Shown: positions 1 to 64,000 of the stretch, one piece after another
How the letters are laid out: the number at the start of each line of letters is the position of its first letter
Numbering within the stretch: the stretch's first letter is position 1
Source: Pseudomonadales bacterium
GTDB taxonomy: Bacteria > Pseudomonadota > Gammaproteobacteria > Pseudomonadales > JAHRWD01
DNA length: 64,000 bases
Assembly (NCBI GenBank): GCA_019090315.1
Contig: JAHRWD010000013.1
Location: 60,585 to 124,584, forward strand
Reading direction: 5' to 3'
The notes under the pieces: generated by a model
The model's database searches: none
The model's input: only the letters and a program-made list of their open reading frames with translations
What the model was told of the DNA's origin: nothing
Program-made: the position numbers and the translations under genes

Positions 1-450
1 TATGTGGTTGTGCCGGAGCCGCTTCAATCAATCTTTGAACAAAGTTTTTCTGCGTTATGGTCTTCCGGTTCAGTGCTTGAGCAAAAAGTGATTGCGGAGT
101 TTATGGCGGAAGGTCATTTCAGTGTTCATATAAAGAAGATGCGCAAGCTATATGGAGAACGAAGAGCAGCATTGGCGGGTGCGTTGGGTAGCAGGCTTTC
201 GGGAGAGCTTAGCGTAAGCCTGCAGGCTGGCGGTATGCATCTTATTGGTGAACTGTTAAATGTCAGGGATGAAAAATTGCTTCAAGAAAATGCACTCAAG
301 CAAGGTCTGGCACCAACTATGCTCTCCAGTTTCCAGATTGAAACAATATATCCACCAACGTTGTTGTTGAGTTTTACCAATATTGATGTGAGCGCTGCTG
401 AGACTGTGGCAGGTAAATTGGCGGTTGCGATTGAGGCTTCACTGAACTGA
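1..450 (+). CDS. C-terminal part of a MocR/GntR-type PLP-dependent aminotransferase-like regulator (5' end outside window)
   Basis: The ORF is open from the window edge. The translation (EQKVIAEFMAEGHFSVHIKKMRKLYGERRAAL...GGMHLIG) resembles the aminotransferase-fold C-terminal domain of MocR-family regulators. Confidence 0.6.
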   Translation, partial: YVVVPEPLQSIFEQSFSALWSSGSVLEQKVIAEFMAEGHFSVHIKKMRKLYGERRAALAGALGSRLSGELSVSLQAGGMHLIGELLNVRDEKLLQENALKQGLAPTMLSSFQIETIYPPTLLLSFTNIDVSAAETVAGKLAVAIEASLN

Positions 451-724
451 TTCAATCCGAGCTGGCTGAATACTTTTCCGGAAAACGGCAAAGGTTTACT
501 GCGCCGCTACATACGCCAGGCACCGACTTCCAACAAATCGGATGGGATATCTTGCAACAGATTCCATGCGGAGAAACCCGCACCTACAAACAACAGGCCA
601 TCGCTATCAATAATCCAAAGGCGGTGCGCGCTGTTGCATCCGCCAACGGAAAAAGTGGTTGCTGGACCTGGAATCTCACTCCGTTGCTGATTCAACTACC
701 TCTGAAATAAAACAATCCAGTTAG
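441..724 (+). pseudogene. ogt: Decayed O6-alkylguanine-DNA alkyltransferase (Ogt/Ada-C) gene remnant
   Basis: One frame reads SELAEYFSGKRQRFTAPLHTPGTDFQQIGWDILQQIPCGETRTYKQQAIAINNPKAVRAVASANGK. A shifted frame then continues KKWLLDLESH. These match MGMT family blocks, but the PCHRV active-site block, the N-terminal domain and any start codon are missing. Confidence 0.6.
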
Positions 725-854
725 CCTTAACTGGCCCTGGTTTCGTAGTTGGCGAGATTATTGCAACATCTGTAAATGATGGTGTTCCTCATTCGGACGT
801 TATAGCGAAGGAATGTGAATGAGGTCATAAATTGTTCGACAGGTATACGTACTC

Positions 855-1499
855 GTGAAACAGCAAAAAAAAACAAATTCCGCTATTCAATATCCAGTCG
901 ACGATACTGTTTCCGGCGATATGGTTTCAGTTCTTGTAATTGATTCGAATTCCACACGTGCCTCGCTGCTTAATCGAACCCTGACTGAATATGGCTATCA
1001 GGTTGTCGAACGATTGACAGATGCACTAAATCTTGTAGAGCAGGTTCAGCATTACTCCCCTGATCTTTTGGTGCTAGGTATGGATCTACCCGATCAGGCT
1101 ACCCTGCAAAACTTGTCAGCGTTACATCAGCAGGCACCGCGTCCGGTGGTAGTATTTGCGGAAAAGGATGCACCAAAAATGGTGCAGAGTACGATAAAAG
1201 CAGGTGTTAGTGCGTATATTGTAGATGATATTCAGCCCCATCGTTTTCGTACCATTATTGAAATAGCAATTGCTCGTTTCAAGGAATACCAGGCAATAAA
1301 AACTGAACTTGAACAAACCAAATCAAAGCTATCAGACCGAAAGCTGCTTGAGCGAGCCAAGGGGCTTCTGATGGAGAAAAAGGGAATTGGTGAGCCGGAG
1401 GCATATCAACAGCTGCGAAAAACAGCGATGGATAAAGGTATAACTATCACAGCGGTTTCTCAAAACATCATTGATGTTATGGAGTTGCTTGATGGCTAA
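855..1499 (+). CDS. nasT: ANTAR-domain response regulator, nitrate-assimilation antiterminator NasT-like
   Basis: An N-terminal receiver domain (VLVIDSN...DLLVLGMDLPD) is followed by a C-terminal ANTAR domain (LLERAKGLLMEKKGIGEPEAYQQLRKTAMDKGITITAVSQNII). It lies directly upstream of the nitrate transporter operon. The GTG start at 855 is uncertain; an ATG at 921 is possible. Confidence 0.85.
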   Translation: MKQQKKTNSAIQYPVDDTVSGDMVSVLVIDSNSTRASLLNRTLTEYGYQVVERLTDALNLVEQVQHYSPDLLVLGMDLPDQATLQNLSALHQQAPRPVVVFAEKDAPKMVQSTIKAGVSAYIVDDIQPHRFRTIIEIAIARFKEYQAIKTELEQTKSKLSDRKLLERAKGLLMEKKGIGEPEAYQQLRKTAMDKGITITAVSQNIIDVMELLDG

Positions 1500-1629
1500 T
1501 GTCGCCTGAACGATTGCGGTGCGTTATTTTAAATATACGCACCATGCGGATGGCTAAACAGTGTCTAAAATAGAATAAAAAAATACTTTATACCTGTTAA
1601 CCCCTTTGTTTTACGCAATGTTGTAAAAC

Positions 1630-1645
1630 TGGCACGAGCCCTGCA
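1630..1645 (+). promoter_or_regulatory. Candidate sigma-54 (-24/-12) promoter
   Basis: TGGCAC-gagcc-CTGCA has GG-N10-GC spacing and one mismatch to TGGCAC-N5-TTGCA. It sits about 200 bp upstream of nrtA, which is consistent with Ntr control of nitrate assimilation. Confidence 0.5.
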
Positions 1646-1677
1646 TTAACTGTAAATATTGAATTTTAACATCATCC

Positions 1678-1732
1678 GTTGTCAACGGCGACAGCAGATA
1701 AAAAATAGAGGTTTGGTAACAACGACGTTATC
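1678..1732 (+). promoter_or_regulatory. Two hexaloop hairpins matching the ANTAR-target RNA motif
   Basis: The hairpins are GTTGTC[AACGGC]GACAGC (1678-1695) and GGTAAC[AACGAC]GTTATC (1715-1732). Each has a 6-bp stem with one G-U pair, and a loop with A at position 1 and G at position 4. Confidence 0.55.
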
Positions 1733-1750
1733 CAATACCTAAAGGGCAAA

Positions 1751-1809
1751 GGCGCCCATCAACGAACCTACTGATGAACAGTGGTGCGTTGATGGGCGCT
1801 TTTTTTTTT
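1751..1809 (+). terminator. Rho-independent terminator/attenuator in the nrtA leader
   Basis: A 13-bp perfect GC-rich stem, GCGCCCATCAACG (1752-1764) with CGTTGATGGGCGC (1787-1799), is followed by T10 and lies 24 nt before the nrtA ATG. Confidence 0.75.
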
Positions 1810-1832
1810 GGAAAAAATTGAGGAATTTTTAG

Positions 1833-3209
1833 ATGAACTGGATAAAACCATTTAAGTTGGCAGCGATATTTACAACGATTAGCCTGACGCTTAGCCCCGC
1901 CGTACAGTCAAAGGAAACCATTGGCTTTCCTGAAAAAGAAGAACTGAAATTCGGTTTTATTAAACTGACCGATATGGCGCCCATTGCTATCGCCTATGAA
2001 AATGGCTACTTCGAAGATGAAGGTTTGTATGTCACGATTGAAGCGCAGGCAAACTGGAAAGTCTTGTTAGATGGCGTTATTGATGGCCGGCTCGACGGTG
2101 CGCATATGCTTGCGGGCCAGCCCATCGCAGCCACTATGGGTTTTGGCACCAAAGCCCATATTATTACGCCTTTTTCAATGGACCTTAACGGCAATGCGAT
2201 AACCGTTTCCAATACTATCTGGAATAAGATGAAACCGCATATTCCGAAAAGGGCGGATGGCAAACCGGTTCATCCCATAAAAGCCGATGCATTAAAACCC
2301 GTGGTCGAAAGCTACAAGGATGCGGGCAAGCCCTTCAAAATGGGCATGGTATTTCCCGTATCTACGCATAACTATGAACTGCGTTACTGGTTAGCTGCTG
2401 GGGGAATTCACCCGGGTTATTACGCACCCCATAAGGGTGATAGTTCCGGACAGATTGATGCTGATGTTTTGCTTTCAGTAACGCCGCCCCCGCAGATGCC
2501 GGCAACCATGGAAGCTGGAACGATCCACGGTTATTGTGTTGGCGAACCCTGGAATCAGCAGGCGGTTTTCAAAGGTATCGGTGTGCCCGTGGTAACGGAT
2601 TATGAAATCTGGAAAGACAATCCTGAAAAAGTATTTGGGATCACCGCAGAGTTTGCAAAAAAATATCCCAATACCACCGTGCGGTTAACACGAGCTCTGA
2701 TCCGTGCAGCCATGTGGCTTGATGAAAATAACAATGCCAATCGACCCGCTGCGGTAAAAATACTTTCCCAGTCCAACTATGTTGGTGCAGATTACGATGT
2801 GATTGCCAACAGTATGACAGGAACGTTTGAGTATGAAAAAGGTGATAAACGGCAGGTGCCTGATTTCAACGTATTCTTTCGTTACAACGCAACCTATCCC
2901 TACTACTCCGATGCAATTTGGTACCTGACACAGATGCGCCGATGGGGACAGATTTCGGATGATAAAAGTGACGCCTGGTATAAAGAACTCGCTGCGAAGG
3001 TTTACCGTCCTGATATCTATGCTGTTGCAGCAAAGTCATTGATAAAAGATAAGCTTGCAAAGGAAATAGATTTTCCGAATTTTAAAACTGAAGATGGCTA
3101 CCGTGATCCTCAAACCCATTTTATCGATGGCCTGGTGTATGACGGAACCCAACCCAATGGCTATATCAATCAATTCAAAATTGGTTTGAAGCAGGGTGAC
3201 CACCTATAG
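1833..3209 (+). CDS. nrtA: Nitrate ABC transporter substrate-binding protein (NrtA/CmpA family)
   Basis: A 458-aa protein with a signal peptide. The NrtA-like sequence includes [26 protein letters not shown] and [12 protein letters not shown]. It is followed by a permease and an ATPase. Confidence 0.9.
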
Positions 3210-3313
3210 ATTAATCAGCCTGATAAGGGTGGACTGGCGGGAGCGGGTTGCTATTCCATCCTTTTATCAAATTTTCTAAGTGAATTATTCATAAACACGA
3301 ATTCGGATATTCC

Positions 3314-4312
3314 ATGAGCAGCACCGTATTAGTCAAAAACAAAGTAGAGAGTGACTCAGCCCTTCGAATAAAAATTCGAATATGGCTAACGTCTTTTCTA
3401 AAGTTTGTTTTACCACCATTCCTGGGTGTAGTTGTCTTTCTGTTCCTCTGGACGGCTGCAGCACAAAATATTGTTACCTCGCTGGGTACATTTCCCGGCC
3501 CTTCCGCAGTCTGGGTGCAACTAGGAACCCTGTACGATGAACATGTGGCCGAACGTGAAAAGGCCGAAGCGTTTTATTTGAGGCAGGATAAACGTAACGC
3601 TGCAAGAGTAGCCCAGGATTCTTCCTATACACCCAAAGTCCGTGCCTATACCGGCAAAGAAACATTCCTTGATCAAATCGCAACAAGTTTGGTAACCGTA
3701 TTGAGTGGATTCTTTGTGGCTGCGCTGATTGCAATACCCCTTGGGATTGCCATTGGTTTAAATGGGATTTTAAGGTCAGCGGTAAATCCAATAATTCAGA
3801 TATTTAAACCCGTATCCCCCCTGGCCTGGTTACCTTTGGTGACGATGGTGGTGAGTGCCGTATACGTAAGCCCCGACCCCGTGATTGCAAAATCGTTTCT
3901 AAATTCAATGATAACCGTAACGCTTTGTTGTCTTTGGCCGATGTTGATCAATACCTCTGTAGGCGTGGCTTCTATACCAGAGGATCTTGTAAACGTAAGC
4001 AAAGTGTTATGTTTAAAACCATTGAAGCACGTTCAGAAAATAGTATTACCCTGTGCGATTCCACTGATATTTACCGGCATGCGTTTGTCATTAGGCGTTG
4101 CCTGGATGGTATTGATAGCAGCGGAAATGTTGGCGCAGAATCCAGGACTAGGAAAATTTGTCTGGGACGAATTTCAAAATGGAAGCTCAGATTCCCTGGC
4201 AAGAATAATGACCGCGGTGATTGTAATTGGTGGAATTGGTTTTCTGCTGGATAGAAGCATGTTACAGCTACAGCGATGGGTATCATGGGATAAATCCAGC
4301 GCGGTACACTGA
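3314..4312 (+). CDS. nrtB: Nitrate ABC transporter permease
   Basis: A multi-TM protein with an ABC permease EAA-type region (LIAAEMLAQNPGLGKFVWDEFQNG), in operon position after nrtA. Confidence 0.9.
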   Translation: MSSTVLVKNKVESDSALRIKIRIWLTSFLKFVLPPFLGVVVFLFLWTAAAQNIVTSLGTFPGPSAVWVQLGTLYDEHVAEREKAEAFYLRQDKRNAARVAQDSSYTPKVRAYTGKETFLDQIATSLVTVLSGFFVAALIAIPLGIAIGLNGILRSAVNPIIQIFKPVSPLAWLPLVTMVVSAVYVSPDPVIAKSFLNSMITVTLCCLWPMLINTSVGVASIPEDLVNVSKVLCLKPLKHVQKIVLPCAIPLIFTGMRLSLGVAWMVLIAAEMLAQNPGLGKFVWDEFQNGSSDSLARIMTAVIVIGGIGFLLDRSMLQLQRWVSWDKSSAVH

Positions 4313-4369
4313 TCAAAAGCGTTAGAAATAATCACAATTTTTGTTTATAGAAACAGTTGAGAACAAACT

Positions 4370-5215
4370 ATGAGCGTAATCCTTGATATAAGTCATATTG
4401 ATATGGTTTTCCCGACCTCGAATGGTCCCTTTACCGCGCTAAAAGAAGTAGACCTAAAAGTATCAGAGGGTGAATTTATCTCACTGATTGGCCACTCGGG
4501 CTGTGGTAAATCAACCGTGCTAAATGTGGTGGCGGGGCTTTATCAAGCTAGCGTCGGAGGCGTGGTATTAAACGGTAAGGAGGTGACAGCTCCAGGGCCG
4601 GAGCGTGCGGTGGTTTTTCAAAACCATTCGTTGTTACCCTGGTTAACCGTGTATCAAAACGTAGAACTTGCAGTCAAACAGGTCTTTGGTAAAACCAGAA
4701 ACAAAAAGCAGATAAAGGATTGGGTAGAACACAACTTGACATTGGTACATATGGACCACGCTATGGACAAACGACCAGGAGAGATTTCTGGCGGTATGAA
4801 ACAGCGGGTTGGAATTGCACGGGCGCTGTCTATGGAACCGGATATTCTGTTAATGGATGAGCCCTTCGGCGCATTGGATGCGTTAACTCGCGCCCACATG
4901 CAGGACTCGCTTATGGAAATTCAGAGTGAATTGAAGAACACCATTATAATGATCACCCACGACGTTGACGAAGCGGTTTTGCTTTCTGATCGAATTGTAA
5001 TGATGACCAATGGACCTGCGGCAACTATTGGAGAAATCCTTGATATTAATCTGGACCGTCCACGAGATCGTTTGGCACTTTCAGTAGATTCAGAATATAC
5101 TCGCCTACGTTCTGAAGTACTAAAATTTCTCTATGAAAAACAACGAAAAATTGAAGATATCAGTCCAAACAAACCGGCAAAAGAAGTGAATCAGAAAAGA
5201 AAAAAAATAGCATAG
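4370..5215 (+). CDS. nrtD: Nitrate ABC transporter ATP-binding protein (short NrtD-type)
   Basis: Contains Walker A GHSGCGKST, the signature ISGGMKQRVGIARAL and Walker B ILLMDEPFGALD. Confidence 0.88.
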   Translation: MSVILDISHIDMVFPTSNGPFTALKEVDLKVSEGEFISLIGHSGCGKSTVLNVVAGLYQASVGGVVLNGKEVTAPGPERAVVFQNHSLLPWLTVYQNVELAVKQVFGKTRNKKQIKDWVEHNLTLVHMDHAMDKRPGEISGGMKQRVGIARALSMEPDILLMDEPFGALDALTRAHMQDSLMEIQSELKNTIIMITHDVDEAVLLSDRIVMMTNGPAATIGEILDINLDRPRDRLALSVDSEYTRLRSEVLKFLYEKQRKIEDISPNKPAKEVNQKRKKIA

Positions 5216-5344
5216 GGAAACACTAATTTATTCTGATCGAAGTAGAATGTGAGCAAAAAGTTCAGATACGAGTTCAGAAACAGATCAGATTTTCCTGGAA
5301 TAAAAATTGAGCGAAACAGTATTTATAATTGTAAGGAGTATTGT

Positions 5345-6562
5345 ATGAACAAAGTGTTACTAACTTTCACAGCGTCAGTATTATTATGTCAAAGCGCTAT
5401 AGCTGAAAATACTATTTCAGAGGCATTTTCCTTGGGAAAAACCCATGCTGATTTTCGGCTGCGATATGAAGGCGTTCAGCAGGACAATGCACTCAAGGAC
5501 GCGAATGCACTCACGCTTCGATCACGTCTTGGTTATACCACTGCAGACTTTAATGGATTTTCTGCAATGATGGAGTTTGAAGACTCACGTTCGGTACTGG
5601 GTGTTGATGACTACAGTGTTCCTCCTACTGGTTTTCATACACCAGGAGGTGTGCCTGAGTATTCTGTCATTGCAGACCCGGCAACTACTGAGTTGGATCA
5701 GGCTTATTTGCGCTACAAGTCGGATCAGGTAGATCTGAAGGGCGGACGGCAGGTCATTGTTCTTGATACTGCAAGATTTGTTGGTGATGTTGGTTGGAGG
5801 CAGGATCGTCAAACCTTTGATGGTTTGAAAGCCGTATTTGCTCCACTCGAGAATATGGAATTAACCTACGCATATATCGCTCAGCGTAATCGGATCTTTG
5901 CTCAGGAAAAGGATGTGGATTCATCTGATCACCTGCTTAACGGAAGTTATAATACCGATTTTGGCAAAGCGGTTGCCTATGCATACTTGTTAGAAGATGA
6001 AGGAAATCCTGTGAGCAATGGCCTGGATACCTACGGTTTGTCATTTAAAGGCGGAACAAAAATTGACCGGGCGAAACTTCTCTACGCTGCCGAATTTGCC
6101 TTTCAAAGTTCGGAAGTAGGTACCGCCGATTACGATGCCAACTACATGTTGCTGGAGATAGGCGCATTGGCAAACGGTATTACCACAAAAATTGGTTATG
6201 AAGTATTGGGCTCCGATGGTGGCGCATATGGATTTTCAACACCCTTAGCAACCCTGCATAAGTTTAACGGTTGGGCTGACCAGTTTTTGGGTACCCCAAA
6301 GCAAGGGTTAGTCGATATCTATATATCTGCCGGCGGCAAGCTGGGTGGCGGCAAGTGGGCAGTGATTTATCATGACTTTGCAGCAGATGAATCAACCGCT
6401 ACCGTGGATGATCTGGGTAGTGAATTTGATCTCCTGTATGCCCGAAAGTTTGGTAAACACTACAATGGTGGCATTAAATACGCACACTACTCTGCGGGTG
6501 ATGTAGCGGCCGGAAAGGTTGATACGGACAAACTCTGGGTATGGGCTGGCGTATCGTTTTAG
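5345..6562 (+). CDS. Outer-membrane porin, alginate-export (AlgE-like) family
   Basis: I take the start at the internal ATG 5345, which has an AAGGAG RBS at 5333-5338. The signal peptide is MNKVLLTFTASVLLCQSAIA. The sequence is beta-barrel-like, with DFRLRYEGV near the N-terminus and a C-terminal aromatic residue (GVSF). It is co-oriented behind nrtABD. Confidence 0.7.
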   Translation: MNKVLLTFTASVLLCQSAIAENTISEAFSLGKTHADFRLRYEGVQQDNALKDANALTLRSRLGYTTADFNGFSAMMEFEDSRSVLGVDDYSVPPTGFHTPGGVPEYSVIADPATTELDQAYLRYKSDQVDLKGGRQVIVLDTARFVGDVGWRQDRQTFDGLKAVFAPLENMELTYAYIAQRNRIFAQEKDVDSSDHLLNGSYNTDFGKAVAYAYLLEDEGNPVSNGLDTYGLSFKGGTKIDRAKLLYAAEFAFQSSEVGTADYDANYMLLEIGALANGITTKIGYEVLGSDGGAYGFSTPLATLHKFNGWADQFLGTPKQGLVDIYISAGGKLGGGKWAVIYHDFAADESTATVDDLGSEFDLLYARKFGKHYNGGIKYAHYSAGDVAAGKVDTDKLWVWAGVSF

Positions 6563-6590
6563 CCAGGGCGGTGCTGAAACCGCTAATCTA

Positions 6591-6624
6591 AAAAAAGGGC
6601 ATATATACGATATGCCCTTTTTTA
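6591..6624 (+). terminator. Rho-independent terminator after the porin gene
   Basis: Stem GGGCATA/TATGCCC with a 7-nt loop, followed by T6. Confidence 0.7.
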
Positions 6625-6832
6625 TGCCTGGTCGGAAAAGGTCTCACCAAGCCCGAAAACACAAGCTTGTGCGCGTGAGAGACTCTTCAATGGAAAGCCG
6701 TTAGAATGTTGTAAGCTAGGGATATACAAATTCATATGTGTATTTCAGGCGCTCTCAAATAATGTTTTCTCCGGATATCAAACTATGATGCGCCGGCAAT
6801 CACCTTAACCTAATCGACAGTACCACTTAATC

Positions 6833-7570
6833 ATGAAACAGATAGTCTGCATGAAATGGGGCACCCTCTATGGCGCTGAATATGTCAACAAGCTGTATGG
6901 CATGGTCAAACGAAACACATCCGGTGAGTTTCGCTTTGTTTGCCTGACCGATGACCCAACTGATGTACGAAAAGAAGTGGAATGCCTGCCTTGCCCTACC
7001 GTGGATATTCCAGCACCTTTTAATAATACCGGCTGGAGAAAAATTACCCTGTGGGCAGGAACGCTACCGGAGATGACCGGCAGCTGGCTTTTCCTCGACC
7101 TCGATGTGGTCATTACCGGTAGTCTTGACGAGTTCTTCGCGTACCGGCCTGAACTCGATTTTGTGGTGATGAAAAACTGGACCCAGCCTAATTCAGGTAT
7201 TGGCAATACCTCTGTTTACCGCTTCAAAGTGGGAAGCTACCCGAAATTGCTGGCTGAGTTAATTGAAAGACCGTTGGCGATTGTGGATGAGTTTACCAAT
7301 GAGCAAACGTTCGTTTGTAAACGCATAAGCCTGACGGAGTTCTGGCCTGACCCCTGGTGTCTGTTATTCAAAGTCCATTGTGTACCACCTATGCCTTTGC
7401 GCTGGTGGAAAGAACCAGTCTTGCCTGAAACTGCCAAAGTCATCGCATTCCCCGGTGACCCGAATCCGGATATGGCGCTGTTGGGCGAGTGGCCATATAA
7501 AAAGTTTTATAAGGGACTGTACAAAAAAATCTTACCCACTACATGGGTTAAAGAACATTGGCGTGAGTAA
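6833..7570 (+). CDS. Conserved hypothetical protein, probable glycosyltransferase-like (LPS/capsule context)
   Basis: A 245-aa protein whose N-terminus (MKWGTLYGAEYVNKLYGMVKRNTSGEFRFVCLTDD) recalls a widespread family usually annotated as glycosyltransferase or hypothetical. It sits next to O-antigen-ligase-like and GT4 genes. Confidence 0.5.
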   Translation: MKQIVCMKWGTLYGAEYVNKLYGMVKRNTSGEFRFVCLTDDPTDVRKEVECLPCPTVDIPAPFNNTGWRKITLWAGTLPEMTGSWLFLDLDVVITGSLDEFFAYRPELDFVVMKNWTQPNSGIGNTSVYRFKVGSYPKLLAELIERPLAIVDEFTNEQTFVCKRISLTEFWPDPWCLLFKVHCVPPMPLRWWKEPVLPETAKVIAFPGDPNPDMALLGEWPYKKFYKGLYKKILPTTWVKEHWRE

Positions 7571-7715
7571 TTTTAATCTGTTCTAGTGAAAATATTTTCT
7601 GGGTCTATGAATAGAAGTAAGCTGGATAACCTTAGCTATTCATTTTTCACCTCATACTTATTGGGCCAATCTTGATGAAATGAATGGCTAGTTAATCTGG
7701 AATAACTCTGAATCA

Positions 7716-8936
7716 ATGACAAAATCAAATTTTTCCTGGCCGGCACTGTTAAGTGTGGCCCTGTTCACATCCCTGGTATGGACTCAACCATTGCCTGGCG
7801 GCCCGCGTGCGCCTTCTCTGTTTCTGATTGTTTTTGGTGCTGTGCTGCTATTTAGAAAAAAGGTCACTTTTTCTGATATACGTATGCAACGGATGCTAAT
7901 AATTCTGGCCCTTATCTGGGTACCTACCTGCATATCAACATTTACCAGTTACGAGCCGGAAAAATCCTTGCAGTTGGTTGTAATGTTGCCGTTGTTTTTG
8001 TTGGCGTCGGTTGCCGGGTACCATGTACTTGATAATTATCTAACCCAGAAGCTTTTGCTGGGCATTATTACCATACTCTGCTGCTTCTGGATTTTTGATG
8101 CATCCATACAGCTTATTTTCGGCAAAGATCTATTTGGGATTGAATTATTTGATGGTAGACGTGTAAACGCTCCCTTCAAACATTTACGTTTGGGCCTGTT
8201 TGTTTCAATTCTACTTCCCGTCGTATTGGTTCAGTTGGAGCGGTATGGTTTATTTTGGCAAGCCCTCTATTTGCTGGTGTCTATTGTCATTGTCACATCA
8301 ACTGGAATTCGTACCAATTTGCTCATCGTTATTTTGGCGGTCGGACTCTATATTATCGGCAAGCGGAAAGCAGGTTGGTTGCTTATTGTCATCCCCTTCA
8401 TTCTCGTCGCCGGCGTGTTGGCTGCAAGTTTTTCTGACATTGCGCAGAAAAAACTCAACAGCTTTTCACAGTTTCCAACGACTTATGATGATGTGAATAA
8501 GCTATCCTCCTACCGCCTGGATATTTGGGAGGCATCTTCAAATATGCTTTTGGAAAATCCCTTTGCAGGCGTCGGAGCACGTAGTTTTTCTGAAGCCTTT
8601 AATGACCATTCATCCCCTGGAAATAGATTTCATAAGAGTGAGCGTCGCGCTCATCATACACACCACCCTATTATCTCGATTGCAGCCGAGACTGGATTTC
8701 CAGGTTTGTTTGGCTTCCTGATAGCCGTATATATGTTGGCGCGTTGGGGGCGAGATTCGGCCTCACGGGCACTTGCCAACCCCTGGGCACAGATACTAAT
8801 TCTAATCGCTTTCCCGATACAGTCGATGCCGATATTCTTTACGCTTTGGTGGTTTCCTTTTATTATTTTTGTTCTGATCTGCTATTTGCATACTATTCAG
8901 TTAAAAGCCTCTGAAAGCGTTGGCAATGAAATCTAG
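7716..8936 (+). CDS. O-antigen ligase/polymerase family membrane protein (Wzy_C domain)
   Basis: About 10-12 predicted TM segments, with a periplasmic loop (SYRLDIWEAS...NPFAGVGARSF...HHTHHPIISIAAETG) typical of WaaL/Wzy_C proteins. Confidence 0.75.
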   Translation: MTKSNFSWPALLSVALFTSLVWTQPLPGGPRAPSLFLIVFGAVLLFRKKVTFSDIRMQRMLIILALIWVPTCISTFTSYEPEKSLQLVVMLPLFLLASVAGYHVLDNYLTQKLLLGIITILCCFWIFDASIQLIFGKDLFGIELFDGRRVNAPFKHLRLGLFVSILLPVVLVQLERYGLFWQALYLLVSIVIVTSTGIRTNLLIVILAVGLYIIGKRKAGWLLIVIPFILVAGVLAASFSDIAQKKLNSFSQFPTTYDDVNKLSSYRLDIWEASSNMLLENPFAGVGARSFSEAFNDHSSPGNRFHKSERRAHHTHHPIISIAAETGFPGLFGFLIAVYMLARWGRDSASRALANPWAQILILIAFPIQSMPIFFTLWWFPFIIFVLICYLHTIQLKASESVGNEI

Positions 8937-10002
8937 AAAAAAAAATACTGTTTTATGGTGGGGTCGATCAGACTCGCTGTACTCCCGAAATGGAATCATA
9001 CGACACCTTTTTTTAGAACTCGGCTGGCATATCATCGATTTCGCACCACGAATTAGTGAACTGGCCGGAATTGAGGCGACATTCAGGAATTTTCCTGAGG
9101 TCGATCTGGTATGGGTTCCCTGTTTCAGGCAGAAGGATTTAGCAGCAGCGGCTCGCTGGGCGAATAAAAAAAAGATAGCTCTGGTTTTTGATCCGCTAAT
9201 TAGCGCTTATGACAAACAGGTTTGGGAGCGGAAGAAGTTTTCTGAACAGAGTAGACAGGCTAGTAAATTGCTCGATTGGGAGCGGTCACTTTTTCTGTCG
9301 GCCAATCATGTGATAGCGGATACAAAACAGCATGCAGAATTCTATGCTGAGTCATTCGGAGTTAACCCAGAACAACTGCACGTATTACCTGTTAGCGCCG
9401 AAGAAAGCCTGTTTTTCCCTCGGCAAAGCGCACCAGAAAATGAACCATTAAAGGTACTATTTTATGGTAGCTTTATTGGCCTACAGGGTCCCGATGTTAT
9501 TGCAACGGCTATTCTTTTATATACCGGTCCAGAGGTAGAGTGGTACTTCATCGGTGATGGCCCGCTGCGCCAACAAACCGAAGAAAAACTCAGTGGCCTG
9601 AATAATGTTCATTTTTCTGACTGGCTTCCGTATGAACAACTGCCACAACGAATCTCTCAGGTAGATCTTTGCGTCGGAATTTTTGGTTCAACACAAAAAA
9701 CCCAGCGAGTTATTCCGAATAAGGTTTATCAGGCACTGGCATGTGCGCGACCTGTTATTACCTGTACATCTAACGCCTACCCCGAATCAACAAGGGATAT
9801 GCCCGATTCGGGTTTATTTTTCGTTCCTGCCAATGATCCTGAGGCACTAGCTCAACGGGTCAGCGAATTCGCTAAAAATCCTGAGTTGGTGAAAAATGCA
9901 GGTCAATATGCTTTAGCGAGCTACCAGAAATACTTTTCCAATAATGTGTTAAAGGGCAAATTGTCTTCCCTTCTTGAGTCTATTGAAACGTGCGGCGGAT
10001 GA
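8926..10002 (+). CDS. Glycosyltransferase family 4 (GT-B, GT1 clan)
   Basis: The C-terminal region (VLFYGSFIGLQGPDV...VIPNKVYQALACARPVIT) matches the Glycos_transf_1 pattern. The ATG at 8926 is preferred over the TTG at 8920. The gene overlaps the upstream gene's stop. Confidence 0.8.
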   Translation: MKSRKKNTVLWWGRSDSLYSRNGIIRHLFLELGWHIIDFAPRISELAGIEATFRNFPEVDLVWVPCFRQKDLAAAARWANKKKIALVFDPLISAYDKQVWERKKFSEQSRQASKLLDWERSLFLSANHVIADTKQHAEFYAESFGVNPEQLHVLPVSAEESLFFPRQSAPENEPLKVLFYGSFIGLQGPDVIATAILLYTGPEVEWYFIGDGPLRQQTEEKLSGLNNVHFSDWLPYEQLPQRISQVDLCVGIFGSTQKTQRVIPNKVYQALACARPVITCTSNAYPESTRDMPDSGLFFVPANDPEALAQRVSEFAKNPELVKNAGQYALASYQKYFSNNVLKGKLSSLLESIETCGG

Positions 10003-10155
10003 ATGCCTTGTAGCGCGACGGGCTGCAAATGATACTTTTATCGAGGGTCTGGAATTTATAGGCTTCGACAAGCAAAAGGGAATGAACTATTCTAGAATTG
10101 TTGTAACCCGATCCCGATAATTAACCGGCAGTGAAAATTTCATTTATCAATCGCG

Positions 10156-10518
10156 ATGACTACTAGACTACGAAAAACTATTCTAAGTTGTTTGCTGCTC
10201 TGTTTTGCATCACAAAGCCTGGCTGCACAAGATTTTGTGTTTCAGCTCCTCGGGTCTGCTCCAGATATGGTGACCTGTCATTCGAATGAGCCAGTGCTGT
10301 TCTCTGATAAAAATCAGCCGCATCAAAATAGCGCGCGTGTTCCAGTTCAATCGGATTGCTGCTCAACGGATTGTGATATGGGAAGTTGTTTTACCGCACT
10401 GTTTCCAACCTATAGTGCTTTCTATTCACCGCTGTTTCCAGTGCCGGAAACTACATACGTTGCACAACTACCCGACCAACAAGCCACCTCTCTTCTTCGT
10501 CCTCCGATTCGTATCTGA
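10156..10518 (+). CDS. Small secreted Cys-rich protein, possibly CzcI-like metal-efflux accessory
   Basis: A strong signal peptide (LLLCFASQSLA-AQ) and a Cys cluster (DCCSTDCDMGSC). It lies immediately upstream of cusCBA-like genes. I recognise no confident family. Confidence 0.5.
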   Translation: MTTRLRKTILSCLLLCFASQSLAAQDFVFQLLGSAPDMVTCHSNEPVLFSDKNQPHQNSARVPVQSDCCSTDCDMGSCFTALFPTYSAFYSPLFPVPETTYVAQLPDQQATSLLRPPIRI

Positions 10519-10664
10519 ATCAGCATAGTTACGTCTGAGCATCCGTGATTACCCGGGTGCAGCGTAACTTTTCACGCATCATTCATACCTAACAAAATTG
10601 TTGAAGCGGTTCGATCGGCGCTAATCACGCTGAGTTCTGACCGGTATTGTTTTCGGGATCAGCC

Positions 10665-11981
10665 ATGAAATTTTTTTCCATACCTGGAAAGGTAGCATGT
10701 AACCAATACTGCTTTTCCAGAAGCCTTCTATTATTGCTTTTTGTGGCCGGTAGCCTGCATGGCAGTGATCACACAGGCAGTGCCAGCTCAGCTGGATTAA
10801 CTGCAACTGAAGCCGTCGAAATTGCAACTCGTGATAACCCTGACCTGGCTGCAATGCAGGCGCGTTATAACGCTCTATCTCTCGTACCGTCACAGGCCGG
10901 CAGCTTGCCGGATCCGACGATAAACCTGAATGCGATGAACTTTCCCACCGATACCTTTAGTAGAAGTCAGGAGCCGATGACACAGCTTCAGATTGGCTTT
11001 AGCCAGACATTGCCTTTTCCGGGAAAACGGGGTTTGAGACAGCAGGCCACTGAATACGATGCGTTGGTAGCGGGTCATGGTGTTGCGGAGGGCAGCTTAC
11101 AGTTGATCAGGAACGTAAAATTAAAATGGTGGCAGCTGTATTATCTGGATCGCGCTCTCGATACCGTTGCTTATAGTAAGACTTTATTACGCCAGTTTAT
11201 TTCTGTGGCTAAAACCAAATATGAGGCTGGTCAGGGATTGCAGCAAGATCTGCTGCTATCCCAGCTTGAATTATCAAAACTGATGGATCGCGAAATTCAG
11301 TTACAGGCACTACGACGAAATCAGGTGATTCAGCTGAACCTTCTTATGGATCGCCCTGCAACGGATGAACTGGCCCTGCCAACTAAGGTATCAAGGCGGA
11401 TGCCGGATCTACTCGATGAGGATCAGCTTTATTTAAAGGCTGCCTCGATCAGGCCGCGACTAAAGCAGATGGAAACCAAAATTGATGCGGCACAATCCCG
11501 GCTCGATTTAGCAGAGCGGAATAGATATCCGGATTTTAAATTAGGGATGTACTACGGAGATCGCACCGGTGGCCGCGCGGATTTTGTGTCAGTCATGCTT
11601 GGTGTAAAAGTACCACTGTATTCTGGCTCAAAACAATCAACAGCGGTTTCGCAGAAAAATCTGGAGTTGATAAAAAATCGCCACAATTCGCGTAGTGAAA
11701 CCGGATTGGTAATGGCCTCGATCGCAACGGCGATTACCGATTATCAGCGTGCCAAACAGCAATTTTCATTGTTTGGTACCGGCATTGTGCCCCAGGCAAA
11801 ACAAACCGTGGCATCAATGTTGGTGGGTTATCAAGTGAGCGAAGTTGATTTTTTGAATCTGGTACGCAGCCAGATCACGCTATTTAACTATGAACTGCGA
11901 TATTGGAAAGCCCTGAGCGATGCCAGGATGGCATTAGCACGTCTCGAAGCTGCTGTCGGTGAGGAATCTATCTATGAATAA
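10665..11981 (+). CDS. cusC: TolC-family outer membrane efflux protein (CusC-like)
   Basis: About 440 aa, showing the two-repeat OEP pattern and heavy-metal RND operon context. The ATG at 10665 is in frame with the tracked TTG at 10647. Confidence 0.8.
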   Translation: MKFFSIPGKVACNQYCFSRSLLLLLFVAGSLHGSDHTGSASSAGLTATEAVEIATRDNPDLAAMQARYNALSLVPSQAGSLPDPTINLNAMNFPTDTFSRSQEPMTQLQIGFSQTLPFPGKRGLRQQATEYDALVAGHGVAEGSLQLIRNVKLKWWQLYYLDRALDTVAYSKTLLRQFISVAKTKYEAGQGLQQDLLLSQLELSKLMDREIQLQALRRNQVIQLNLLMDRPATDELALPTKVSRRMPDLLDEDQLYLKAASIRPRLKQMETKIDAAQSRLDLAERNRYPDFKLGMYYGDRTGGRADFVSVMLGVKVPLYSGSKQSTAVSQKNLELIKNRHNSRSETGLVMASIATAITDYQRAKQQFSLFGTGIVPQAKQTVASMLVGYQVSEVDFLNLVRSQITLFNYELRYWKALSDARMALARLEAAVGEESIYE

Positions 11982-13293
11982 AATGACTCTCATAATCGCC
12001 ACGCTAATGTTGGCCATTGGTATTGGCGTGGGTATAAGCACAAATTATTGGTTTTCTGATAATAGAAAATCAGACGTGCTAATAACTGAGCAGGAAAGAA
12101 AACCATTATTTTATCGCAGTCCGATGAATCCGGAAATAACTTCGCCAGTACCGGCAAAAGGGCCGATGGGTATGGATTATCTGCCTGTATATGCCGATAC
12201 CGATGACCAGAAAAGTGAAGTGCTGGGTACGGTAAAAATTGATCCGGTGGTGATGCAAAATATTGGAGTGCGAACTGCAATTGCAGAAAAAATATCTATC
12301 AGCCGAACCATTCGTGCTCTTGGACGTGTGGGTTTTAATGAAGAAACTATGACACGTTTGCATCCAAAAATTGAAGGCTGGATTGAGGAGATGTGGATTA
12401 ATAAAACTGGCCAGAATGTCGTTGAAAACGATATGTTGCTGAGCCTCTATTCTCCAAAGCTTTTGTCTACCCAGCAGGAATATTTATTGGCGCTGAATAA
12501 TTTGGCGGTTTTAAAGGAAAGTCCATTTGATGAAATACGGCAGGGTGCTGAGGATCTGGTCAGCAGTTCCCGTGAGCGACTGGTGTTGCTGGATGTTCCG
12601 GCGCATCAGATTAAAGAATTGGAAGTAACCCGGAAAATAAAAAAATATCTGCATATACATGCGCCAAGGGCGGGAACAGTTATTCGCATCGGTTCGCGTC
12701 AGGGTCAATTTGTAACACCAAAAACCGAACTCTATATGATGGTGAATCTGGATCAGGTATGGGTTTATGCGGATGTGTATGAATTCGAATTGCCCTGGGT
12801 GAAGGTTGGTGATGAGGTAGAGATGACCCTGGCATCGGTGCCGGGAAAAACCTTTTCGGGTTCGCTGGCATATATCTATCCTTACGCTGAATCAAAAACA
12901 CGCACTACAAAAGTACGTTTAAATTTTGATAATCGTGAACGTTTGTTACGTCCCGATATGTTTGCGGAGGTTAGTATTCAATCCGGCACCGTGGAAAACA
13001 GCGTAGTAATTCCTGCGGAAGCAGTGATCCGTTCGGGCAAAAAACCTCAGGTTTTTATTGTTCGCGAATCAGGAAAATTTGAGCCTAGGCTTGTAACGCT
13101 AGGTCTAGAATCCGATGGCAAGGTAGCGGTACTGGAAGGTCTCCAGGCCGGTGATGAAGTGGTGGTTTCGTCACAATTCCTGGTGGATTCTGAATCCAAA
13201 TTACGCGAAGCAGTATCCAAAATGATGGAGCCGACAAAGCAGACATCAGAAATACTCGATGGCGCTGATGAAGGAGACCATGGAGATGATTAA
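11974..13293 (+). CDS. cusB: Heavy-metal efflux RND periplasmic adaptor (CusB-like)
   Basis: An N-terminal TM anchor and HlyD/MFP barrel-sandwich and beta-barrel regions. The early motif MGMDYLPVYAD is typical of CusB. The gene overlaps the cusC stop. Confidence 0.85.
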   Translation: MNKMTLIIATLMLAIGIGVGISTNYWFSDNRKSDVLITEQERKPLFYRSPMNPEITSPVPAKGPMGMDYLPVYADTDDQKSEVLGTVKIDPVVMQNIGVRTAIAEKISISRTIRALGRVGFNEETMTRLHPKIEGWIEEMWINKTGQNVVENDMLLSLYSPKLLSTQQEYLLALNNLAVLKESPFDEIRQGAEDLVSSSRERLVLLDVPAHQIKELEVTRKIKKYLHIHAPRAGTVIRIGSRQGQFVTPKTELYMMVNLDQVWVYADVYEFELPWVKVGDEVEMTLASVPGKTFSGSLAYIYPYAESKTRTTKVRLNFDNRERLLRPDMFAEVSIQSGTVENSVVIPAEAVIRSGKKPQVFIVRESGKFEPRLVTLGLESDGKVAVLEGLQAGDEVVVSSQFLVDSESKLREAVSKMMEPTKQTSEILDGADEGDHGDD

Positions 13294-16200
13294 CACCATA
13301 ATCAGCGCCGCCCTGCGGGATCGATTTATGGTGTTGCTGGCGACCTTGATCATCGCTCTAGTGGGTTTATTCGCCTATCAAAATACACATCTGGATGCGA
13401 TCCCCGACCTCTCCGACGTTCAGGTTATTGTCTTCACAAAGGTTCCCGGCCAGTCACCTCAGGTGGTGGAGGATCAAGTCACCTATCCATTAACCACCTC
13501 AATGTTAGCGGTACCAAAAACCAAAGTGGTGCGGGGTTATTCCTTCTTTGGTATGTCGTTTGTGTACGTGATTTTTGAAGATGGCACCGATATGTACTGG
13601 GCCAGATCACGAGTACTGGAGTCATTGAATTATGTCAGTGGCCGTTTGCCCCAGGGTGTGACGCCAACCCTTGGGCCGGATGCCACCGGAGTCGGCTGGA
13701 TCTACGAATACGCGCTGGTGGATAAAACCGGCAACCACGATCTAGCGCAGCTGCGCTCGATACAGGATTGGTATCTGCGTTATCCATTGCAGACCGTGAA
13801 AGGCGTAGCCGAGGTCGCTTCGGTGGGTGGCTACGTGAAGCAGTATCAGGTTGAGGTCGATCCCAACGCGCTGTTGCGCTACAACATCCCGCTGAACAAA
13901 ATCAAAATGGCGATCAAGAACTCCAATAAGGATGTTGGTGGCCGATTGATCGAAATGGCGGAAACCGAATTTATGGTACGGGGGCTGGGTTATATCCAGT
14001 CGATTGCTGATCTCAATAGCATTCCCGTCAGTGTCGGTTCCGACGGTGTACCGATACGGCTGAAGGATGTTGCCAATGTTCATCTTGGTCCCGAGCTGCG
14101 CCGTGGACTTGTTGATCTGAACGGCGAAGGAGAAGTGGCGGGTGGTGTGGTGATCATGCGTTTTGGCGAAAATGCCCTGGCCACCATCGAGGCAGTACGC
14201 GAAAAACTCGACGAACTGAAAAGCGGCTTGCCTGAAGGTGTCGAGATTATTCCGGTCTACGATCGGGGTGACCTGATCGAACGGGCGGTGAAAAGTCTTA
14301 ATACTTCATTACTACAGGAACTGATCATCGTCAGTCTGGTGGTGATTCTATTTTTACTGCATGCGCGTTCCGCATTTGTCGCTATTATCACCCTGCCGTT
14401 GGGAATACTGATGGCCTTTATCGTTATGCGTTTTCAGGGTTTGAACGCCAACATTATGTCCCTTGGTGGTATAGCAATCACCATCGGCGCGATGGTTGAT
14501 GGCGCGATTGTAACGGTCGAAAACGCCCACAGTTGGCTGGCTAAAGCCCGTGAAGAGAAGGGTCGTGAGCTGACTCGAGACGAGCATTGGCAAGTCATTG
14601 GCGAATCTTGTCGACAAGTCGGTCCGGCGCTATTTTTTTCGCTGATGGTGATCACCGTATCGTTCCTGCCGATTTTCACCATGCAGGCTCAGGAAGGGCG
14701 CATGTTCAGTCCGCTGGCCTTCACCGCCACCTACGCAATGGCCGCCTCTGCTATTTTGGCGATCACTTTGGTGCCGGTTTTGATGGGATATTTGTTACGC
14801 GGAAAAATCGTCGCCGAACATAAAAACCCCGCAAATCGCCTGCTGCACGCACTACATGGCCCACTATTACGAGCAGCGATGAAATGGCGCGGTCTTACCC
14901 TGGTGTTAGCGCTGGGCCTGTTGGCGGCTACTTATTATCCCTACTCAAAACTGGGCAGCGAGTTTATGCCGCCGCTGGATGAGGGAGACATTTTATATAT
15001 GCCCACTACATTCCCCGGCATTTCCATCACCAAAGCCAAAGAGTTGCTTCAGCAGACCGACAAAATTTTGGTGACCTTTCCCGAGGTGTTGAGCGTATTC
15101 GGCAAGGTTGGCCGTGCGGAAACCGCAACAGATTCGGCACCTTTGGCAATGCTGGAAACAACGGTTCGATTAAAGCCGAAGGATCAATGGCCTGACCCGG
15201 ATAAGACCACCAGGCAGCTGATGGCGGAAATGGATCAGGCAATACAATTTCCAGGCCTTGCCAACGCCTGGACCATGCCGATCAAAACCCGCATCGATAT
15301 GTTGTCGACCGGTATCAAAACACCTGTCGGTATTAAAGTGTCGGGACCTGATCTGAATGTACTGCAAACCGTGGCGCAGCAGATCGAGCAGATCATCAAA
15401 ACAATGCCCGAAACCACCTCCGCCTTTGCGGACCGAGCGGTGGGTGGTTACTACCTGGATTTTGATATCGATCGTGAAAGGGCTGCCCGGTATGGCCTCA
15501 CCGTCGGTGCGGTACAGGATGTGCTGCAAAGTGCCGTTGGCGGTATGAATATCACCGAAACCGTAGAAGGGTTGGAGCGTTACCCGGTCAACCTGCGTTA
15601 TCCACGGGCGTTACGTGGTGATTTAGAAGCGCTGAAACGGGTGTTGATTCCCACCCCAACTGGTGCCCAAATTCCCCTTACGATGGTGGCAGATATTCGC
15701 TACACACGCGGCCCACCGGTAATCAAAAGTGAAAATGCGCGCCCCAATGCCTGGGTTTATGTAGATATTGAAGGTAGCGATATCGGTGGGTTTGTAGCAA
15801 AGGCAAAAAAATTGCTTGATCAGCAACTCAACGTACCGGTGGGTTATACCATTACCTGGTCGGGCCAATTTGAGTATATGGAGCGGGCCGCAGCGCGTTT
15901 GAATATTGTTGTACCGGTAACCCTGTTATTGATATTTCTACTGCTCTATTTCAATTTTCGTAACATCACGGAACCGCTGGTGGTGATGATGTCGATCCCG
16001 TTCGGGCTAGTGGGAGGTATCTGGCTGGTCTATCTCAATGACTACAACATGTCCGTTGCTGTGGCAGTAGGGTTTATTGCGTTGGCGGGAATGGCCGCGG
16101 AAATCGGCGTACTGGTACTAAGTTTTATTGATTCCGAAATAACCGAACGGCGTGCCGCAACCAGTCGTAACCTGTCCCTTGATGAAGTGAAACAGGCGGT

Positions 16201-16453
16201 ATTGTCCGCCACCTCAAAACGGGTACGGCCCATCGCTATGACCGCCATTTCAACCATGGCCGGATTGATCCCCATTATGCTCAGTGACGGAACCGGATCC
16301 GACGTTACCCACCGTATTGCCGCGCCAATGCTGGGCGGCATGTTGACCGTGATGGTGCTCAATTTGTTGGTACTGCCGGTGGTGTATAGTTTTGTTTTGC
16401 AGCATCGAGAGAGGTCGACTGAAGTCAAAGGGCCAGCCGTTGGGATGGATTAA
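13280..16453 (+). CDS. cusA: Heavy-metal efflux RND permease (CusA/CzcA, HME family)
   Basis: About 1055 aa with 12-TM RND architecture and strong CusA-like blocks (VEDQVTYPL, GGYVKQYQV, AITIGAMVDGAIV). The start is ambiguous between ATG 13280 and ATG 13286, following an AAGGAG. Confidence 0.9.
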   Translation: MEMINTIISAALRDRFMVLLATLIIALVGLFAYQNTHLDAIPDLSDVQVIVFTKVPGQSPQVVEDQVTYPLTTSMLAVPKTKVVRGYSFFGMSFVYVIFEDGTDMYWARSRVLESLNYVSGRLPQGVTPTLGPDATGVGWIYEYALVDKTGNHDLAQLRSIQDWYLRYPLQTVKGVAEVASVGGYVKQYQVEVDPNALLRYNIPLNKIKMAIKNSNKDVGGRLIEMAETEFMVRGLGYIQSIADLNSIPVSVGSDGVPIRLKDVANVHLGPELRRGLVDLNGEGEVAGGVVIMRFGENALATIEAVREKLDELKSGLPEGVEIIPVYDRGDLIERAVKSLNTSLLQELIIVSLVVILFLLHARSAFVAIITLPLGILMAFIVMRFQGLNANIMSLGGIAITIGAMVDGAIVTVENAHSWLAKAREEKGRELTRDEHWQVIGESCRQVGPALFFSLMVITVSFLPIFTMQAQEGRMFSPLAFTATYAMAASAILAITLVPVLMGYLLRGKIVAEHKNPANRLLHALHGPLLRAAMKWRGLTLVLALGLLAATYYPYSKLGSEFMPPLDEGDILYMPTTFPGISITKAKELLQQTDKILVTFPEVLSVFGKVGRAETATDSAPLAMLETTVRLKPKDQWPDPDKTTRQLMAEMDQAIQFPGLANAWTMPIKTRIDMLSTGIKTPVGIKVSGPDLNVLQTVAQQIEQIIKTMPETTSAFADRAVGGYYLDFDIDRERAARYGLTVGAVQDVLQSAVGGMNITETVEGLERYPVNLRYPRALRGDLEALKRVLIPTPTGAQIPLTMVADIRYTRGPPVIKSENARPNAWVYVDIEGSDIGGFVAKAKKLLDQQLNVPVGYTITWSGQFEYMERAAARLNIVVPVTLLLIFLLLYFNFRNITEPLVVMMSIPFGLVGGIWLVYLNDYNMSVAVAVGFIALAGMAAEIGVLVLSFIDSEITERRAATSRNLSLDEVKQAVLSATSKRVRPIAMTAISTMAGLIPIMLSDGTGSDVTHRIAAPMLGGMLTVMVLNLLVLPVVYSFVLQHRERSTEVKGPAVGMD

Positions 16454-16539
16454 GTTTTGATATTTGAAGAATGTAAATGCTTGCGAGTGGTCTATATTTA
16501 GTTTAAATTTGGGTCGTTTAAGCTATGGAGAGAATCACT

Positions 16540-16815
16540 ATGAATTTAGCAAAAAATACTAAACCGATCAGTTACCTAAAGGCTAACGCAGCAAAGGTAG
16601 CTGAAATGGTGAAAGAGACACATCAGCCCATGATGATCACCCAAAATGGGGAGGCGTCAATGGTGGTCATGTCCGTAATTGATTATGAAAAATCCCAGGA
16701 AACCCTGGCATTGCTGAAAATGCTTTCACAAAGCCATAAGGATATTCAAGACAAAAATACGGTATCTGCTAAGAAGGCCTTTAAAGAACTACGTTCAAAG
16801 CGCGGCTTAAAATAG
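16540..16815 (+). CDS. Phd/YefM-family antitoxin
   Basis: A small protein (PISYLKANAAKVAEMVKETHQPMMITQNGEASMVVMSVIDYE) with the typical YefM fold signature. Its stop overlaps the toxin's GTG start by 1 nt. Confidence 0.8.
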   Translation: MNLAKNTKPISYLKANAAKVAEMVKETHQPMMITQNGEASMVVMSVIDYEKSQETLALLKMLSQSHKDIQDKNTVSAKKAFKELRSKRGLK

Positions 16816-17138
16816 TGCCATTAAAAGTCGAGTTATCTCGATCTGCACTGAATGATTTGTTTGAAATTGACGATTATTATTTCCAACAAGTTAACGATAA
16901 CATTGCGTCAAACATTATCGATGAGCTGGAAGCCGCAGTTCTTAGTTTGGCGGAGTTTCCTGAAAAAGGACATGCGCCACGAGAGCTAATTGATATAGGT
17001 ATGCCAGAAATAAAGGAACTGATTTCGTCCAACTATCGGATTATTTACGAAGTCGTTAACAAAATAGTATATGTCCACGCCATTCTGGATTCCAGGAGGG
17101 ATGTACAAACGTTGCTGCAGAAACGGCTTCTGAAATAG
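16815..17138 (+). CDS. ParE/RelE-family toxin
   Basis: A 107-aa protein with the C-terminal pattern YRIIYEVVNKIVYVHAILDSRRD, typical of ParE/RelE toxins. It is coupled to the upstream antitoxin. Confidence 0.75.
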   Translation: MPLKVELSRSALNDLFEIDDYYFQQVNDNIASNIIDELEAAVLSLAEFPEKGHAPRELIDIGMPEIKELISSNYRIIYEVVNKIVYVHAILDSRRDVQTLLQKRLLK

Positions 17139-17218
17139 CGTTAAGTGGGAAAATAATGAAGATAGAACTAATGACCAAATATCGATGGCTGCATCAGTCT
17201 TGAATAGTGAGGAATTCC

Positions 17219-17749
17219 ATGACGCTAAAAAATAGCTTCGAGCTGCTGGCTGAATACAATCATTGGATCAACATGCAGTTTTATCAAGCCGCAGCGCAGC
17301 TTACCCAGCAGCAGCTTGATAAGGAACAGGGAGCCTATTTTGGATCAATCAGCGGTACGCTCAACCATATTCTGGTTGGAGATATTATCTGGTTAAAACG
17401 GTTTTCTGTTCACCCGGCCAACTTCATCGCTTTGCAGGGGTTACAGGATTTTGAAACCCCCGCTTCACTGGATCAGCGGCTTTATGACAATTTCGTAGAT
17501 ATGCGAGAAGCCCGACGGTGTATAGATCAGATAATTTTGTCTTTCTGTAGTGAATTGAACGAAACAGATCTTGAGCATCGGCTCAGTTACAACAACTCGA
17601 AGGGCCTGCCTTTCCATAAAAATTTTGGTTCACTGTTGCAGCACTTTTTTAATCACCAGGCCCATCACAGAGGGCAGGTATCAACTTTGTTATATCAGCA
17701 GGGAGTCGATGTTGGAGTGACAGACCTGCTGATGAAAATTTCTGATTGA
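17219..17749 (+). CDS. DinB-family (damage-inducible) four-helix-bundle protein
   Basis: The DinB_2-like pattern is present (NHILVGDIIWL ... HFFNHQAHHRGQVSTLL). Confidence 0.8.
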   Translation: MTLKNSFELLAEYNHWINMQFYQAAAQLTQQQLDKEQGAYFGSISGTLNHILVGDIIWLKRFSVHPANFIALQGLQDFETPASLDQRLYDNFVDMREARRCIDQIILSFCSELNETDLEHRLSYNNSKGLPFHKNFGSLLQHFFNHQAHHRGQVSTLLYQQGVDVGVTDLLMKISD

Positions 17750-17822
17750 GATCGACTTGCGTTGAAGCTGAATTTCAGCGAAATTGGTTCAATTTCTATC
17801 GGATAAAAAGGAGCAGTCGAAA

Positions 17823-19370
17823 ATGAATGGTGCAGAAAGCATGTTACAAACGCTGATCAATAATGGCGTTGAGGTTTGTTTTGCCAACCCTGGTACCTCG
17901 GAGATGCACATGGTCGCAGCAATGGGAAAAAGTGACGAGGTGCGTTCGGTGCTGTGTTTGTTTGAGGGAGTATGCAGTGGTGCGGCGGATGGCTACGGCA
18001 GAATGGCGGGTAAACCGGCCAGCACTTTGCTGCACCTTGGGCCGGGCCTTTCAAACGCTTCTGCCAATTTACACAACGCCAAAAAGGCCGGCTCGCCGGT
18101 GATCAATTTGGTGGGAGATCACGCCACTTACCACAAACAATATAACGCGCCTTTGACCTCTGATATTCTCAGTTTGGCGAAACCGGTTTCCGATTGGCTA
18201 CAAGTTGCTGCTTCGGCGGCTGAACTCCCCAGTTCCGCGGCGGATGCTGTGTATGCGGCGAATACCAAACCTGGGCAGGTTGCGACACTTATTGTACCCG
18301 CTGATGCGGCGTGGGATTCGTCGACCAATCCGGTTGAAGTCCAGCCCCGTCCAGCAATACCCCAGGTAACGAATCAGGCGGTTACAGAAGCGGTACAGCT
18401 ACTTACTAACTCTGAACCCAGTATCCTGTTTTTGGGCAATATGGCCCTGACCGAACGCGCGTTGGAACTGGCAGATCAAATTGTTCAGGCAACCGGTGCA
18501 AAATTATTGTCCGATACGTTTATTCCACGACTGGCTCGTGGCGAGGGCCGGTGTTCGATAGAACGGCTTGGCTATTTTGCAGAGCAAGCAGAGGAACAGG
18601 TTGCTGGTATTAAACAGTGGGTCATGGTGGGTACTAAAGCACCGGTCGCCTTTTTTGCCTACCCGGGAAAAGCCAGTGAGCTATATCCAGAAAACAGTAC
18701 GCTGCACACCTTGGCGCAGGTGAACGAAGATGCTGAAAATGCACTTCAAAAGCTGGTTGATGAGTTGGATGCCAACACTTTCGCGCCGCGCATGAATGTT
18801 AAAAATATACCTGAGCCGGGTGCAGGTGAACTCGATCCAGTGAGCCTTGCTAATAGTTTCGCTCACTACCTTCCCAGGGATGCGATTGTAGTAGATGAAG
18901 GCGCTACCGCCGGTGGCTTATGCGCGCCATTTTCTGAGTCCGCAGAACGTCATGACTGGTTGGGGCTAACCGGCGGCTCAATTGGTTATGGTTTGCCCGC
19001 CGCCATCGGTGCTGCAATCGCCTGTCCGGACCGAAAAGTAGTTTGTATTCATGGTGACGGCGGCGCGATGTATACCATCCAGTCGCTCTGGACAATGGCG
19101 CGGGAACAGCTCGATATCTGCGTGATTATTCTGGCCAATCGCAAATACCAGATTTTACAGATCGAATTGTCCCGGGTGGGTGCGGAATCGGTGAATGAAA
19201 AAACTTTAGAGATGATGGATCTCGGCAATCCCGATATTGATTTTGTGCAGATCGCGCTGGGAATGGGAGTGCAGGCCACGCGTGCGGAAACTGCTGAGCA
19301 GTTTAATCAACTGTATGGAGATGCCATGGAAGGAACAGGGCCATACTTGATTGAGGCGGCAATGCCTTAG
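17823..19370 (+). CDS. Thiamine-pyrophosphate-dependent enzyme, acetolactate-synthase-like
   Basis: The N-terminal TPP-pyrimidine domain (GVEVCFANPGTSEMH) and the C-terminal TPP-binding motif (GDGGAMYTIQSLWT) are present. The ATG at 17823 follows an AGGAG. Confidence 0.85.
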   Translation: MNGAESMLQTLINNGVEVCFANPGTSEMHMVAAMGKSDEVRSVLCLFEGVCSGAADGYGRMAGKPASTLLHLGPGLSNASANLHNAKKAGSPVINLVGDHATYHKQYNAPLTSDILSLAKPVSDWLQVAASAAELPSSAADAVYAANTKPGQVATLIVPADAAWDSSTNPVEVQPRPAIPQVTNQAVTEAVQLLTNSEPSILFLGNMALTERALELADQIVQATGAKLLSDTFIPRLARGEGRCSIERLGYFAEQAEEQVAGIKQWVMVGTKAPVAFFAYPGKASELYPENSTLHTLAQVNEDAENALQKLVDELDANTFAPRMNVKNIPEPGAGELDPVSLANSFAHYLPRDAIVVDEGATAGGLCAPFSESAERHDWLGLTGGSIGYGLPAAIGAAIACPDRKVVCIHGDGGAMYTIQSLWTMAREQLDICVIILANRKYQILQIELSRVGAESVNEKTLEMMDLGNPDIDFVQIALGMGVQATRAETAEQFNQLYGDAMEGTGPYLIEAAMP

Positions 19371-19494
19371 CAACTACAAAGCGAATGACTTTCAGACCAA
19401 CCATCGATTCGGCTCTACAACCTCCTCTTTCTAGCGTCCTCAAACAGCGCCAAATTTTGATTTGGCGTAAATTCACCTGGCGGCAATTTACCAA

Positions 19495-19662
19495 ATGCTG
19501 GGTTATCGGTCATCCTGGGGTAGCTGCCCTATAGAGGGTGCGCTGGTGTGGCAGGATGAGAAACCGAAGATTGATGCAGATCTGTGTGTTGGTTGCGCCA
19601 TGTGTAGAGAAGCTTGCATTATAGAGCCAAAGGCCGTGATCGTTCGATCAAACTATAGTTAG
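19495..19662 (+). pseudogene. Short 4Fe-4S ferredoxin-like ORF, probably a 3' gene fragment
   Basis: A 55-codon ORF, below the ORF-track cutoff. It reads MLGYRSSWGSCPIEGALVWQDEKPKIDADLCVGCAMCREACIIEPKAVIV. It has one complete CxxCxxCxxxC cluster motif but only the trailing CP of a first motif. Confidence 0.35.
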
Positions 19663-19859
19663 CCGCTCAGTGCTGGAACCCAGCTGACAGACCGGTCTAG
19701 CGGGCTCTATAGATTTTGTGACCCTATACGGCTGAATAAAATTGCTTACCATTTCTAATCTCGCTTAATTCCTATTACTATCTGGTACTCCGACAGAGTT
19801 GTCGGCGCACTAATTCTCTATATTTTACCAGCCGATTTCCCATCATAAGGAGAGTGTTA

Positions 19860-20561
19860 ATGGATTTGTCAGCATTTCAAAATAAAACCTGTAGTGAGAT
19901 CGAGCTACTGAAGCAGTTACCGTTGGATCAATCTGTGATTGTTGAGCTGGGTTGTGGCAAGGCGGATATTACACGTTTCATAGCTTCTAACTGCACAGGA
20001 AGTAAAGTGATTGCTACCGAGGTAGACGCCATTCAGCATGAGAAAAATCTGCTGATTGATGATCTACCCAATGTTACCTTTTTGATGGCTGGTGCAGAGA
20101 GTATTCCCGCTGAGAATGATTCGGTTGATGTAGTCTTTATGTTTAAATCTTTACATCACGTACCCCTGGATAAAATGGATTCAGCCCTTGGAGAAATCAG
20201 GCGTGTTTTGAAACCAGGTGGAGTTGCCTATATTTCCGAGCCAATTTTTTCCGGTGACTTTAACGAGGTTCTACGTCTGTTTCATGATGAAGAGCAGGTC
20301 AGAGCAGCGGCTTATCAGGCAATTCAAAAAGCAGTTAATGGAAAGCTACTGTCGCAAATTGACGAAATTGAGTTTAACTCTCCTATGGCCTTTGAAAGCT
20401 TTGAGTTTTTTGCCGATAAGGTTGTCAACGTGACCCACACCGATCACAAGCTGTCATCGGAACTTTTGAAGAAGATAGAAATACAGTTTATGAAAAATAT
20501 GACAAAAGAGGGCGCGCGATTTGAAATGCCCATTCGTATTAATTTGCTACAGAAAAAATAG
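19860..20561 (+). CDS. Class I SAM-dependent methyltransferase
   Basis: Motif I VIVELGCGKAD, an acidic loop, and post-I motifs (VDVVFMFKSLHHV, LKPGGVAYISEP). An AGGAG lies 7 nt before the ATG at 19860. Confidence 0.8.
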   Translation: MDLSAFQNKTCSEIELLKQLPLDQSVIVELGCGKADITRFIASNCTGSKVIATEVDAIQHEKNLLIDDLPNVTFLMAGAESIPAENDSVDVVFMFKSLHHVPLDKMDSALGEIRRVLKPGGVAYISEPIFSGDFNEVLRLFHDEEQVRAAAYQAIQKAVNGKLLSQIDEIEFNSPMAFESFEFFADKVVNVTHTDHKLSSELLKKIEIQFMKNMTKEGARFEMPIRINLLQKK

Positions 20562-20587
20562 ACCTGAAAAAAATATTTAGATCATAG

Positions 20588-21259
20588 ATGCAACCCCAGG
20601 CGGATCCTTTTATTGTCCCTCTCTGTGAAGAGCAGATTGAGATTTTGTATCAGGATCAATACCTGTTGGTCATCAATAAACCTACCAGGCTATTAACGCT
20701 TTCTGGTAAGCATCCTCTCAATAAAGACTCAGTTCATTTTCGACTGGTTAAAGAATTTCCTACAGCGAAAATGATTCACCGAATCGACTTCGGAACCTCC
20801 GGTATATTGGTAGTAGGACTTAACAAAGAAGTTACTGCTCATATCGGAAAACAGTTTCAGGCTCGTACCACCAGTAAAACCTATACCGCGATTCTGTCCG
20901 GACATCTTACAAATGATAAGGGGATTATTGATTTTCCGATTGCAAAGGATAAACTCAATTTTCCGTTGGTGAAGATTTGTGACGAAACAGGCAAGCCTGC
21001 GCAAACACATTATCGGGTGAACGATCAAATTAACGAACCCTATTCAACGCGTGTCGAATTGATGCCGATCACAGGCCGTACACATCAACTGCGCATTCAT
21101 AGCAAGGCAATTGGGCACCCGATTTTGGGCTGTGATCTCTATGCTAGCGAGGCGGCATTCCATATGGCCGATCGCTTAATGTTGCACGCGAGCAACATTG
21201 AGTTTGATCATCCCGTTAGTGACGAACGGCTAAATATTTCTTGCCCTGCGCCTTTTTAG
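20588..21259 (+). CDS. rluA: RluA-family pseudouridine synthase
   Basis: The catalytic motif HRIDFGTSGILVV is present, along with the conserved KTYTAIL and TGRTHQLRIH blocks. Confidence 0.85.
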   Translation: MQPQADPFIVPLCEEQIEILYQDQYLLVINKPTRLLTLSGKHPLNKDSVHFRLVKEFPTAKMIHRIDFGTSGILVVGLNKEVTAHIGKQFQARTTSKTYTAILSGHLTNDKGIIDFPIAKDKLNFPLVKICDETGKPAQTHYRVNDQINEPYSTRVELMPITGRTHQLRIHSKAIGHPILGCDLYASEAAFHMADRLMLHASNIEFDHPVSDERLNISCPAPF

Positions 21260-21280
21260 CTCCGCAGAACCTCTATCGAC

Positions 21281-22258
21281 CTATCGGAATTTGTAAACCT
21301 CAGTGTCGGGATAGAAGCCATACCATGCAAACCAGAATGCACGTATTGCTGGTAGCTGTTCCCCAGCGCTATTTTTTATAGTCGCAGTTTTACTTTTTGG
21401 ATCGAAGACAATTTCTACGGGCTTACCTAGAAAAGTATCATTTATAGTGGTTGTGCCAGTTTTAACTGCCGATTTGTTCAATTCGGAAAACGGCCACACT
21501 TTGGCTTTGCCATCTTTCTCGAGGCCCAACACCATCTCCTTATTGGTATAGCGCTTATCTGTCTTTGAAATTGGAAAAAATAGTTTTTCTGTTTTGTCGT
21601 AGCCTTTATAGGGGTCATCGTCGTAATCCCTAAGCGCGCCGGTTTGTGTAGAAAGAACTTCGCCTTTTGGATGCTCGTGTTTCCATTGAGTCCAGGGAAT
21701 ATGAGTTACCGAAAGTCGTTTTAGTCGAGCACCCGCCATCGGGCCGCTCACTGCTGTTCCCGGTATTTGTGACCAGAGGCTATCGGTCTGACGGTCGTAC
21801 ATCAGCATGTCGTTGTTGTGGAGCAAGCCGGAGACACCAAAGTCGATTACCTGCTCCCCCTTCTCTTTTTCTGCGGGTGCTATTGCCTGAGATAAAAACG
21901 CAATTCCGGTTCCGCACAACGGGCAAAAGGTAATGACGACTGGGTCTTGCTCAAACTCGGTGTTGACAATTTCGTGCCAGATTAAAATTCGAATCGGATA
22001 CGCTCTGGCGATCCCGTTAAGTTCTAGCCCTAATACCAGATCATCATCCTTCAGATAATCCACTTGTGATATCTGTAGGTATTCCGGGCTATTAATAGAA
22101 GGAATGCCATCCCGGGGCGGCCCACCCTGATGAATTTCCGAAACCGGAATTAAACTATCAGATAGATCAAAGCCATTTTTATTAGTGGTGCCGGCCGCCA
22201 GTGCCGTTGCGCTGATGGCCGTTGCGAAAAGTATAAAAATTAATTTGTTCATCATCAC
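21281..22258 (-). CDS. Secreted DUF3179-domain protein
   Basis: A signal peptide, plus ITFCPLCGTG and WSQ blocks as I recall for DUF3179. It is the last gene of the ECF sigma operon. Confidence 0.7.
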   Translation of the reverse strand: MMMNKLIFILFATAISATALAAGTTNKNGFDLSDSLIPVSEIHQGGPPRDGIPSINSPEYLQISQVDYLKDDDLVLGLELNGIARAYPIRILIWHEIVNTEFEQDPVVITFCPLCGTGIAFLSQAIAPAEKEKGEQVIDFGVSGLLHNNDMLMYDRQTDSLWSQIPGTAVSGPMAGARLKRLSVTHIPWTQWKHEHPKGEVLSTQTGALRDYDDDPYKGYDKTEKLFFPISKTDKRYTNKEMVLGLEKDGKAKVWPFSELNKSAVKTGTTTINDTFLGKPVEIVFDPKSKTATIKNSAGEQLPAIRAFWFAWYGFYPDTEVYKFR

Positions 22259-22319
22259 CTCTATTGAAGTTGGTAATGAGTCATTGCTGCACTGCGAAGT
22301 TTTTTATCAGACCGGGAAT

Positions 22320-22538
22320 TTAGTCGTCGATAGAATCCATTATTCTTGATATTTCTTCGTCACTGGCTTTTCGATGCATAAATGACGTTGCATCTTTAAG
22401 TGCCTGGAACTGATGAACATAGCGAGAACAGTGTTTGCAGATCAATAGATGAAACCTGAATCGCCATTGGCGATGTCGTGGCAGGTCATCAGATAGAAAC
22501 TGGTCTGCTTCATCGACTACCTCTCTGCACTTTAACAC
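22320..22538 (-). CDS. Short zf-HC2 (ZAS) anti-sigma factor, no TM segment
   Basis: A 72-aa protein with the HxxxCxxC motif (FHLLICKHCSRY). It overlaps the upstream sigma gene's stop. Confidence 0.7.
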   Translation of the reverse strand: MLKCREVVDEADQFLSDDLPRHRQWRFRFHLLICKHCSRYVHQFQALKDATSFMHRKASDEEISRIMDSIDD

Positions 22539-23173
22539 TCGCCTGTCTCCTGATAATGGTCCACCAGTTTGAAAAGGTGCGCCCTGGCCCGGTGTAGCAA
22601 TACTCGCGCATTGGATGCAGAGATCGACAGATTGTTACAAATTTCTCCAAAGGGCAGTTCGCTGCTGTCGCGCATCTCCAATATTGCCCGCTGATTGTTG
22701 GGCATTGCTGTCAATATTCGATCGAGACATTGAGCCAGATCGTCGCTCATCAATAGTGCTTCTGGGGAATCGTAATGCCAGGTAGCTGGGGGTGTCGCCC
22801 AATGACCAGTTTGAGTGAACCTGTCTGCCAGTGCATCGCTGTCAGACCCATCTCCCGCCAAATCAGAGAACAGAGTTTCCTTTTTTCGAGCACGTAATTG
22901 CATCTTTGCTTCATTTATTACAATACGACTTAACCAGGTACGGATTTTGGATTTCCCCTCAAAACTCGCAATTGCTTTATAGGCCTTGATCCAGGCAATC
23001 TGTACCACCTCTTCTGCTTCGCTGAACCCTACAATTGGAATGGCCAGTGCAACCAATGCATGGTGATGATCGCGAACAAGAATAGAAAACTGGGTTTTGT
23101 TGCCAGCCTTTAAAGCTGGCAACTGATCCTTATCGGTCATCCGGCCGTTCCTGATAGGTACGTAAAGCGCCAT
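22532..23173 (-). CDS. ECF (sigma-70 family) RNA polymerase sigma factor
   Basis: Sigma-2 region (AEEVVQIAWIKAYKAIASFEGKSKIRTWLSRIVINEA) and sigma-4 region (QRAILEMRDSSELPFGEICNNLSISASNARVLLHRAR), joined by a long linker. Confidence 0.85.
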   Translation of the reverse strand: MALYVPIRNGRMTDKDQLPALKAGNKTQFSILVRDHHHALVALAIPIVGFSEAEEVVQIAWIKAYKAIASFEGKSKIRTWLSRIVINEAKMQLRARKKETLFSDLAGDGSDSDALADRFTQTGHWATPPATWHYDSPEALLMSDDLAQCLDRILTAMPNNQRAILEMRDSSELPFGEICNNLSISASNARVLLHRARAHLFKLVDHYQETGEC

Positions 23174-23236
23174 GGACTCTACGATATTTTGAGCGATGGC
23201 AATGGGTGACTTTTCTGCAAAGCCAACTTCTTGTTT

Positions 23237-23836
23237 TCATTTGGTACGAGTGCTCCAGGCCAATAGTTCCATACGATCAGCCCCAAAAAACAGTTCGTTG
23301 CCCCATACGAATGTAGGTACACCAAAAACACCCGATTCATATGCAGTGATTGATTTTTGTATCAGTGCTTCCATCCCTTCTACTTTGGCGACTTGAATGA
23401 TTTCAGGATCATGATTCATATCCTTCAGGATTCTTTCGAGAATGCTGATGTCATTGACATCCAACTGTTTCTGCCACACTGCTTCAAATATGGCATTACC
23501 AAATGCTGAGTGTTCAACGCCATTGGTTTCCATCACGGAAGCAGTCGCCATAGCAATATTACATGCGGGGGGAGTAGGCTTTGGTGGTGCAAAATCTATA
23601 TTCCAGTACTTTATCATGCGGAATATATCCGCCATAAAGTGGTCACGTTTTGCAGGGCACATGGGGTCAAGTACCTCTGAGGTGGGTTCTCGGTCTGCCT
23701 GGAGATTGAGTAGAACGTCAACTAAAACGGGTTTCCGTACAATTTCTACATCTTCCGCTGTAAGTAGCGCTAACCGCTGCGATGCAAAATATGCAAAGGG
23801 GCTACGAAAATCATAATACATTTCAATTTTTTTCAT
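23237..23836 (-). CDS. DsbA-family 2-hydroxychromene-2-carboxylate isomerase-like protein
   Basis: The N-terminal YYDFRSPFAYF and C-terminal GVFGVPTFVWGNELFFGADRM match the HCCA isomerase/DsbA-like thioredoxin-fold family. Confidence 0.8.
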   Translation of the reverse strand: MKKIEMYYDFRSPFAYFASQRLALLTAEDVEIVRKPVLVDVLLNLQADREPTSEVLDPMCPAKRDHFMADIFRMIKYWNIDFAPPKPTPPACNIAMATASVMETNGVEHSAFGNAIFEAVWQKQLDVNDISILERILKDMNHDPEIIQVAKVEGMEALIQKSITAYESGVFGVPTFVWGNELFFGADRMELLAWSTRTK

Positions 23837-24090
23837 ATCTGCATAGGAGCCTGTTCAGTTGTTATGTCGCCTGCACCGGGTTTGTTCATCGATGCTACCT
23901 GTATTCTATGGCTTTTGATCGTTCAATCAATACCAGGAAAAAGGCTGAATCAAAAAGTAGGGTAAACTCCAGTGCTTTGGCTGTTAAACATACCTGCCGT
24001 CCAGTTTTTTTAAAGTCAAATGTAACAATTCACCGATCTGCGCATCTACTGTGCAGAACAAATACTTTAGATACACCGCTGGAGCGATAA

Positions 24091-25044
24091 ATGCACGCGA
24101 CCCTACCTCTATTACAGGCCACTGATTTTCCGCAGGTTTACCGAACTGGCCTCGAAACCCTGCAGGTTAATCTGGGTTACAAATGCAACCTTTCCTGTTT
24201 GCATTGCCATGTGAATGCCGGGCCGACCCGTAAAGAGATGATGGATGACGATACGCTTGAGCTGGTTATCGAAATGCTTAAAACCGGCCGTATCAGTACG
24301 TTGGATCTGACCGGTGGTGCACCGGAATTGCATGAACGGTTTCGTGATTTGGTAGTGGTAGCGACTGATCTGGGCATCAAAGTGATTGACCGCTGTAATC
24401 TCACCATCCTGTTTGAGCCGGGTCAGGAAACCCTTGCTGAGTTTTTAGCGCAGCATCAGGTTGAGGTTGTAGCCTCTTTGCCCTGTTACTCGCTGGAGAA
24501 TGTAGATCAGCAGCGTGGTGATGGGGTGTTTGATAAGAGTGTCGCTGGGTTACAACAACTGAATGCGCTTGGATATGGAAAACCCAATTCCGGATTAAAC
24601 CTGAACCTGGTGTTTAACCCCCAGGGGCCAACCCTGCCGCCGGAGCAGCAAGGTTTGCAGGCTGACTATAAACGAGAGCTGAGCAAACACTTTGATATTG
24701 AGTTTAACGAGCTGTTTGTGGTCACCAATATGCCGATCAAACGCTTTGGTTCCACCATGATTTCAAAGGGAACCTTCCACGGATATATGGAACTGTTAAA
24801 GGATAACTACCTTGAAAGCAATCTCGAAAACCTGATGTGTCGCTCAATGGTCAGCGTTGATTGGCAGGGTTATATCTACGACTGTGATTTTAACCAGCAA
24901 CTTGAGCTGACCCTCGCTGCGGAAGATCGTCCTCATCTGCGTGACCTGTTGAAGAAAGAGGTCGAGGGCCAGCAGATAAATATTGCGGATCACTGTTTTG
25001 GCTGCACCGCAGGGCAGGGTAGTAGTTGTGGCGGTGCGTTATAA
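24091..25044 (+). CDS. arsS: Radical SAM/Cys-rich-domain protein, ArsS-like (TIGR04167 family, Cys variant)
   Basis: Contains the radical SAM CxxxCxxC motif (YKCNLSCLHC) and the characteristic C-terminal CFGCTAGQGSSCGGAL. All Cys codons are TGT/TGC, with no in-frame TGA. Confidence 0.8.
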   Translation: MHATLPLLQATDFPQVYRTGLETLQVNLGYKCNLSCLHCHVNAGPTRKEMMDDDTLELVIEMLKTGRISTLDLTGGAPELHERFRDLVVVATDLGIKVIDRCNLTILFEPGQETLAEFLAQHQVEVVASLPCYSLENVDQQRGDGVFDKSVAGLQQLNALGYGKPNSGLNLNLVFNPQGPTLPPEQQGLQADYKRELSKHFDIEFNELFVVTNMPIKRFGSTMISKGTFHGYMELLKDNYLESNLENLMCRSMVSVDWQGYIYDCDFNQQLELTLAAEDRPHLRDLLKKEVEGQQINIADHCFGCTAGQGSSCGGAL

Positions 25045-25106
25045 CGTTCGCATTCAATTAACGGTTACGCGTTTATTTCAAGTATTGAGATCCAAGGAAT
25101 AGCACG

Positions 25107-27257
25107 ATGAAAAAAATTAGTTTAGTCCTGGTGCTAATTGCATTGATGGCCGGATTTTTCATATTCGATCTGCATCAGCTGCTTACCCTTGACGGTATTA
25201 AAGGCAGCCTCGGTCAAATTGAAAGCTGGCGGGCCAACGCACCGCTTTTGGCTGCAGGCATCTATTTTGGAATCTACATATTAGTCACTGCGCTGTCTCT
25301 GCCCGGTGCAGCCATCATGACGTTGGTTGGCGGTGCGCTGTTTGGGCTGGGCTGGGGTTTGCTGCTGGTTTCGTTCGCTTCCAGTATCGGTGCGCTGCTG
25401 GCCTTTCTGGTATCACGCTATGTATTGCGGGACTGGGTGCAATCACGTTTTGGCGATCGGCTGAAAACTATCAACGAAGGGATCGAAAAAGAGGGCTCGT
25501 TCTATCTATTTACCCTGCGACTGGTACCGATCTTCCCATTTTTTGTCATCAACCTGTTAATGGGGCTGACCCCAATGCGGGCAGCGAGTTTCTACTGGGT
25601 CAGCCAGGTCGGCATGCTTGCGGGCACCGCTGTTTACGTCAATGCCGGAACTCAGCTGGGACAACTAGAAAGCCTCTCGGGAATTCTCTCACCGGGCTTA
25701 CTATTCTCCTTTGTTTTGCTGGGGCTATTTCCTCTGATTGCGAAAAAAATAACCGACCAGATCAAAAGCCGACGGGTATATGCGCGCTGGAATAAACCCA
25801 AAAAATTCGACCGCAATATGATTGTGATCGGCGGCGGTGCCGGCGGTTTGGTCGCCTCCTATATTGGCGCAACCGTAAAGGCCAAAGTGACGCTTATCGA
25901 AGCGCATAAAATGGGTGGCGACTGCCTCAATTATGGCTGCGTACCCAGCAAGGCATTGATCCGTAGCGCCAAGCTCGCACACCAGATGCGTAACGCAGAA
26001 AAATATGGACTGGACTCAGCCGAGCCAACCCTTTCGTTCAAAAAAGTGATGGGACGAATCGAGCAGATTGTGCGGGACATTGAGCCCCATGACAGCGTCG
26101 AGCGATACACCGAGCTGGGCGTGGAGGTGCTACAGGGCTACGGCAAGATTGTTGATCCCTGGACTGTTGAGATCAAAATGAACGATGGCAGCAGCCAACG
26201 GCTCACCGCTCGCAGCATTGTGATTGCCGCCGGTGCCCAGCCCTTCGTTCCGCCACTGCCGGGCATTAAAGAGTCAGGCTACGTGACCAGCGATACGCTT
26301 TGGGAAGAGTGCGCCAAACTGGATCAGCCTCCAGCTAAATTAGTGGTGCTGGGTGGCGGCCCAATCGGCTGTGAACTGGCCCAGAGTTTTGCGCGATTAG
26401 GTTCTGACGTTTCTCAAATTGAGATGTTGCCCAGAGTGCTAATCCGCGAAGATGAGGATGTGTCAGAGCTGGCTCAGCGTACCCTCGAAAGTAATGGCAT
26501 AAATGTACTGGTGGGCCACAAAGCGCTACGTTGTGAAAATGTCGGAGAAGACAAATTTATCGTGGTCGAAAAGCATGGCCAGGAACAGCGTATCCAGTTT
26601 GATCTACTGGTCTGTGCGGTGGGCCGCTCGGCTCGGCTTGATGGTTACGGCCTTGAAGAACTCGGAATAGAAACCAACCGAACCGTTCTCACCAACGATT
26701 ATCTCGAAACTCTCTACCCGAATATCTATGCCGCCGGAGATGTGGCGGGGCCATATCAGTTCACCCACACCGCCGCCCACCAGGCCTGGTATGCCGCGGT
26801 TAATGCACTGTTTGGGCAGTTCAAACGCTTCAAGGTCGATTATCGAGTGATCCCCTGGACCACTTTTATCGACCCGGAGGTAGCGCGAGTCGGTATCAAT
26901 GAACAGGAAGCAAAAGAGCAGGGCGTCCCTTACGAGCTTACCCGTTATGGTCTTGATGACCTTGATCGAGCCATTGCCGACAGCGCGGCGATTGGGTTCA
27001 TCAAAGTACTTACGGCTCCCGGAAAGGATCGAATCCTGGGGGTCACCATCGTCGGCGAACATGCGGGAGATCTGCTGGCAGAGTTTGTGCTGGCGATGAA
27101 ACATGGCCTAGGTCTAAACAAAATCCTCGAGACCATCCATACCTACCCCACCTGGGCAGAGGGCAACAAATACGCCGCAGGGGAGTGGAAAAAAGCCCAC
27201 GCTCCGCAAAAAGTGCTGGCTCTGTTGGAGCGTTATCACAGCTGGAGACGAGGTTGA
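25107..27257 (+). CDS. Fusion protein: DedA/TVP38-TMEM64 membrane domain + FAD-dependent pyridine nucleotide-disulfide oxidoreductase
   Basis: The N-terminal ~230 aa are multi-TM DedA-like. These are followed by GGGAGG (FAD), the redox-active CLNYGCVPSK, GGGPIGCELA (NAD) and a C-terminal dimerisation domain. Confidence 0.85.
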   Translation: MKKISLVLVLIALMAGFFIFDLHQLLTLDGIKGSLGQIESWRANAPLLAAGIYFGIYILVTALSLPGAAIMTLVGGALFGLGWGLLLVSFASSIGALLAFLVSRYVLRDWVQSRFGDRLKTINEGIEKEGSFYLFTLRLVPIFPFFVINLLMGLTPMRAASFYWVSQVGMLAGTAVYVNAGTQLGQLESLSGILSPGLLFSFVLLGLFPLIAKKITDQIKSRRVYARWNKPKKFDRNMIVIGGGAGGLVASYIGATVKAKVTLIEAHKMGGDCLNYGCVPSKALIRSAKLAHQMRNAEKYGLDSAEPTLSFKKVMGRIEQIVRDIEPHDSVERYTELGVEVLQGYGKIVDPWTVEIKMNDGSSQRLTARSIVIAAGAQPFVPPLPGIKESGYVTSDTLWEECAKLDQPPAKLVVLGGGPIGCELAQSFARLGSDVSQIEMLPRVLIREDEDVSELAQRTLESNGINVLVGHKALRCENVGEDKFIVVEKHGQEQRIQFDLLVCAVGRSARLDGYGLEELGIETNRTVLTNDYLETLYPNIYAAGDVAGPYQFTHTAAHQAWYAAVNALFGQFKRFKVDYRVIPWTTFIDPEVARVGINEQEAKEQGVPYELTRYGLDDLDRAIADSAAIGFIKVLTAPGKDRILGVTIVGEHAGDLLAEFVLAMKHGLGLNKILETIHTYPTWAEGNKYAAGEWKKAHAPQKVLALLERYHSWRRG

Positions 27258-27261
27258 GAAA

Positions 27262-28065
27262 ATGCGGTTTTTCGCAGCTTTGTTGATGAGTCTGTTAGTG
27301 AGCCTCCAGACCAATAGTTTGATAGCCGAGCCTATGAATCATGCGCACTGGGATAGTCTGCTAAAAAAGCACGTTAAGTCGATTGATGGTGGCAGCGCCA
27401 CGGCCCTCGATTACTCAGGATTTGCCCGTGACACGGGTCGGTTTAAAAGCTATCAGGATCAACTATCCCGTGTGACTCAAACCGAGTTTGATCAATGGAG
27501 CAAAGACAACCAGCTGGCATTTCTGATCAACGCCTACAACGCTTTTACCGTAGCGCTGATCCTGACCAAATACCCCGGTCTGGATTCGATAAAGGATCTT
27601 GGCAGTTTCTTTAGCTCGCCCTGGAAAAAGAAATTCATCAAGCTGCTGGGCCAAACCCGTTCGCTAGACGATATCGAACATAAACTGATTCGTGGTTCCC
27701 GCCGCTACAACGATCCGCGTATTCATTTCGCCGTGAACTGCGCCAGCATCGGTTGTCCGGCATTGCGGGCTGAAGCCTATATGGGCGATCGAATCGACTC
27801 GCAACTGCAAGACCAAACCAGACAGTTCCTGTCAGATACCAGTCGTAACCGATCTGAAAATGGTCAGCTTGAAGTCTCATCCATTTTTAAATGGTATCGC
27901 GAGGATTTTGAAAAGGGCTGGTTGGGTTTCGATTCGCTAGAAGACTTTTTTGTTGCCTATAAATCAGAGCTGGGTATGGCTGACGAGCAACTATCTGACC
28001 TGCAAGCCGGAAAAATAGATATCGAATTTCTTGATTATGACTGGCGACTAAATGATGTCCGTTGA
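27262..28065 (+). CDS. DUF547-domain protein (secreted)
   Basis: A signal peptide, with the FLINAYNAFTV and RIHFAVNCASIGCPAL blocks typical of DUF547. The gap to the upstream gene is 4 bp. Confidence 0.75.
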   Translation: MRFFAALLMSLLVSLQTNSLIAEPMNHAHWDSLLKKHVKSIDGGSATALDYSGFARDTGRFKSYQDQLSRVTQTEFDQWSKDNQLAFLINAYNAFTVALILTKYPGLDSIKDLGSFFSSPWKKKFIKLLGQTRSLDDIEHKLIRGSRRYNDPRIHFAVNCASIGCPALRAEAYMGDRIDSQLQDQTRQFLSDTSRNRSENGQLEVSSIFKWYREDFEKGWLGFDSLEDFFVAYKSELGMADEQLSDLQAGKIDIEFLDYDWRLNDVR

Positions 28066-28774
28066 TCAACCGTCCCCGATCTCTACCCCCCGGTTGTCGA
28101 TCCCACGGTTATCCATAATAGTACCGATGCTCAACGAAGCGCCTCAGCTACCGGAGTTGCTGTCGCATCTGCAGACCTATAAAAACAGAAACTGCGAAAT
28201 CATTTTGGTGGATGGTGGCAGCAGTGATGGCTCCGTCGAGATCGCTTCAAAGCAGTTCAATGTTATCTCATCCCCCGCTGGACGAGCACGGCAAATGAAT
28301 GCGGGGGCGAGAATAGCGCAGGCGGAACAGCTACTTTTTTTGCATGCGGATACGCGGCTTCCCGCTGTTGCAGATCGTTTAATTCTGGATGGCCTCAAAC
28401 AATCCAATAGCCAGTGGGGTCGTTTCGATGTATCCATTCAGGGTGACTCAAAAATGTTGCCCGTGGTGAGCTGGTTTATGAACAAACGCTCCCGCCTCAG
28501 TGGTATCGCCACCGGTGACCAGGCTATTTTTGTAACCGCAGAGGCTTTTTATTTGGTGTCCGGTTTTCCCGATCAGCCGCTGATGGAAGATATCGAAATT
28601 TCCCGCCACCTGCGGAAGCTCTCACCTCCCGCCTGTCTATCACAAAAGGTAACTACCTCCGGTCGGCGTTGGGACCAGCGCGGCTCATGGCGCACCATTT
28701 TTCTAATGTGGCGATTGCGCTGGGCATACTGGCGTGGCAAGCCTGCCGAACAGCTTGCGAGTATCTACCGATGA
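28052..28774 (+). CDS. GT2-type transferase, rSAM/selenodomain-associated 'transferase 2' (TIGR04283-like)
   Basis: LSIIVPMLNEA, VDGGSSDGS and LFLHADT motifs are present. The gene overlaps both neighbours. Confidence 0.75.
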   Translation: MMSVDQPSPISTPRLSIPRLSIIVPMLNEAPQLPELLSHLQTYKNRNCEIILVDGGSSDGSVEIASKQFNVISSPAGRARQMNAGARIAQAEQLLFLHADTRLPAVADRLILDGLKQSNSQWGRFDVSIQGDSKMLPVVSWFMNKRSRLSGIATGDQAIFVTAEAFYLVSGFPDQPLMEDIEISRHLRKLSPPACLSQKVTTSGRRWDQRGSWRTIFLMWRLRWAYWRGKPAEQLASIYR

Positions 28775-29463
28775 GCTTTCTGCAACAAAAGCCTCTGCGA
28801 ATTGTGATCTTCGCCAAAGCCCCCATCGCGGGCTTTGCAAAAACTCGATTAGCCCCGGTATTGGGCGATGAAGGCGCGGCGGCATTGGCCGCCCAGTTGC
28901 TCACTCGTACAGTAAATGAAGCCATTTCAGCCAATATCGGAAGTGTCGAGCTTTGTGTCGTATCGGATCATCACCAGTTCCAGTGGGGCCTGCTTAATTT
29001 ACCCGCCGATCTGATCTGGAGCCAGCAGGGTGAAGGTGACCTGGGCCAGAAAATGTCCCGTGCCGCTCAGCGGGTGTTGAAACAGGAGACCGACAAGGAT
29101 CAATCGGTACTGATTATCGGTACAGACTGCCCAATGCTGGATGCCGATATGTTGCGACTCGCGGCGCAAAAACTTTCACAGGCCGACGTTTGCCTGGGCC
29201 CAGTGAGTGACGGTGGTTACGCGCTGCTCGGTATGAATCAATTTGATGCTTCGGTTTTTACCGACATTCCCTGGAGCACCGATCAGGTCGCACGGTTAAC
29301 CCGTGGGAAAGTAGCCGCCCTGAACTGGACACTGCAGGAGCTGCCAATAATGAACGATATTGATGAACCGGATGATCTGCAGTGGTTACCCGAGGATATG
29401 GTGTTCGCGCCATATAAACAATCAGTAGCCAGTGCAGCCAGTGACACGGTAAAAGCACTGTGA
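28771..29463 (+). CDS. DUF2064 / rSAM-selenodomain-associated 'transferase 1' (TIGR04282-like)
   Basis: With the ATG at 28771 (ATGA overlap with the upstream stop), the N-terminus reads RIVIFAKAPIAGFAKTRL, which is typical of DUF2064. IGTDCP and DGGY blocks are also present. Confidence 0.75.
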   Translation: MSFLQQKPLRIVIFAKAPIAGFAKTRLAPVLGDEGAAALAAQLLTRTVNEAISANIGSVELCVVSDHHQFQWGLLNLPADLIWSQQGEGDLGQKMSRAAQRVLKQETDKDQSVLIIGTDCPMLDADMLRLAAQKLSQADVCLGPVSDGGYALLGMNQFDASVFTDIPWSTDQVARLTRGKVAALNWTLQELPIMNDIDEPDDLQWLPEDMVFAPYKQSVASAASDTVKAL

Positions 29464-30299
29464 TGTTACATATTATTCGCGACATCCAAGCCAGCATTCG
29501 AAATCTGGTCATGTCAGCCTTCCTGGCCGTGGCTATACCACAAATAGCAATCGCCGCTGAGCACCTTTCCATAACCGGCTCCAGCACCGTTGCACCCCTG
29601 GCTCTGGAGATCGCCAAACGTTTTGAAAAACTGAATCCCGGTATTCGGATAGATGTTCAAACCGGCGGTTCATCCCGTGGTATCAACGATGCCCGTCGCG
29701 GACTGGCGGATATCGGCATGGTTTCCCGAGCGCTCAAGGATTCTGAAAAAGACCTCACAGCCCATACCATTGCTACCGACGGTATAGGTATTATTTTACA
29801 CAGTGATAATCCGGTGACTCATCTAAGCGATGATCAAATCAGGGCAATCTACACCGGAAAAATCCGTAACTGGCGTGAACTGGGCGGCGCTGACCGAGCG
29901 ATCACCGTCGTCAATAAGGCCGAAGGTCGTTCAACCCTTGAGCTGTTCCTGCACTATTTTGGATTGCGAAATAGCCAGATCAAAGCCAGCGTGATCATTG
30001 GCGATAACCAGCAGGGGATCAAAACCGTTGCGGGCAATCCCGGCGCAATTGGTTATGTATCGATCGGCACGGCGGAATATGAGGAGCAACGCGGCGTTAG
30101 CATTAAACGACCGATTGTGAACGGTGCCGAAGCCAGTATTGCCAGTGTCAGAGCGGGAGATTTTCCACTATCACGCCCGCTGAATCTGGTTACCCGCGGC
30201 GAAATCAGCGAGTGGGCCAAACGTTTTATCCTGTTCGCGCAAAGTGCTGAGGTGGATGATCTGGTGGAGGGACAGTTCTTTGTCTCGCAGCAACATTGA
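29460..30299 (+). CDS. pstS: PstS-family phosphate/oxyanion ABC transporter substrate-binding protein
   Basis: GSSTVAPLA and VQTGGSSRGI are motifs of the PBP_like_2 PstS family. The start (GTG 29460 or ATG 29463) overlaps the stop of the upstream gene. Confidence 0.85.
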   Translation: MMLHIIRDIQASIRNLVMSAFLAVAIPQIAIAAEHLSITGSSTVAPLALEIAKRFEKLNPGIRIDVQTGGSSRGINDARRGLADIGMVSRALKDSEKDLTAHTIATDGIGIILHSDNPVTHLSDDQIRAIYTGKIRNWRELGGADRAITVVNKAEGRSTLELFLHYFGLRNSQIKASVIIGDNQQGIKTVAGNPGAIGYVSIGTAEYEEQRGVSIKRPIVNGAEASIASVRAGDFPLSRPLNLVTRGEISEWAKRFILFAQSAEVDDLVEGQFFVSQQH

Positions 30300-31137
30300 T
30301 CGGCTGATCGAGCCACCGCTGCGACTGGCGGGTTTTGTCTGCGCAGCGATCCTATTGCTGATATTGCTGTTTCTGATGAAAGAGGCCGCGCCGGTTTTAT
30401 CTAGTGGCGGCTGGCGACTGTTTGTTGCCGACACCGGCTGGTATCCGATGGAGGGCCTGTTCGGCATTTTGCCGATGCTGGTTGCCTCGTTAGTGGTGAT
30501 GCTCGGTGCCATCGTACTCGCAGCGCCGATAGGTCTTGGCTGCGCTATTTTTCTGCAATATTACGCACCGCCGGTATTAGCCAAAGCATTTCGATTGCTG
30601 CTGTCATTGCTGGCGGGTATGCCATCGGTAGTGCTGGGCCTGTGGGGATTGACGGTTTTGGTGCCACTCATCAGCGGCTGGCAACCACCGGGTACCAGCT
30701 TGTTGACCGCAATAATTGTACTGGCGCTGATGGTGGTGCCGACCATGGCACTGGCCAGCGCTTCGGCATTGTCCAGCGTGCCGGACAGTCTAATGAACGG
30801 GGCGGCGGCCCTTGGTTTAACTCTTCGCGCACGTATCTGTTTTATCGCGTTGAGCGCCGCCCGCACAGGAATTCGCAGCGCTGCATTGCTATCGATGGCT
30901 CGCGCGATTGGCGAAACCATGGTGGTGCTGATGGTGGCGGGTAATGTGGTGCAATATCCCAGCGGATTGTTCGAACCGGTACGGGTATTAACCGCCAACA
31001 TTGCGTTGGAGATGGCCTATGCGACGGATCTGCATCGGGCTGGTTTATTTGCTTCTGGATTGTTACTAACCCTGATTGTCCTGGCACTGGCCTGGATGGC
31101 AGCGCGTTCCGGCAGGCGAGATACGCAATATGGCTGA
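30244..31137 (+). CDS. pstC: Phosphate-type ABC transporter permease PstC
   Basis: A 6-TM permease with the EAA loop ARAIGETMVVLMVAGN. The true start is probably internal (ATG 30256 or later), because the tracked start overlaps pstS by 56 nt. Confidence 0.85.
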   Translation: MLRWMIWWRDSSLSRSNIDRLIEPPLRLAGFVCAAILLLILLFLMKEAAPVLSSGGWRLFVADTGWYPMEGLFGILPMLVASLVVMLGAIVLAAPIGLGCAIFLQYYAPPVLAKAFRLLLSLLAGMPSVVLGLWGLTVLVPLISGWQPPGTSLLTAIIVLALMVVPTMALASASALSSVPDSLMNGAAALGLTLRARICFIALSAARTGIRSAALLSMARAIGETMVVLMVAGNVVQYPSGLFEPVRVLTANIALEMAYATDLHRAGLFASGLLLTLIVLALAWMAARSGRRDTQYG

Positions 31138-31960
31138 TCGTCTGTTTACCAGCGCTGTCTGGTTCTGTGCCGCACTGATTGCCGCCGCGCTACTGTGGGT
31201 GGTGGGTGATCTGGCTCGACTGGGGCTTTCCCATATCTCGCTGGAGTTTATATTCAGTGCCCCCGAAAATGCCGGTCGCAGCGGCGGCATCGGTCCCATT
31301 CTGGTTTCCACCCTGCTGATTATCGGCGTGACTCTGGCGGTGGCCTTGCCCCTTGGGTTGATGGTGGCGGTGTGGTTGGCGGAGTTTACCCGAAGGGAAA
31401 ACCGGCTTGGTAACCAGATCCGATTAGCGCTGGATGTAATGGCGGGCATCCCGTCGATCGTGTTTGGCCTGTTTGGTAATGCGTTTTTTTCAATCTACCT
31501 TGGTTTGGGTTTTTCCATTCTCTCTGGTGGCCTGACCCTGGCACTCATGATTCTTCCGGTATTTATTCGTACCTGCGAAATCGGTCTGACATCGGTAGAC
31601 AATAGCTGGCGACGGGGCGCGCAGGCACTGGGTATGACCCGTAGTGCCACAGTCTGGCATATCTTGTTACCCGCTACTGCACCGGCGATAACCGCGGGAT
31701 TAATACTTGGCATCGGCCGCGCTACTGCCTAAACTGCCGCACTGATTTTTACCAGCGGCTACGTTGATCGCATGCCCGAATCCCTGTTTGATTCCGGCCG
31801 CGCACTGGCGGTACACATTTACGACCTTTCGATGAACGTAACCGGGGGTGATCCAGCGGCCCATGCATCAGCATTGTTGTTAATCGCCCTGATCATCCTT
31901 ATTAATCTGGTGGCCCAGGGGTTTTCCGACCGCTGGTTACACCGAAGACTCGCGACCTGA
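31130..31960 (+). pseudogene. pstA: PstA permease interrupted by an in-frame TAA (31730-31732)
   Basis: ORFs 31076..31732 and 31772..31960 are in the same frame. The junction reads GIGRATA*TAALIFTSGY, compared with the PstA consensus GxARAAGETAPLLFT. The stop therefore replaces the conserved EAA-loop Glu (GAA to TAA). Confidence 0.8.
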
Positions 31961-31965
31961 GCGCA

Positions 31966-32826
31966 ATGGATATGAATCAAATGACACCCACTCCGGACAT
32001 CATGGCTTATAGCGCCTACACACTTGGCGAAGTAACCGAGGCTCAACCGTGCTGTTTGCCCGAGCCGCATCTGCAGATTCGTGATCTGTCGGTCAGCTAT
32101 GACGAACATCAGGTGCTCGAAACCGTATCGCTGGATATCTACAAAGGTTGCATCACCGCGCTTATTGGTCCGTCCGGCTGCGGAAAAACAAGCTTTCTCT
32201 CATCACTGAACCGGCTCACAGATCTGATGGCCAACGCACAGATACAGGGTTCCATTCGTTTCGATGGCGAAGAGATTCTCACGGACAAAACAGACACACT
32301 GATCTTGCGTCGCCGCATTGGAATGGTCTTCCAGAAACCCAACCCATTCCCGCTCTCAATCCGCCGCAATCTTTATCTGCCATTAAAAGAAAACGGTGTT
32401 CGTAATCGAAAACAACTGGCAGAACGCAGTGAGTGTGTGCTGCGTGAAGTGGGATTATGGGATGAAGTAAAAGACCGTTTGGATAGCCCTGCGCTAGCCC
32501 TTTCCGGCGGTCAACAACAACGTCTCTGTATCGCCCGTGCCCTGGTTTTAGAGCCGGAAGTGTTATTGATGGATGAACCCTGCAGCGCCCTCGACCCCAT
32601 CGCCTCCGCAAAAGTAGAAGAGCTGATCAGCAGCCTTGCTGGACGCTACACTGTAGTGATTGTCACCCACAATCTCGCCCAGGCCAAACGGGTTGCTAAC
32701 TACGCAGGGTTTTTCTGGATGGTAGAAAAGGTTGGTAAACTGATTGAATTTGGACAGTGCGATCGTCTATTTGAGTCCCCGGAAAGTGAATTGACGGCCG
32801 CTTTTGTTTCGGGTATTCGAGGTTGA
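31966..32826 (+). CDS. pstB: Phosphate-type ABC transporter ATP-binding protein PstB
   Basis: Walker A GPSGCGKTS, signature LSGGQQQRLCIARAL, Walker B LLMDEPCSALD, and the PstB-typical RRRIGMVFQKPNPFP. Confidence 0.9.
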   Translation: MDMNQMTPTPDIMAYSAYTLGEVTEAQPCCLPEPHLQIRDLSVSYDEHQVLETVSLDIYKGCITALIGPSGCGKTSFLSSLNRLTDLMANAQIQGSIRFDGEEILTDKTDTLILRRRIGMVFQKPNPFPLSIRRNLYLPLKENGVRNRKQLAERSECVLREVGLWDEVKDRLDSPALALSGGQQQRLCIARALVLEPEVLLMDEPCSALDPIASAKVEELISSLAGRYTVVIVTHNLAQAKRVANYAGFFWMVEKVGKLIEFGQCDRLFESPESELTAAFVSGIRG

Positions 32827-32929
32827 TTCAATGATACGAATCCTTATCACTGATATCTTCAAGTAAGGAAAAGTTATTTTCGTAGGTTCGCTTATCTGTA
32901 TGCGGATTTTGATTTAGAAAGGTAGAAAA

Positions 32930-33202
32930 ATGGAACAAATATGGGAGTCTGAGCAAATCGACTCAGTAAATGGAAATCCGGTATTCAGACGAATCATGCA
33001 AAATTTTATTGCGGATTTTCATATACATGAGAACTCGGAAGAGATGTTTATCGTTGAATCAGGTGTACTCTTTATTGATTTTGGCGATAGAAGCATTCGA
33101 TTAACCAGCGGGGAGTCGTTTGCGGTTAAATCAGGTATTAAACATCGTGCAAGAGCAGTAGAAAAAGTTGCCCTGTGGGTTATTGGAGGGCAGAATATCT
33201 AA
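32930..33202 (+). CDS. Small cupin-domain protein
   Basis: A 90-aa protein with a cupin_2-like pattern (FHIHENSEEMFIVESG...GIKHRARA). Confidence 0.6.
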   Translation: MEQIWESEQIDSVNGNPVFRRIMQNFIADFHIHENSEEMFIVESGVLFIDFGDRSIRLTSGESFAVKSGIKHRARAVEKVALWVIGGQNI

Positions 33203-33319
33203 GATATCTGTATGGCTTTTTATGCGTACGAAACAATTTTAGCCAGCTAGCTTGAAAGAGAGCTGCTCGAACTTCGATTTTGAACTCGTAGTTAGAAGTA
33301 TTCCAGGGAGAAATATTCG

Positions 33320-33859
33320 ATGGCAAAACAATTTCCGAAACTTGAAAAATCACATATCGAGTTCATTAAAAATCAGCATATATTTTTTGTTGGTAGCGCA
33401 GCGGAAGAGGGTTATGTAAACGTATCGCCAAAAGGTATGGACAGCCTGCGGGTGATTAATGAATCCAAAATTGTTTGGCTGAATTTAACCGGAAGCGGGA
33501 ATGAGTCAGCAGCTCATGTGCTTGAGAATGACCGCATGACCATTATGTTTTGCTCGTTTGATTTGAAACCACTCATTTTCCGAGTGTACGGTAACGCAAC
33601 CGCCATTCATCCGCGTGACGATGAATGGGATGAGCTCAGCCGCTTGTTTCCAGAGTACGTAGGCGCACGTCAACTGTTTGTGGTCGATATCTCGATGGTA
33701 CAAACTTCATGCGGTTTCGCGGTACCTTTTATGGAGTATAAAGAGCCCCGGGACACGCTAAAAAACTGGGCGGACAATAACGGGCGTGAAGGGGTACAGG
33801 AGTACTGGAAAAAAAATACCCACAGCCTGGATGGAAAAGATACCGGTATCTTCGAATAG
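33320..33859 (+). CDS. Pyridoxamine 5'-phosphate oxidase-family (FMN-binding split barrel) protein
   Basis: FFVGSAAEEGYVNVSPKG and SGNESAAH blocks are typical of this family. Confidence 0.8.
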   Translation: MAKQFPKLEKSHIEFIKNQHIFFVGSAAEEGYVNVSPKGMDSLRVINESKIVWLNLTGSGNESAAHVLENDRMTIMFCSFDLKPLIFRVYGNATAIHPRDDEWDELSRLFPEYVGARQLFVVDISMVQTSCGFAVPFMEYKEPRDTLKNWADNNGREGVQEYWKKNTHSLDGKDTGIFE

Positions 33860-33940
33860 ATAGGGTTTTCGGTTATACGTCAGCGCCACAAACAATGAAT
33901 TCCGGGGTTGGTTTGGCGAACCAATCTACCGGTAAACTAA

Positions 33941-34132
33941 CTACCCCGGCAACCCTTCACTAAAACAGTGATCAAGGCAGGATTTCCACACAAATACTTT
34001 AGAGGTTTGGTCTAGTGGATGAATATCCGTAGCGTGAATGTTTGACTCTTTAATGAGTCGCGCCAGCGTCTTCTCAGTCATCTGGATATTGACGTACTTT
34101 TCGGTGCTAAATGAATCCTTATAGGTTGGCAT
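33941..34132 (-). CDS. Hypothetical 63-aa protein (downstream member of unknown two-gene cassette)
   Basis: An ORF only, with no family recognised. It is co-oriented 48 nt downstream of the 163-aa ORF. Confidence 0.4.
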   Translation of the reverse strand: MPTYKDSFSTEKYVNIQMTEKTLARLIKESNIHATDIHPLDQTSKVFVWKSCLDHCFSEGLPG

Positions 34133-34179
34133 GATAAAACTCCGTTTGTAGATTTGGAGATACGTGATTGTAGTTCGAT

Positions 34180-34671
34180 CTAATTAAGAGCTAAATTTAG
34201 CTCTTCTAGTTGGTACTCCGTGTCAACGAGGCACTCTTTGTAGCCCGTAAACTCTCCGTTTTTTTCGACGTAGGCTTCCAGTCGTTCAAGGGACTGCCGG
34301 ATGTAACCGGAAAGTGGCCAGTGCACATTCTGTTGCACACCCCTGCTACCCAGTAAGCGATGGTGAAGATGAAGTAGAAAATGAAGTTCCAGTTCCGGCC
34401 TATCTACACGCAAAAAACATTCGGCTAACAAAAAGCTTGATAGCGATAATTTCTCTAAGTACTCGTTGAGCTGGTTTAGCTGATAGGTATGGGGTTGATC
34501 GACCAACCAGTCCGCCACGTCCAGTGCGCAGCCAAAAAAGCTAATACCCTCGGACGGATTTTGTTGGTTTAGCTGTTTCATCCCTTGCTCAATCCATTGG
34601 CTCCAGTACAGGTTAGCGGTTTCAACAGAGCTAAGAATGTGTTGACGGTGGTTGGTACAGATAAAGGACAT
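34180..34671 (-). CDS. Hypothetical 163-aa helical protein
   Basis: An ORF of reasonable length with an amphipathic helical composition and no recognisable motif. It ends in a 20-bp palindrome. Confidence 0.5.
   Translation of the reverse strand: MSFICTNHRQHILSSVETANLYWSQWIEQGMKQLNQQNPSEGISFFGCALDVADWLVDQPHTYQLNQLNEYLEKLSLSSFLLAECFLRVDRPELELHFLLHLHHRLLGSRGVQQNVHWPLSGYIRQSLERLEAYVEKNGEFTGYKECLVDTEYQLEELNLALN
34186..34205. repeat. Perfect 20-bp palindrome AAGAGCTAAATTTAGCTCTT
   Basis: Read directly from the sequence. It covers the last codons (EELNLALN) of the 163-aa ORF, between the two unknown genes. Confidence 0.9.
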
Positions 34672-34955
34672 AAAAGCTCCGATAGAGAAAACGCATTGGT
34701 TGCGAATGATTATCAGTTGTATTTGAAGGTTTGTCCAGTACTTCTTCTATCAGTTTTGTTCGCCGATCAGGTTAGATTGTAAAAACATCAGTGGGAGGTT
34801 TCGCAGATGGCATATTGATGGTTCTTGAGAGATGTAGAATAGCGACTGACTGTATGTAGAATGCCTCTACCCTTGAAAAGGTAGGCATCATCCGATAAAG
34901 CAGTTAAGGTTGAGATGAAGTTGCATACATCATTCTATCGAGGCGATGTTTCAGA

Positions 34956-35321
34956 ATGTTTTCAAAGATAAAAAAGTGGATACCGCTTGGTTCTGTCCCA
35001 GAGCTTTCATGTGAAGAGCTTAACCTGTTGATCAAAAATAATGCTGTTGCAGTTCAGATCCTTGATGTGCGTACTCGGGCTGAGTGGCAAGCAGGGCATA
35101 TCGTTGGCGCAACCAATATTCCAATCATCAATCTCAACGGAGCCGTAGATGGCCTGGCATTTGATAAAAATGTTCCGGTGGTGGCAATCTGTTTGAGTGC
35201 GCACAGAAGTATTCCAGCCGTACGGGTATTGCAAGATCTTGGTTACAGCGATGTAAAACAATTGGCTGGCGGTATGCGTGCCTGGAACAAGCTGTACAAG
35301 CATGAATTAGAAAAGCCGTAG
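34956..35321 (+). CDS. Single-domain rhodanese (sulfurtransferase)
   Basis: Contains the active-site loop CLSAHRS (CxxxxR[ST]). The size and flanking pattern are typical of rhodanese. Confidence 0.8.
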   Translation: MFSKIKKWIPLGSVPELSCEELNLLIKNNAVAVQILDVRTRAEWQAGHIVGATNIPIINLNGAVDGLAFDKNVPVVAICLSAHRSIPAVRVLQDLGYSDVKQLAGGMRAWNKLYKHELEKP

Positions 35322-35331
35322 AGATCTGGTT

Positions 35332-36006
35332 TTGAACAAATTTAGTGATAAAAAAATAGTCGATTCCTGGAGCAAGAATGCTACGCCCTGGATACAGGCA
35401 ATCCAGAAAAATGAAATCGAAAGTAGAAGGATCGTCACAGATCAGGCGATTATTGATACGGTTTTATCATGTTCCGCAAAAACCGTTTTAGATATTGGCT
35501 GCGGTGAAGGATGGTTAGTGCGAGCGCTTTCCGCATGCGGAATCATATGCTCCGGATTGGATATTGTTCCTGAATTAATAGAAGAAGCGATAAAGCAATC
35601 AGCACATGAATTTTCAGTATTAGCCTACGAAGAAATATCCACCGAAACAATACCCAATAAATATGATGCGGTTGTCTGTAATTTTTCACTTCTGGGTGAA
35701 AAATCTGTTGAGAAAGTATTCAGTTCTGCACGAACATTACTAAATCAAGATGGGGTTTTAATCGTGCAAACATTACACCCTGAAACGAATTCAACGGAGG
35801 GTGAATATAAGGACGGTTGGCGCGAAGGATCATGGGCAGGTTTCAGTGATCAGTTTTATGATCCCGCTCCATGGTATTTTAGGACGACTGAATCATGGGT
35901 GAAGCTGTTCCAAAAATATGGTTACAAACTGGTTTCTCAGAAACAAACAATCAATCCAAAAACAGAAAAACCAGCTTCGTTGATATTGCTCGGTAGAGCA
36001 GGTTAA
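35332..36006 (+). CDS. Class I SAM-dependent methyltransferase
   Basis: Motif I VLDIGCGEGWL is present, with a TTG start 10 nt after the rhodanese stop. Confidence 0.75.
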   Translation: MNKFSDKKIVDSWSKNATPWIQAIQKNEIESRRIVTDQAIIDTVLSCSAKTVLDIGCGEGWLVRALSACGIICSGLDIVPELIEEAIKQSAHEFSVLAYEEISTETIPNKYDAVVCNFSLLGEKSVEKVFSSARTLLNQDGVLIVQTLHPETNSTEGEYKDGWREGSWAGFSDQFYDPAPWYFRTTESWVKLFQKYGYKLVSQKQTINPKTEKPASLILLGRAG

Positions 36007-36039
36007 ACTTCTTTTTTAAACTAAAAATATAAATGTAGT

Positions 36040-37104
36040 ATGAAGCATCACCTGTTTTCCGAATTAGAAATTCCTATTATTCAGGCACCGATGGCGGGTG
36101 TTCAGGATAGTGCTCTGGCAATAGCAGTATCATTAGCTGGCGGCCTGGGCTCCTTGCCCTGCTCAATGCTTGGAATAGATGGATTGCGCGATGAACTGGC
36201 ATTTATTAAATCCAAAATTGATAAGCCAATAAATGTAAATTTTTTCTCTCATGACCAACCGGAATTTAATCCCGAACAGGAAGAAAGTTGGCGGCTAGTG
36301 TTAAAGCCGTATTTTGATGAGTACGGGCTGGATATAAATAACATTTCTACAGGAGGTGGACGGGAACCATTCAGTCATGCCGCCGCAGATGTGCTAGAGG
36401 AATTCAAACCGGAGTTTGTAAGTTTTCATTTTGGGCTACCAGAAAAGGGCTTGATGCAGCGTGTAAAAACCTGGGGTGCAAAAGTGCTCAGTTCGGCAAC
36501 CACAGTTGAAGAAGCTCAGTGGTTGGAGGCACATGGTGCCGATGGCATTATCGCGCAGGGCATCGAAGCGGGCGGTCATCGCGGAATGTTTTTAACAAAA
36601 AATCTATCGATTCAGCCTGGAACTTTTGAACTGCTGCCAAAAATTGTAGAACAGGTATCGGTACCGGTGATAGCAGCCGGCGGAATTACCGATGCGAAAG
36701 GCGTTGCTCATGCGCTTTCACTTGGCGCAACTGCGGTGCAATTGGGTACCGTTTATCTATTGTGTGATGAAGCAAAAACCAGCGCTGTCCATCGAGCAGC
36801 GATTAAGGGCAGTGTGGATAATCAAACGAGCATTACCAATATATTTTCAGGGCGGCCAGCGCGGGGAATTGTAAATCGTGCAATTCGGGAGCTTGGTCCT
36901 ATCAATGTGAATACGCCAGAGTTCCCATTGGCATCCGCCGCGATTACAGAGTTACGCAGGCATTGTGAGCAAAATGGCTCCAGTGACTTTACGCCCCTTT
37001 GGTGTGGGCAACATACCGCTGGCTGTGCCGAAATTTCGGCGGGTGAGCTGACGCAGAGACTGGCTTCGGATATTCGAAGAAGAGCAGATTTTCAGGGAGT
37101 ATAG
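36040..37104 (+). CDS. Nitronate monooxygenase (NMO, 2-nitropropane dioxygenase family)
   Basis: PIIQAPMAGV, GIEAGGHRG and VIAAGGITDAKG blocks match the FMN TIM-barrel NMO family. Confidence 0.85.
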   Translation: MKHHLFSELEIPIIQAPMAGVQDSALAIAVSLAGGLGSLPCSMLGIDGLRDELAFIKSKIDKPINVNFFSHDQPEFNPEQEESWRLVLKPYFDEYGLDINNISTGGGREPFSHAAADVLEEFKPEFVSFHFGLPEKGLMQRVKTWGAKVLSSATTVEEAQWLEAHGADGIIAQGIEAGGHRGMFLTKNLSIQPGTFELLPKIVEQVSVPVIAAGGITDAKGVAHALSLGATAVQLGTVYLLCDEAKTSAVHRAAIKGSVDNQTSITNIFSGRPARGIVNRAIRELGPINVNTPEFPLASAAITELRRHCEQNGSSDFTPLWCGQHTAGCAEISAGELTQRLASDIRRRADFQGV

Positions 37105-37174
37105 CCTCTGAAATTTGATCGAGAATACAGTAGGCTGCTCACATAATTAGAAACTAAAATCTGGACGATTCCCA

Positions 37175-38200
37175 ATGAAGACAAAATTTACTGAACTGTT
37201 TGGCATTCAATATCCTGTTGTTCTATCTGGCATGAGCAAAGTTGCAGTACCCAAACTGGTTGCGGCGGTGTCCAACGCCGGTGGCTTGGGCATACTGGCA
37301 ACCGGGCCACTGAGTGGCGATGAAACACGTGCGGCGATTCGTGAAATTCGTTCCTTAACCGATAAACCCTTCGGTATTGGGGTGACCCTGATCATGCCCG
37401 GCGCGGTTGAAAATGCCCAGATTGGCCTGGAAGAAAAAGTACCAGTTATCAACTTCTCCCTGGGTAAGGGTGACTGGATTGCGGAACAAGCCCATGCTTA
37501 TGGCGGCAAGGTAATCGCTACCGTAGTGAATGAACGCCATGCGATGGCGGCGCAACGCCACGGTGCGGATGCGGTTTTTGCAACGGGTTATGAAGCCGCG
37601 GCCCACGGCGGGCCGGTAACATCAATGGTACTGATTCCTTCGATAGTGGATGCCGTGGATATTCCGGTTATTGGAGCAGGTGGTTTTGCAGATGGCCGAG
37701 GGCTGGTCGCTGCGTTGGCATTGGGTGCGCAAGGTATTGCGATGGGCAGTCGTTTTTCGATCACCCAGGAGAGCCCGATTCACGACAATACCAAACAAAC
37801 TGTGATCGGTAATGCGATTGAAGATACCTTCATCACCGAGAAACTGGATGGCATGGATTGCCGAGTAATGAAAAGCCCGGCGGCTGAGAAGATGGATAAA
37901 GCTTCCATTAATTTGATGGCTGCACTAAAAAATTCATTCAAGGTCTCAAAGAGCCTCGGTGTTCCCTGGGTTAAAGTCGCTGTTGGCGCTTTAATTACCG
38001 GCCCTGAAAAAGTGATGCAGTTGGCGCGCTCCGCAAATGCTTCGGAAGCACTGGATCTGGCGATCAAGCAGGGTGACGTAGTTAATGGTGTTCATCTGGT
38101 AGGCCAGGTGCAGGGGCGACTAAAAGATACACCAACCGTTGCGGAGGTCATGCAACGGGTGATTGAGGAAGCAGAGTCGGTTAAATCCGGCTTTTCTTGA
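37175..38200 (+). CDS. NMO/FabK-like FMN-dependent oxidoreductase (second paralog)
   Basis: YPVVLSGMSKVA, GYEAAAHGG and VIGAGGFADGRG blocks. It is clearly diverged from the upstream NMO. Confidence 0.8.
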   Translation: MKTKFTELFGIQYPVVLSGMSKVAVPKLVAAVSNAGGLGILATGPLSGDETRAAIREIRSLTDKPFGIGVTLIMPGAVENAQIGLEEKVPVINFSLGKGDWIAEQAHAYGGKVIATVVNERHAMAAQRHGADAVFATGYEAAAHGGPVTSMVLIPSIVDAVDIPVIGAGGFADGRGLVAALALGAQGIAMGSRFSITQESPIHDNTKQTVIGNAIEDTFITEKLDGMDCRVMKSPAAEKMDKASINLMAALKNSFKVSKSLGVPWVKVAVGALITGPEKVMQLARSANASEALDLAIKQGDVVNGVHLVGQVQGRLKDTPTVAEVMQRVIEEAESVKSGFS

Positions 38201-38249
38201 TGGCTCCATGCGATGGCTTCTGCTGATAAGTTATTTTATCGCTTGAATC

Positions 38250-38281
38250 AAAAAAGGCAGCTCAAATTAGCTGCCTTTTTT
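38250..38281. terminator. Bidirectional rho-independent terminator
   Basis: A6-GGCAGCT-caaatt-AGCTGCC-T6, sitting between convergent genes. Confidence 0.75.
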
Positions 38282-38301
38282 ATGTGGGTTGTTTGAGAAC
38301 G

Positions 38302-39057
38302 CTAGTGCCGATAAGAATCATCCTGTCGATCCAGCATTCTTAATAGCGCAGGCCATGCCTTGTGGCCAGACATATGAATACCTTTGGTTTGCTCAGCGGT
38401 TGTCGCGATCGCTTGTTCCGATGGAAAGTGCAGCTCACCGCCACCCTGTGCGGCAACCTGTGCTTCGCAGGCCTTTTCCAAAAAGTACAGCATGATAAAT
38501 GTTTCCTGAATCGTGTTACCCGCCGCCAATGTACCGTGATTGCGCAGAATCATCAGATCCTTTTCGCCAAGGTCCGCGACGATGCGTTCCCGCTCCTCGT
38601 GGTTTAGCGCTACTCCTTCGAAATCATGATAAGTGACTCTGGGGGTGACGAACATTGCGGTTTGCGTCAATGGCAACAGTCCTGATGCCTGGGCCGAGAC
38701 CGCAAGGCCATTTTTGGTGTGCAGATGCATCACCGCACCCACGTCGGGGCGAGCCATGTGTACCGCGCTGTGGATTGTAAAGCCTGCAGGGTTTACGCCG
38801 TATTCACTTTCACCAATGATATTGGCCTCTTCATCGACCTTTACCAGTGAAGATGCGGTGATCTCACCAAACAACATGCCGAAGGGGTTGATCAAAAAGT
38901 GGTTGGCGTTGCCCGGTACTCGGGCGGACAGGTGGGTGAAAATAGTGTCATCCCAACCGTAGTGGGCGACCAGTCGATAACTGGCGGCAAGGTCAACCCG
39001 GGTTTGCCATTCCGCTTCGGACATGGATTCTGGGGCAGAGGATATTGATGTGGCCAT
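38302..39057 (-). CDS. Class II aldolase/adducin N-terminal domain protein
   Basis: THLSARVPG and the HMHT/HLHT-type metal-binding His block (AVMHLHTKNG). The ATG at 39057 (MATSISS) is preferred over the tracked 39126. Confidence 0.85.
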   Translation of the reverse strand: MATSISSAPESMSEAEWQTRVDLAASYRLVAHYGWDDTIFTHLSARVPGNANHFLINPFGMLFGEITASSLVKVDEEANIIGESEYGVNPAGFTIHSAVHMARPDVGAVMHLHTKNGLAVSAQASGLLPLTQTAMFVTPRVTYHDFEGVALNHEERERIVADLGEKDLMILRNHGTLAAGNTIQETFIMLYFLEKACEAQVAAQGGGELHFPSEQAIATTAEQTKGIHMSGHKAWPALLRMLDRQDDSYRH

Positions 39058-39239
39058 GGCAAGTATTCCCTTATTGTTTTTATTGATAGATAAAGCTAAG
39101 TCACAGTACTTTTTGCTGACCACCATTGTGGTCTGAAGTGGAGTTGATATCCACTATGAAAATGTGACGGTCAGGATATATCTGAAAGTGCAGGTCGAGA
39201 GAGAAGGGTTTGAGGACAGAATTTGACAAGAGAGAGCTG

Positions 39240-39272
39240 CAATCCGAGATCTGTTGCCAGGGTCTCGGATTG
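39240..39272 (-). terminator. Hairpin downstream of serC (possible terminator, no clear U-tract)
   Basis: A 10-bp perfect inverted repeat, CAATCCGAGA-N13-TCTCGGATTG, lies 17 nt after the serC stop. Confidence 0.4.
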
Positions 39273-39288
39273 TTTGAATAGAGGTTTG

Positions 39289-40401
39289 CTATTTTACCTG
39301 TGAATAACCCCAGGCCAGCCAGGGCATCAGCGCTTCCACGTCACTTGCTTCAACTGTGGCACCACACCAAATTCGTAGTCCAGCCGGAGCATCCCGATAT
39401 GCACCAATATCGTAGGCAACCCCTTCAGAGTCGAGCAGTTTGGCGAGAGCCTTTACCTGATCCGCCTCAAGATCGAGGGTCAGGCATACGCTGGTATTGG
39501 ATAGGGTGGCCGCATCCTGGGCGAGAAAATTGATCCAGTCGTTGGCTGCAACAAATGCTTCAATCACCGCAAGGTTGGCTTGTGAGCGTTTAATGCTGGC
39601 TGCAACGCCGCCGATTGAGCGAATCCAGTCCAGCGCATCAAGGTAATCCGCCACACACAGCATGGAAGGGGTATTGATGGTTTCGCCACGGAATATGCCT
39701 TCGTTCAATTTTCCTTTTTTAGTCATGCGGAAAATCTTCGGCATTGGCCAGGCAGGTGTGTAGCTTTCCAGCCGCTCTACCGCACGTGGGCTGAGAATCA
39801 GCATGCCGTGGGCACCTTCGCCGCCAAGCACCTTCTGCCAGCTGAAGGTGACCACATCGAGTTTCTCCCAGGGCATCTCCATGGCAAAAACTGCGGAGGT
39901 CGCATCGCAAATGGCAAGGCCGGTGCGCTGGTCACTAATCCAGTCGCCGTCCACCAATTTGACTCCAGAAGTGGTGCCGTTCCATGTGAAGACGGTATCG
40001 TGATCCGGGTTAGCCTGGCTCATGTCAGGAAGTTGGCCGTAGTCGGCGCGGTATGCGGTCACATTGTCGAGTTTGAGTTGATTAGTAATATCGCCAACCC
40101 AGCCTTCGCCAAAGGATTCCCAGGCAAATATATCCACCGGTTTTGGTCCCAATAGTGACCATAGCGCCATCTCAACTGCACCGGTATCGGAAGCCGGTAC
40201 GACCCCTACACGATAACCATCTGGCAATCCCAGCAACTCGGCGGTGTCAGCACAGGCTTTTCCTAATGCCGCTTTGCCGATGGCCGAACGATGCGAACGA
40301 CCAAGGGTTTTGATATCCAGTGCATTCACATCGTATCCCGGCCGTTTACTGCAGGGGCCGGATGAAAAATTGGGGTTGGCGGGTTTGATGGTTGGTTTCA
40401 T
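39289..40401 (-). CDS. serC: Phosphoserine aminotransferase (short SerC type)
   Basis: The N-terminus ([18 protein letters not shown]) and the [10 protein letters not shown] (PLP Lys) block are typical of the ~370-aa SerC subfamily. Confidence 0.85.
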
Positions 40402-40646
40402 AGCTGGTCTCGCTGGCTAGTATCGTTGCAAGGTATAAAGGCTGGGCAGTTTACTGCTGAGCGGCATGGTTTGGTAGCCCCTATCAGGTCTTGTGTAGCA
40501 TCAATTGAAGCGGACAAGAAAAGATCGTAGTATTTGCGCGGTATTTTTGAATCAAGCGAAACAAATAAGATCCCAATGTCCGGAGGACAGCGGGTAATTA
40601 AAATCGGATAACTACCCGGTTAACCAAAGCCAAAAAGGAATTCACC

Positions 40647-41900
40647 ATGTCTACAGTAAAAGCGCAGCCATTATTCGGACGCGACCCCTACAGCATCCCC
40701 CTCGATGAATTCGATATGTCGCAGCCCAAGCTGTATCAAACCGACAGCGCCGGGCCATTTTTTAAGCGGCTGCGCGAAGAGGATCCGATCAATTATTGCA
40801 AGAGCTCCCTGTTTGGGCCGTACTGGTCGGTAACCAAATACAAAGACATTATGGCGGTCGAAAGCGCTGCGGATATTTTCTCCTCGGATAAATCCATTAC
40901 GCTGCAGGACGCGCCGGATGATATGCCGTTGGAAATGTTTATTGCGATGGATGCACCAAAACATGACGAACAGCGAAAAGTAGTTCAGCCAGCAGTGATG
41001 CCAGCAAATTTGGCTATTTTGGAACCGCTTATTCGAGAACGAATTTGCGGCATCCTCGATGCACTTCCGGTTAACGAAACGTTTAACTGGGTGGATAAAG
41101 TTTCGATTGAATTGACCACGCAAATGCTCGCAACCCTGTTTGATTTTCCCTTCGAAGAACGCGCCAAACTAACTTTTTGGTCAGATGCGGTAACCGCAAT
41201 CCCCGGGCCGGATGCGATTGTAAAAACCGAAGCAGAAAAACTTGCTGCAATGGGCGAGTGCCTACAGTTCTTTAGTGAAGTCTGGAAAGAGCGTGCAGCA
41301 TCGGATAAGCCCGGTAATGATCTGATCTCCATGTTATCCCATGCAGAAGCGACCAAAAATATGCCGACCATGGAGTTTTTGGGCAACCTGTTATTGCTGA
41401 TAATTGGTGGAAACGATACCACCCGTAACTCGTTATCCGGTGGAGTGGTGATGCTTAATGAAAATCCGGATGAGTATCAAAAACTTCGGGACAATCCAGG
41501 ATTAATTCCAAAAATGATTCCCGAAATTATTCGTTGCCAAACCCCGGTCGTCTCCATGCGCCGAACCGCAACACAGGATACTATTCTTGGTGGAAAGCAT
41601 ATCAAGAAAGGCGACAAAGTGATGATGTGGTACGTGTCGGGAAACCGGGACGAAGAAGCGATTGAAAATGCAGATCAATTTATTATTGACCGCGATAAAC
41701 CGCGTCAGCATCTCTCATTTGGTTTTGGTATCCACCGTTGCATGGGTAATCGGTTAGCGGAAATGCAGCTTCGTATTACCTGGGAAGAGGTAATGAAACG
41801 TTTTGAAAAGGTTGAACTAGTTGGAAAACCAGAGCGTACTTTTTCTGCATTGATTCGTGGTTTTACCGATGTGCCTGTTCAGCTGCGCCCCTTGAAATAG
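40647..41900 (+). CDS. Cytochrome P450, CYP153-like (alkane/terminal hydroxylase family)
   Basis: The heme loop FGFGIHRCMGNRLAE, the I-helix LLLIIGGNDTTRNS (the CYP153 hallmark as I recall) and FGPYWSVTKYKDIMAV are present. Confidence 0.88.
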   Translation: MSTVKAQPLFGRDPYSIPLDEFDMSQPKLYQTDSAGPFFKRLREEDPINYCKSSLFGPYWSVTKYKDIMAVESAADIFSSDKSITLQDAPDDMPLEMFIAMDAPKHDEQRKVVQPAVMPANLAILEPLIRERICGILDALPVNETFNWVDKVSIELTTQMLATLFDFPFEERAKLTFWSDAVTAIPGPDAIVKTEAEKLAAMGECLQFFSEVWKERAASDKPGNDLISMLSHAEATKNMPTMEFLGNLLLLIIGGNDTTRNSLSGGVVMLNENPDEYQKLRDNPGLIPKMIPEIIRCQTPVVSMRRTATQDTILGGKHIKKGDKVMMWYVSGNRDEEAIENADQFIIDRDKPRQHLSFGFGIHRCMGNRLAEMQLRITWEEVMKRFEKVELVGKPERTFSALIRGFTDVPVQLRPLK

Positions 41901-41971
41901 ATTCTGTTCTATTTTTCGGCGGTTATAGTTTGATCTGGTTTTTAATAACGATATTGTTTGCGGGGAGTTAA

Positions 41972-42331
41972 ATGAATTTCTTTGGTAGTTTTGGTAATAC
42001 AAAAGAGGAAGCGATAGCGAAGCTAATGCCTGTAGCAGATCAGATTATCGCCGCCCATCAAGATGGGAATTACAGTGCATTTAAATCAGTTATTACGGAT
42101 GATTTGTCCGGCAAAGTGGATGAGGATAGTTTTGAAACCGCCTATCGACAGATCGGACTAGAGCTTGGTGCTCTTATATCAAAACAATTGTTGGGCTGTT
42201 TCAGGCGAGAAGGGAATCCTCTTCTACTATTTGCGGCAAAATACAGCAAAACAGAAGATGATGTATTGATTCATGTTTCGTTTGCCAACGGCAGTAGCCC
42301 GCCAAAAATCGACTGGATCTGGATTGAGTAA
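41972..42331 (+). CDS. Hypothetical 119-aa cytoplasmic protein
   Basis: An ORF lying between the P450 and the AraC regulator. No family is recognised. Confidence 0.5.
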   Translation: MNFFGSFGNTKEEAIAKLMPVADQIIAAHQDGNYSAFKSVITDDLSGKVDEDSFETAYRQIGLELGALISKQLLGCFRREGNPLLLFAAKYSKTEDDVLIHVSFANGSSPPKIDWIWIE

Positions 42332-42401
42332 TATTTACAATCCATTTCAGCCAACCCTGACCAGTGCAGGGTTGAGCCGGTTTGGGGTCTCGTTGGTTGA
42401 A

Positions 42402-43124
42402 ATGCGCCCCGTAACACCGCTGGAACCATTTGTTCACTCTTACCTTCAGATAACAACGACTCAGCCAACCGTCTATCCGGTTATGCCGGATGGTATGGTT
42501 GCGGTGTATATGTCATCAAGCGGTACGATGATCGGCGGTGCACTAAATAGAGCAGTAAATATACCATTGTTGAGCGCAGGTGAGTATTTCGGTATTCGAT
42601 TTTATCCTGGCGTAATTAGAAATTTTTTTGATCTGAATCTGTCGGAGATTTCAGATCAGATGGTGGATGCGAAATTTTTCCCATGTAAAAAGTTTAACCA
42701 GTTACACCGTAAAGTTTATCACCACCAGGCATTTAATAAGCGTGCAGCCGAATGTGAAAAGTGGTTGTTGAGTTGTTATAGGCCTCAGCCGAAATCCAGA
42801 TTTGATCAAGCGCTTTCAAAAATTATTCGCAGCAACGGTTGCAGCAAGGTTGGTGAACTAGCTGACGAGATCAGTTGGAGCAGCCGACACCTCAACCGAC
42901 AATTTTTGCAGCACACTGGGCTGACCACTAAAACGTTTTCTCAGATTGTTCGTCTTCAGCAAGCCTCTCGTTATATCTGTTCAGGTTCCAGAGGTATTGC
43001 AGATGTTCCAGTCGAGCTTGGTTACTTTGATCAGCCGCATCTTATTAAAGAGTTCAATCGTTTCTACCACTCCTCTCCTGGCCAATTATTCGAGCGGTTT
43101 ATGTCCGATTCCTACAATCAATAA
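42402..43124 (+). CDS. AraC-family transcriptional regulator
   Basis: C-terminal HTH_18 region (VGELADEISWSSRHLNRQFLQHTGLTTKTFSQIVRLQQA...GYFDQPHLIKEFNRF). I moved the start to ATG 42402 to avoid overlap with the upstream ORF. Confidence 0.75.
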   Translation: MRPVTPLEPFVHSYLQITTTQPTVYPVMPDGMVAVYMSSSGTMIGGALNRAVNIPLLSAGEYFGIRFYPGVIRNFFDLNLSEISDQMVDAKFFPCKKFNQLHRKVYHHQAFNKRAAECEKWLLSCYRPQPKSRFDQALSKIIRSNGCSKVGELADEISWSSRHLNRQFLQHTGLTTKTFSQIVRLQQASRYICSGSRGIADVPVELGYFDQPHLIKEFNRFYHSSPGQLFERFMSDSYNQ

Positions 43125-43169
43125 ATAATTGATTGGGTATATTGGTTTGTTTTTCAGGGGGAAAAACCG

Positions 43170-43667
43170 ATGGGGTTTACCAATCAACAAATACTTGAAA
43201 TATCCGAAGGCGGATTCTTTGGGAAAGGAAATGCCCAGCTTCCGAACTCTTTAATGTTAATGATCGATGAAATCGATAGCATCTCAAGCGAGGGCGGCCG
43301 ATATAACAAAGGCCAGCTGGATGCCAGTCTGGTCATAGATCCTGACCACTGGTTTTTTCCCTGTCACTTTAAAGATGATCCGGTTATGCCTGGATGTCTG
43401 GGGCTAGATGCATTGTGGCAACTGCTGGGCGTATTTCTTGGCTGGTCTGGTTTGCCCGGAAAAGGCAGGGCGCTGGGGGTTGGAAAAGTGAAATTTAGCG
43501 GGCAAATATTTCCCGATGCAGGAACAATTGGATATCAGTTGCACATCAAGCGCGTTTTCAAAAAACCTCTGCCGATGGGCGTTGCGGATGGTGTTGTCAT
43601 ACTCGATGGACAGATAATTTATGAGGCGAATGACCTTAAAGTAGGGTTAATTGATACGGATAAGTAA
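43170..43667 (+). CDS. fabA: 3-hydroxydecanoyl-ACP dehydratase/isomerase FabA homolog
   Basis: Near-colinear with E. coli FabA as recalled: WFFPCHFKDDPVMPGCLGLDALWQLLGVFLGW and GKGRALGVGKVKFSGQ. Confidence 0.85.
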   Translation: MGFTNQQILEISEGGFFGKGNAQLPNSLMLMIDEIDSISSEGGRYNKGQLDASLVIDPDHWFFPCHFKDDPVMPGCLGLDALWQLLGVFLGWSGLPGKGRALGVGKVKFSGQIFPDAGTIGYQLHIKRVFKKPLPMGVADGVVILDGQIIYEANDLKVGLIDTDK

Positions 43668-43991
43668 TCTGCGAAAAATCAGGTATATCGAGTGTGTGCC
43701 TCCCTTTCGAGAAATGAGGGTTGCGCTGATTTTATATGGATGCGCAGGCGTATGAACAACAGAGCGCACGATCAGGATTCATGCATGTGGTTAATTTGCA
43801 CCTGATCCTGATGGTTCTAAGTGGCGGGCAACCGATTTTTTTAGCCATAGATGGAGTGAATGCATCAGGTTACTATTGACACGTATAGCCGTTTATTTAA
43901 GATATGTCGATAGCAATCTGGTCAAAATGAGCTAGATGTGGCTATAAATTTACTTTGGTTTTAAGTTGTGATCGACAACAGGGATTAGAAA

Positions 43992-44519
43992 ATGAAAATT
44001 GTCTCAGCTGTATTGAGTACCGGATTTAAAGAAGGGTTTGGGCGTGTCATGGTTATGATGCTTGTTACTGGTTCATTGCTGACCGGTTGTGCAACATTGG
44101 AAGAAACACTGGATGGCTTTGGCAGTTCAGATACCGCCGAAAAAGAGGATTCAGGAAAAACTGAGGCCAGTAGTGCTTCAGATACCAGGTCTGCCAAGAA
44201 AACAGAAGAGAAACAGCCCACCAGCAAAGCTGAACCTAAAGATGACAAGAAATCTGAGAGCACTTTATATAAGCCGGCTCCAGGCAGTAAATTTTCGAAG
44301 GTAAAAATAGGCATGTCCTACCGCAGAGTGCTCGATATCATCGGTGATGGGACTGATTATGATACCTATACTACTGGAAAGGCCTGGATTCCTTTTTATT
44401 ATGGGAGTGACCGGTGGCGAAAAGATGTTTACTACAAAAAAGAGGGGCGACTAGTATTTAACTCAAGGGATGATCTCATTGAGATTCTTGTAGATACCGA
44501 TGAAGATGGGTATAGATAG
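43992..44519 (+). CDS. Lipoprotein with C-terminal BamE/SmpA_OmlA-like domain
   Basis: Has the lipobox LLTGC, a low-complexity acidic/Lys linker and a C-terminal KIGMSYRRVLDIIG...YYKKEGRLVF. The start may be ATG 44049. Confidence 0.55.
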   Translation: MKIVSAVLSTGFKEGFGRVMVMMLVTGSLLTGCATLEETLDGFGSSDTAEKEDSGKTEASSASDTRSAKKTEEKQPTSKAEPKDDKKSESTLYKPAPGSKFSKVKIGMSYRRVLDIIGDGTDYDTYTTGKAWIPFYYGSDRWRKDVYYKKEGRLVFNSRDDLIEILVDTDEDGYR

Positions 44520-44522
44520 TAA

Positions 44523-45038
44523 TTAGAATTCAGCCCAATTGCCGCGTAAATCCAGGCGGTAATTGGGGTGACGGTTGGCCGGCCAGTTAGGTGAAGTGAT
44601 TGTCATTTGATTGTTGGACTTTTTTTCCATATTAGTTAACCAGGATAAATCAGCCGATACGTTTGTAGCGCTTAGTTGCACACCCTCATATTTTCCTTTC
44701 AGCTTTTCAATAGCACCCGGATCAATATTTTTTTTCAGGGCTATAGATGCGGTATTAACGGTCACTGCAATAATGATCCCGGTTAGCATCAATCCGATAA
44801 ATGCAATGAGTACCGATATGGCTCTGGAAGTTTTTCGTAGCGCTCGAATATCACCATAACCAACGGTTGTTGCGGTGATAAATGACCAGTACAGCGCATC
44901 GAACCTCGACCATTTTTCAAGGCGGCAAACAATTTGACCCAGAATAACAATTAGAAAACTCAAGATACCCAATAGTGGGGCCATCAAATAGAGAGATATA
45001 AAGAACAGTTTGGCAAATGTAATAGTGAAATCCATCAA
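44523..45038 (-). CDS. Two-TM potassium channel (Ion_trans_2)
   Basis: The selectivity filter TTVGYGD lies between two TM helices. Confidence 0.8.
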   Translation of the reverse strand: MMDFTITFAKLFFISLYLMAPLLGILSFLIVILGQIVCRLEKWSRFDALYWSFITATTVGYGDIRALRKTSRAISVLIAFIGLMLTGIIIAVTVNTASIALKKNIDPGAIEKLKGKYEGVQLSATNVSADLSWLTNMEKKSNNQMTITSPNWPANRHPNYRLDLRGNWAEF

Positions 45039-45053
45039 TGACTATTCCTGTGT

Positions 45054-46058
45054 TTAGGAGTCGCTGCTCTTTCCAGAGATACATTGAATAAAATTCCATG
45101 AAAATTGCTGCATAAATTCAAAGTAGTTTTCTGATAAGTGACTGGAGTATTGGTAGCTCTCTCCCAATGGATCAAGCGCAGCACGGCGCACATCTGTACC
45201 GCGGGTCACAGATTCAATCAGTGACGGGTTGAATTGCGGCTCTGAAAAAATACAAACCGCATCCCCCTGTTGAAGGATGGACTGGATCTGCAGCATCTTT
45301 TTTACCCCTGGTTTGCTTTCGTTAACGCTGAATTCACCAAGTCGGTTGAGGCCATATAGTTTCTCAAAATAGCCATAGGCATCATGAAAGACAAAATAGC
45401 CTTTGTCTTTTAATGGGGCCAGATCTGCTTTTAACTGCTGATCCAGCTGGGTGATTCGTTGTGTAAATTTTGTGAGATTTTGTTGATAGTGTTCGCGGTT
45501 GCTCGGGTCTAATTCTGAAAGGATCTGCTCGATCTGCCTGGCCATTGCGAGGGCGTTGTGCGGGTTTAGCCAAATATGAGGGTCTTGTTGCTCAGACGAC
45601 AGGTTAGAGTCATGTTCATCAGAATGCCGGTGATCATGATGGTGCTCGAGGCTGATCAACTTAACCCCGGGTGCATCGATTAACGCGACTACTTCTGGTT
45701 TGGGGTTCCCGGAGAATTTCTTTAAGGTTTTTGCAAGGAATGTTTCCAATGATGGGCCAACCCAGAACAGCGCATCAGCCTGACTCATATCGCGGATGTT
45801 GGAGGGTTTCAGGCTATATTCGTGCGGTGTTGATCCGGGTGGCACTAGTACGGTTGGCTCACTGATGCCTTCAGATATGGCGGATACGATCATTTTTACT
45901 GGATATACGCTGGTAACCAGTTTAAGTGGTTGAGGTGTGGGCTGGGCCAGAGACCATGTGCTGATCAGTAGTGAGCTGAACATAGACAGAGCTAGTACCA
46001 ATTTTTTCAGGATATTGGACGGCTTTGAGTCGGGTATGATTTTAATACTGTATTGCAT
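45054..46058 (-). CDS. znuA: Zinc ABC transporter substrate-binding protein ZnuA
   Basis: A cluster-9 SBP pattern with a His/Asp-rich loop (EHHHDHRHSDEHD) and DPHIWLNP. It is divergent from znuCB. Confidence 0.85.
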   Translation of the reverse strand: MQYSIKIIPDSKPSNILKKLVLALSMFSSLLISTWSLAQPTPQPLKLVTSVYPVKMIVSAISEGISEPTVLVPPGSTPHEYSLKPSNIRDMSQADALFWVGPSLETFLAKTLKKFSGNPKPEVVALIDAPGVKLISLEHHHDHRHSDEHDSNLSSEQQDPHIWLNPHNALAMARQIEQILSELDPSNREHYQQNLTKFTQRITQLDQQLKADLAPLKDKGYFVFHDAYGYFEKLYGLNRLGEFSVNESKPGVKKMLQIQSILQQGDAVCIFSEPQFNPSLIESVTRGTDVRRAALDPLGESYQYSSHLSENYFEFMQQFSWNFIQCISGKSSDS

Positions 46059-46116
46059 ATTCTTTGCGAAACCGAGTTGAATCAAACGGGTATAATACTC
46101 GCTGATACCCGCCCGG

Positions 46117-46156
46117 AGCTAGTGTAGTGGATACAGTTTTATGCACTACACTAGCT
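46117..46156. promoter_or_regulatory. 13-bp perfect inverted repeat in the znuA/znuC divergent region
   Basis: AGCTAGTGTAGTG-N14-CACTACACTAGCT lies 47 bp upstream of the znuC ATG. It does not match the AT-rich Zur box I recall. Confidence 0.4.
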
Positions 46157-46202
46157 TCCGGATTCAAAGCTCTCTTATGAGAAGAAACGTTCTGTTTAGT
46201 TG

Positions 46203-46988
46203 ATGGCTGACCATATCTCAATTTTGAACCTTATCGATATTTCGGTGATCCGTCAGGGTCGTACGATCCTCGATCACGTCGATTTGGAGTTGCACAAAAA
46301 TGAGATCACTACGCTGATCGGGCCAAATGGATCGGGAAAAACAACATTGATTCGGCTGATTCTGGGTTTGATCAAACCCAGCTCCGGAAGGCTTCAATGG
46401 CGAGATAGACCCAGTGTTGGTTATATGCCGCAGAAGTTACATATCGAGCCAACCCTGCCGTTAACGGTGGAGCGGTTTTTATTGATGGCCCGGGGTAGTA
46501 AGCGGAATGAGATTGATCGGGTATTAGCGGATACGGGTATTTCACATCTGCGAGACAGCCCGATCCAGTATATATCCGGTGGTGAGTTCCAGCGAGTATT
46601 GTTGTCCCGCGCGATATTGCGCAGGCCGCAGCTGCTGGTGCTGGATGAGCCGGTACAGGGCGTTGATATTTCCGGTCAGCTCGAGCTGTATCAGCTGATC
46701 ACCTATATCAAGGAACAGTATGCTTGCACGGTATTGATGGTTAGCCATGACCTTCATATGGTGATGGCAAAAACAGATCATGTAATCTGTCTTAATCAGC
46801 ATATTTGCTGTCAGGGTTCACCCCAAAAAGTTACCCATGATCCTGAATTTACCGCGCTGTTCGGTGAGAGCTATCAGGAAGATATCGCGCTCTATAATCA
46901 CCAACATGACCATCACCACCATCTGGATGGCAAGGTTTCCGATTCATCCTGTTCCCACAGCACTACCGAAACCCAGGTAAAGCCATGA
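46203..46988 (+). CDS. znuC: Zinc ABC transporter ATP-binding protein ZnuC
   Basis: Walker A GPNGSGKTT, signature ISGGEFQRVLLSRAI, a His-rich C-terminal tail, and operon context with znuB. Confidence 0.9.
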   Translation: MADHISILNLIDISVIRQGRTILDHVDLELHKNEITTLIGPNGSGKTTLIRLILGLIKPSSGRLQWRDRPSVGYMPQKLHIEPTLPLTVERFLLMARGSKRNEIDRVLADTGISHLRDSPIQYISGGEFQRVLLSRAILRRPQLLVLDEPVQGVDISGQLELYQLITYIKEQYACTVLMVSHDLHMVMAKTDHVICLNQHICCQGSPQKVTHDPEFTALFGESYQEDIALYNHQHDHHHHLDGKVSDSSCSHSTTETQVKP

Positions 46989-47782
46989 GTGATTTCCTGC
47001 TTCATGCGCTTATAGCCGGACTCGGTATTGCATTGGTGTGCGGGCCTCTCGGGGCTTTTGTAGTCTGGCGTCGTATGTCCTATTTTGGTGAAACCCTTGC
47101 GCACTCAGCACTGCTGGGTATTGCGCTGGGGTTTATGCTATCGATCAACCTCAATATTGCGGTGGTAGTGGTTTGCCTGGTATTGGCGGTGATACTGGTC
47201 GCGCTGGAATACAATCAAACGATAGCGACGGATACGCTGCTGGGCATTATGGCCCACGGTAGCCTGTCCGCCGGGCTGGTGTTGGTGGCACTGCTTGAGG
47301 TGCGGATTGATCTGATGGGATTACTGTTTGGTGACCTATTGGCGGTTAGTCAGGCGGATCTTTGGTGGATATTGATCGGCGGCCCTCTGATCCTGCTGCT
47401 GCTATGGCTGTTATGGAAGCCGTTGATCTCGATTACCCTGCATGAGGAATTGGCTGAGGTTGAGGGCGTTGCGGTTCGCCCAGTCAAGCTGGCGCTGATG
47501 TTGATGATTGCACTGGTGATCGCAATAGCGATGAAAATAGTGGGTATCCTGTTGATCACGTCGCTGCTGATTATTCCTGCGGCCACCGCACGTTATCTAG
47601 CAAAAACCCCCGAACAGATGGCGATTATTGCGAGTATCATCGGCTGCCTATCGGTATTGGCCGGCCTGTCTGGTTCCTATCAGTTTGATACACCGACCGG
47701 CCCGACAATTGTATTGGCAGCCACTATACTGTTTATCGTTATTTTCGCGGGAACCTTACGGAGGCATGGATCAAAAAGATAA
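46985..47782 (+). CDS. znuB: Zinc ABC transporter permease ZnuB
   Basis: An 8-TM ABC-3 family permease whose start overlaps the znuC stop (ATGA). Confidence 0.9.
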   Translation: MSDFLLHALIAGLGIALVCGPLGAFVVWRRMSYFGETLAHSALLGIALGFMLSINLNIAVVVVCLVLAVILVALEYNQTIATDTLLGIMAHGSLSAGLVLVALLEVRIDLMGLLFGDLLAVSQADLWWILIGGPLILLLLWLLWKPLISITLHEELAEVEGVAVRPVKLALMLMIALVIAIAMKIVGILLITSLLIIPAATARYLAKTPEQMAIIASIIGCLSVLAGLSGSYQFDTPTGPTIVLAATILFIVIFAGTLRRHGSKR

Positions 47783-47820
47783 CATTTAACCGGCTGTCGG
47801 ATTTTGTCGAACTGACAAGA

Positions 47821-48633
47821 TTGAATCGGCCGATTGGCGTCCTGTTGCTGTTGTGGCCAACCTGGTGGGCACTTTGGTTGGCGGCGGAGGGTATGCCATC
47901 CTGGCACAATCTGCTGGTGTTCACTCTGGGTATCGTGCTGATGCGCTCCGCAGGCTGTGTGATAAACGACTATGCAGATCGTAAACTTGATGGCCATGTA
48001 AAACGCACCGAAGAACGACCCATACCCAGTGGACGAGTTAAAGCATCCGAGGCGTTAATCCTGTTTGCCGCACTCTGTGTGATAGCCTTTTTACTGGTAC
48101 TGTCCACCAACAAGCTTACTATCTATCTGTCAGTGGTTGCGCTGCTGCTTGCTGCAAGTTATCCGTTTATGAAACGCTACACCCATCTTCCCCAGGTGGT
48201 TCTAGGTGCTGCGTTCGGATGGGGAATTCCGATGGCTTTTGCAGCGGAAATCGGTGAGGTACCCAACATCGCCTGGCTGGTTTTTTGCGCCAACCTGGTA
48301 TGGACTGTGGCCTATGATACCTATTATGCGATGGTTGATCGGGGTGACGACATCAAAATTGGTGTAAAATCCACCGCCATACTTTTTGCCGAAGCCGATA
48401 AGATGATGATTGGAATGATGCAGGGGATTACCCTGTTTATTCTATTGCTGTTGGTTCAGCACAGGGAGTTGGGCGCCAGTTACTATCTGGGGCTGGTGAT
48501 CGCAGCAGGGCTGTTTGGCTACCAGCAATTTATTACCCGGGAGCGTGATCGGGATGCCTGTTTCCGGGCTTTTTTAAACAATAACTGGGTTGGTGCTGCT
48601 ATATTTGCCGGTATCGCCCTCAACTATTTATAG
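47821..48633 (+). CDS. ubiA: 4-hydroxybenzoate polyprenyltransferase UbiA (5' end unresolved)
   Basis: NDYADRKLDGHVKRT and YDTYYAMVDRGDDIKIG are the Asp-rich motifs. Homology continues upstream of the tracked TTG start; see the finding. Confidence 0.85.
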   Translation: MNRPIGVLLLLWPTWWALWLAAEGMPSWHNLLVFTLGIVLMRSAGCVINDYADRKLDGHVKRTEERPIPSGRVKASEALILFAALCVIAFLLVLSTNKLTIYLSVVALLLAASYPFMKRYTHLPQVVLGAAFGWGIPMAFAAEIGEVPNIAWLVFCANLVWTVAYDTYYAMVDRGDDIKIGVKSTAILFAEADKMMIGMMQGITLFILLLLVQHRELGASYYLGLVIAAGLFGYQQFITRERDRDACFRAFLNNNWVGAAIFAGIALNYL

Positions 48634-48709
48634 TCTGGGACCTTTGCACTAGAGCCACTTTGCTCCCATGTATAAAGCCCCGGTCTTTTCATTTTTTAAC
48701 AGGAAGCCA

Positions 48710-49009
48710 ATGCAACTAACCCAGGCACAAAAAAAACAGTTTCGTACCATAGGTCACAGCCTCAAACCAGTGGTAACCATCGCTGACAAAGGATTATCCG
48801 AATCCGTTTTTGCTGAACTGCAGCGGGCACTGGATGATCATGAGCTGATTAAAGTACGAATAAGTACTGGTCGGGATGAATTGAAAGTATTGCTTGAAAA
48901 GATTACTGCGGATTGTAATTGCGAATGTATTCAACGGATCGGCAAAATTGCGCTACTTTTCCGTGCGGCCAAAGAGCCTAAAAAACATCTCTCCAATATT
49001 CCGCGTTAG
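48710..49009 (+). CDS. yhbY: Ribosome-assembly RNA-binding protein YhbY (CRM domain)
   Basis: A 99-aa protein reading LTQAQKKQFRTIGHSLKPVVTIADKGLSESV...HELIKVRI. An AGGAAG RBS precedes the ATG at 48710. Confidence 0.85.
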   Translation: MQLTQAQKKQFRTIGHSLKPVVTIADKGLSESVFAELQRALDDHELIKVRISTGRDELKVLLEKITADCNCECIQRIGKIALLFRAAKEPKKHLSNIPR

Positions 49010-49020
49010 TCGGATGTTCT

Positions 49021-49053
49021 GAATAAAGCGCTGTGCGTACAGGCGCTTTATTC
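49021..49053. terminator. Bidirectional terminator hairpin
   Basis: An 11-bp perfect inverted repeat, GAATAAAGCGC-N11-GCGCTTTATTC, between convergent yhbY and the OMP gene. Confidence 0.65.
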
Positions 49054-49081
49054 AGTGATTCCGGGTCTTTTGTTTGAGCTG

Positions 49082-49828
49082 TTATAGATGAAAGGTCGCG
49101 CTGAGATAAGCGCCATCAAATGTACTGTTTATCATCACATCATCGATATCATCAAACTGTAGATCGATCGATCGATAACCCAGTTCGACGCCAAATCCGA
49201 GCATGATTTCGTAGGCAATATAGCCCCGTATATCCGATAACGTGTTGCCATCGTAGCCAAGATAGCTGACTTCCGCCCCCATACTTAAGTCGGTGGAAGG
49301 TACATCAAACTGAACCTTGCCATACAGGGTTGGTATCGGAGCAGAGAGGTCAATCGCTTCATCAGCGGATGCACTATCAATGGCTAACTTACCATCAAAC
49401 AGTTTGACGTTTATCCCTAAATCAATTGAAACCCAATTGTCGAGAATCTCGTAGTACAGGACGAAATCGGTGTGTGATAAATCAAGCTCACTGTTTATAT
49501 CTTCGCCAACGGTGTAGGTGATGCCGTCAAACTTGATTTCTCTGGTAAGGGTGCTGGAGCTGCTATAGCTTAGGTCGGTATGCTCGATTTTCAGGTTTGG
49601 AATAAGGGGAATGAAGTGCTCAATGGCAACGGAGACCACGACGCCGGTTTCACTGTCCATTCCAAGATCTGATTCCAGGTCAATAACGTCTCCGTTATCG
49701 CTTACACCGCCAGATGGTGCCTGGCTCCAGCCACCGGCTTTTACATAAAGCCCAAACAGGGTATCAGCAGAAACGGTTGTAGAGGCTAAAAGTCCGGCCA
49801 GGCCGGTGGCGATTATCTTTGACTTCAT
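49082..49828 (-). CDS. Outer-membrane beta-barrel protein (TIGR04219-like)
   Basis: A signal peptide, alternating beta-strand pattern and a C-terminal aromatic residue (SATFHL). The family assignment is from memory only. Confidence 0.6.
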   Translation of the reverse strand: MKSKIIATGLAGLLASTTVSADTLFGLYVKAGGWSQAPSGGVSDNGDVIDLESDLGMDSETGVVVSVAIEHFIPLIPNLKIEHTDLSYSSSSTLTREIKFDGITYTVGEDINSELDLSHTDFVLYYEILDNWVSIDLGINVKLFDGKLAIDSASADEAIDLSAPIPTLYGKVQFDVPSTDLSMGAEVSYLGYDGNTLSDIRGYIAYEIMLGFGVELGYRSIDLQFDDIDDVMINSTFDGAYLSATFHL

Positions 49829-50025
49829 TCTGTAAGCTCCAAAATTTGGTGAGATGGTTGAGTATAGCTTAGAGAATTTAAGGGATGGCTGGGTGTGACG
49901 ATAGTGCGCCGGTCAATTGAGTACTTGTTCACAGAATGAGATCTTTGCGCGCGAGCAAAATGGTTCTCCCGTTCAAAGGACTCGTAGTGAATAGAATATC
50001 AGGCTCGGGACATCGCTCTGCGAGC

Positions 50026-51303
50026 TTATTTGTTGCTAGTGGCTGTGGTGCCGGGTAGTTTTACCAGGGCGATTGCAATTGCAGCAATAAACCACGCACC
50101 AAAAAATATCTCGAAGGCATACAGGTAACTGCCGGTTTGGTCATAGATCCAGCCTGCAAGCGGTGTCATTGCGCCCTGTATTGGCAGGGTTGCGGGTCGC
50201 ATCAGGCCCATGACTCGTCCAAAGGATAAGCGGCCAAATACTGCTCCGGAAATCGCGCCGTTTAGTGGTACAACACCACCCATACCAAAGCCGTACATCG
50301 CCGCTGATGCAAGCAATAAGTTGTAGCCATCAAATAGCAGTATGCCCAGTGCACCGATGGCCTGGGTTGCAATACATACCCATACCGCAAACTGTGGGTG
50401 AAAATTATCAATCAACCAGCCGAAAACAACTTTACCGAGTACGCCGAGAGTAGCTGCGACGGATAGAGCAAAAGCCGCTTGTTCGATGTTGTACCCCATG
50501 TCCATTAACTGCGGCACCAGATGGATCAATATGGCCTGGAACACCCCTACCAATATTGCGAATGTCAGCGCGATTAGCCAAAAGTTGGATGATTTGAGAA
50601 TTGCCGAGCTGGTCCATTCGGTTTGAGGCTCAATGGCAACAGGCGGCGCATCATTTTCAATGATTTCGCCATCGGGTAGCTGGCCTACATCTTCGGGTTT
50701 GGTGATCACCCAGAGCAGAACCACTGGAATAGCCAATACCAGAATACTGACCGCAAAAATCATGTAGCTTTGGCGCCAGCCATATTCGTCGATCAAAAAT
50801 GAGGATAGCGCAGGCATCAACACGCCGGAGCCTGATATGCCCATGGTCGCTATACCGAGAGCGAAACCGCGTTTTTTTACAAACCAGTTAGCCACCAGTT
50901 TGCTGGAGGATTGACCGCCCATGGTAGAGCCGCCGATGGCCAATAGAGTGCCGGCGATAAAATAGAACTGCCACATTGCAGTGATCTGGCTCAGTAACCC
51001 ATAACCAGTGGCCAGCATCAGTGCACCGACGATCATGATCGGTTTGATGGAGCTTTGTTTATCGAGTAATTGCCCGATAAATGGCCCGAAAATAGCCCCT
51101 ACAATTCCGCTGATCATAAAGGCCAGGGATACACCCAGACGGGTTGCACCAAACTCTTGGGTCAGTGCCATAAAGAAGATGCCGAAGGAGTAGAAGAAAA
51201 AGCCTACCTGAATAAAATCGAGGAAAAAGGCGATTCCCGTCATTCGCCAGCCGGCGAAGCTCTTTGGGTGGTTTTTATGGTTTTCGGGAAGATCTTGAGC
51301 CAT
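50026..51303 (-). CDS. MFS transporter
   Basis: 12 predicted TM segments with an MFS-like loop motif. I chose the ATG at 51303 (MAQDLPENH). Confidence 0.8.
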   Translation of the reverse strand: MAQDLPENHKNHPKSFAGWRMTGIAFFLDFIQVGFFFYSFGIFFMALTQEFGATRLGVSLAFMISGIVGAIFGPFIGQLLDKQSSIKPIMIVGALMLATGYGLLSQITAMWQFYFIAGTLLAIGGSTMGGQSSSKLVANWFVKKRGFALGIATMGISGSGVLMPALSSFLIDEYGWRQSYMIFAVSILVLAIPVVLLWVITKPEDVGQLPDGEIIENDAPPVAIEPQTEWTSSAILKSSNFWLIALTFAILVGVFQAILIHLVPQLMDMGYNIEQAAFALSVAATLGVLGKVVFGWLIDNFHPQFAVWVCIATQAIGALGILLFDGYNLLLASAAMYGFGMGGVVPLNGAISGAVFGRLSFGRVMGLMRPATLPIQGAMTPLAGWIYDQTGSYLYAFEIFFGAWFIAAIAIALVKLPGTTATSNK

Positions 51304-51425
51304 GCGTGTGTCCGAATCTGTGTAGACGTTAGTTGTGTTTGTTAAAACAGCACGCCAGTATGGCACATATAAAAAATGGATATAAAGCTAGCGATAATAC
51401 GGTGAAAAGGAAGGTTTTCCACGCA

Positions 51426-51468
51426 TAAAAAAGCCGCTCGAGGGGATGTACCCCGGAGCGGCTTTTTA
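51426..51468 (-). terminator. Rho-independent terminator after the acyl-CoA ligase gene
   Basis: Stem AAGCCGCTC/GAGCGGCTT, with a T-run on the minus strand. Confidence 0.7.
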
Positions 51469-51481
51469 ATCGGTGAAGCGA

Positions 51482-53170
51482 CTAAGAAATATTCATAATC
51501 TTCTTAACATCCGGCTTCATGATTTTGCCATTGGCGTTACGAGGTAGAGGCTCGTTCAATTGATCGATACGAACCGGCACTTTGAAACCAGCCAGCTGAG
51601 CTTTAACGTGATCCTTCAGTTCCTGCTCGCTTACTGATCCACCGGGGCGAATCTGTACCAATGCACCGACCTCTTCGCCAAGTACTCGATGAGGAATACC
51701 GACAACCGCCGCATCCATCACATCAGCGTGACTATAAAGCGCGCTTTCAACCTCTACACAGTAAACGTTTTCACCACCACGAATCAGCATATCCTTGGCG
51801 CGGTCAGCGATATAAAGGAAACCATCTTCATCCATACGACCGATATCTCCGGTGTGCAACCAGCCATCACTGAAGCTTGTTTCATTGGCTTCTGGCTTGT
51901 TCCAGTATTCAGAGATCACCTGTGGGCCTTTGATCCAGATTTCACCCAGCCCTTCGGTGGGTACATCTGCGCCACTTTCATCAACAATTTTTACTTCACA
52001 AACAGGCGCCTGTACACCGGCGCTGCTTGGTTTGGTTTCGTAATCTTCTGCTGAGCAGGATGTGGTCAGGGCAGAGGTTTCGGTTAAACCGTAACCATTG
52101 CTGGGTTTTACCTGTGGGAATGATTCCTGAATTCGACGAACCAGCTCAGGAGAGGAGGGCGCGCCGCCATAACCAATGCTTTCAACACTGGAAAGGTCTG
52201 CCTTTTCGAAACCGGGAGATTCCAGTACCTGCCAAACCATTGATGGCACGCCGCCAAAGGAGGCGAGTTTTTCGGTTTGGATCAATTTGATGGCATCTTC
52301 TGGATCCCATTTGTACATCAAAACAATCTTGTTTCCAGCGAAGGTATTTCCGCACAGCATGGCGTGACAACCGGTTGCGTGAAACAGCGGTACAGAGAGC
52401 AGATGGCCCGATTGCTCAGTGGGCGGAACCGGTACACGACCGTAACGAATTTCTGTACGCATCCGCACAAATGCGCCACTGATCAGGTTTGAACAGAGGT
52501 TTAGGTGGGAGCCTAAGGCGCCCTTTGGATTGCCGGTGGTGCCGGAGGTATAAAAAATTGTGCAGTCATCTTCCGGTGCAACTTCAACATCGGGAACCTT
52601 GTCATCAGCGGAGGGTGTACCGAGTATATCTTCGTAGCGCTCAACACCTGCTGGCAGATCGCCTTCACGAATCATTACGCAGTTTTTAAGGTCTGGTAGT
52701 TCAGACATATGGCTTTGCGCCATATCGATACGCTGTTTGTCGCCGAACAGTAATTTGGCGTTGGAATCGGCCAGCCCGTAAGCAAGCTCGGTGCCTTTCC
52801 ACCAGGCATTCAAAGGAACGATAACCGCACCAATGCTGGTCACCGCCCAGAAAACCACCGGCCATTCGGGATAGTTACGCATCGCCAAAGCAACACGCTC
52901 ACCTTTTTTGATACCGTATTTTTGTTGCAGTACGTTGGCCAGTTTGGCAACTGCATGATAATTCTGTTCGTAGGTGACGCGCTCGCCTTCGTAGACGATG
53001 TAGTCACGATCGAAGAAGTTACGTGTGTTTTCAAATACCTGGCGAAGGTTCTTCGGGGCCATTTTCCAGGCTTTAAGGTCGACACCCTTGACGGTAATAT
53101 CTTCCATTTCAAACATTCCGCCTGGTGCGGCTAATAACCGTTTGTTGGCTTCTTCTATCGATAGGGGCAT
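51482..53170 (-). CDS. AMP-dependent acyl-CoA synthetase/ligase (class I adenylate-forming)
   Basis: AMP-binding motif IFYTSGTTGNPKGA, followed by GYGLTET, TGDIG and the C-terminal NGKIMK. Confidence 0.85.
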   Translation of the reverse strand: MPLSIEEANKRLLAAPGGMFEMEDITVKGVDLKAWKMAPKNLRQVFENTRNFFDRDYIVYEGERVTYEQNYHAVAKLANVLQQKYGIKKGERVALAMRNYPEWPVVFWAVTSIGAVIVPLNAWWKGTELAYGLADSNAKLLFGDKQRIDMAQSHMSELPDLKNCVMIREGDLPAGVERYEDILGTPSADDKVPDVEVAPEDDCTIFYTSGTTGNPKGALGSHLNLCSNLISGAFVRMRTEIRYGRVPVPPTEQSGHLLSVPLFHATGCHAMLCGNTFAGNKIVLMYKWDPEDAIKLIQTEKLASFGGVPSMVWQVLESPGFEKADLSSVESIGYGGAPSSPELVRRIQESFPQVKPSNGYGLTETSALTTSCSAEDYETKPSSAGVQAPVCEVKIVDESGADVPTEGLGEIWIKGPQVISEYWNKPEANETSFSDGWLHTGDIGRMDEDGFLYIADRAKDMLIRGGENVYCVEVESALYSHADVMDAAVVGIPHRVLGEEVGALVQIRPGGSVSEQELKDHVKAQLAGFKVPVRIDQLNEPLPRNANGKIMKPDVKKIMNIS

Positions 53171-53337
53171 AGTAATTACCTTATTTAAATCTGCATTGAA
53201 AAATTAGTGTTTGAACCCGACAGGGTAGTTAAATACGCCGGCATATTGTACAGCATACGTCGGCTTCTGATGAGTGTTAACGGCTCTAAACTGGCGGTTT
53301 GTCAGACCATTGAATAAATACAGGAGCACAAATGTAG

Positions 53338-53625
53338 ATGACCATTGCTACGGAAGAACAACTGCAATCATTTTTGTCAGAACAATCCCACTGGATTTTG
53401 CAAAACGGCAAACTCCACAGGGAATATTCCTTTCTCGATTTTATCGAAGCCTTTGGCTTTATGACTCAGGTTGCGTTGCTTGCGGAGCGGCACAACCATC
53501 ATCCCGAGTGGTTCAATAACTACAATAATGTCAGTGTTGATCTGGTAACCCATGAGGAAGGGGGTATTACTGAGCTGGATTTTTTGATGGCACAGAATAT
53601 GGAAGATGTATTTGAGGTGAGTTAG
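53338..53625 (+). CDS. phhB: Pterin-4a-carbinolamine dehydratase
   Basis: A 95-aa protein with the HHPEW motif and the conserved F.DF..A..F pattern. Confidence 0.85.
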   Translation: MTIATEEQLQSFLSEQSHWILQNGKLHREYSFLDFIEAFGFMTQVALLAERHNHHPEWFNNYNNVSVDLVTHEEGGITELDFLMAQNMEDVFEVS

Positions 53626-53654
53626 GAGCATGTTGGGTTTAGGAATGACACCGA

Positions 53655-53686
53655 TAAAAAAGCCCCGCTGATGCGAGGCTTTTTTA
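53655..53686. terminator. Bidirectional terminator hairpin
   Basis: A6-GCCCCGC-tgat-GCGAGGC-T6 with one mismatch, between convergent genes. Confidence 0.6.
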
Positions 53687-53701
53687 TTGTAAGAGCTGCA
53701 G

Positions 53702-54841
53702 TTAGCTTACGCCAGGCAGTGCTCCGGCGGCTTTAAGTGAAGCCACTTCATCCGCAGAAAAGCCCCATTCGGCCAATACTTCATCCGTATCTTCTCCCGG
53801 ACGTCGGGCCGGGTTACGAATTTCAGCTTTGGTACGGCTGAATTTTGGAGCCGGATTAGGCTGAACGATTCCGTTAATCTCGGTGTAGGAATTACGGAAT
53901 TTATTGTGGGGGTGGTCAGGCGCTTCGATCAGTGAAATTACCGGTGCAAAGCATACATCGGTACCCTCCATGATTTCACACCATTCATCCCGTGTTTTGG
54001 TTTTGAATACTTCGGTGATTTTGTCCTTGAGTTCAGGCCACTTGCCCTTGTCGTGTTGAGGAGCAAACGTTTCAGGGTCCAGATCAGCTTTCTCGATCAG
54101 CAGCGCGTAGAACTGGGGTTCAATAGAGCCAATGGAGATGAAGCCGCCATCGGATGTTTCGTAGGTATCGTAGAAATGCGGTGCGCCATCCAGCATATTG
54201 GTGCCGCGCTGGTCACTGAACATACCACTGGGCAGCATGGAATACATCATGCCCATCAGGGCTGCAGAGCCTTCGACCATAGAGGTATCAACCACCTGAC
54301 CTTTGCCGGATGTTTTGGCTTCCAGCAATGCGCAGACCATACCGAAGGCCAGCATCATGCCGCCGCCGCCAAAATCGCCCACCAGGTTAAGTGGTGGAAC
54401 GGGTTTCTCACCCACACGGCCAATTGCGTGTAGTGCACCGGACAGCGAAATATAGTTGATATCGTGACCAGCAGCCTGTGACATAGGCCCATCCTGGCCC
54501 CAGCCAGTCATACGGCCATAAACCAGTTTTGGGTTGCGAGCCATACATGCGTCGGGGCCAATGCCAAGGCGCTCGGTTACGCCGGGGCGAAAACCTTCGA
54601 AAATCGCATCTGCGCCTTCACAAAGTTTAAGAACCGTTTCGATACCTTCCGGCGACTTTAGGTTTACCGCGATTGATTTACGGTTTCGTGCCAGAACATC
54701 CGTTGGAGCTGGGCCATCCAGATCGGCTTTTCGATCAACTCGAATCACCTCTGCACCCATGTCAGACAGCATCATGCCGGCGAACGGGCCTGGCCCAATA
54801 CCTGCAATTTCAATAATTTTTACACCTGTTAATGGTCCCAT
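53702..54841 (-). CDS. Family III CoA-transferase (CaiB/BaiF), alpha-methylacyl-CoA racemase-like
   Basis: The N-terminus reads GPLTGVKIIEIAGIGPGPFAGMMLSDMGAEVIRVDR, with the conserved catalytic Asp region (NLVGDFGGGG). Confidence 0.85.
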   Translation of the reverse strand: MGPLTGVKIIEIAGIGPGPFAGMMLSDMGAEVIRVDRKADLDGPAPTDVLARNRKSIAVNLKSPEGIETVLKLCEGADAIFEGFRPGVTERLGIGPDACMARNPKLVYGRMTGWGQDGPMSQAAGHDINYISLSGALHAIGRVGEKPVPPLNLVGDFGGGGMMLAFGMVCALLEAKTSGKGQVVDTSMVEGSAALMGMMYSMLPSGMFSDQRGTNMLDGAPHFYDTYETSDGGFISIGSIEPQFYALLIEKADLDPETFAPQHDKGKWPELKDKITEVFKTKTRDEWCEIMEGTDVCFAPVISLIEAPDHPHNKFRNSYTEINGIVQPNPAPKFSRTKAEIRNPARRPGEDTDEVLAEWGFSADEVASLKAAGALPGVS

Positions 54842-55056
54842 GGAGCGCTCCCTGTTTATTATTTTTTAAATGATTCAGCGACCAGATTTCCGGGTCCGCT
54901 GGTTTTGCATTGTGTTTGTTCGGTTAACCCAAAAATGGTATCGGCATCGCCGATGGAATACAAATCAAATAACACGGATCTACTGGCTTTTGGTAAAGAA
55001 AATTTGCTGCTGTTGTCTTATAATGCCTCGGCTATAGATAATAAAATCAACTATCT

Positions 55057-55219
55057 GAGACCTTTGCCCAAGAGATGATTTTGTTTTCAGGCAAGGCAAA
55101 AATGCGCGGAGAGAGGGAGTTTACAGTTGTAAATGACCGATTGAGCACTTTTTAACCAAAAGTAGGCGCGATTAAGGCGACGCAGCATGGGAGCAAAATG
55201 GCTCTTGGGCAAAGGTCTC
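55057..55219. repeat. 163-bp element bounded by perfect 18-bp inverted repeats
   Basis: GAGACCTTTGCCCAAGAG (55057-55074) and its exact reverse complement (55202-55219) bound the element. A central palindrome, TTTACA-GT-TGTAAA, lies at 55120-55133. Confidence 0.7.
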
Positions 55220-55250
55220 TATTTCTAGTATCGACAAAGGAGTTCATAGA

Positions 55251-56171
55251 ATGGGCGCATTAACAGGTAAGGTTGCCGTTGTAACCGGTGGCGGAAACGG
55301 AATTGGTAGACAGATGGCACTACACTTTGCGAGCGAAGGCGCCAAAGTGGTAGTGAATGATCTTGGCGGAACCCGTGATGGTAGCGGTGAAAGTCGTGTT
55401 GCGGATGAAGTGGTTGCAGAGATCAAGGCTGCTGGTGGCGAAGCCGCGGCCAACTATGATTCGGTAGCTACAATGGAAGGCGGTCTGGGTATTTTCCAAA
55501 CTGCAATTGACGCATTTGGCGCGATGGATATTCTGGTCAACAATGCCGGGATTCTGCGTGATAAGACTATTTTCAAAATGACCGAACAGGAATGGGATCT
55601 AGTGATTGCTGTTCACCTGAAAGGTCACTTCTGTGTCAGCCAACCTTTCGCACGTTATATCCGTGAAACCAATCGTCCTGGTTGCCGTATCATCAACTTC
55701 AGTTCGATCTCTGGTTTGATGGGTAACTTCGGCCAAACCAACTACTCATCCGCTAAAGCGGGTATTGCTGGTTTCACCCGTACACTTGCCATCGAACTGA
55801 AAAAATATGGCACGACTGTAAATGCGTTCTCTCCAGTTGCGACTACTCGTATGACAGCTGATCTGGTTGCTGCTGCTGAAGGTGGTAAAGAAGAAGAGGT
55901 GGATCTGGATGATCCAATGACAGGTGGGCATACTATTTCACCTATCGTTACATGGCTGGCGTCGGATAAGGGCGCCGGTATTACTGGACAGGTAATCCAT
56001 GGTGGTCGAGGTACTCTGGGAATTATGTCTCAGAACCAGATATTCAAATTGGTTGAAACTGACCACGTCTGGAAACTTTCAGAGCTTGATAAGATCATTC
56101 CAGGCATGTATGAAGCAAAACAGGCGCATGATGCTGAAGTTGCTAAAGGTGCAGAGCCCGTTAAGGTTTAA
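55251..56171 (+). CDS. SDR-family oxidoreductase (MFE-2/hydroxyacyl-CoA dehydrogenase-like)
   Basis: TGGGNGIG cofactor motif, NNAG, and the catalytic Y-x3-K (YSSAK). An AAGGAG RBS is present. Confidence 0.85.
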   Translation: MGALTGKVAVVTGGGNGIGRQMALHFASEGAKVVVNDLGGTRDGSGESRVADEVVAEIKAAGGEAAANYDSVATMEGGLGIFQTAIDAFGAMDILVNNAGILRDKTIFKMTEQEWDLVIAVHLKGHFCVSQPFARYIRETNRPGCRIINFSSISGLMGNFGQTNYSSAKAGIAGFTRTLAIELKKYGTTVNAFSPVATTRMTADLVAAAEGGKEEEVDLDDPMTGGHTISPIVTWLASDKGAGITGQVIHGGRGTLGIMSQNQIFKLVETDHVWKLSELDKIIPGMYEAKQAHDAEVAKGAEPVKV

Positions 56172-56221
56172 CGGTTGTTTCTCTGACCACTGTCTTGAGA
56201 TTAGAGACAGGGGATGGAAAT

Positions 56222-56253
56222 AAAAAAGCGGCTTTTTATAAGCCGCTTTTTTT
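56222..56253. terminator. Bidirectional rho-independent terminator
   Basis: A6-GCGGCTT-ttta-AAGCCGC-T7-type hairpin, between convergent genes. Confidence 0.75.
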
Positions 56254-56277
56254 GTGCCGGTTACTTATAGGTCTGGG

Positions 56278-57717
56278 CTAGTTATCTGTACGCCCATACA
56301 CATCTTCAAATCGAACAATATCGTCTTCGCCCAGGTAACTACCTACCTGCACTTCGATCATCTCGACCGGTTCATCTGTACGGTTTTCAAGCCGATGTTT
56401 CTCACCAATCGGAATATAGGTGGATTCGTTTTCCCGTAGCTCAAAGATCTTATCGCTACAGGTCACCTCCGCAACGCCCTTCACAACAATCCAGTGCTCG
56501 GAGCGTTTGTGGTGAAGCTGCAACGACAGGCAGCCACCGGGGTTCACGGTGATGCGTTTGGCTTGATAACCCTGGGAGATCGCAATGCCTTCGTAGGAAC
56601 CCCATGGGCGGTACACTTTTTTATGCAGAGTGGTTTCGCTGCGATTCAGCTTTTTAAGCTGCTCAACAATGCCTTTGACATCCTGCACCTGATTGCGATC
56701 GGCAACCAGTAGCGCATCGGCGGTATCGACCACTACACAATCTTTGATGCCAACGGTGGCGATAAGTCGATTCTCCGAGCGTAGATAGGAGTTATGGGTA
56801 TCTTCACTCAGTACGTCACCAATCACTACGTTGCCCTGTTCATCGGGCTCACCAAGTTCCCACAGTGATGACCACGAACCGACATCATTCCAGCCTGCAT
56901 CCAGGGGTATGACCACCGCACAGTCGGTTTTTTCCATCACTGCATAATCGATAGAATCAGATGGGCACTGTTCAAAGGATTCTGTATCCAGTCGGGTAAA
57001 GTCCATATCCCGCTTAGAGCAGGAATAGGCGGTCATACATTGACTCTGCATTTTCGGTGCAAATTTGGCCAGTTCCTGAAGATAGCGCGATGCTTTGAAT
57101 AAAAACATGCCGCTATTCCAGTAATAACCACCTTTTTCCAGGTAGCTATCAGCGGTGGCCTGATCCGGTTTTTCACGAAACTGATCGACCCGAAAAGTAT
57201 GAGCGTTCATTGAATCACCGGCCCGAATATAACCATAACCGGTATGTGCGGATTGCGGCACAATGCCAAAGGTAACCAGATTTCCTGCTCTGGCTTGTTC
57301 CATTCCCTGTTCAATTGCACGGTGGAACGTGGGAATGTCTTCAATCACATGATCAGCTGGCAGTACCAGTATCATCGGATCCATATCATCAACACTAGAA
57401 CGCAACGCTTCGAAGGCCGCTACTGCCACTGCAGGGGCGGTATTTCGGCCAACCGGTTCAAGAATAATAGCGGCGGCTTTATGCTTATTTTCACGAAGCT
57501 GCTCTGCCACCATAAATCGATGATCTTCATTGCAGACCACGATAGGGGGGCGTATCGCGGCGAGTCCCGCAAGTCTGCCGATGGTGTCCTGTAACATGGA
57601 ATCGGAACCAGCCAACGGTAGTAACTGCTTTGGGTACATAGCCCGCGATAGTGGCCAAAGTCGTGATCCTGATCCGCCGGATAGAATTACCGGGATTAAG
57701 GAGGTGCCCATACTCAT
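56278..57717 (-). CDS. manC: Mannose-1-phosphate guanylyltransferase / mannose-6-phosphate isomerase (bifunctional, AlgA/ManC type)
   Basis: The N-terminal VILSGGSGSRLWPLSR nucleotidyltransferase motif and a C-terminal cupin (GCLSLQLHHKRSEHWIVV). Confidence 0.9.
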   Translation of the reverse strand: MSMGTSLIPVILSGGSGSRLWPLSRAMYPKQLLPLAGSDSMLQDTIGRLAGLAAIRPPIVVCNEDHRFMVAEQLRENKHKAAAIILEPVGRNTAPAVAVAAFEALRSSVDDMDPMILVLPADHVIEDIPTFHRAIEQGMEQARAGNLVTFGIVPQSAHTGYGYIRAGDSMNAHTFRVDQFREKPDQATADSYLEKGGYYWNSGMFLFKASRYLQELAKFAPKMQSQCMTAYSCSKRDMDFTRLDTESFEQCPSDSIDYAVMEKTDCAVVIPLDAGWNDVGSWSSLWELGEPDEQGNVVIGDVLSEDTHNSYLRSENRLIATVGIKDCVVVDTADALLVADRNQVQDVKGIVEQLKKLNRSETTLHKKVYRPWGSYEGIAISQGYQAKRITVNPGGCLSLQLHHKRSEHWIVVKGVAEVTCSDKIFELRENESTYIPIGEKHRLENRTDEPVEMIEVQVGSYLGEDDIVRFEDVYGRTDN

Positions 57718-57767
57718 TGCGTGTTCCTTTATAGAGGTACTAAATTATGTGTTAAAAACAGGTAAGT

Positions 57768-58217
57768 TTAGCGCTGCTTTGTTACGAGAGAAGCCTGCTC
57801 AGGCTTGAGGCCTGGTTTGCTAACTGGCTGACCACTATTGGGGATAACCTGTATGCAACGGTCATCCCACAATTCAATCATGCCGTAGTCTTTCAGGTTG
57901 GTTACCTGAAGATTCTCCAGCCCCTGCTGCTTAAGCCACAGTTCGACAAATTTTTTATGTTCTTTCACCGAAGCGCGGGCAGTAAATATACGTACTTCCT
58001 GCCCTTCGTTAACCCAGTTTTGAACCCGTTCAAGCATTGGCTCAATCGGTTCGCCAATATGATAATGCCCCATCCAGCCGTCGTAGTGGGCCAGCGTGCC
58101 ATCCAGATCAACACCGATCCAGCCACCGGAGCCATTTGGGTCATCCGGCGCGGCTTTAAAAAAACGAAACCAGCCGAATAGTGTTTTCAACATCGACATG
58201 TTGGTGTTTTCAGGCAC
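57768..58217 (-). CDS. Small HAD-like hypothetical protein
   Basis: GVDLDGTLA resembles HAD motif I and IFTARAS resembles motif II. The family is otherwise unrecognised, and the start is uncertain among three nearby Met codons. Confidence 0.45.
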   Translation of the reverse strand: MPENTNMSMLKTLFGWFRFFKAAPDDPNGSGGWIGVDLDGTLAHYDGWMGHYHIGEPIEPMLERVQNWVNEGQEVRIFTARASVKEHKKFVELWLKQQGLENLQVTNLKDYGMIELWDDRCIQVIPNSGQPVSKPGLKPEQASLVTKQR

Positions 58218-58428
58218 GGAATGATTTGATTAGGCATGGTGAAAAAGCGAACGTCCGGCGGAAAAAAATATCGCTCAAGTATAGACAATCATGCGCCCGA
58301 CGTCTTCTACCTAATCTGTGTTATCGACCTGTTAAAGTGGACTCAATATCCCTTGTTTATCAAGAGGTACTGTATAGTTAAGCCGATGTAACTTGCGTAG
58401 ATTACACCTCCGGGTGAAGGAAGCTGGG

Positions 58429-59277
58429 ATGATGAAAACACTGATAGCCGGTTGTGGTGATGTGGGGATACGACTGGCTAATCGCTTACTCAAAAGTGAC
58501 CATGAGGTTTGGGGTGTTCGCCGCAACATCGAAAAACTTCCAAAGGCTATTCGCGCTATTGAAGCCGATATGGCGCAGGCTATCGGGTTTCCGGATCTGC
58601 CCGCTAGCCTGGATTATGTGATTTATTGCGCTGCTGCGGGTGAACGCAGCGAACTACGCTACCGACAGACTTATATCGATGGCCTGAAAAACCTGCTACA
58701 GAAACTTGATCAACAAGAACACAACAATCTTCGAATTATTTTTGTTTCCAGTACTGCGGTATATGCTCAAAACAAAGGTGAATGGGTGGATGAACACTCT
58801 GAAACCAAACCGGCTTCGTTTTCCGGGCAGATCCTGCTGGAGGCGGAACAGATACTGGCGGAGAGCGGCTACCCATATACGGTTGTTCGTTTAGGAGGGA
58901 TCTACGGCCTTGGCCGGGCGCACTTTATCAATCAGGTGAAGAACGGTGAGATATCGGTGAATGAACAGTATCCGCAATATACCAACCGCATTCATAGCGA
59001 AGACTGTGCAGGGGTATTGCAGCATATTATGCAGCTTATAAAACCGGATACCTGCTATCTTGCGGTGGACAATGCACCCGTGAGCCGAGCTGAACTGGCA
59101 GACTGGCTGGCTATTCAGCTGGAAGTTGAACAACCGTTAAGAGGTCCGCAGAATCAGATACCCAAAAGCCAAAACAAGCGTTGTCAGAATAGCAGGTTGA
59201 TTGAGTCCGGTTATCAGTTTCAGTATCCGACATACCGCGAAGGCTATACCGATGTGATTGCTGATCTCTATGGATAA
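58429..59277 (+). CDS. NAD(P)-binding epimerase/dehydratase-family (atypical SDR) protein
   Basis: The Rossmann N-terminus reads KTLIAGCGDVGIRLA, with later Y-x3-K-like and RLGGIYG blocks. Confidence 0.7.
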   Translation: MMKTLIAGCGDVGIRLANRLLKSDHEVWGVRRNIEKLPKAIRAIEADMAQAIGFPDLPASLDYVIYCAAAGERSELRYRQTYIDGLKNLLQKLDQQEHNNLRIIFVSSTAVYAQNKGEWVDEHSETKPASFSGQILLEAEQILAESGYPYTVVRLGGIYGLGRAHFINQVKNGEISVNEQYPQYTNRIHSEDCAGVLQHIMQLIKPDTCYLAVDNAPVSRAELADWLAIQLEVEQPLRGPQNQIPKSQNKRCQNSRLIESGYQFQYPTYREGYTDVIADLYG

Positions 59278-60187
59278 TCAATACCTTAAAGCCGACTTGC
59301 TGCTATTGCTGGTTACGGTGTTGGCTGCGCTAGGCTGGATTTTTTCGAAGGAGGCGCTGGGCGGCCTTCCGCCATTGCTATTTATAGGTACACGTTTTTT
59401 ATTGGCATCTGTCGTACTGTTTGTGGCCGGCGGTAAGCGCTGGGCTGGCTTAACGATTGCACAGTTCCGTATATCGGCCCGGGTGGGCGTATTGTTCGCG
59501 ATGGCGATGATGCTCTGGATTACCGGCCTGCATCATGCCAGCCATGTTGGCGAAGGCGCTTTTATCGCCAGCCTGGGAACGGTTCTGGTTCCTGTTGTTG
59601 CCCTGTTGATCTATCGACAACCCCAGCCACGGGTTATGTGGTTCGCACTTCCTGTTGCAGTGGTCGGGTTTGCTACCCTGGCTTTGGGTCGCGATGGTTC
59701 AAACATGCAGTTTCATCCTGAAGTTGGGCAGCTCTATTTTTTGGCAGCGGCGCTGTTTTTTGCCATTCAGATGAATGAAGCAGGTCGGGCAGTTCAGCAG
59801 GTTCCAGCGTTGATGCTGACAGCGATTCAGCTGCTATTTGTGGGTGTTTTAGGTATGACGGCATCCTATTTTACCGAGCAGTGGCCGACAGAAATATCCC
59901 TGAATATTACCGGATGGGTGCTGGCTAGCGCGTTTATTGCGAGTAGTTTACGGTTTCTAATCCAGACCCACGCACTGGGTCTGGCACCGGTGAGTCACGG
60001 TGCAATGATCCTGACATTGGAGCCGGTGTGGGTGGCTTTGTCAGCGATGTTCTGGCTGGGTGAGACCATGACAGGCATGCAGCTAGTGGGGTGCGGATTG
60101 ATCTTTTCTGCGCTGATGATTAATCGTTGGCAGTGGTTGCTGATGTTATTTGGTCGGGGGTTCGGCCAGGGAAAGGGAAGGGTATAA
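59270..60187 (+). CDS. DMT-superfamily (EamA) transporter
   Basis: 10 predicted TM segments arranged as two EamA-like halves. The start overlaps the upstream stop. Confidence 0.8.
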   Translation: MDNQYLKADLLLLLVTVLAALGWIFSKEALGGLPPLLFIGTRFLLASVVLFVAGGKRWAGLTIAQFRISARVGVLFAMAMMLWITGLHHASHVGEGAFIASLGTVLVPVVALLIYRQPQPRVMWFALPVAVVGFATLALGRDGSNMQFHPEVGQLYFLAAALFFAIQMNEAGRAVQQVPALMLTAIQLLFVGVLGMTASYFTEQWPTEISLNITGWVLASAFIASSLRFLIQTHALGLAPVSHGAMILTLEPVWVALSAMFWLGETMTGMQLVGCGLIFSALMINRWQWLLMLFGRGFGQGKGRV

Positions 60188-60193
60188 AGCAGG

Positions 60194-60245
60194 CAAAAAA
60201 ATCCGGGATCGATCGCGCAACGAAATGCAGCAATCAATCCCGGAC
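60194..60245 (-). terminator. Terminator for the RND operon (minus strand)
   Basis: An ATCCCGGA/TCCGGGAT 8-bp stem with a large loop, followed on the minus strand by T7. Confidence 0.5.
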
Positions 60246-60255
60246 AGGGGTTAGC

Positions 60256-63200
60256 TTAGATTAACTTCTCATGGGGAGCTGTTTTATCCTGCTCCAGCGC
60301 TTCTTCCATTCGTTTGTTGGCAAAGCGGGCCAGGAAGTTCTCAAGTAACGAGTACATCGCAGGAACCACGACCAGCGTCATCAGGGTTGAACTGATCATG
60401 CCGCCAATTACCATCAACGCTAGCGGCAGGTTGGTTTCCGATCCGCCGCCATTACTCAGCGCCGCTGGTGTCATCGCCAGAATTAGCGTCAGTGATGTCA
60501 TCACAACCGGCCTAAAGCGAGTTGGGCAGGCTGCAAGCAATGCTTCATCCACCGACATACCCTGATCTCGATACTGGTTGGTCAAATCGACTAGCAGGAT
60601 CGAGTTTTTTGCTACCAGTCCCATCAATAGAACCATGCCAATCATCGAGTAGATGACGAGCTCGGAATCGAACATCCAGAGCGCTGCCAAACCACCGACA
60701 ATCGCCAGGGGTTGCGCCATCATCACTATCATTGGTTGAACAAAACCGTTGAACTGACTGGCTAAAACCATATACATCAGCAGTAAAGCCATGACCAGCG
60801 CAAAGCCAATCGCCAAAACGGCTTCGCCGAAGCTTCTGGCTTGTCCTTTGACTTCAAGGGTGAAGCCCGGTGGCAGTTTAGTGATCTCCTCTTCAACAAT
60901 AGCCAACGCGTCACCGATTGGAACGGTGGGTGTTGCGTAGAATGTAGCGGCGTATTGCAGACTGAATTTGGACAGCTTTGCTGGCCCTAGCGTTTGCTCG
61001 AACTTGGCAACGGTATCGGCTCGAATCAGTTCACCTGTAGTACGGCTTCTGAGGTAGAGCTTTTTAAGGTCGCCTGGCAAGCCTATGCTATCTGATTTTG
61101 CTTTGAGTCGAATATCGTAGCGATCCTGATCCCCAGATTCATCATTGAAGTACGCAACATTACTACCACCCAGCAGCACATTGACCGCCATTGATACATC
61201 GCTTGCGGCAAGCCCCAGGCTAGAAGCTCGTACCCGGTCAATTGTGAGCTCGATTTGTGGAAGGTCGACCTGTAAATCAGTGTCGACGTTTCCGCCCAGA
61301 TCAGGGTGGCTGGCCAAAATTTGCCTAAAGGGTTCGGCCATCTCCGCCAGTTTGTCAAAATCCTGATGGCGTAGCACAACCTGTAATGGATCGGCACGAC
61401 CACCGCCCATTGGCGACATCGGTGTTACGAATGCGCGAATGCCGGGGATCTTATTCAAATCCGCCTGAACCAGATCCTGAATCTCGTATTGGCCCCGATC
61501 ACGTTCGGTTTTATGGGTCATCCGCACCATCGACATGCCGTCACTTGTTTGAGAACCGGGCATCATCGCCAGGCCACTAAAGTGGCTGATGACTTCAGGG
61601 TAGGTATCTAGCACAGCTAAAACTTTTTTGAGTCGATCCCGGCCGTAGTCAATGGTCGAACCCATGGGCGTTTTGAAGAACACCATGAATTTGCCTTCAT
61701 CGATATCGGGATTAAAGCCTTTGTTGATATTGTTGAAGAAAAATCCACTGCTTAGTACCACTACAGTAGCCAACGCAAGAACCTTCCAGCGATTGCGGAT
61801 ACTTGATCCAAGTGCCTTACGATAGAAATTCTCTGCTCCGGTGATCCACCGCTCGTTAAACCGTGCGATAAGGCCGAGGTCTTGATGAGATTTCAAAAAG
61901 CGCGAGCACAGCATCGGTGTGAGGGTGATCGATACAAAAAACGACGCGATAACGCCAAAGCTGACCACTACCGCGAAGGACTGGAAAAACTTCCCGACCA
62001 CGCCGCTCATGAAAATAACCGGCCCGAAAATCGAAATTAGCGAAAGACTAGAGGCGAAAATCGCAAAAAATACTTCGTTAGAACCGGAAATAGCTGAGGT
62101 AACTGGGTTTTTATCAATAGTGTTTCGATGTCGGTGAATATTCTCCAGCACCACAATCGCATCATCCACCACCACTCCAATTAGCAACAGCAGCGCTAGC
62201 ATGGTGAAGCTGTTAAAGGTGAAGTCGGCAAAATACATCACTGCAACGGCACCAAGTAAAGAAACCGGAATCGCGGTTGCAACAATAATGGTGGATCGCC
62301 AGTCATGCAGGAATACCAGTACCACTAATGCCGCGAGAATGGTTCCCCAAAGAATATGTTCATTCAGGTTGTTGACGAGATCTTTAATGAAAATGGAGTC
62401 ATCGGTCGCGATCTCCACCCACATACCGGGTGGCAAGTTAGGTTCGATCTCTTCCTTGATGACCCGCATAACCTCATCTGATATCGCGACAATGTTGCCA
62501 GTGCTGATTTTGACGATGCCAAGCCCCGTGGTTCGCTGGCCTCTGTATAGGCCGATAGCACGGATATCTTCAAGTGCGTCTTCTACACTCGCAACATCTT
62601 TTAGCTTGATTGGTGCACCTTCCCGGTAACCGACAACCATGGTGCTGAGTTCACGAATGCTGTGGTATTCCTGGTCCAGCTTGATCAGCATTTCGCGGTT
62701 ATCACCTACCATGTATCCGCCCGGGAACTGTAGATGTTCAGATTTAATGGCCCTGACCAGATCGTTAGCGGTTAAGCCAAAGGCAGTAAGTCGCTCCAGA
62801 TCAACGTTGATACGAATGGCGCGTTTACTGGAGCCACCGACCATGGCGTTACCTACACCTTCGATACCTTCAACACGTTTTTTAACCACGGTACGCATGT
62901 AGTGGTCTAGCTGTTGAGGCGTTCGGTCGCCACCAAATACCACCCACATAATTGGGAAAGCACCAAATTCAACCTTTCGGATAATCGGTGTTTTCACGTC
63001 GGTAGGCAGCAGACTGCTGATCACATTGACCTTACTTTGTACCTCGTTAAAGGCAATATCCATATCCTTCGAAGATTTGAAGAATACGATTACGTTTGAA
63101 GCGCTTGGTGTCGAGGAGGCCTGAATATAGTCGATACCCGGCACACTGTTTACAGCGCTTTCGATGATATTGGTGACACTGGTGTCGATGATTTCCGGGT

Positions 63201-63363
63201 TGGCGCCGGGCAGGATGGTAGTAATCGAGATAATCGGAAAGTCGATGCTTGGATAGCGATCAACACCGACCCGGAAAATACTGACGACACCGATCAATAC
63301 GATGACCAGGTTCATCATGTACGCCATCGCGTACCGTTTGATGGATAGTTCAGATAACGTCAT
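60256..63363 (-). CDS. RND multidrug-type efflux permease (AcrB/HAE1-like)
   Basis: A 1035-aa protein with 12-TM RND architecture and conserved blocks (GVVVDDAIVVLENI, LVAKNSILLVD). Confidence 0.9.
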   Translation of the reverse strand: MTLSELSIKRYAMAYMMNLVIVLIGVVSIFRVGVDRYPSIDFPIISITTILPGANPEIIDTSVTNIIESAVNSVPGIDYIQASSTPSASNVIVFFKSSKDMDIAFNEVQSKVNVISSLLPTDVKTPIIRKVEFGAFPIMWVVFGGDRTPQQLDHYMRTVVKKRVEGIEGVGNAMVGGSSKRAIRINVDLERLTAFGLTANDLVRAIKSEHLQFPGGYMVGDNREMLIKLDQEYHSIRELSTMVVGYREGAPIKLKDVASVEDALEDIRAIGLYRGQRTTGLGIVKISTGNIVAISDEVMRVIKEEIEPNLPPGMWVEIATDDSIFIKDLVNNLNEHILWGTILAALVVLVFLHDWRSTIIVATAIPVSLLGAVAVMYFADFTFNSFTMLALLLLIGVVVDDAIVVLENIHRHRNTIDKNPVTSAISGSNEVFFAIFASSLSLISIFGPVIFMSGVVGKFFQSFAVVVSFGVIASFFVSITLTPMLCSRFLKSHQDLGLIARFNERWITGAENFYRKALGSSIRNRWKVLALATVVVLSSGFFFNNINKGFNPDIDEGKFMVFFKTPMGSTIDYGRDRLKKVLAVLDTYPEVISHFSGLAMMPGSQTSDGMSMVRMTHKTERDRGQYEIQDLVQADLNKIPGIRAFVTPMSPMGGGRADPLQVVLRHQDFDKLAEMAEPFRQILASHPDLGGNVDTDLQVDLPQIELTIDRVRASSLGLAASDVSMAVNVLLGGSNVAYFNDESGDQDRYDIRLKAKSDSIGLPGDLKKLYLRSRTTGELIRADTVAKFEQTLGPAKLSKFSLQYAATFYATPTVPIGDALAIVEEEITKLPPGFTLEVKGQARSFGEAVLAIGFALVMALLLMYMVLASQFNGFVQPMIVMMAQPLAIVGGLAALWMFDSELVIYSMIGMVLLMGLVAKNSILLVDLTNQYRDQGMSVDEALLAACPTRFRPVVMTSLTLILAMTPAALSNGGGSETNLPLALMVIGGMISSTLMTLVVVPAMYSLLENFLARFANKRMEEALEQDKTAPHEKLI

Positions 63364-64000
63364 TAGAGACTCTCCTCATATCGTACTTTAGCGCCATCGC
63401 TGAGAAAATAAGCCCCATCGGTGACTACGATATCGCCATCATTGATCCCCGAGGTAACTTCAATTCTGCTTTTCTCCCAATAGCCGGTTTCAATTATGGA
63501 CTCTTTTACAGTGCCGTCCGGTTGAACGATATAAGCAACGGTTCTTCCTGGTCGCTGAACGATTGCCAGATCTGAGACCATCAGTCCAGAGTGCTCATCA
63601 ATGGTCAGCGTACCGTCAACGCTAGCACCGGGTTTCCAGCCGCCGGGGTTCTCTACTTCAACGATTACATCGGAGGAGAGGTTGCGCGAGCCAATATCCG
63701 GACGTATTTCGGTAACCGTACCGGAGGCCGTGACACTGTCTTCGATGTTCAACTTGAGCGTAACCGAGAGTCCGGGCCGCAGTTGATTCGATATCACTTC
63801 AGGAAAGGGTAGTATCACTTGAAGGCGATCGTGGGTACTGGCCTGAAACAACGGTTTTCCCGGTTTAGCGTAATCACCTACGGACACCAGTCGTTTTTGT
63901 AGTTGCCCTGCCAATGGCGCGTAGACTTTAGTCTTGTTGAGATTGTGTCGAATGATATCTTCCTGAGCGCGTGCCGCATCCAGTTGCTGATTTAGCACCT
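63363..64000 (-). CDS. RND efflux periplasmic adaptor (MFP), N-terminus outside window
   Basis: HlyD-like beta-barrel/MP-proximal domains are visible. Its stop overlaps the RND permease start (ATGA-type), and the ORF stays open to the window edge. Confidence 0.85.
   Translation of the reverse strand, partial: VLNQQLDAARAQEDIIRHNLNKTKVYAPLAGQLQKRLVSVGDYAKPGKPLFQASTHDRLQVILPFPEVISNQLRPGLSVTLKLNIEDSVTASGTVTEIRPDIGSRNLSSDVIVEVENPGGWKPGASVDGTLTIDEHSGLMVSDLAIVQRPGRTVAYIVQPDGTVKESIIETGYWEKSRIEVTSGINDGDIVVTDGAYFLSDGAKVRYEESL

Follow-up and report, generated by a model that had tools for sequence, protein, structure and literature searches.

We lean towards reading the arsS locus described here as a translationally coupled operon of nine genes (24091-32826), which would make a 5'-deoxy-5'-arsinoyl-ribose (arsenosugar-type) compound and would be equipped with its own oxyanion importer. 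The cassette at its core is a genuine, previously annotated arsenic-sugar biosynthesis set, and its host is a marine-type gammaproteobacterium. A sequence-only reading of the same 64-kb stretch of DNA (hereafter, the window) had proposed a cassette of five genes ending at 29463 and had laid stress on the lack of a neighbouring arsM gene. That account is partly supported: the protein families, the neighbourhood and the absence of ars genes from the 64 kb are upheld, whereas the weight put on the missing arsM is not. It also left out a coupled pstSCAB-like transporter and a pair of ECF sigma and anti-sigma genes, which are the more informative features of the locus. The features of the locus are as follows.

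22320-22538, minus strand: small anti-sigma factor carrying the zinc anti-sigma (ZAS) motif HxxxCxxC; NF052368, 42.8 bits, below the cut-off of 50
22532-23173, minus strand: ECF sigma factor, recurring in the vicinity of arsS; TIGR02937, 71 bits (cut-off 42.9)
22614-22639, minus strand: second copy of the promoter-like motif, within the sigma gene at its 3' end and some 100 nt ahead of the anti-sigma gene
24021-24046, plus strand: promoter-like motif of the ECF type, TGTAACAA-N13-GCATC, lying 70 nt ahead of arsS
24091-25044, plus strand: arsS, radical SAM protein with a Cys-rich DUF3641 C-terminal domain; TIGR04167, PF04055, PF12345
25107-27257, plus strand: fusion of a DedA/VTT membrane domain with a FAD/NAD(P)H disulfide oxidoreductase of class I; assigned from Pfam domains
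27262-28065, plus strand: DUF547 protein, its N-terminus a signal-peptide-like helix, with the invariant motif H-x4-C-A-S-x-G-C-P; PF04784
28052-28774, plus strand: GT2-type glycosyltransferase; TIGR04283, PF00535
28771-29463, plus strand: DUF2064 protein with a nucleotide-diphospho-sugar-transferase fold, CofC/MobA-like; TIGR04282, PF09837
29463-30299, plus strand: periplasmic binding protein, pstS-like, from a subfamily linked to the cassette and marked by the invariant loop VVNKAEGRSTLELFL; PF12849
30280-31137, plus strand: pstC-like ABC permease; TIGR02138, 210.9 bits (cut-off 196.45); start as in the gene call of the sister contig L001
31130-31960, plus strand: pstA-like ABC permease, broken by an in-frame TAA at 31730-31732, so that the open reading frame stops at 31732
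31972-32826, plus strand: pstB-like ABC ATPase; TIGR00972, 329.6 bits, just below the cut-off of 343.2; PF00005

The five open reading frames proposed earlier are indeed present on the plus strand, the last of them being open from 28669, with a start at 28771 taken from the gene call in the sister contig L001 and from the ATGA overlap. They had been said to be separated by no more than 62 bp or to overlap, and the four junctions are gaps of 62 and 4 bp, a 14-bp overlap and the ATGA overlap. The end at 29463 does not stand, however, and the unit continues to 32826. The start of the pstS-like gene overlaps the DUF2064 stop codon (TGATG), and pstC, pstA and pstB then come with overlaps or an 11-bp gap. 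Overlapping junctions run from DUF547 through pstA. Scans of the 23.1-33.4 kb segment gave no intrinsic terminator signal and no sigma-70 promoter match above shuffled expectation. The identical nine-gene order, without arsM, is seen in independent assemblies of relatives with 90% and 84% ArsS identity.

Family memberships, gene order, its conservation and linkage statistics were observed directly. The survey covered about 160 related loci; 43 proteobacterial ArsS loci had full flanks, and 52 metagenome loci were collected from the transporter side. The previous assignment to the TIGR04167/TIGR04282/TIGR04283 neighbourhood is correct: HMM searches placed all three proteins above the curated cut-offs, and the DUF547 protein likewise exceeds that of PF04784. 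ArsS matches TIGR04167 with 461.2 bits (cut-off 300) over profile positions 3-303 of 303, and PF12345/DUF3641 with 188.2 bits. The two motifs quoted earlier, CNLSCLHC and CFGCTAGQGSSCGGAL, are both found in this protein, and the CX3CX2C cluster motif corresponds to C32-N-L-S-C36-L-H-C39. The C-terminal motif CFGCTAGQGSSCGG is invariant across 14 homologues, and a protein identical to the window ArsS carries the name ArsS in an NCBI MAG.

According to the literature, ArsS performs a reductive cleavage of SAM, and the resulting 5'-deoxyadenosyl radical reacts with dimethylarsenite to give 5'-deoxy-5'-dimethylarsinoyl-adenosine; this DMAs(III) to DDMAA adenosylation activity is known only for cyanobacterial ArsS. 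The same chemistry is expected of the window ArsS, the radical SAM protein of the Synechocystis sp. PCC 6803 arsM-arsS pair belonging to the same equivalog family (TIGR04167). The Synechocystis arsS is transcribed together with arsM (Xue et al. 2017/2019 and Cheng et al. 2021, as cited in the literature). The window arsS, in contrast, stands first in an operon that goes on with the DedA-flavoprotein, DUF547, the two transferases and the ABC importer, with no arsM in 64 kb, and its host is a heterotrophic-type gammaproteobacterium and not a cyanobacterium. Another parallel is found in the ArsL/ArsM arsinothricin pathway, in which a radical SAM enzyme also forms a C-As bond and is partnered with an ArsM methyltransferase. 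ArsL, however, belongs to another family and transfers a 3-amino-3-carboxypropyl group, whereas the window protein is of the ArsS type.

Both transferases score above their family thresholds, the GT2 protein with 268.9 bits against TIGR04283 (cut-off 182; 60.6 bits for PF00535) and the DUF2064 protein with 194.2 bits against TIGR04282 (cut-off 134; 110 bits for PF09837). The latter is related to PDB entry 3cgx (E 6e-17), and each has a homologue in 37 of the 43 related loci. The window thus resembles the neighbourhood labelled 'arsenosugar biosynthesis' in NCBIfam, with all three markers in the usual order and a core found in those 37 of 43 loci. It differs from this neighbourhood as seen elsewhere by the addition of the pstSCAB-like genes and by the lack of the common MTAP, TIGR03169 and ArsM-like neighbours. 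An MTAP-type phosphorylase (307.7 bits, cut-off 274.85) is a neighbour in 20 of the 43 loci. The arsenosugar names given by NCBIfam to TIGR04282 and TIGR04283 are extrapolations, and the putative roles of GT2, DUF2064, MTAP, DUF547 and the flavoprotein are assigned through guilt by association. To our knowledge, the biochemical evidence from any organism stops at ArsS.

A TIGR03169 oxidoreductase ('N-terminal to SelD', 356.9 bits) is found next to the cassette in 16/43 loci, and some ArsS family members are selenoproteins, as indicated by the family name. These features fit the original 'selenodomain-associated' reading, in which the cassette would handle an element other than arsenic, selenium for example. 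Such a reading looks very improbable, since the ArsS substrate shown by experiment is dimethylarsenite (literature) and the C-terminal motif of the window ArsS encodes Cys, not Sec. The recurrent neighbours are moreover ArsM-like genes and transporters of the phosphate/arsenate type (Pst, PiT), not of the sulfate/selenate type.

The lack of ars genes in the 64 kb could be confirmed when all other open reading frames were screened (NCBIfam, Pfam or precomputed Pfam): none of them corresponds to ArsM, ArsC, ArsR, Acr3, ArsB, ArsH or ArsA. A tblastn search of the window with a cassette-linked ArsM-like protein gave no match either, and the co-located ArsM of the characterised arsM and arsS pathway is thus not found within 64 kb. 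Three local genes were considered and rejected. The methyltransferases at 19854-20561 and 35332-36006 are generic, and neither has the ArsM cysteine motifs; the former reaches 32 bits with the arsenite methyltransferase model (cut-off 263), while the latter has no model score and is missing from the 90%-identity relative. The rhodanese at 34956-35321 is not an Acr2-type arsenate reductase, because its active-site loop, CLSAHR, is CX4R (sulfurtransferase type) and not CX5R.

The missing neighbouring arsM is a common state in related bacteria and not an anomaly. Of the 43 full-flank proteobacterial loci, 27 are without an ArsM-like gene at a distance of up to 10 kb from ArsS, and the other 16 have one linked. 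The cultured relatives Microbulbifer rhizosphaerae and M. hainanensis, whose cassettes are arsM-less, carry the ArsM-like orthologue alone on a separate contig. Too much weight had therefore been given to this absence, and the arsenic assignment holds. Where an ArsM-like gene is linked, it sits inside the same gene string as the cassette, which ties the cassette to arsenic methylation; it is directly 5' of the orthologous pstS in L015, L042, L056 and probably L003. The cassette-linked ArsM-like protein scores 169.8 bits with the arsenite methyltransferase model, below the NCBIfam cut-off of 263, carries the CC, SNCV and ECLGGA cysteine motifs and is encoded by a gene named arsenite methyltransferase by both NCBI and JGI. 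An arsM gene in trans is the likeliest explanation of the absence in the window. Among the best 120 database matches of the ArsM-like protein, none falls on a contig that matches this clade's known contig sizes, a weak test in a family about 77% identical across classes.

The second gene of the operon encodes a fusion protein, with PF09335 at residues 69-182 and PF07992, PF00070 and PF02852 within residues 237-688, and a homologue is found in 32 of 43 related loci. It has the FAD/NAD domains, the dimerisation domain and the redox disulfide of a class I pyridine nucleotide-disulfide oxidoreductase, the latter in the CxxxxC motif GGDCLNYGCVPSK. Among solved structures it comes nearest to MerA (260 bits) and to lipoamide dehydrogenases, with which the 480 C-terminal residues align end to end, CxxxxC disulfide included. 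It differs from these enzymes by its additional N-terminal DedA/VTT domain and, from MerA, by a C-terminus (...ERYHSWRRG) without the Cys pair. The fusion protein is not a member of the MerA family (358 bits with TIGR02053, against a cut-off of 454) and remains below every equivalog cut-off. The next protein matches PF04784 with 100.4 bits (cut-off 27), and 40 homologues all share its residues H155, C160 and C165. Its AF2 model (pLDDT 87, pTM 0.85) gave no Foldseek match in the PDB (best E 0.79, TM 0.18), a PDB sequence search retrieved no relative, and a literature search on bacterial DUF547 found nothing relevant. We thus agree with the earlier description of both the DUF547 protein and the DedA-reductase fusion as uncharacterised.

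The transporter deserves closer attention. The pstS-like protein matches PF12849 with 137.5 bits and retains the N-terminal GSSTV, SS-x-G and SR motifs, but fails the TIGR02136 cut-off (171.6 bits versus 206.6). GRST stands in its binding loop at the position of GSGT or SSGT in the solved PstS structures 4q8r and 1twy. The phosphate loop R-x-D-G-S-G-T (R135, D137 and S139-T141 in E. coli PstS) aligns here as K-A-E-G-R-S-T, which is invariant in eight aligned cassette-linked orthologues. GRST, together with further flanking changes, takes the place of GSGT in each of nine orthologues from two proteobacterial classes. This PstS subfamily adjoins ArsM-like or cassette genes in 38 of the 52 metagenome loci, and in 25 of the 52 an ArsM-like gene is directly upstream of it.

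The literature searched contained no relevant description of an ArsS-linked transporter. Arsenic islands of the aio/ars type are known to contain pst operons, and where such islands encode arsenite oxidase, their pst1 operons have been proposed to secure the supply of phosphate under arsenate (PMC3834237). The window resembles these islands in that a second Pst-type ABC system is physically tied to arsenic genes. It departs from them by its partner, an ArsS/ArsM biosynthetic cassette and not an arsenite oxidase, and by its binding protein, a distinct subfamily with GRST replacing the GSGT phosphate loop. What the pstS-like protein binds may be no more than phosphate. The whole system would then be an ordinary, highly selective phosphate importer, co-expressed to supply phosphate under arsenate and standing outside the biosynthetic route. 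This reading has a real chance of being right, although we do not expect it to be: PstC, PstA and PstB are at or near the phosphate-transporter cut-offs and the N-terminal PstS motifs are kept, but the invariant loop replacement with its nearby changes, the PstS score below the family cut-off and the translational coupling of the pstS-like gene to biosynthetic genes argue against it.

The altered loop, at the very positions aligned to the GSGT phosphate loop, is also consistent with an ArsM-independent salvage. The remodelled importer would take up premethylated arsenicals (phytoplankton dimethylarsinate or methylarsonate), the flavoprotein and DUF547 would reduce them and ArsS would adenosylate them directly, this clade having dispensed with arsM. 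The slot held by arsM in linked relatives is indeed empty, DUF2064 being joined straight to pstS in four independent clade assemblies, and there is no arsC in the 64-kb window. Such a route nevertheless seems unlikely to us. An ArsM-like gene directly adjoins those 25 of 52 orthologous transporters, so the PstS subfamily as a whole does not replace ArsM, and the two Microbulbifer relatives with arsM-less cassettes carry arsM in trans. If it were true, with methylated arsenicals from the environment (or arsenate) imported and then reduced by a previously unrecognised DedA-flavoprotein/DUF547 thiol system, heterotrophic marine bacteria would recycle dissolved methylarsenic into arsenosugars or arsenolipids, and an ECF/ZAS switch that senses arsenite would govern the process.

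The interrupted pstA gene raises another question, namely whether the operon is decaying in this genome, having lost arsM and now pstA, and is no longer functional. The TAA takes the place of a conserved Glu, and the only other difference from the sister contig L001 in 18.5 kb is also nonsynonymous and is found at a distance of 51 nt. Decay is hardly to be expected, however, with the other eight genes intact at full-length family scores and an arsM-less gene order that is stable down to 84% ArsS identity. The pstA frame continues past the stop (TAALIFTSGY...), L001 has GAA at this position and an intact 276-aa product, and pstA is also intact in three relatives (L086-L088). The TAA may be a single-base assembly or consensus error.

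Returning to the nine-gene biosynthetic operon, its upstream region suggests how it could be controlled. The motif TGTAA[CGT][AG]A-N13-17-(CGAC or CATC) is found 55-100 nt upstream of arsS in 26/60 loci versus 0.9% of control segments, a figure to be read with the motif's derivation from the same loci in mind, only the 13/43 matches in loci without a linked ECF sigma gene being semi-independent. It has only two matches on both strands of the 64 kb, TGTAACAATCTGTCGATCTCTGCATC in the sigma gene and TGTAACAATTCACCGATCTGCGCATC before arsS. An ECF sigma gene is close to arsS in 19 related loci; orthologues of the window sigma factor, with 70-85% identity, are divergent from arsS in L003, L007 and L086, where the anti-sigma gene is kept together with them. 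The pair has the expected features of an ECF sigma/ZAS couple, the sigma factor showing sigma-70 regions 2 and 4 only and the anti-sigma factor (...FHLLICKHC...) the HxxxCxxC motif in HLLICKHC. The element upstream of arsS is thus a putative promoter, and its link to the ECF sigma/ZAS pair is likewise inferred from sequence. A DsbA-like gene at 23237-23836 (minus strand, divergent from arsS) was discarded as a member of the system, being conserved in no related locus.

The proposed pathway would begin with the import of a group-15 oxyanion, arsenate or methylated arsenate, by the PstSCAB-like system with its altered binding loop. The membrane-anchored FAD disulfide reductase would help to reduce this oxyanion and keep it trivalent, possibly with the involvement of DUF547, a Cys-pair protein. 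Methylation would fall to an ArsM-like enzyme whose gene has another place in the genome, and the methylated product would be adenosylated by ArsS. Adenine would then be removed, plausibly by the MTAP-type phosphorylase that neighbours about half of the related loci, after which DUF2064, with its nucleotidyl/NDP-sugar-transferase fold, and GT2 would activate and transfer the arsenoribose. The ECF sigma factor encoded next to the operon probably drives its expression; it would be held by the thiol/zinc anti-sigma factor, and the latter could respond to arsenite or thiol stress.

Arsenosugars and arsenolipids are major marine arsenic species. We know of genetic evidence for arsenosugar biosynthesis only in a cyanobacterium, and only up to the ArsS step. 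For the window itself the practical outcome is a modest one: its annotation is correct, the absence of arsM is not anomalous, and the unit comprises nine genes, not five. Together with the related loci, the window shows a wide distribution of the ArsS core among heterotrophic Gamma- and Betaproteobacteria. For the steps that are missing, the survey offers a short list of candidates: a phosphorylase of the MTAP type to remove adenine, DUF2064 with GT2 to activate and transfer the sugar, a dedicated importer of the Pst type whose binding loop is altered, and the DedA-flavoprotein and DUF547 pair.

The ArsS cassette is real and correctly identified, and the neighbourhood to which it belongs already has a name. 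The five plus-strand ORFs and their cysteine motifs, proposed by the sequence-only reading, all lie where it had placed them, and each family that it had named scores above the curated cut-off: ArsS/TIGR04167 (461.2 bits, cut-off 300), TIGR04283 (268.9, cut-off 182), TIGR04282 (194.2, cut-off 134) and DUF547/PF04784 (100.4, cut-off 27). DUF3641, the Cys-rich C-terminal domain of ArsS, scores 188.2 bits. An identical ArsS protein is on deposit as ‘MAG: arsenosugar biosynthesis radical SAM protein ArsS [Pseudomonadales bacterium]’. The second cassette protein joins a DedA/VTT membrane domain (residues 69–182) to a class I FAD disulfide oxidoreductase that is complete and carries the redox motif GGDCLNYGCVPSK.

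The unit of five genes was nevertheless drawn too short, since the string comprises nine genes, including those of a pst-like ABC importer. The GT2 and DUF2064 genes overlap by ATGA, the DUF2064 stop and the pstS-like start share one base (TGATG), pstC runs 8 nt into pstA, and pstB starts 11 nt beyond pstA; no terminator signal above chance was detected within the string. The same order (arsS, dedA::FAD, DUF547, GT2, DUF2064, pstS, pstC, pstA, pstB) is observed in a metagenome contig identical to the window over 18.5 kb (L001), in two relatives with ArsS 90% identical (L086, L087) and in one at 84% (L088, GCA_016763075.1). arsM is missing from the locus in all of them, and this shared order is thus a stable clade architecture rather than a recent accident. 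A rival and unlikely explanation, a decaying operon, has this conservation against it and in its favour the pstA gene of the window, in which an in-frame TAA at 31730–31732 replaces the GAA codon of L001 (Glu, in ...GRATAETAALIF...). Another nonsynonymous change, Ser versus Pro, lies 51 nt downstream, at 31781; over 18,533 bases compared, the two sequences differ at these sites only. The differences could reflect a strain polymorphism inactivating the importer, or a consensus error.

The best-supported reading of the nine-gene locus is an arsenosugar-type pathway. A group-15 oxyanion would be imported, reduced, methylated by an unlinked ArsM and adenosylated by ArsS, the sole step established elsewhere; adenine would then be removed, and the arsenoribose transferred by the DUF2064 and GT2 proteins.

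The absence of ars genes from the window was borne out. Every other ORF was screened with NCBIfam and Pfam, or through Pfam tables already computed for matching metagenome contigs, and no ArsM, ArsC, ArsR, Acr3, ArsB, ArsH or ArsA look-alike was found among them. Both methyltransferases are of a generic type: the arsenite methyltransferase model gives no more than 32 bits (cut-off 263), and the ArsM cysteine motifs are lacking. In the rhodanese at 34956 the loop is of the CX4R form, whereas Acr2-type reductases have CX5R. Downstream of pstB, a rhodanese and methyltransferase pair is followed by two tandem NMO/FabK-like flavoprotein genes (36040–38200); the 90% relative shares the rhodanese and NMO genes in synteny, but not the methyltransferase. 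Elsewhere in the window, a Phd/YefM-ParE toxin–antitoxin pair (16525–17138) has an RND efflux operon on one side and a DinB-family gene on the other; in L086, a different RelE/Xre pair is inserted right beside arsS.

GTDB species representatives, scanned by pattern, gave 80 loci from Gamma- and Betaproteobacteria in which ArsS is 65–73% identical. Their ORFs were clustered and representatives annotated, neighbours being counted in the 43 loci whose flanks reach 9 kb or more on each side. ArsS is accompanied there by GT2 and DUF2064 (37/43 each), DedA-FAD (32/43), an MTAP-type phosphorylase (20/43; 307.7 bits, cut-off 274.85), an ArsM-like methyltransferase and a TIGR03169 oxidoreductase (16/43 each), DUF547 (13/43), an ECF sigma factor (8/43), a PiT-family transporter (6/43) and an orthologous Pst system (3/43). 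Against the arsenite methyltransferase model, the ArsM-like protein reaches 169.8 bits, under the cut-off of 263; as judged by eye, it retains the CC, SNCV and ECLGGA cysteine motifs, and NCBI and JGI both name it arsenite methyltransferase. A cassette acting on a non-arsenic substrate is an unlikely rival reading, against which these ArsM-like neighbours count. Linked arsM is absent from 27 of the 43 loci; the window therefore belongs to the majority, and what had been taken for an oddity is a common state.

In loci where Pst is linked (L015, L042, L056, probably L003), pstS has the ArsM-like gene immediately on its 5' side, a position corresponding in the window to the one-base DUF2064/pstS overlap. 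The closest relatives with arsM, Halioglobus japonicus (L003) and a TARA contig (L090), have the ArsM-like gene directly after DUF547, in the slot occupied by GT2-DUF2064 in the window; GT2 and DUF2064 were not detected in their available flanks. Methylation and sugar-transfer genes thus seem interchangeable there. The MTAP-type gene often lies just upstream of arsS (29 of 80 loci, L004, L018, L024 and L027 among them), which makes it a candidate for adenine removal from the ArsS product; none is present in the window.

Direct evidence that a cassette without arsM need not mean a genome without arsM comes from Microbulbifer rhizosphaerae and M. hainanensis (L030, L048). No arsM lies within 10 kb of their cassettes, and each assembly carries its ArsM-like orthologue, 76–77% identical to a cassette-linked one, as a lone gene on a different contig (JACHWZ010000003 versus ...001 for the cassette; JACZCR010000028 versus ...003). 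ArsM-independent salvage of methylated arsenicals is a less likely rival to the unlinked ArsM of the arsenosugar-type pathway.

The PstS-like protein (29463–30299) falls under the PstS family cut-off (171.6 versus 206.6 bits). Its nearest solved relatives bind phosphate (4q8r, 4gd5, 1twy). A plain selective phosphate importer is a rival, less likely reading of the pst-like genes. Each of the nine cassette-linked orthologues, which come from two classes of proteobacteria, has an invariant VVNKAEGRSTLELFL where solved phosphate-binding PstS proteins have VVSREDGSGTRDAF or VVTREASSGTRYSF, and GGSSRG instead of GSSAG. The former position is that of R-x-D-G-S-G-T in E. coli PstS, the phosphate-binding loop, and the pocket is thus remodelled.

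JGI metagenome contigs scanned with the subfamily's own motifs gave 80 loci, of which 52 had at least 1.5 kb upstream and 25 at least 9 kb. Immediately upstream lies an ArsM-like gene in 25/52 and DUF547 in 6/52; at least one cassette gene is near in 38/52, and ArsS occurs in 13 of the 25 longer loci. One of the 14 loci scored without cassette genes (L147) apparently has, by eye, another ArsM-like, a PiT-like and an ArsR-like gene. From these counts, the subfamily is an arsenic-cassette-associated transporter, tied more closely to ArsM, DedA-FAD and DUF547 than to ArsS. PstS genes with VVNKAEGRSTLELFL/GGSSRG occur in the window and in L003, L015, L042, L056, L072, L086–L088 and L090–L169, and ArsM-like, DedA-FAD, DUF547 or ArsS genes adjoin them in most loci. 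In six metagenome loci (L104, L108, L116, L137, L139, L153), DedA-FAD and the Pst-like transporter occur along with DUF547, an ArsM-like gene or both. No ArsS is present in their available flanks (full 10 kb upstream for L104, L108 and L153 only), which suggests an uptake/redox/methylation module able to exist apart from the ArsS sugar module. There is published precedent for pst operons inside aio arsenic islands (PMC3834237). In the literature, no account of the VVNKAEGRSTLELFL PstS subfamily or of its ArsS/ArsM linkage was found, and the VVNKAEGRSTLELFL/GGSSRG subfamily appears undescribed.

The weakest part of the model is the role given to DUF547 and the flavoprotein. The DUF547 protein has an N-terminal hydrophobic helix of signal-peptide type and an invariant motif H155...C160-A-S-x-G-C165-P. 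Its AF2 model is confident (pLDDT 87, pTM 0.85) and had no Foldseek match in the PDB (best E 0.79); neither PDB sequence relatives nor bacterial literature on DUF547 were found. The flavoprotein is similar to MerA and to lipoamide dehydrogenases but lacks the C-terminal cysteine pair of MerA, and it meets no equivalog cut-off. Because both are often paired with the transporter and ArsM, a thiol-redox role is suggested, which may hold arsenic trivalent.

arsS is flanked, in divergent orientation, by an ECF sigma factor, an anti-sigma factor of 72 residues bearing the HxxxCxxC zinc-anti-sigma motif, and DUF3179. The trio and the two matches to a bipartite motif, TGTAA[CGT][AG]A-N13-17-(CGAC|CATC), are located as follows:

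21281–23173, minus strand: ECF sigma, HxxxCxxC anti-sigma and DUF3179 genes
24021–24046, plus strand: motif copy 1, 70 nt before arsS
22614–22639, minus strand: motif copy 2, inside the sigma gene end, about 100 nt upstream of the anti-sigma gene

This divergent arrangement is seen in the window's clade, Halioglobus and Haliea, and the trio is kept in L003, L007 and L086 at 47–85% identity; a more distant ECF sigma lies upstream of arsS in 15 further loci. The motif occurs 55–100 nt before arsS in 26/60 loci and in 0.9% of random 250-nt control segments. Half of these matches (13 of 26) come from the 43 loci that lack a linked ECF sigma and played no part in spotting the motif. The 64-kb window holds exactly two matches, near-identical over TGTAACAAT...CGATCT..GCATC, a likeness reaching beyond the motif itself. 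We infer that arsS transcription is probably ECF-dependent, with anti-sigma feedback.

What this locus adds is thus a transporter subfamily, putative ECF control and a list of candidates for the unknown steps of the pathway.
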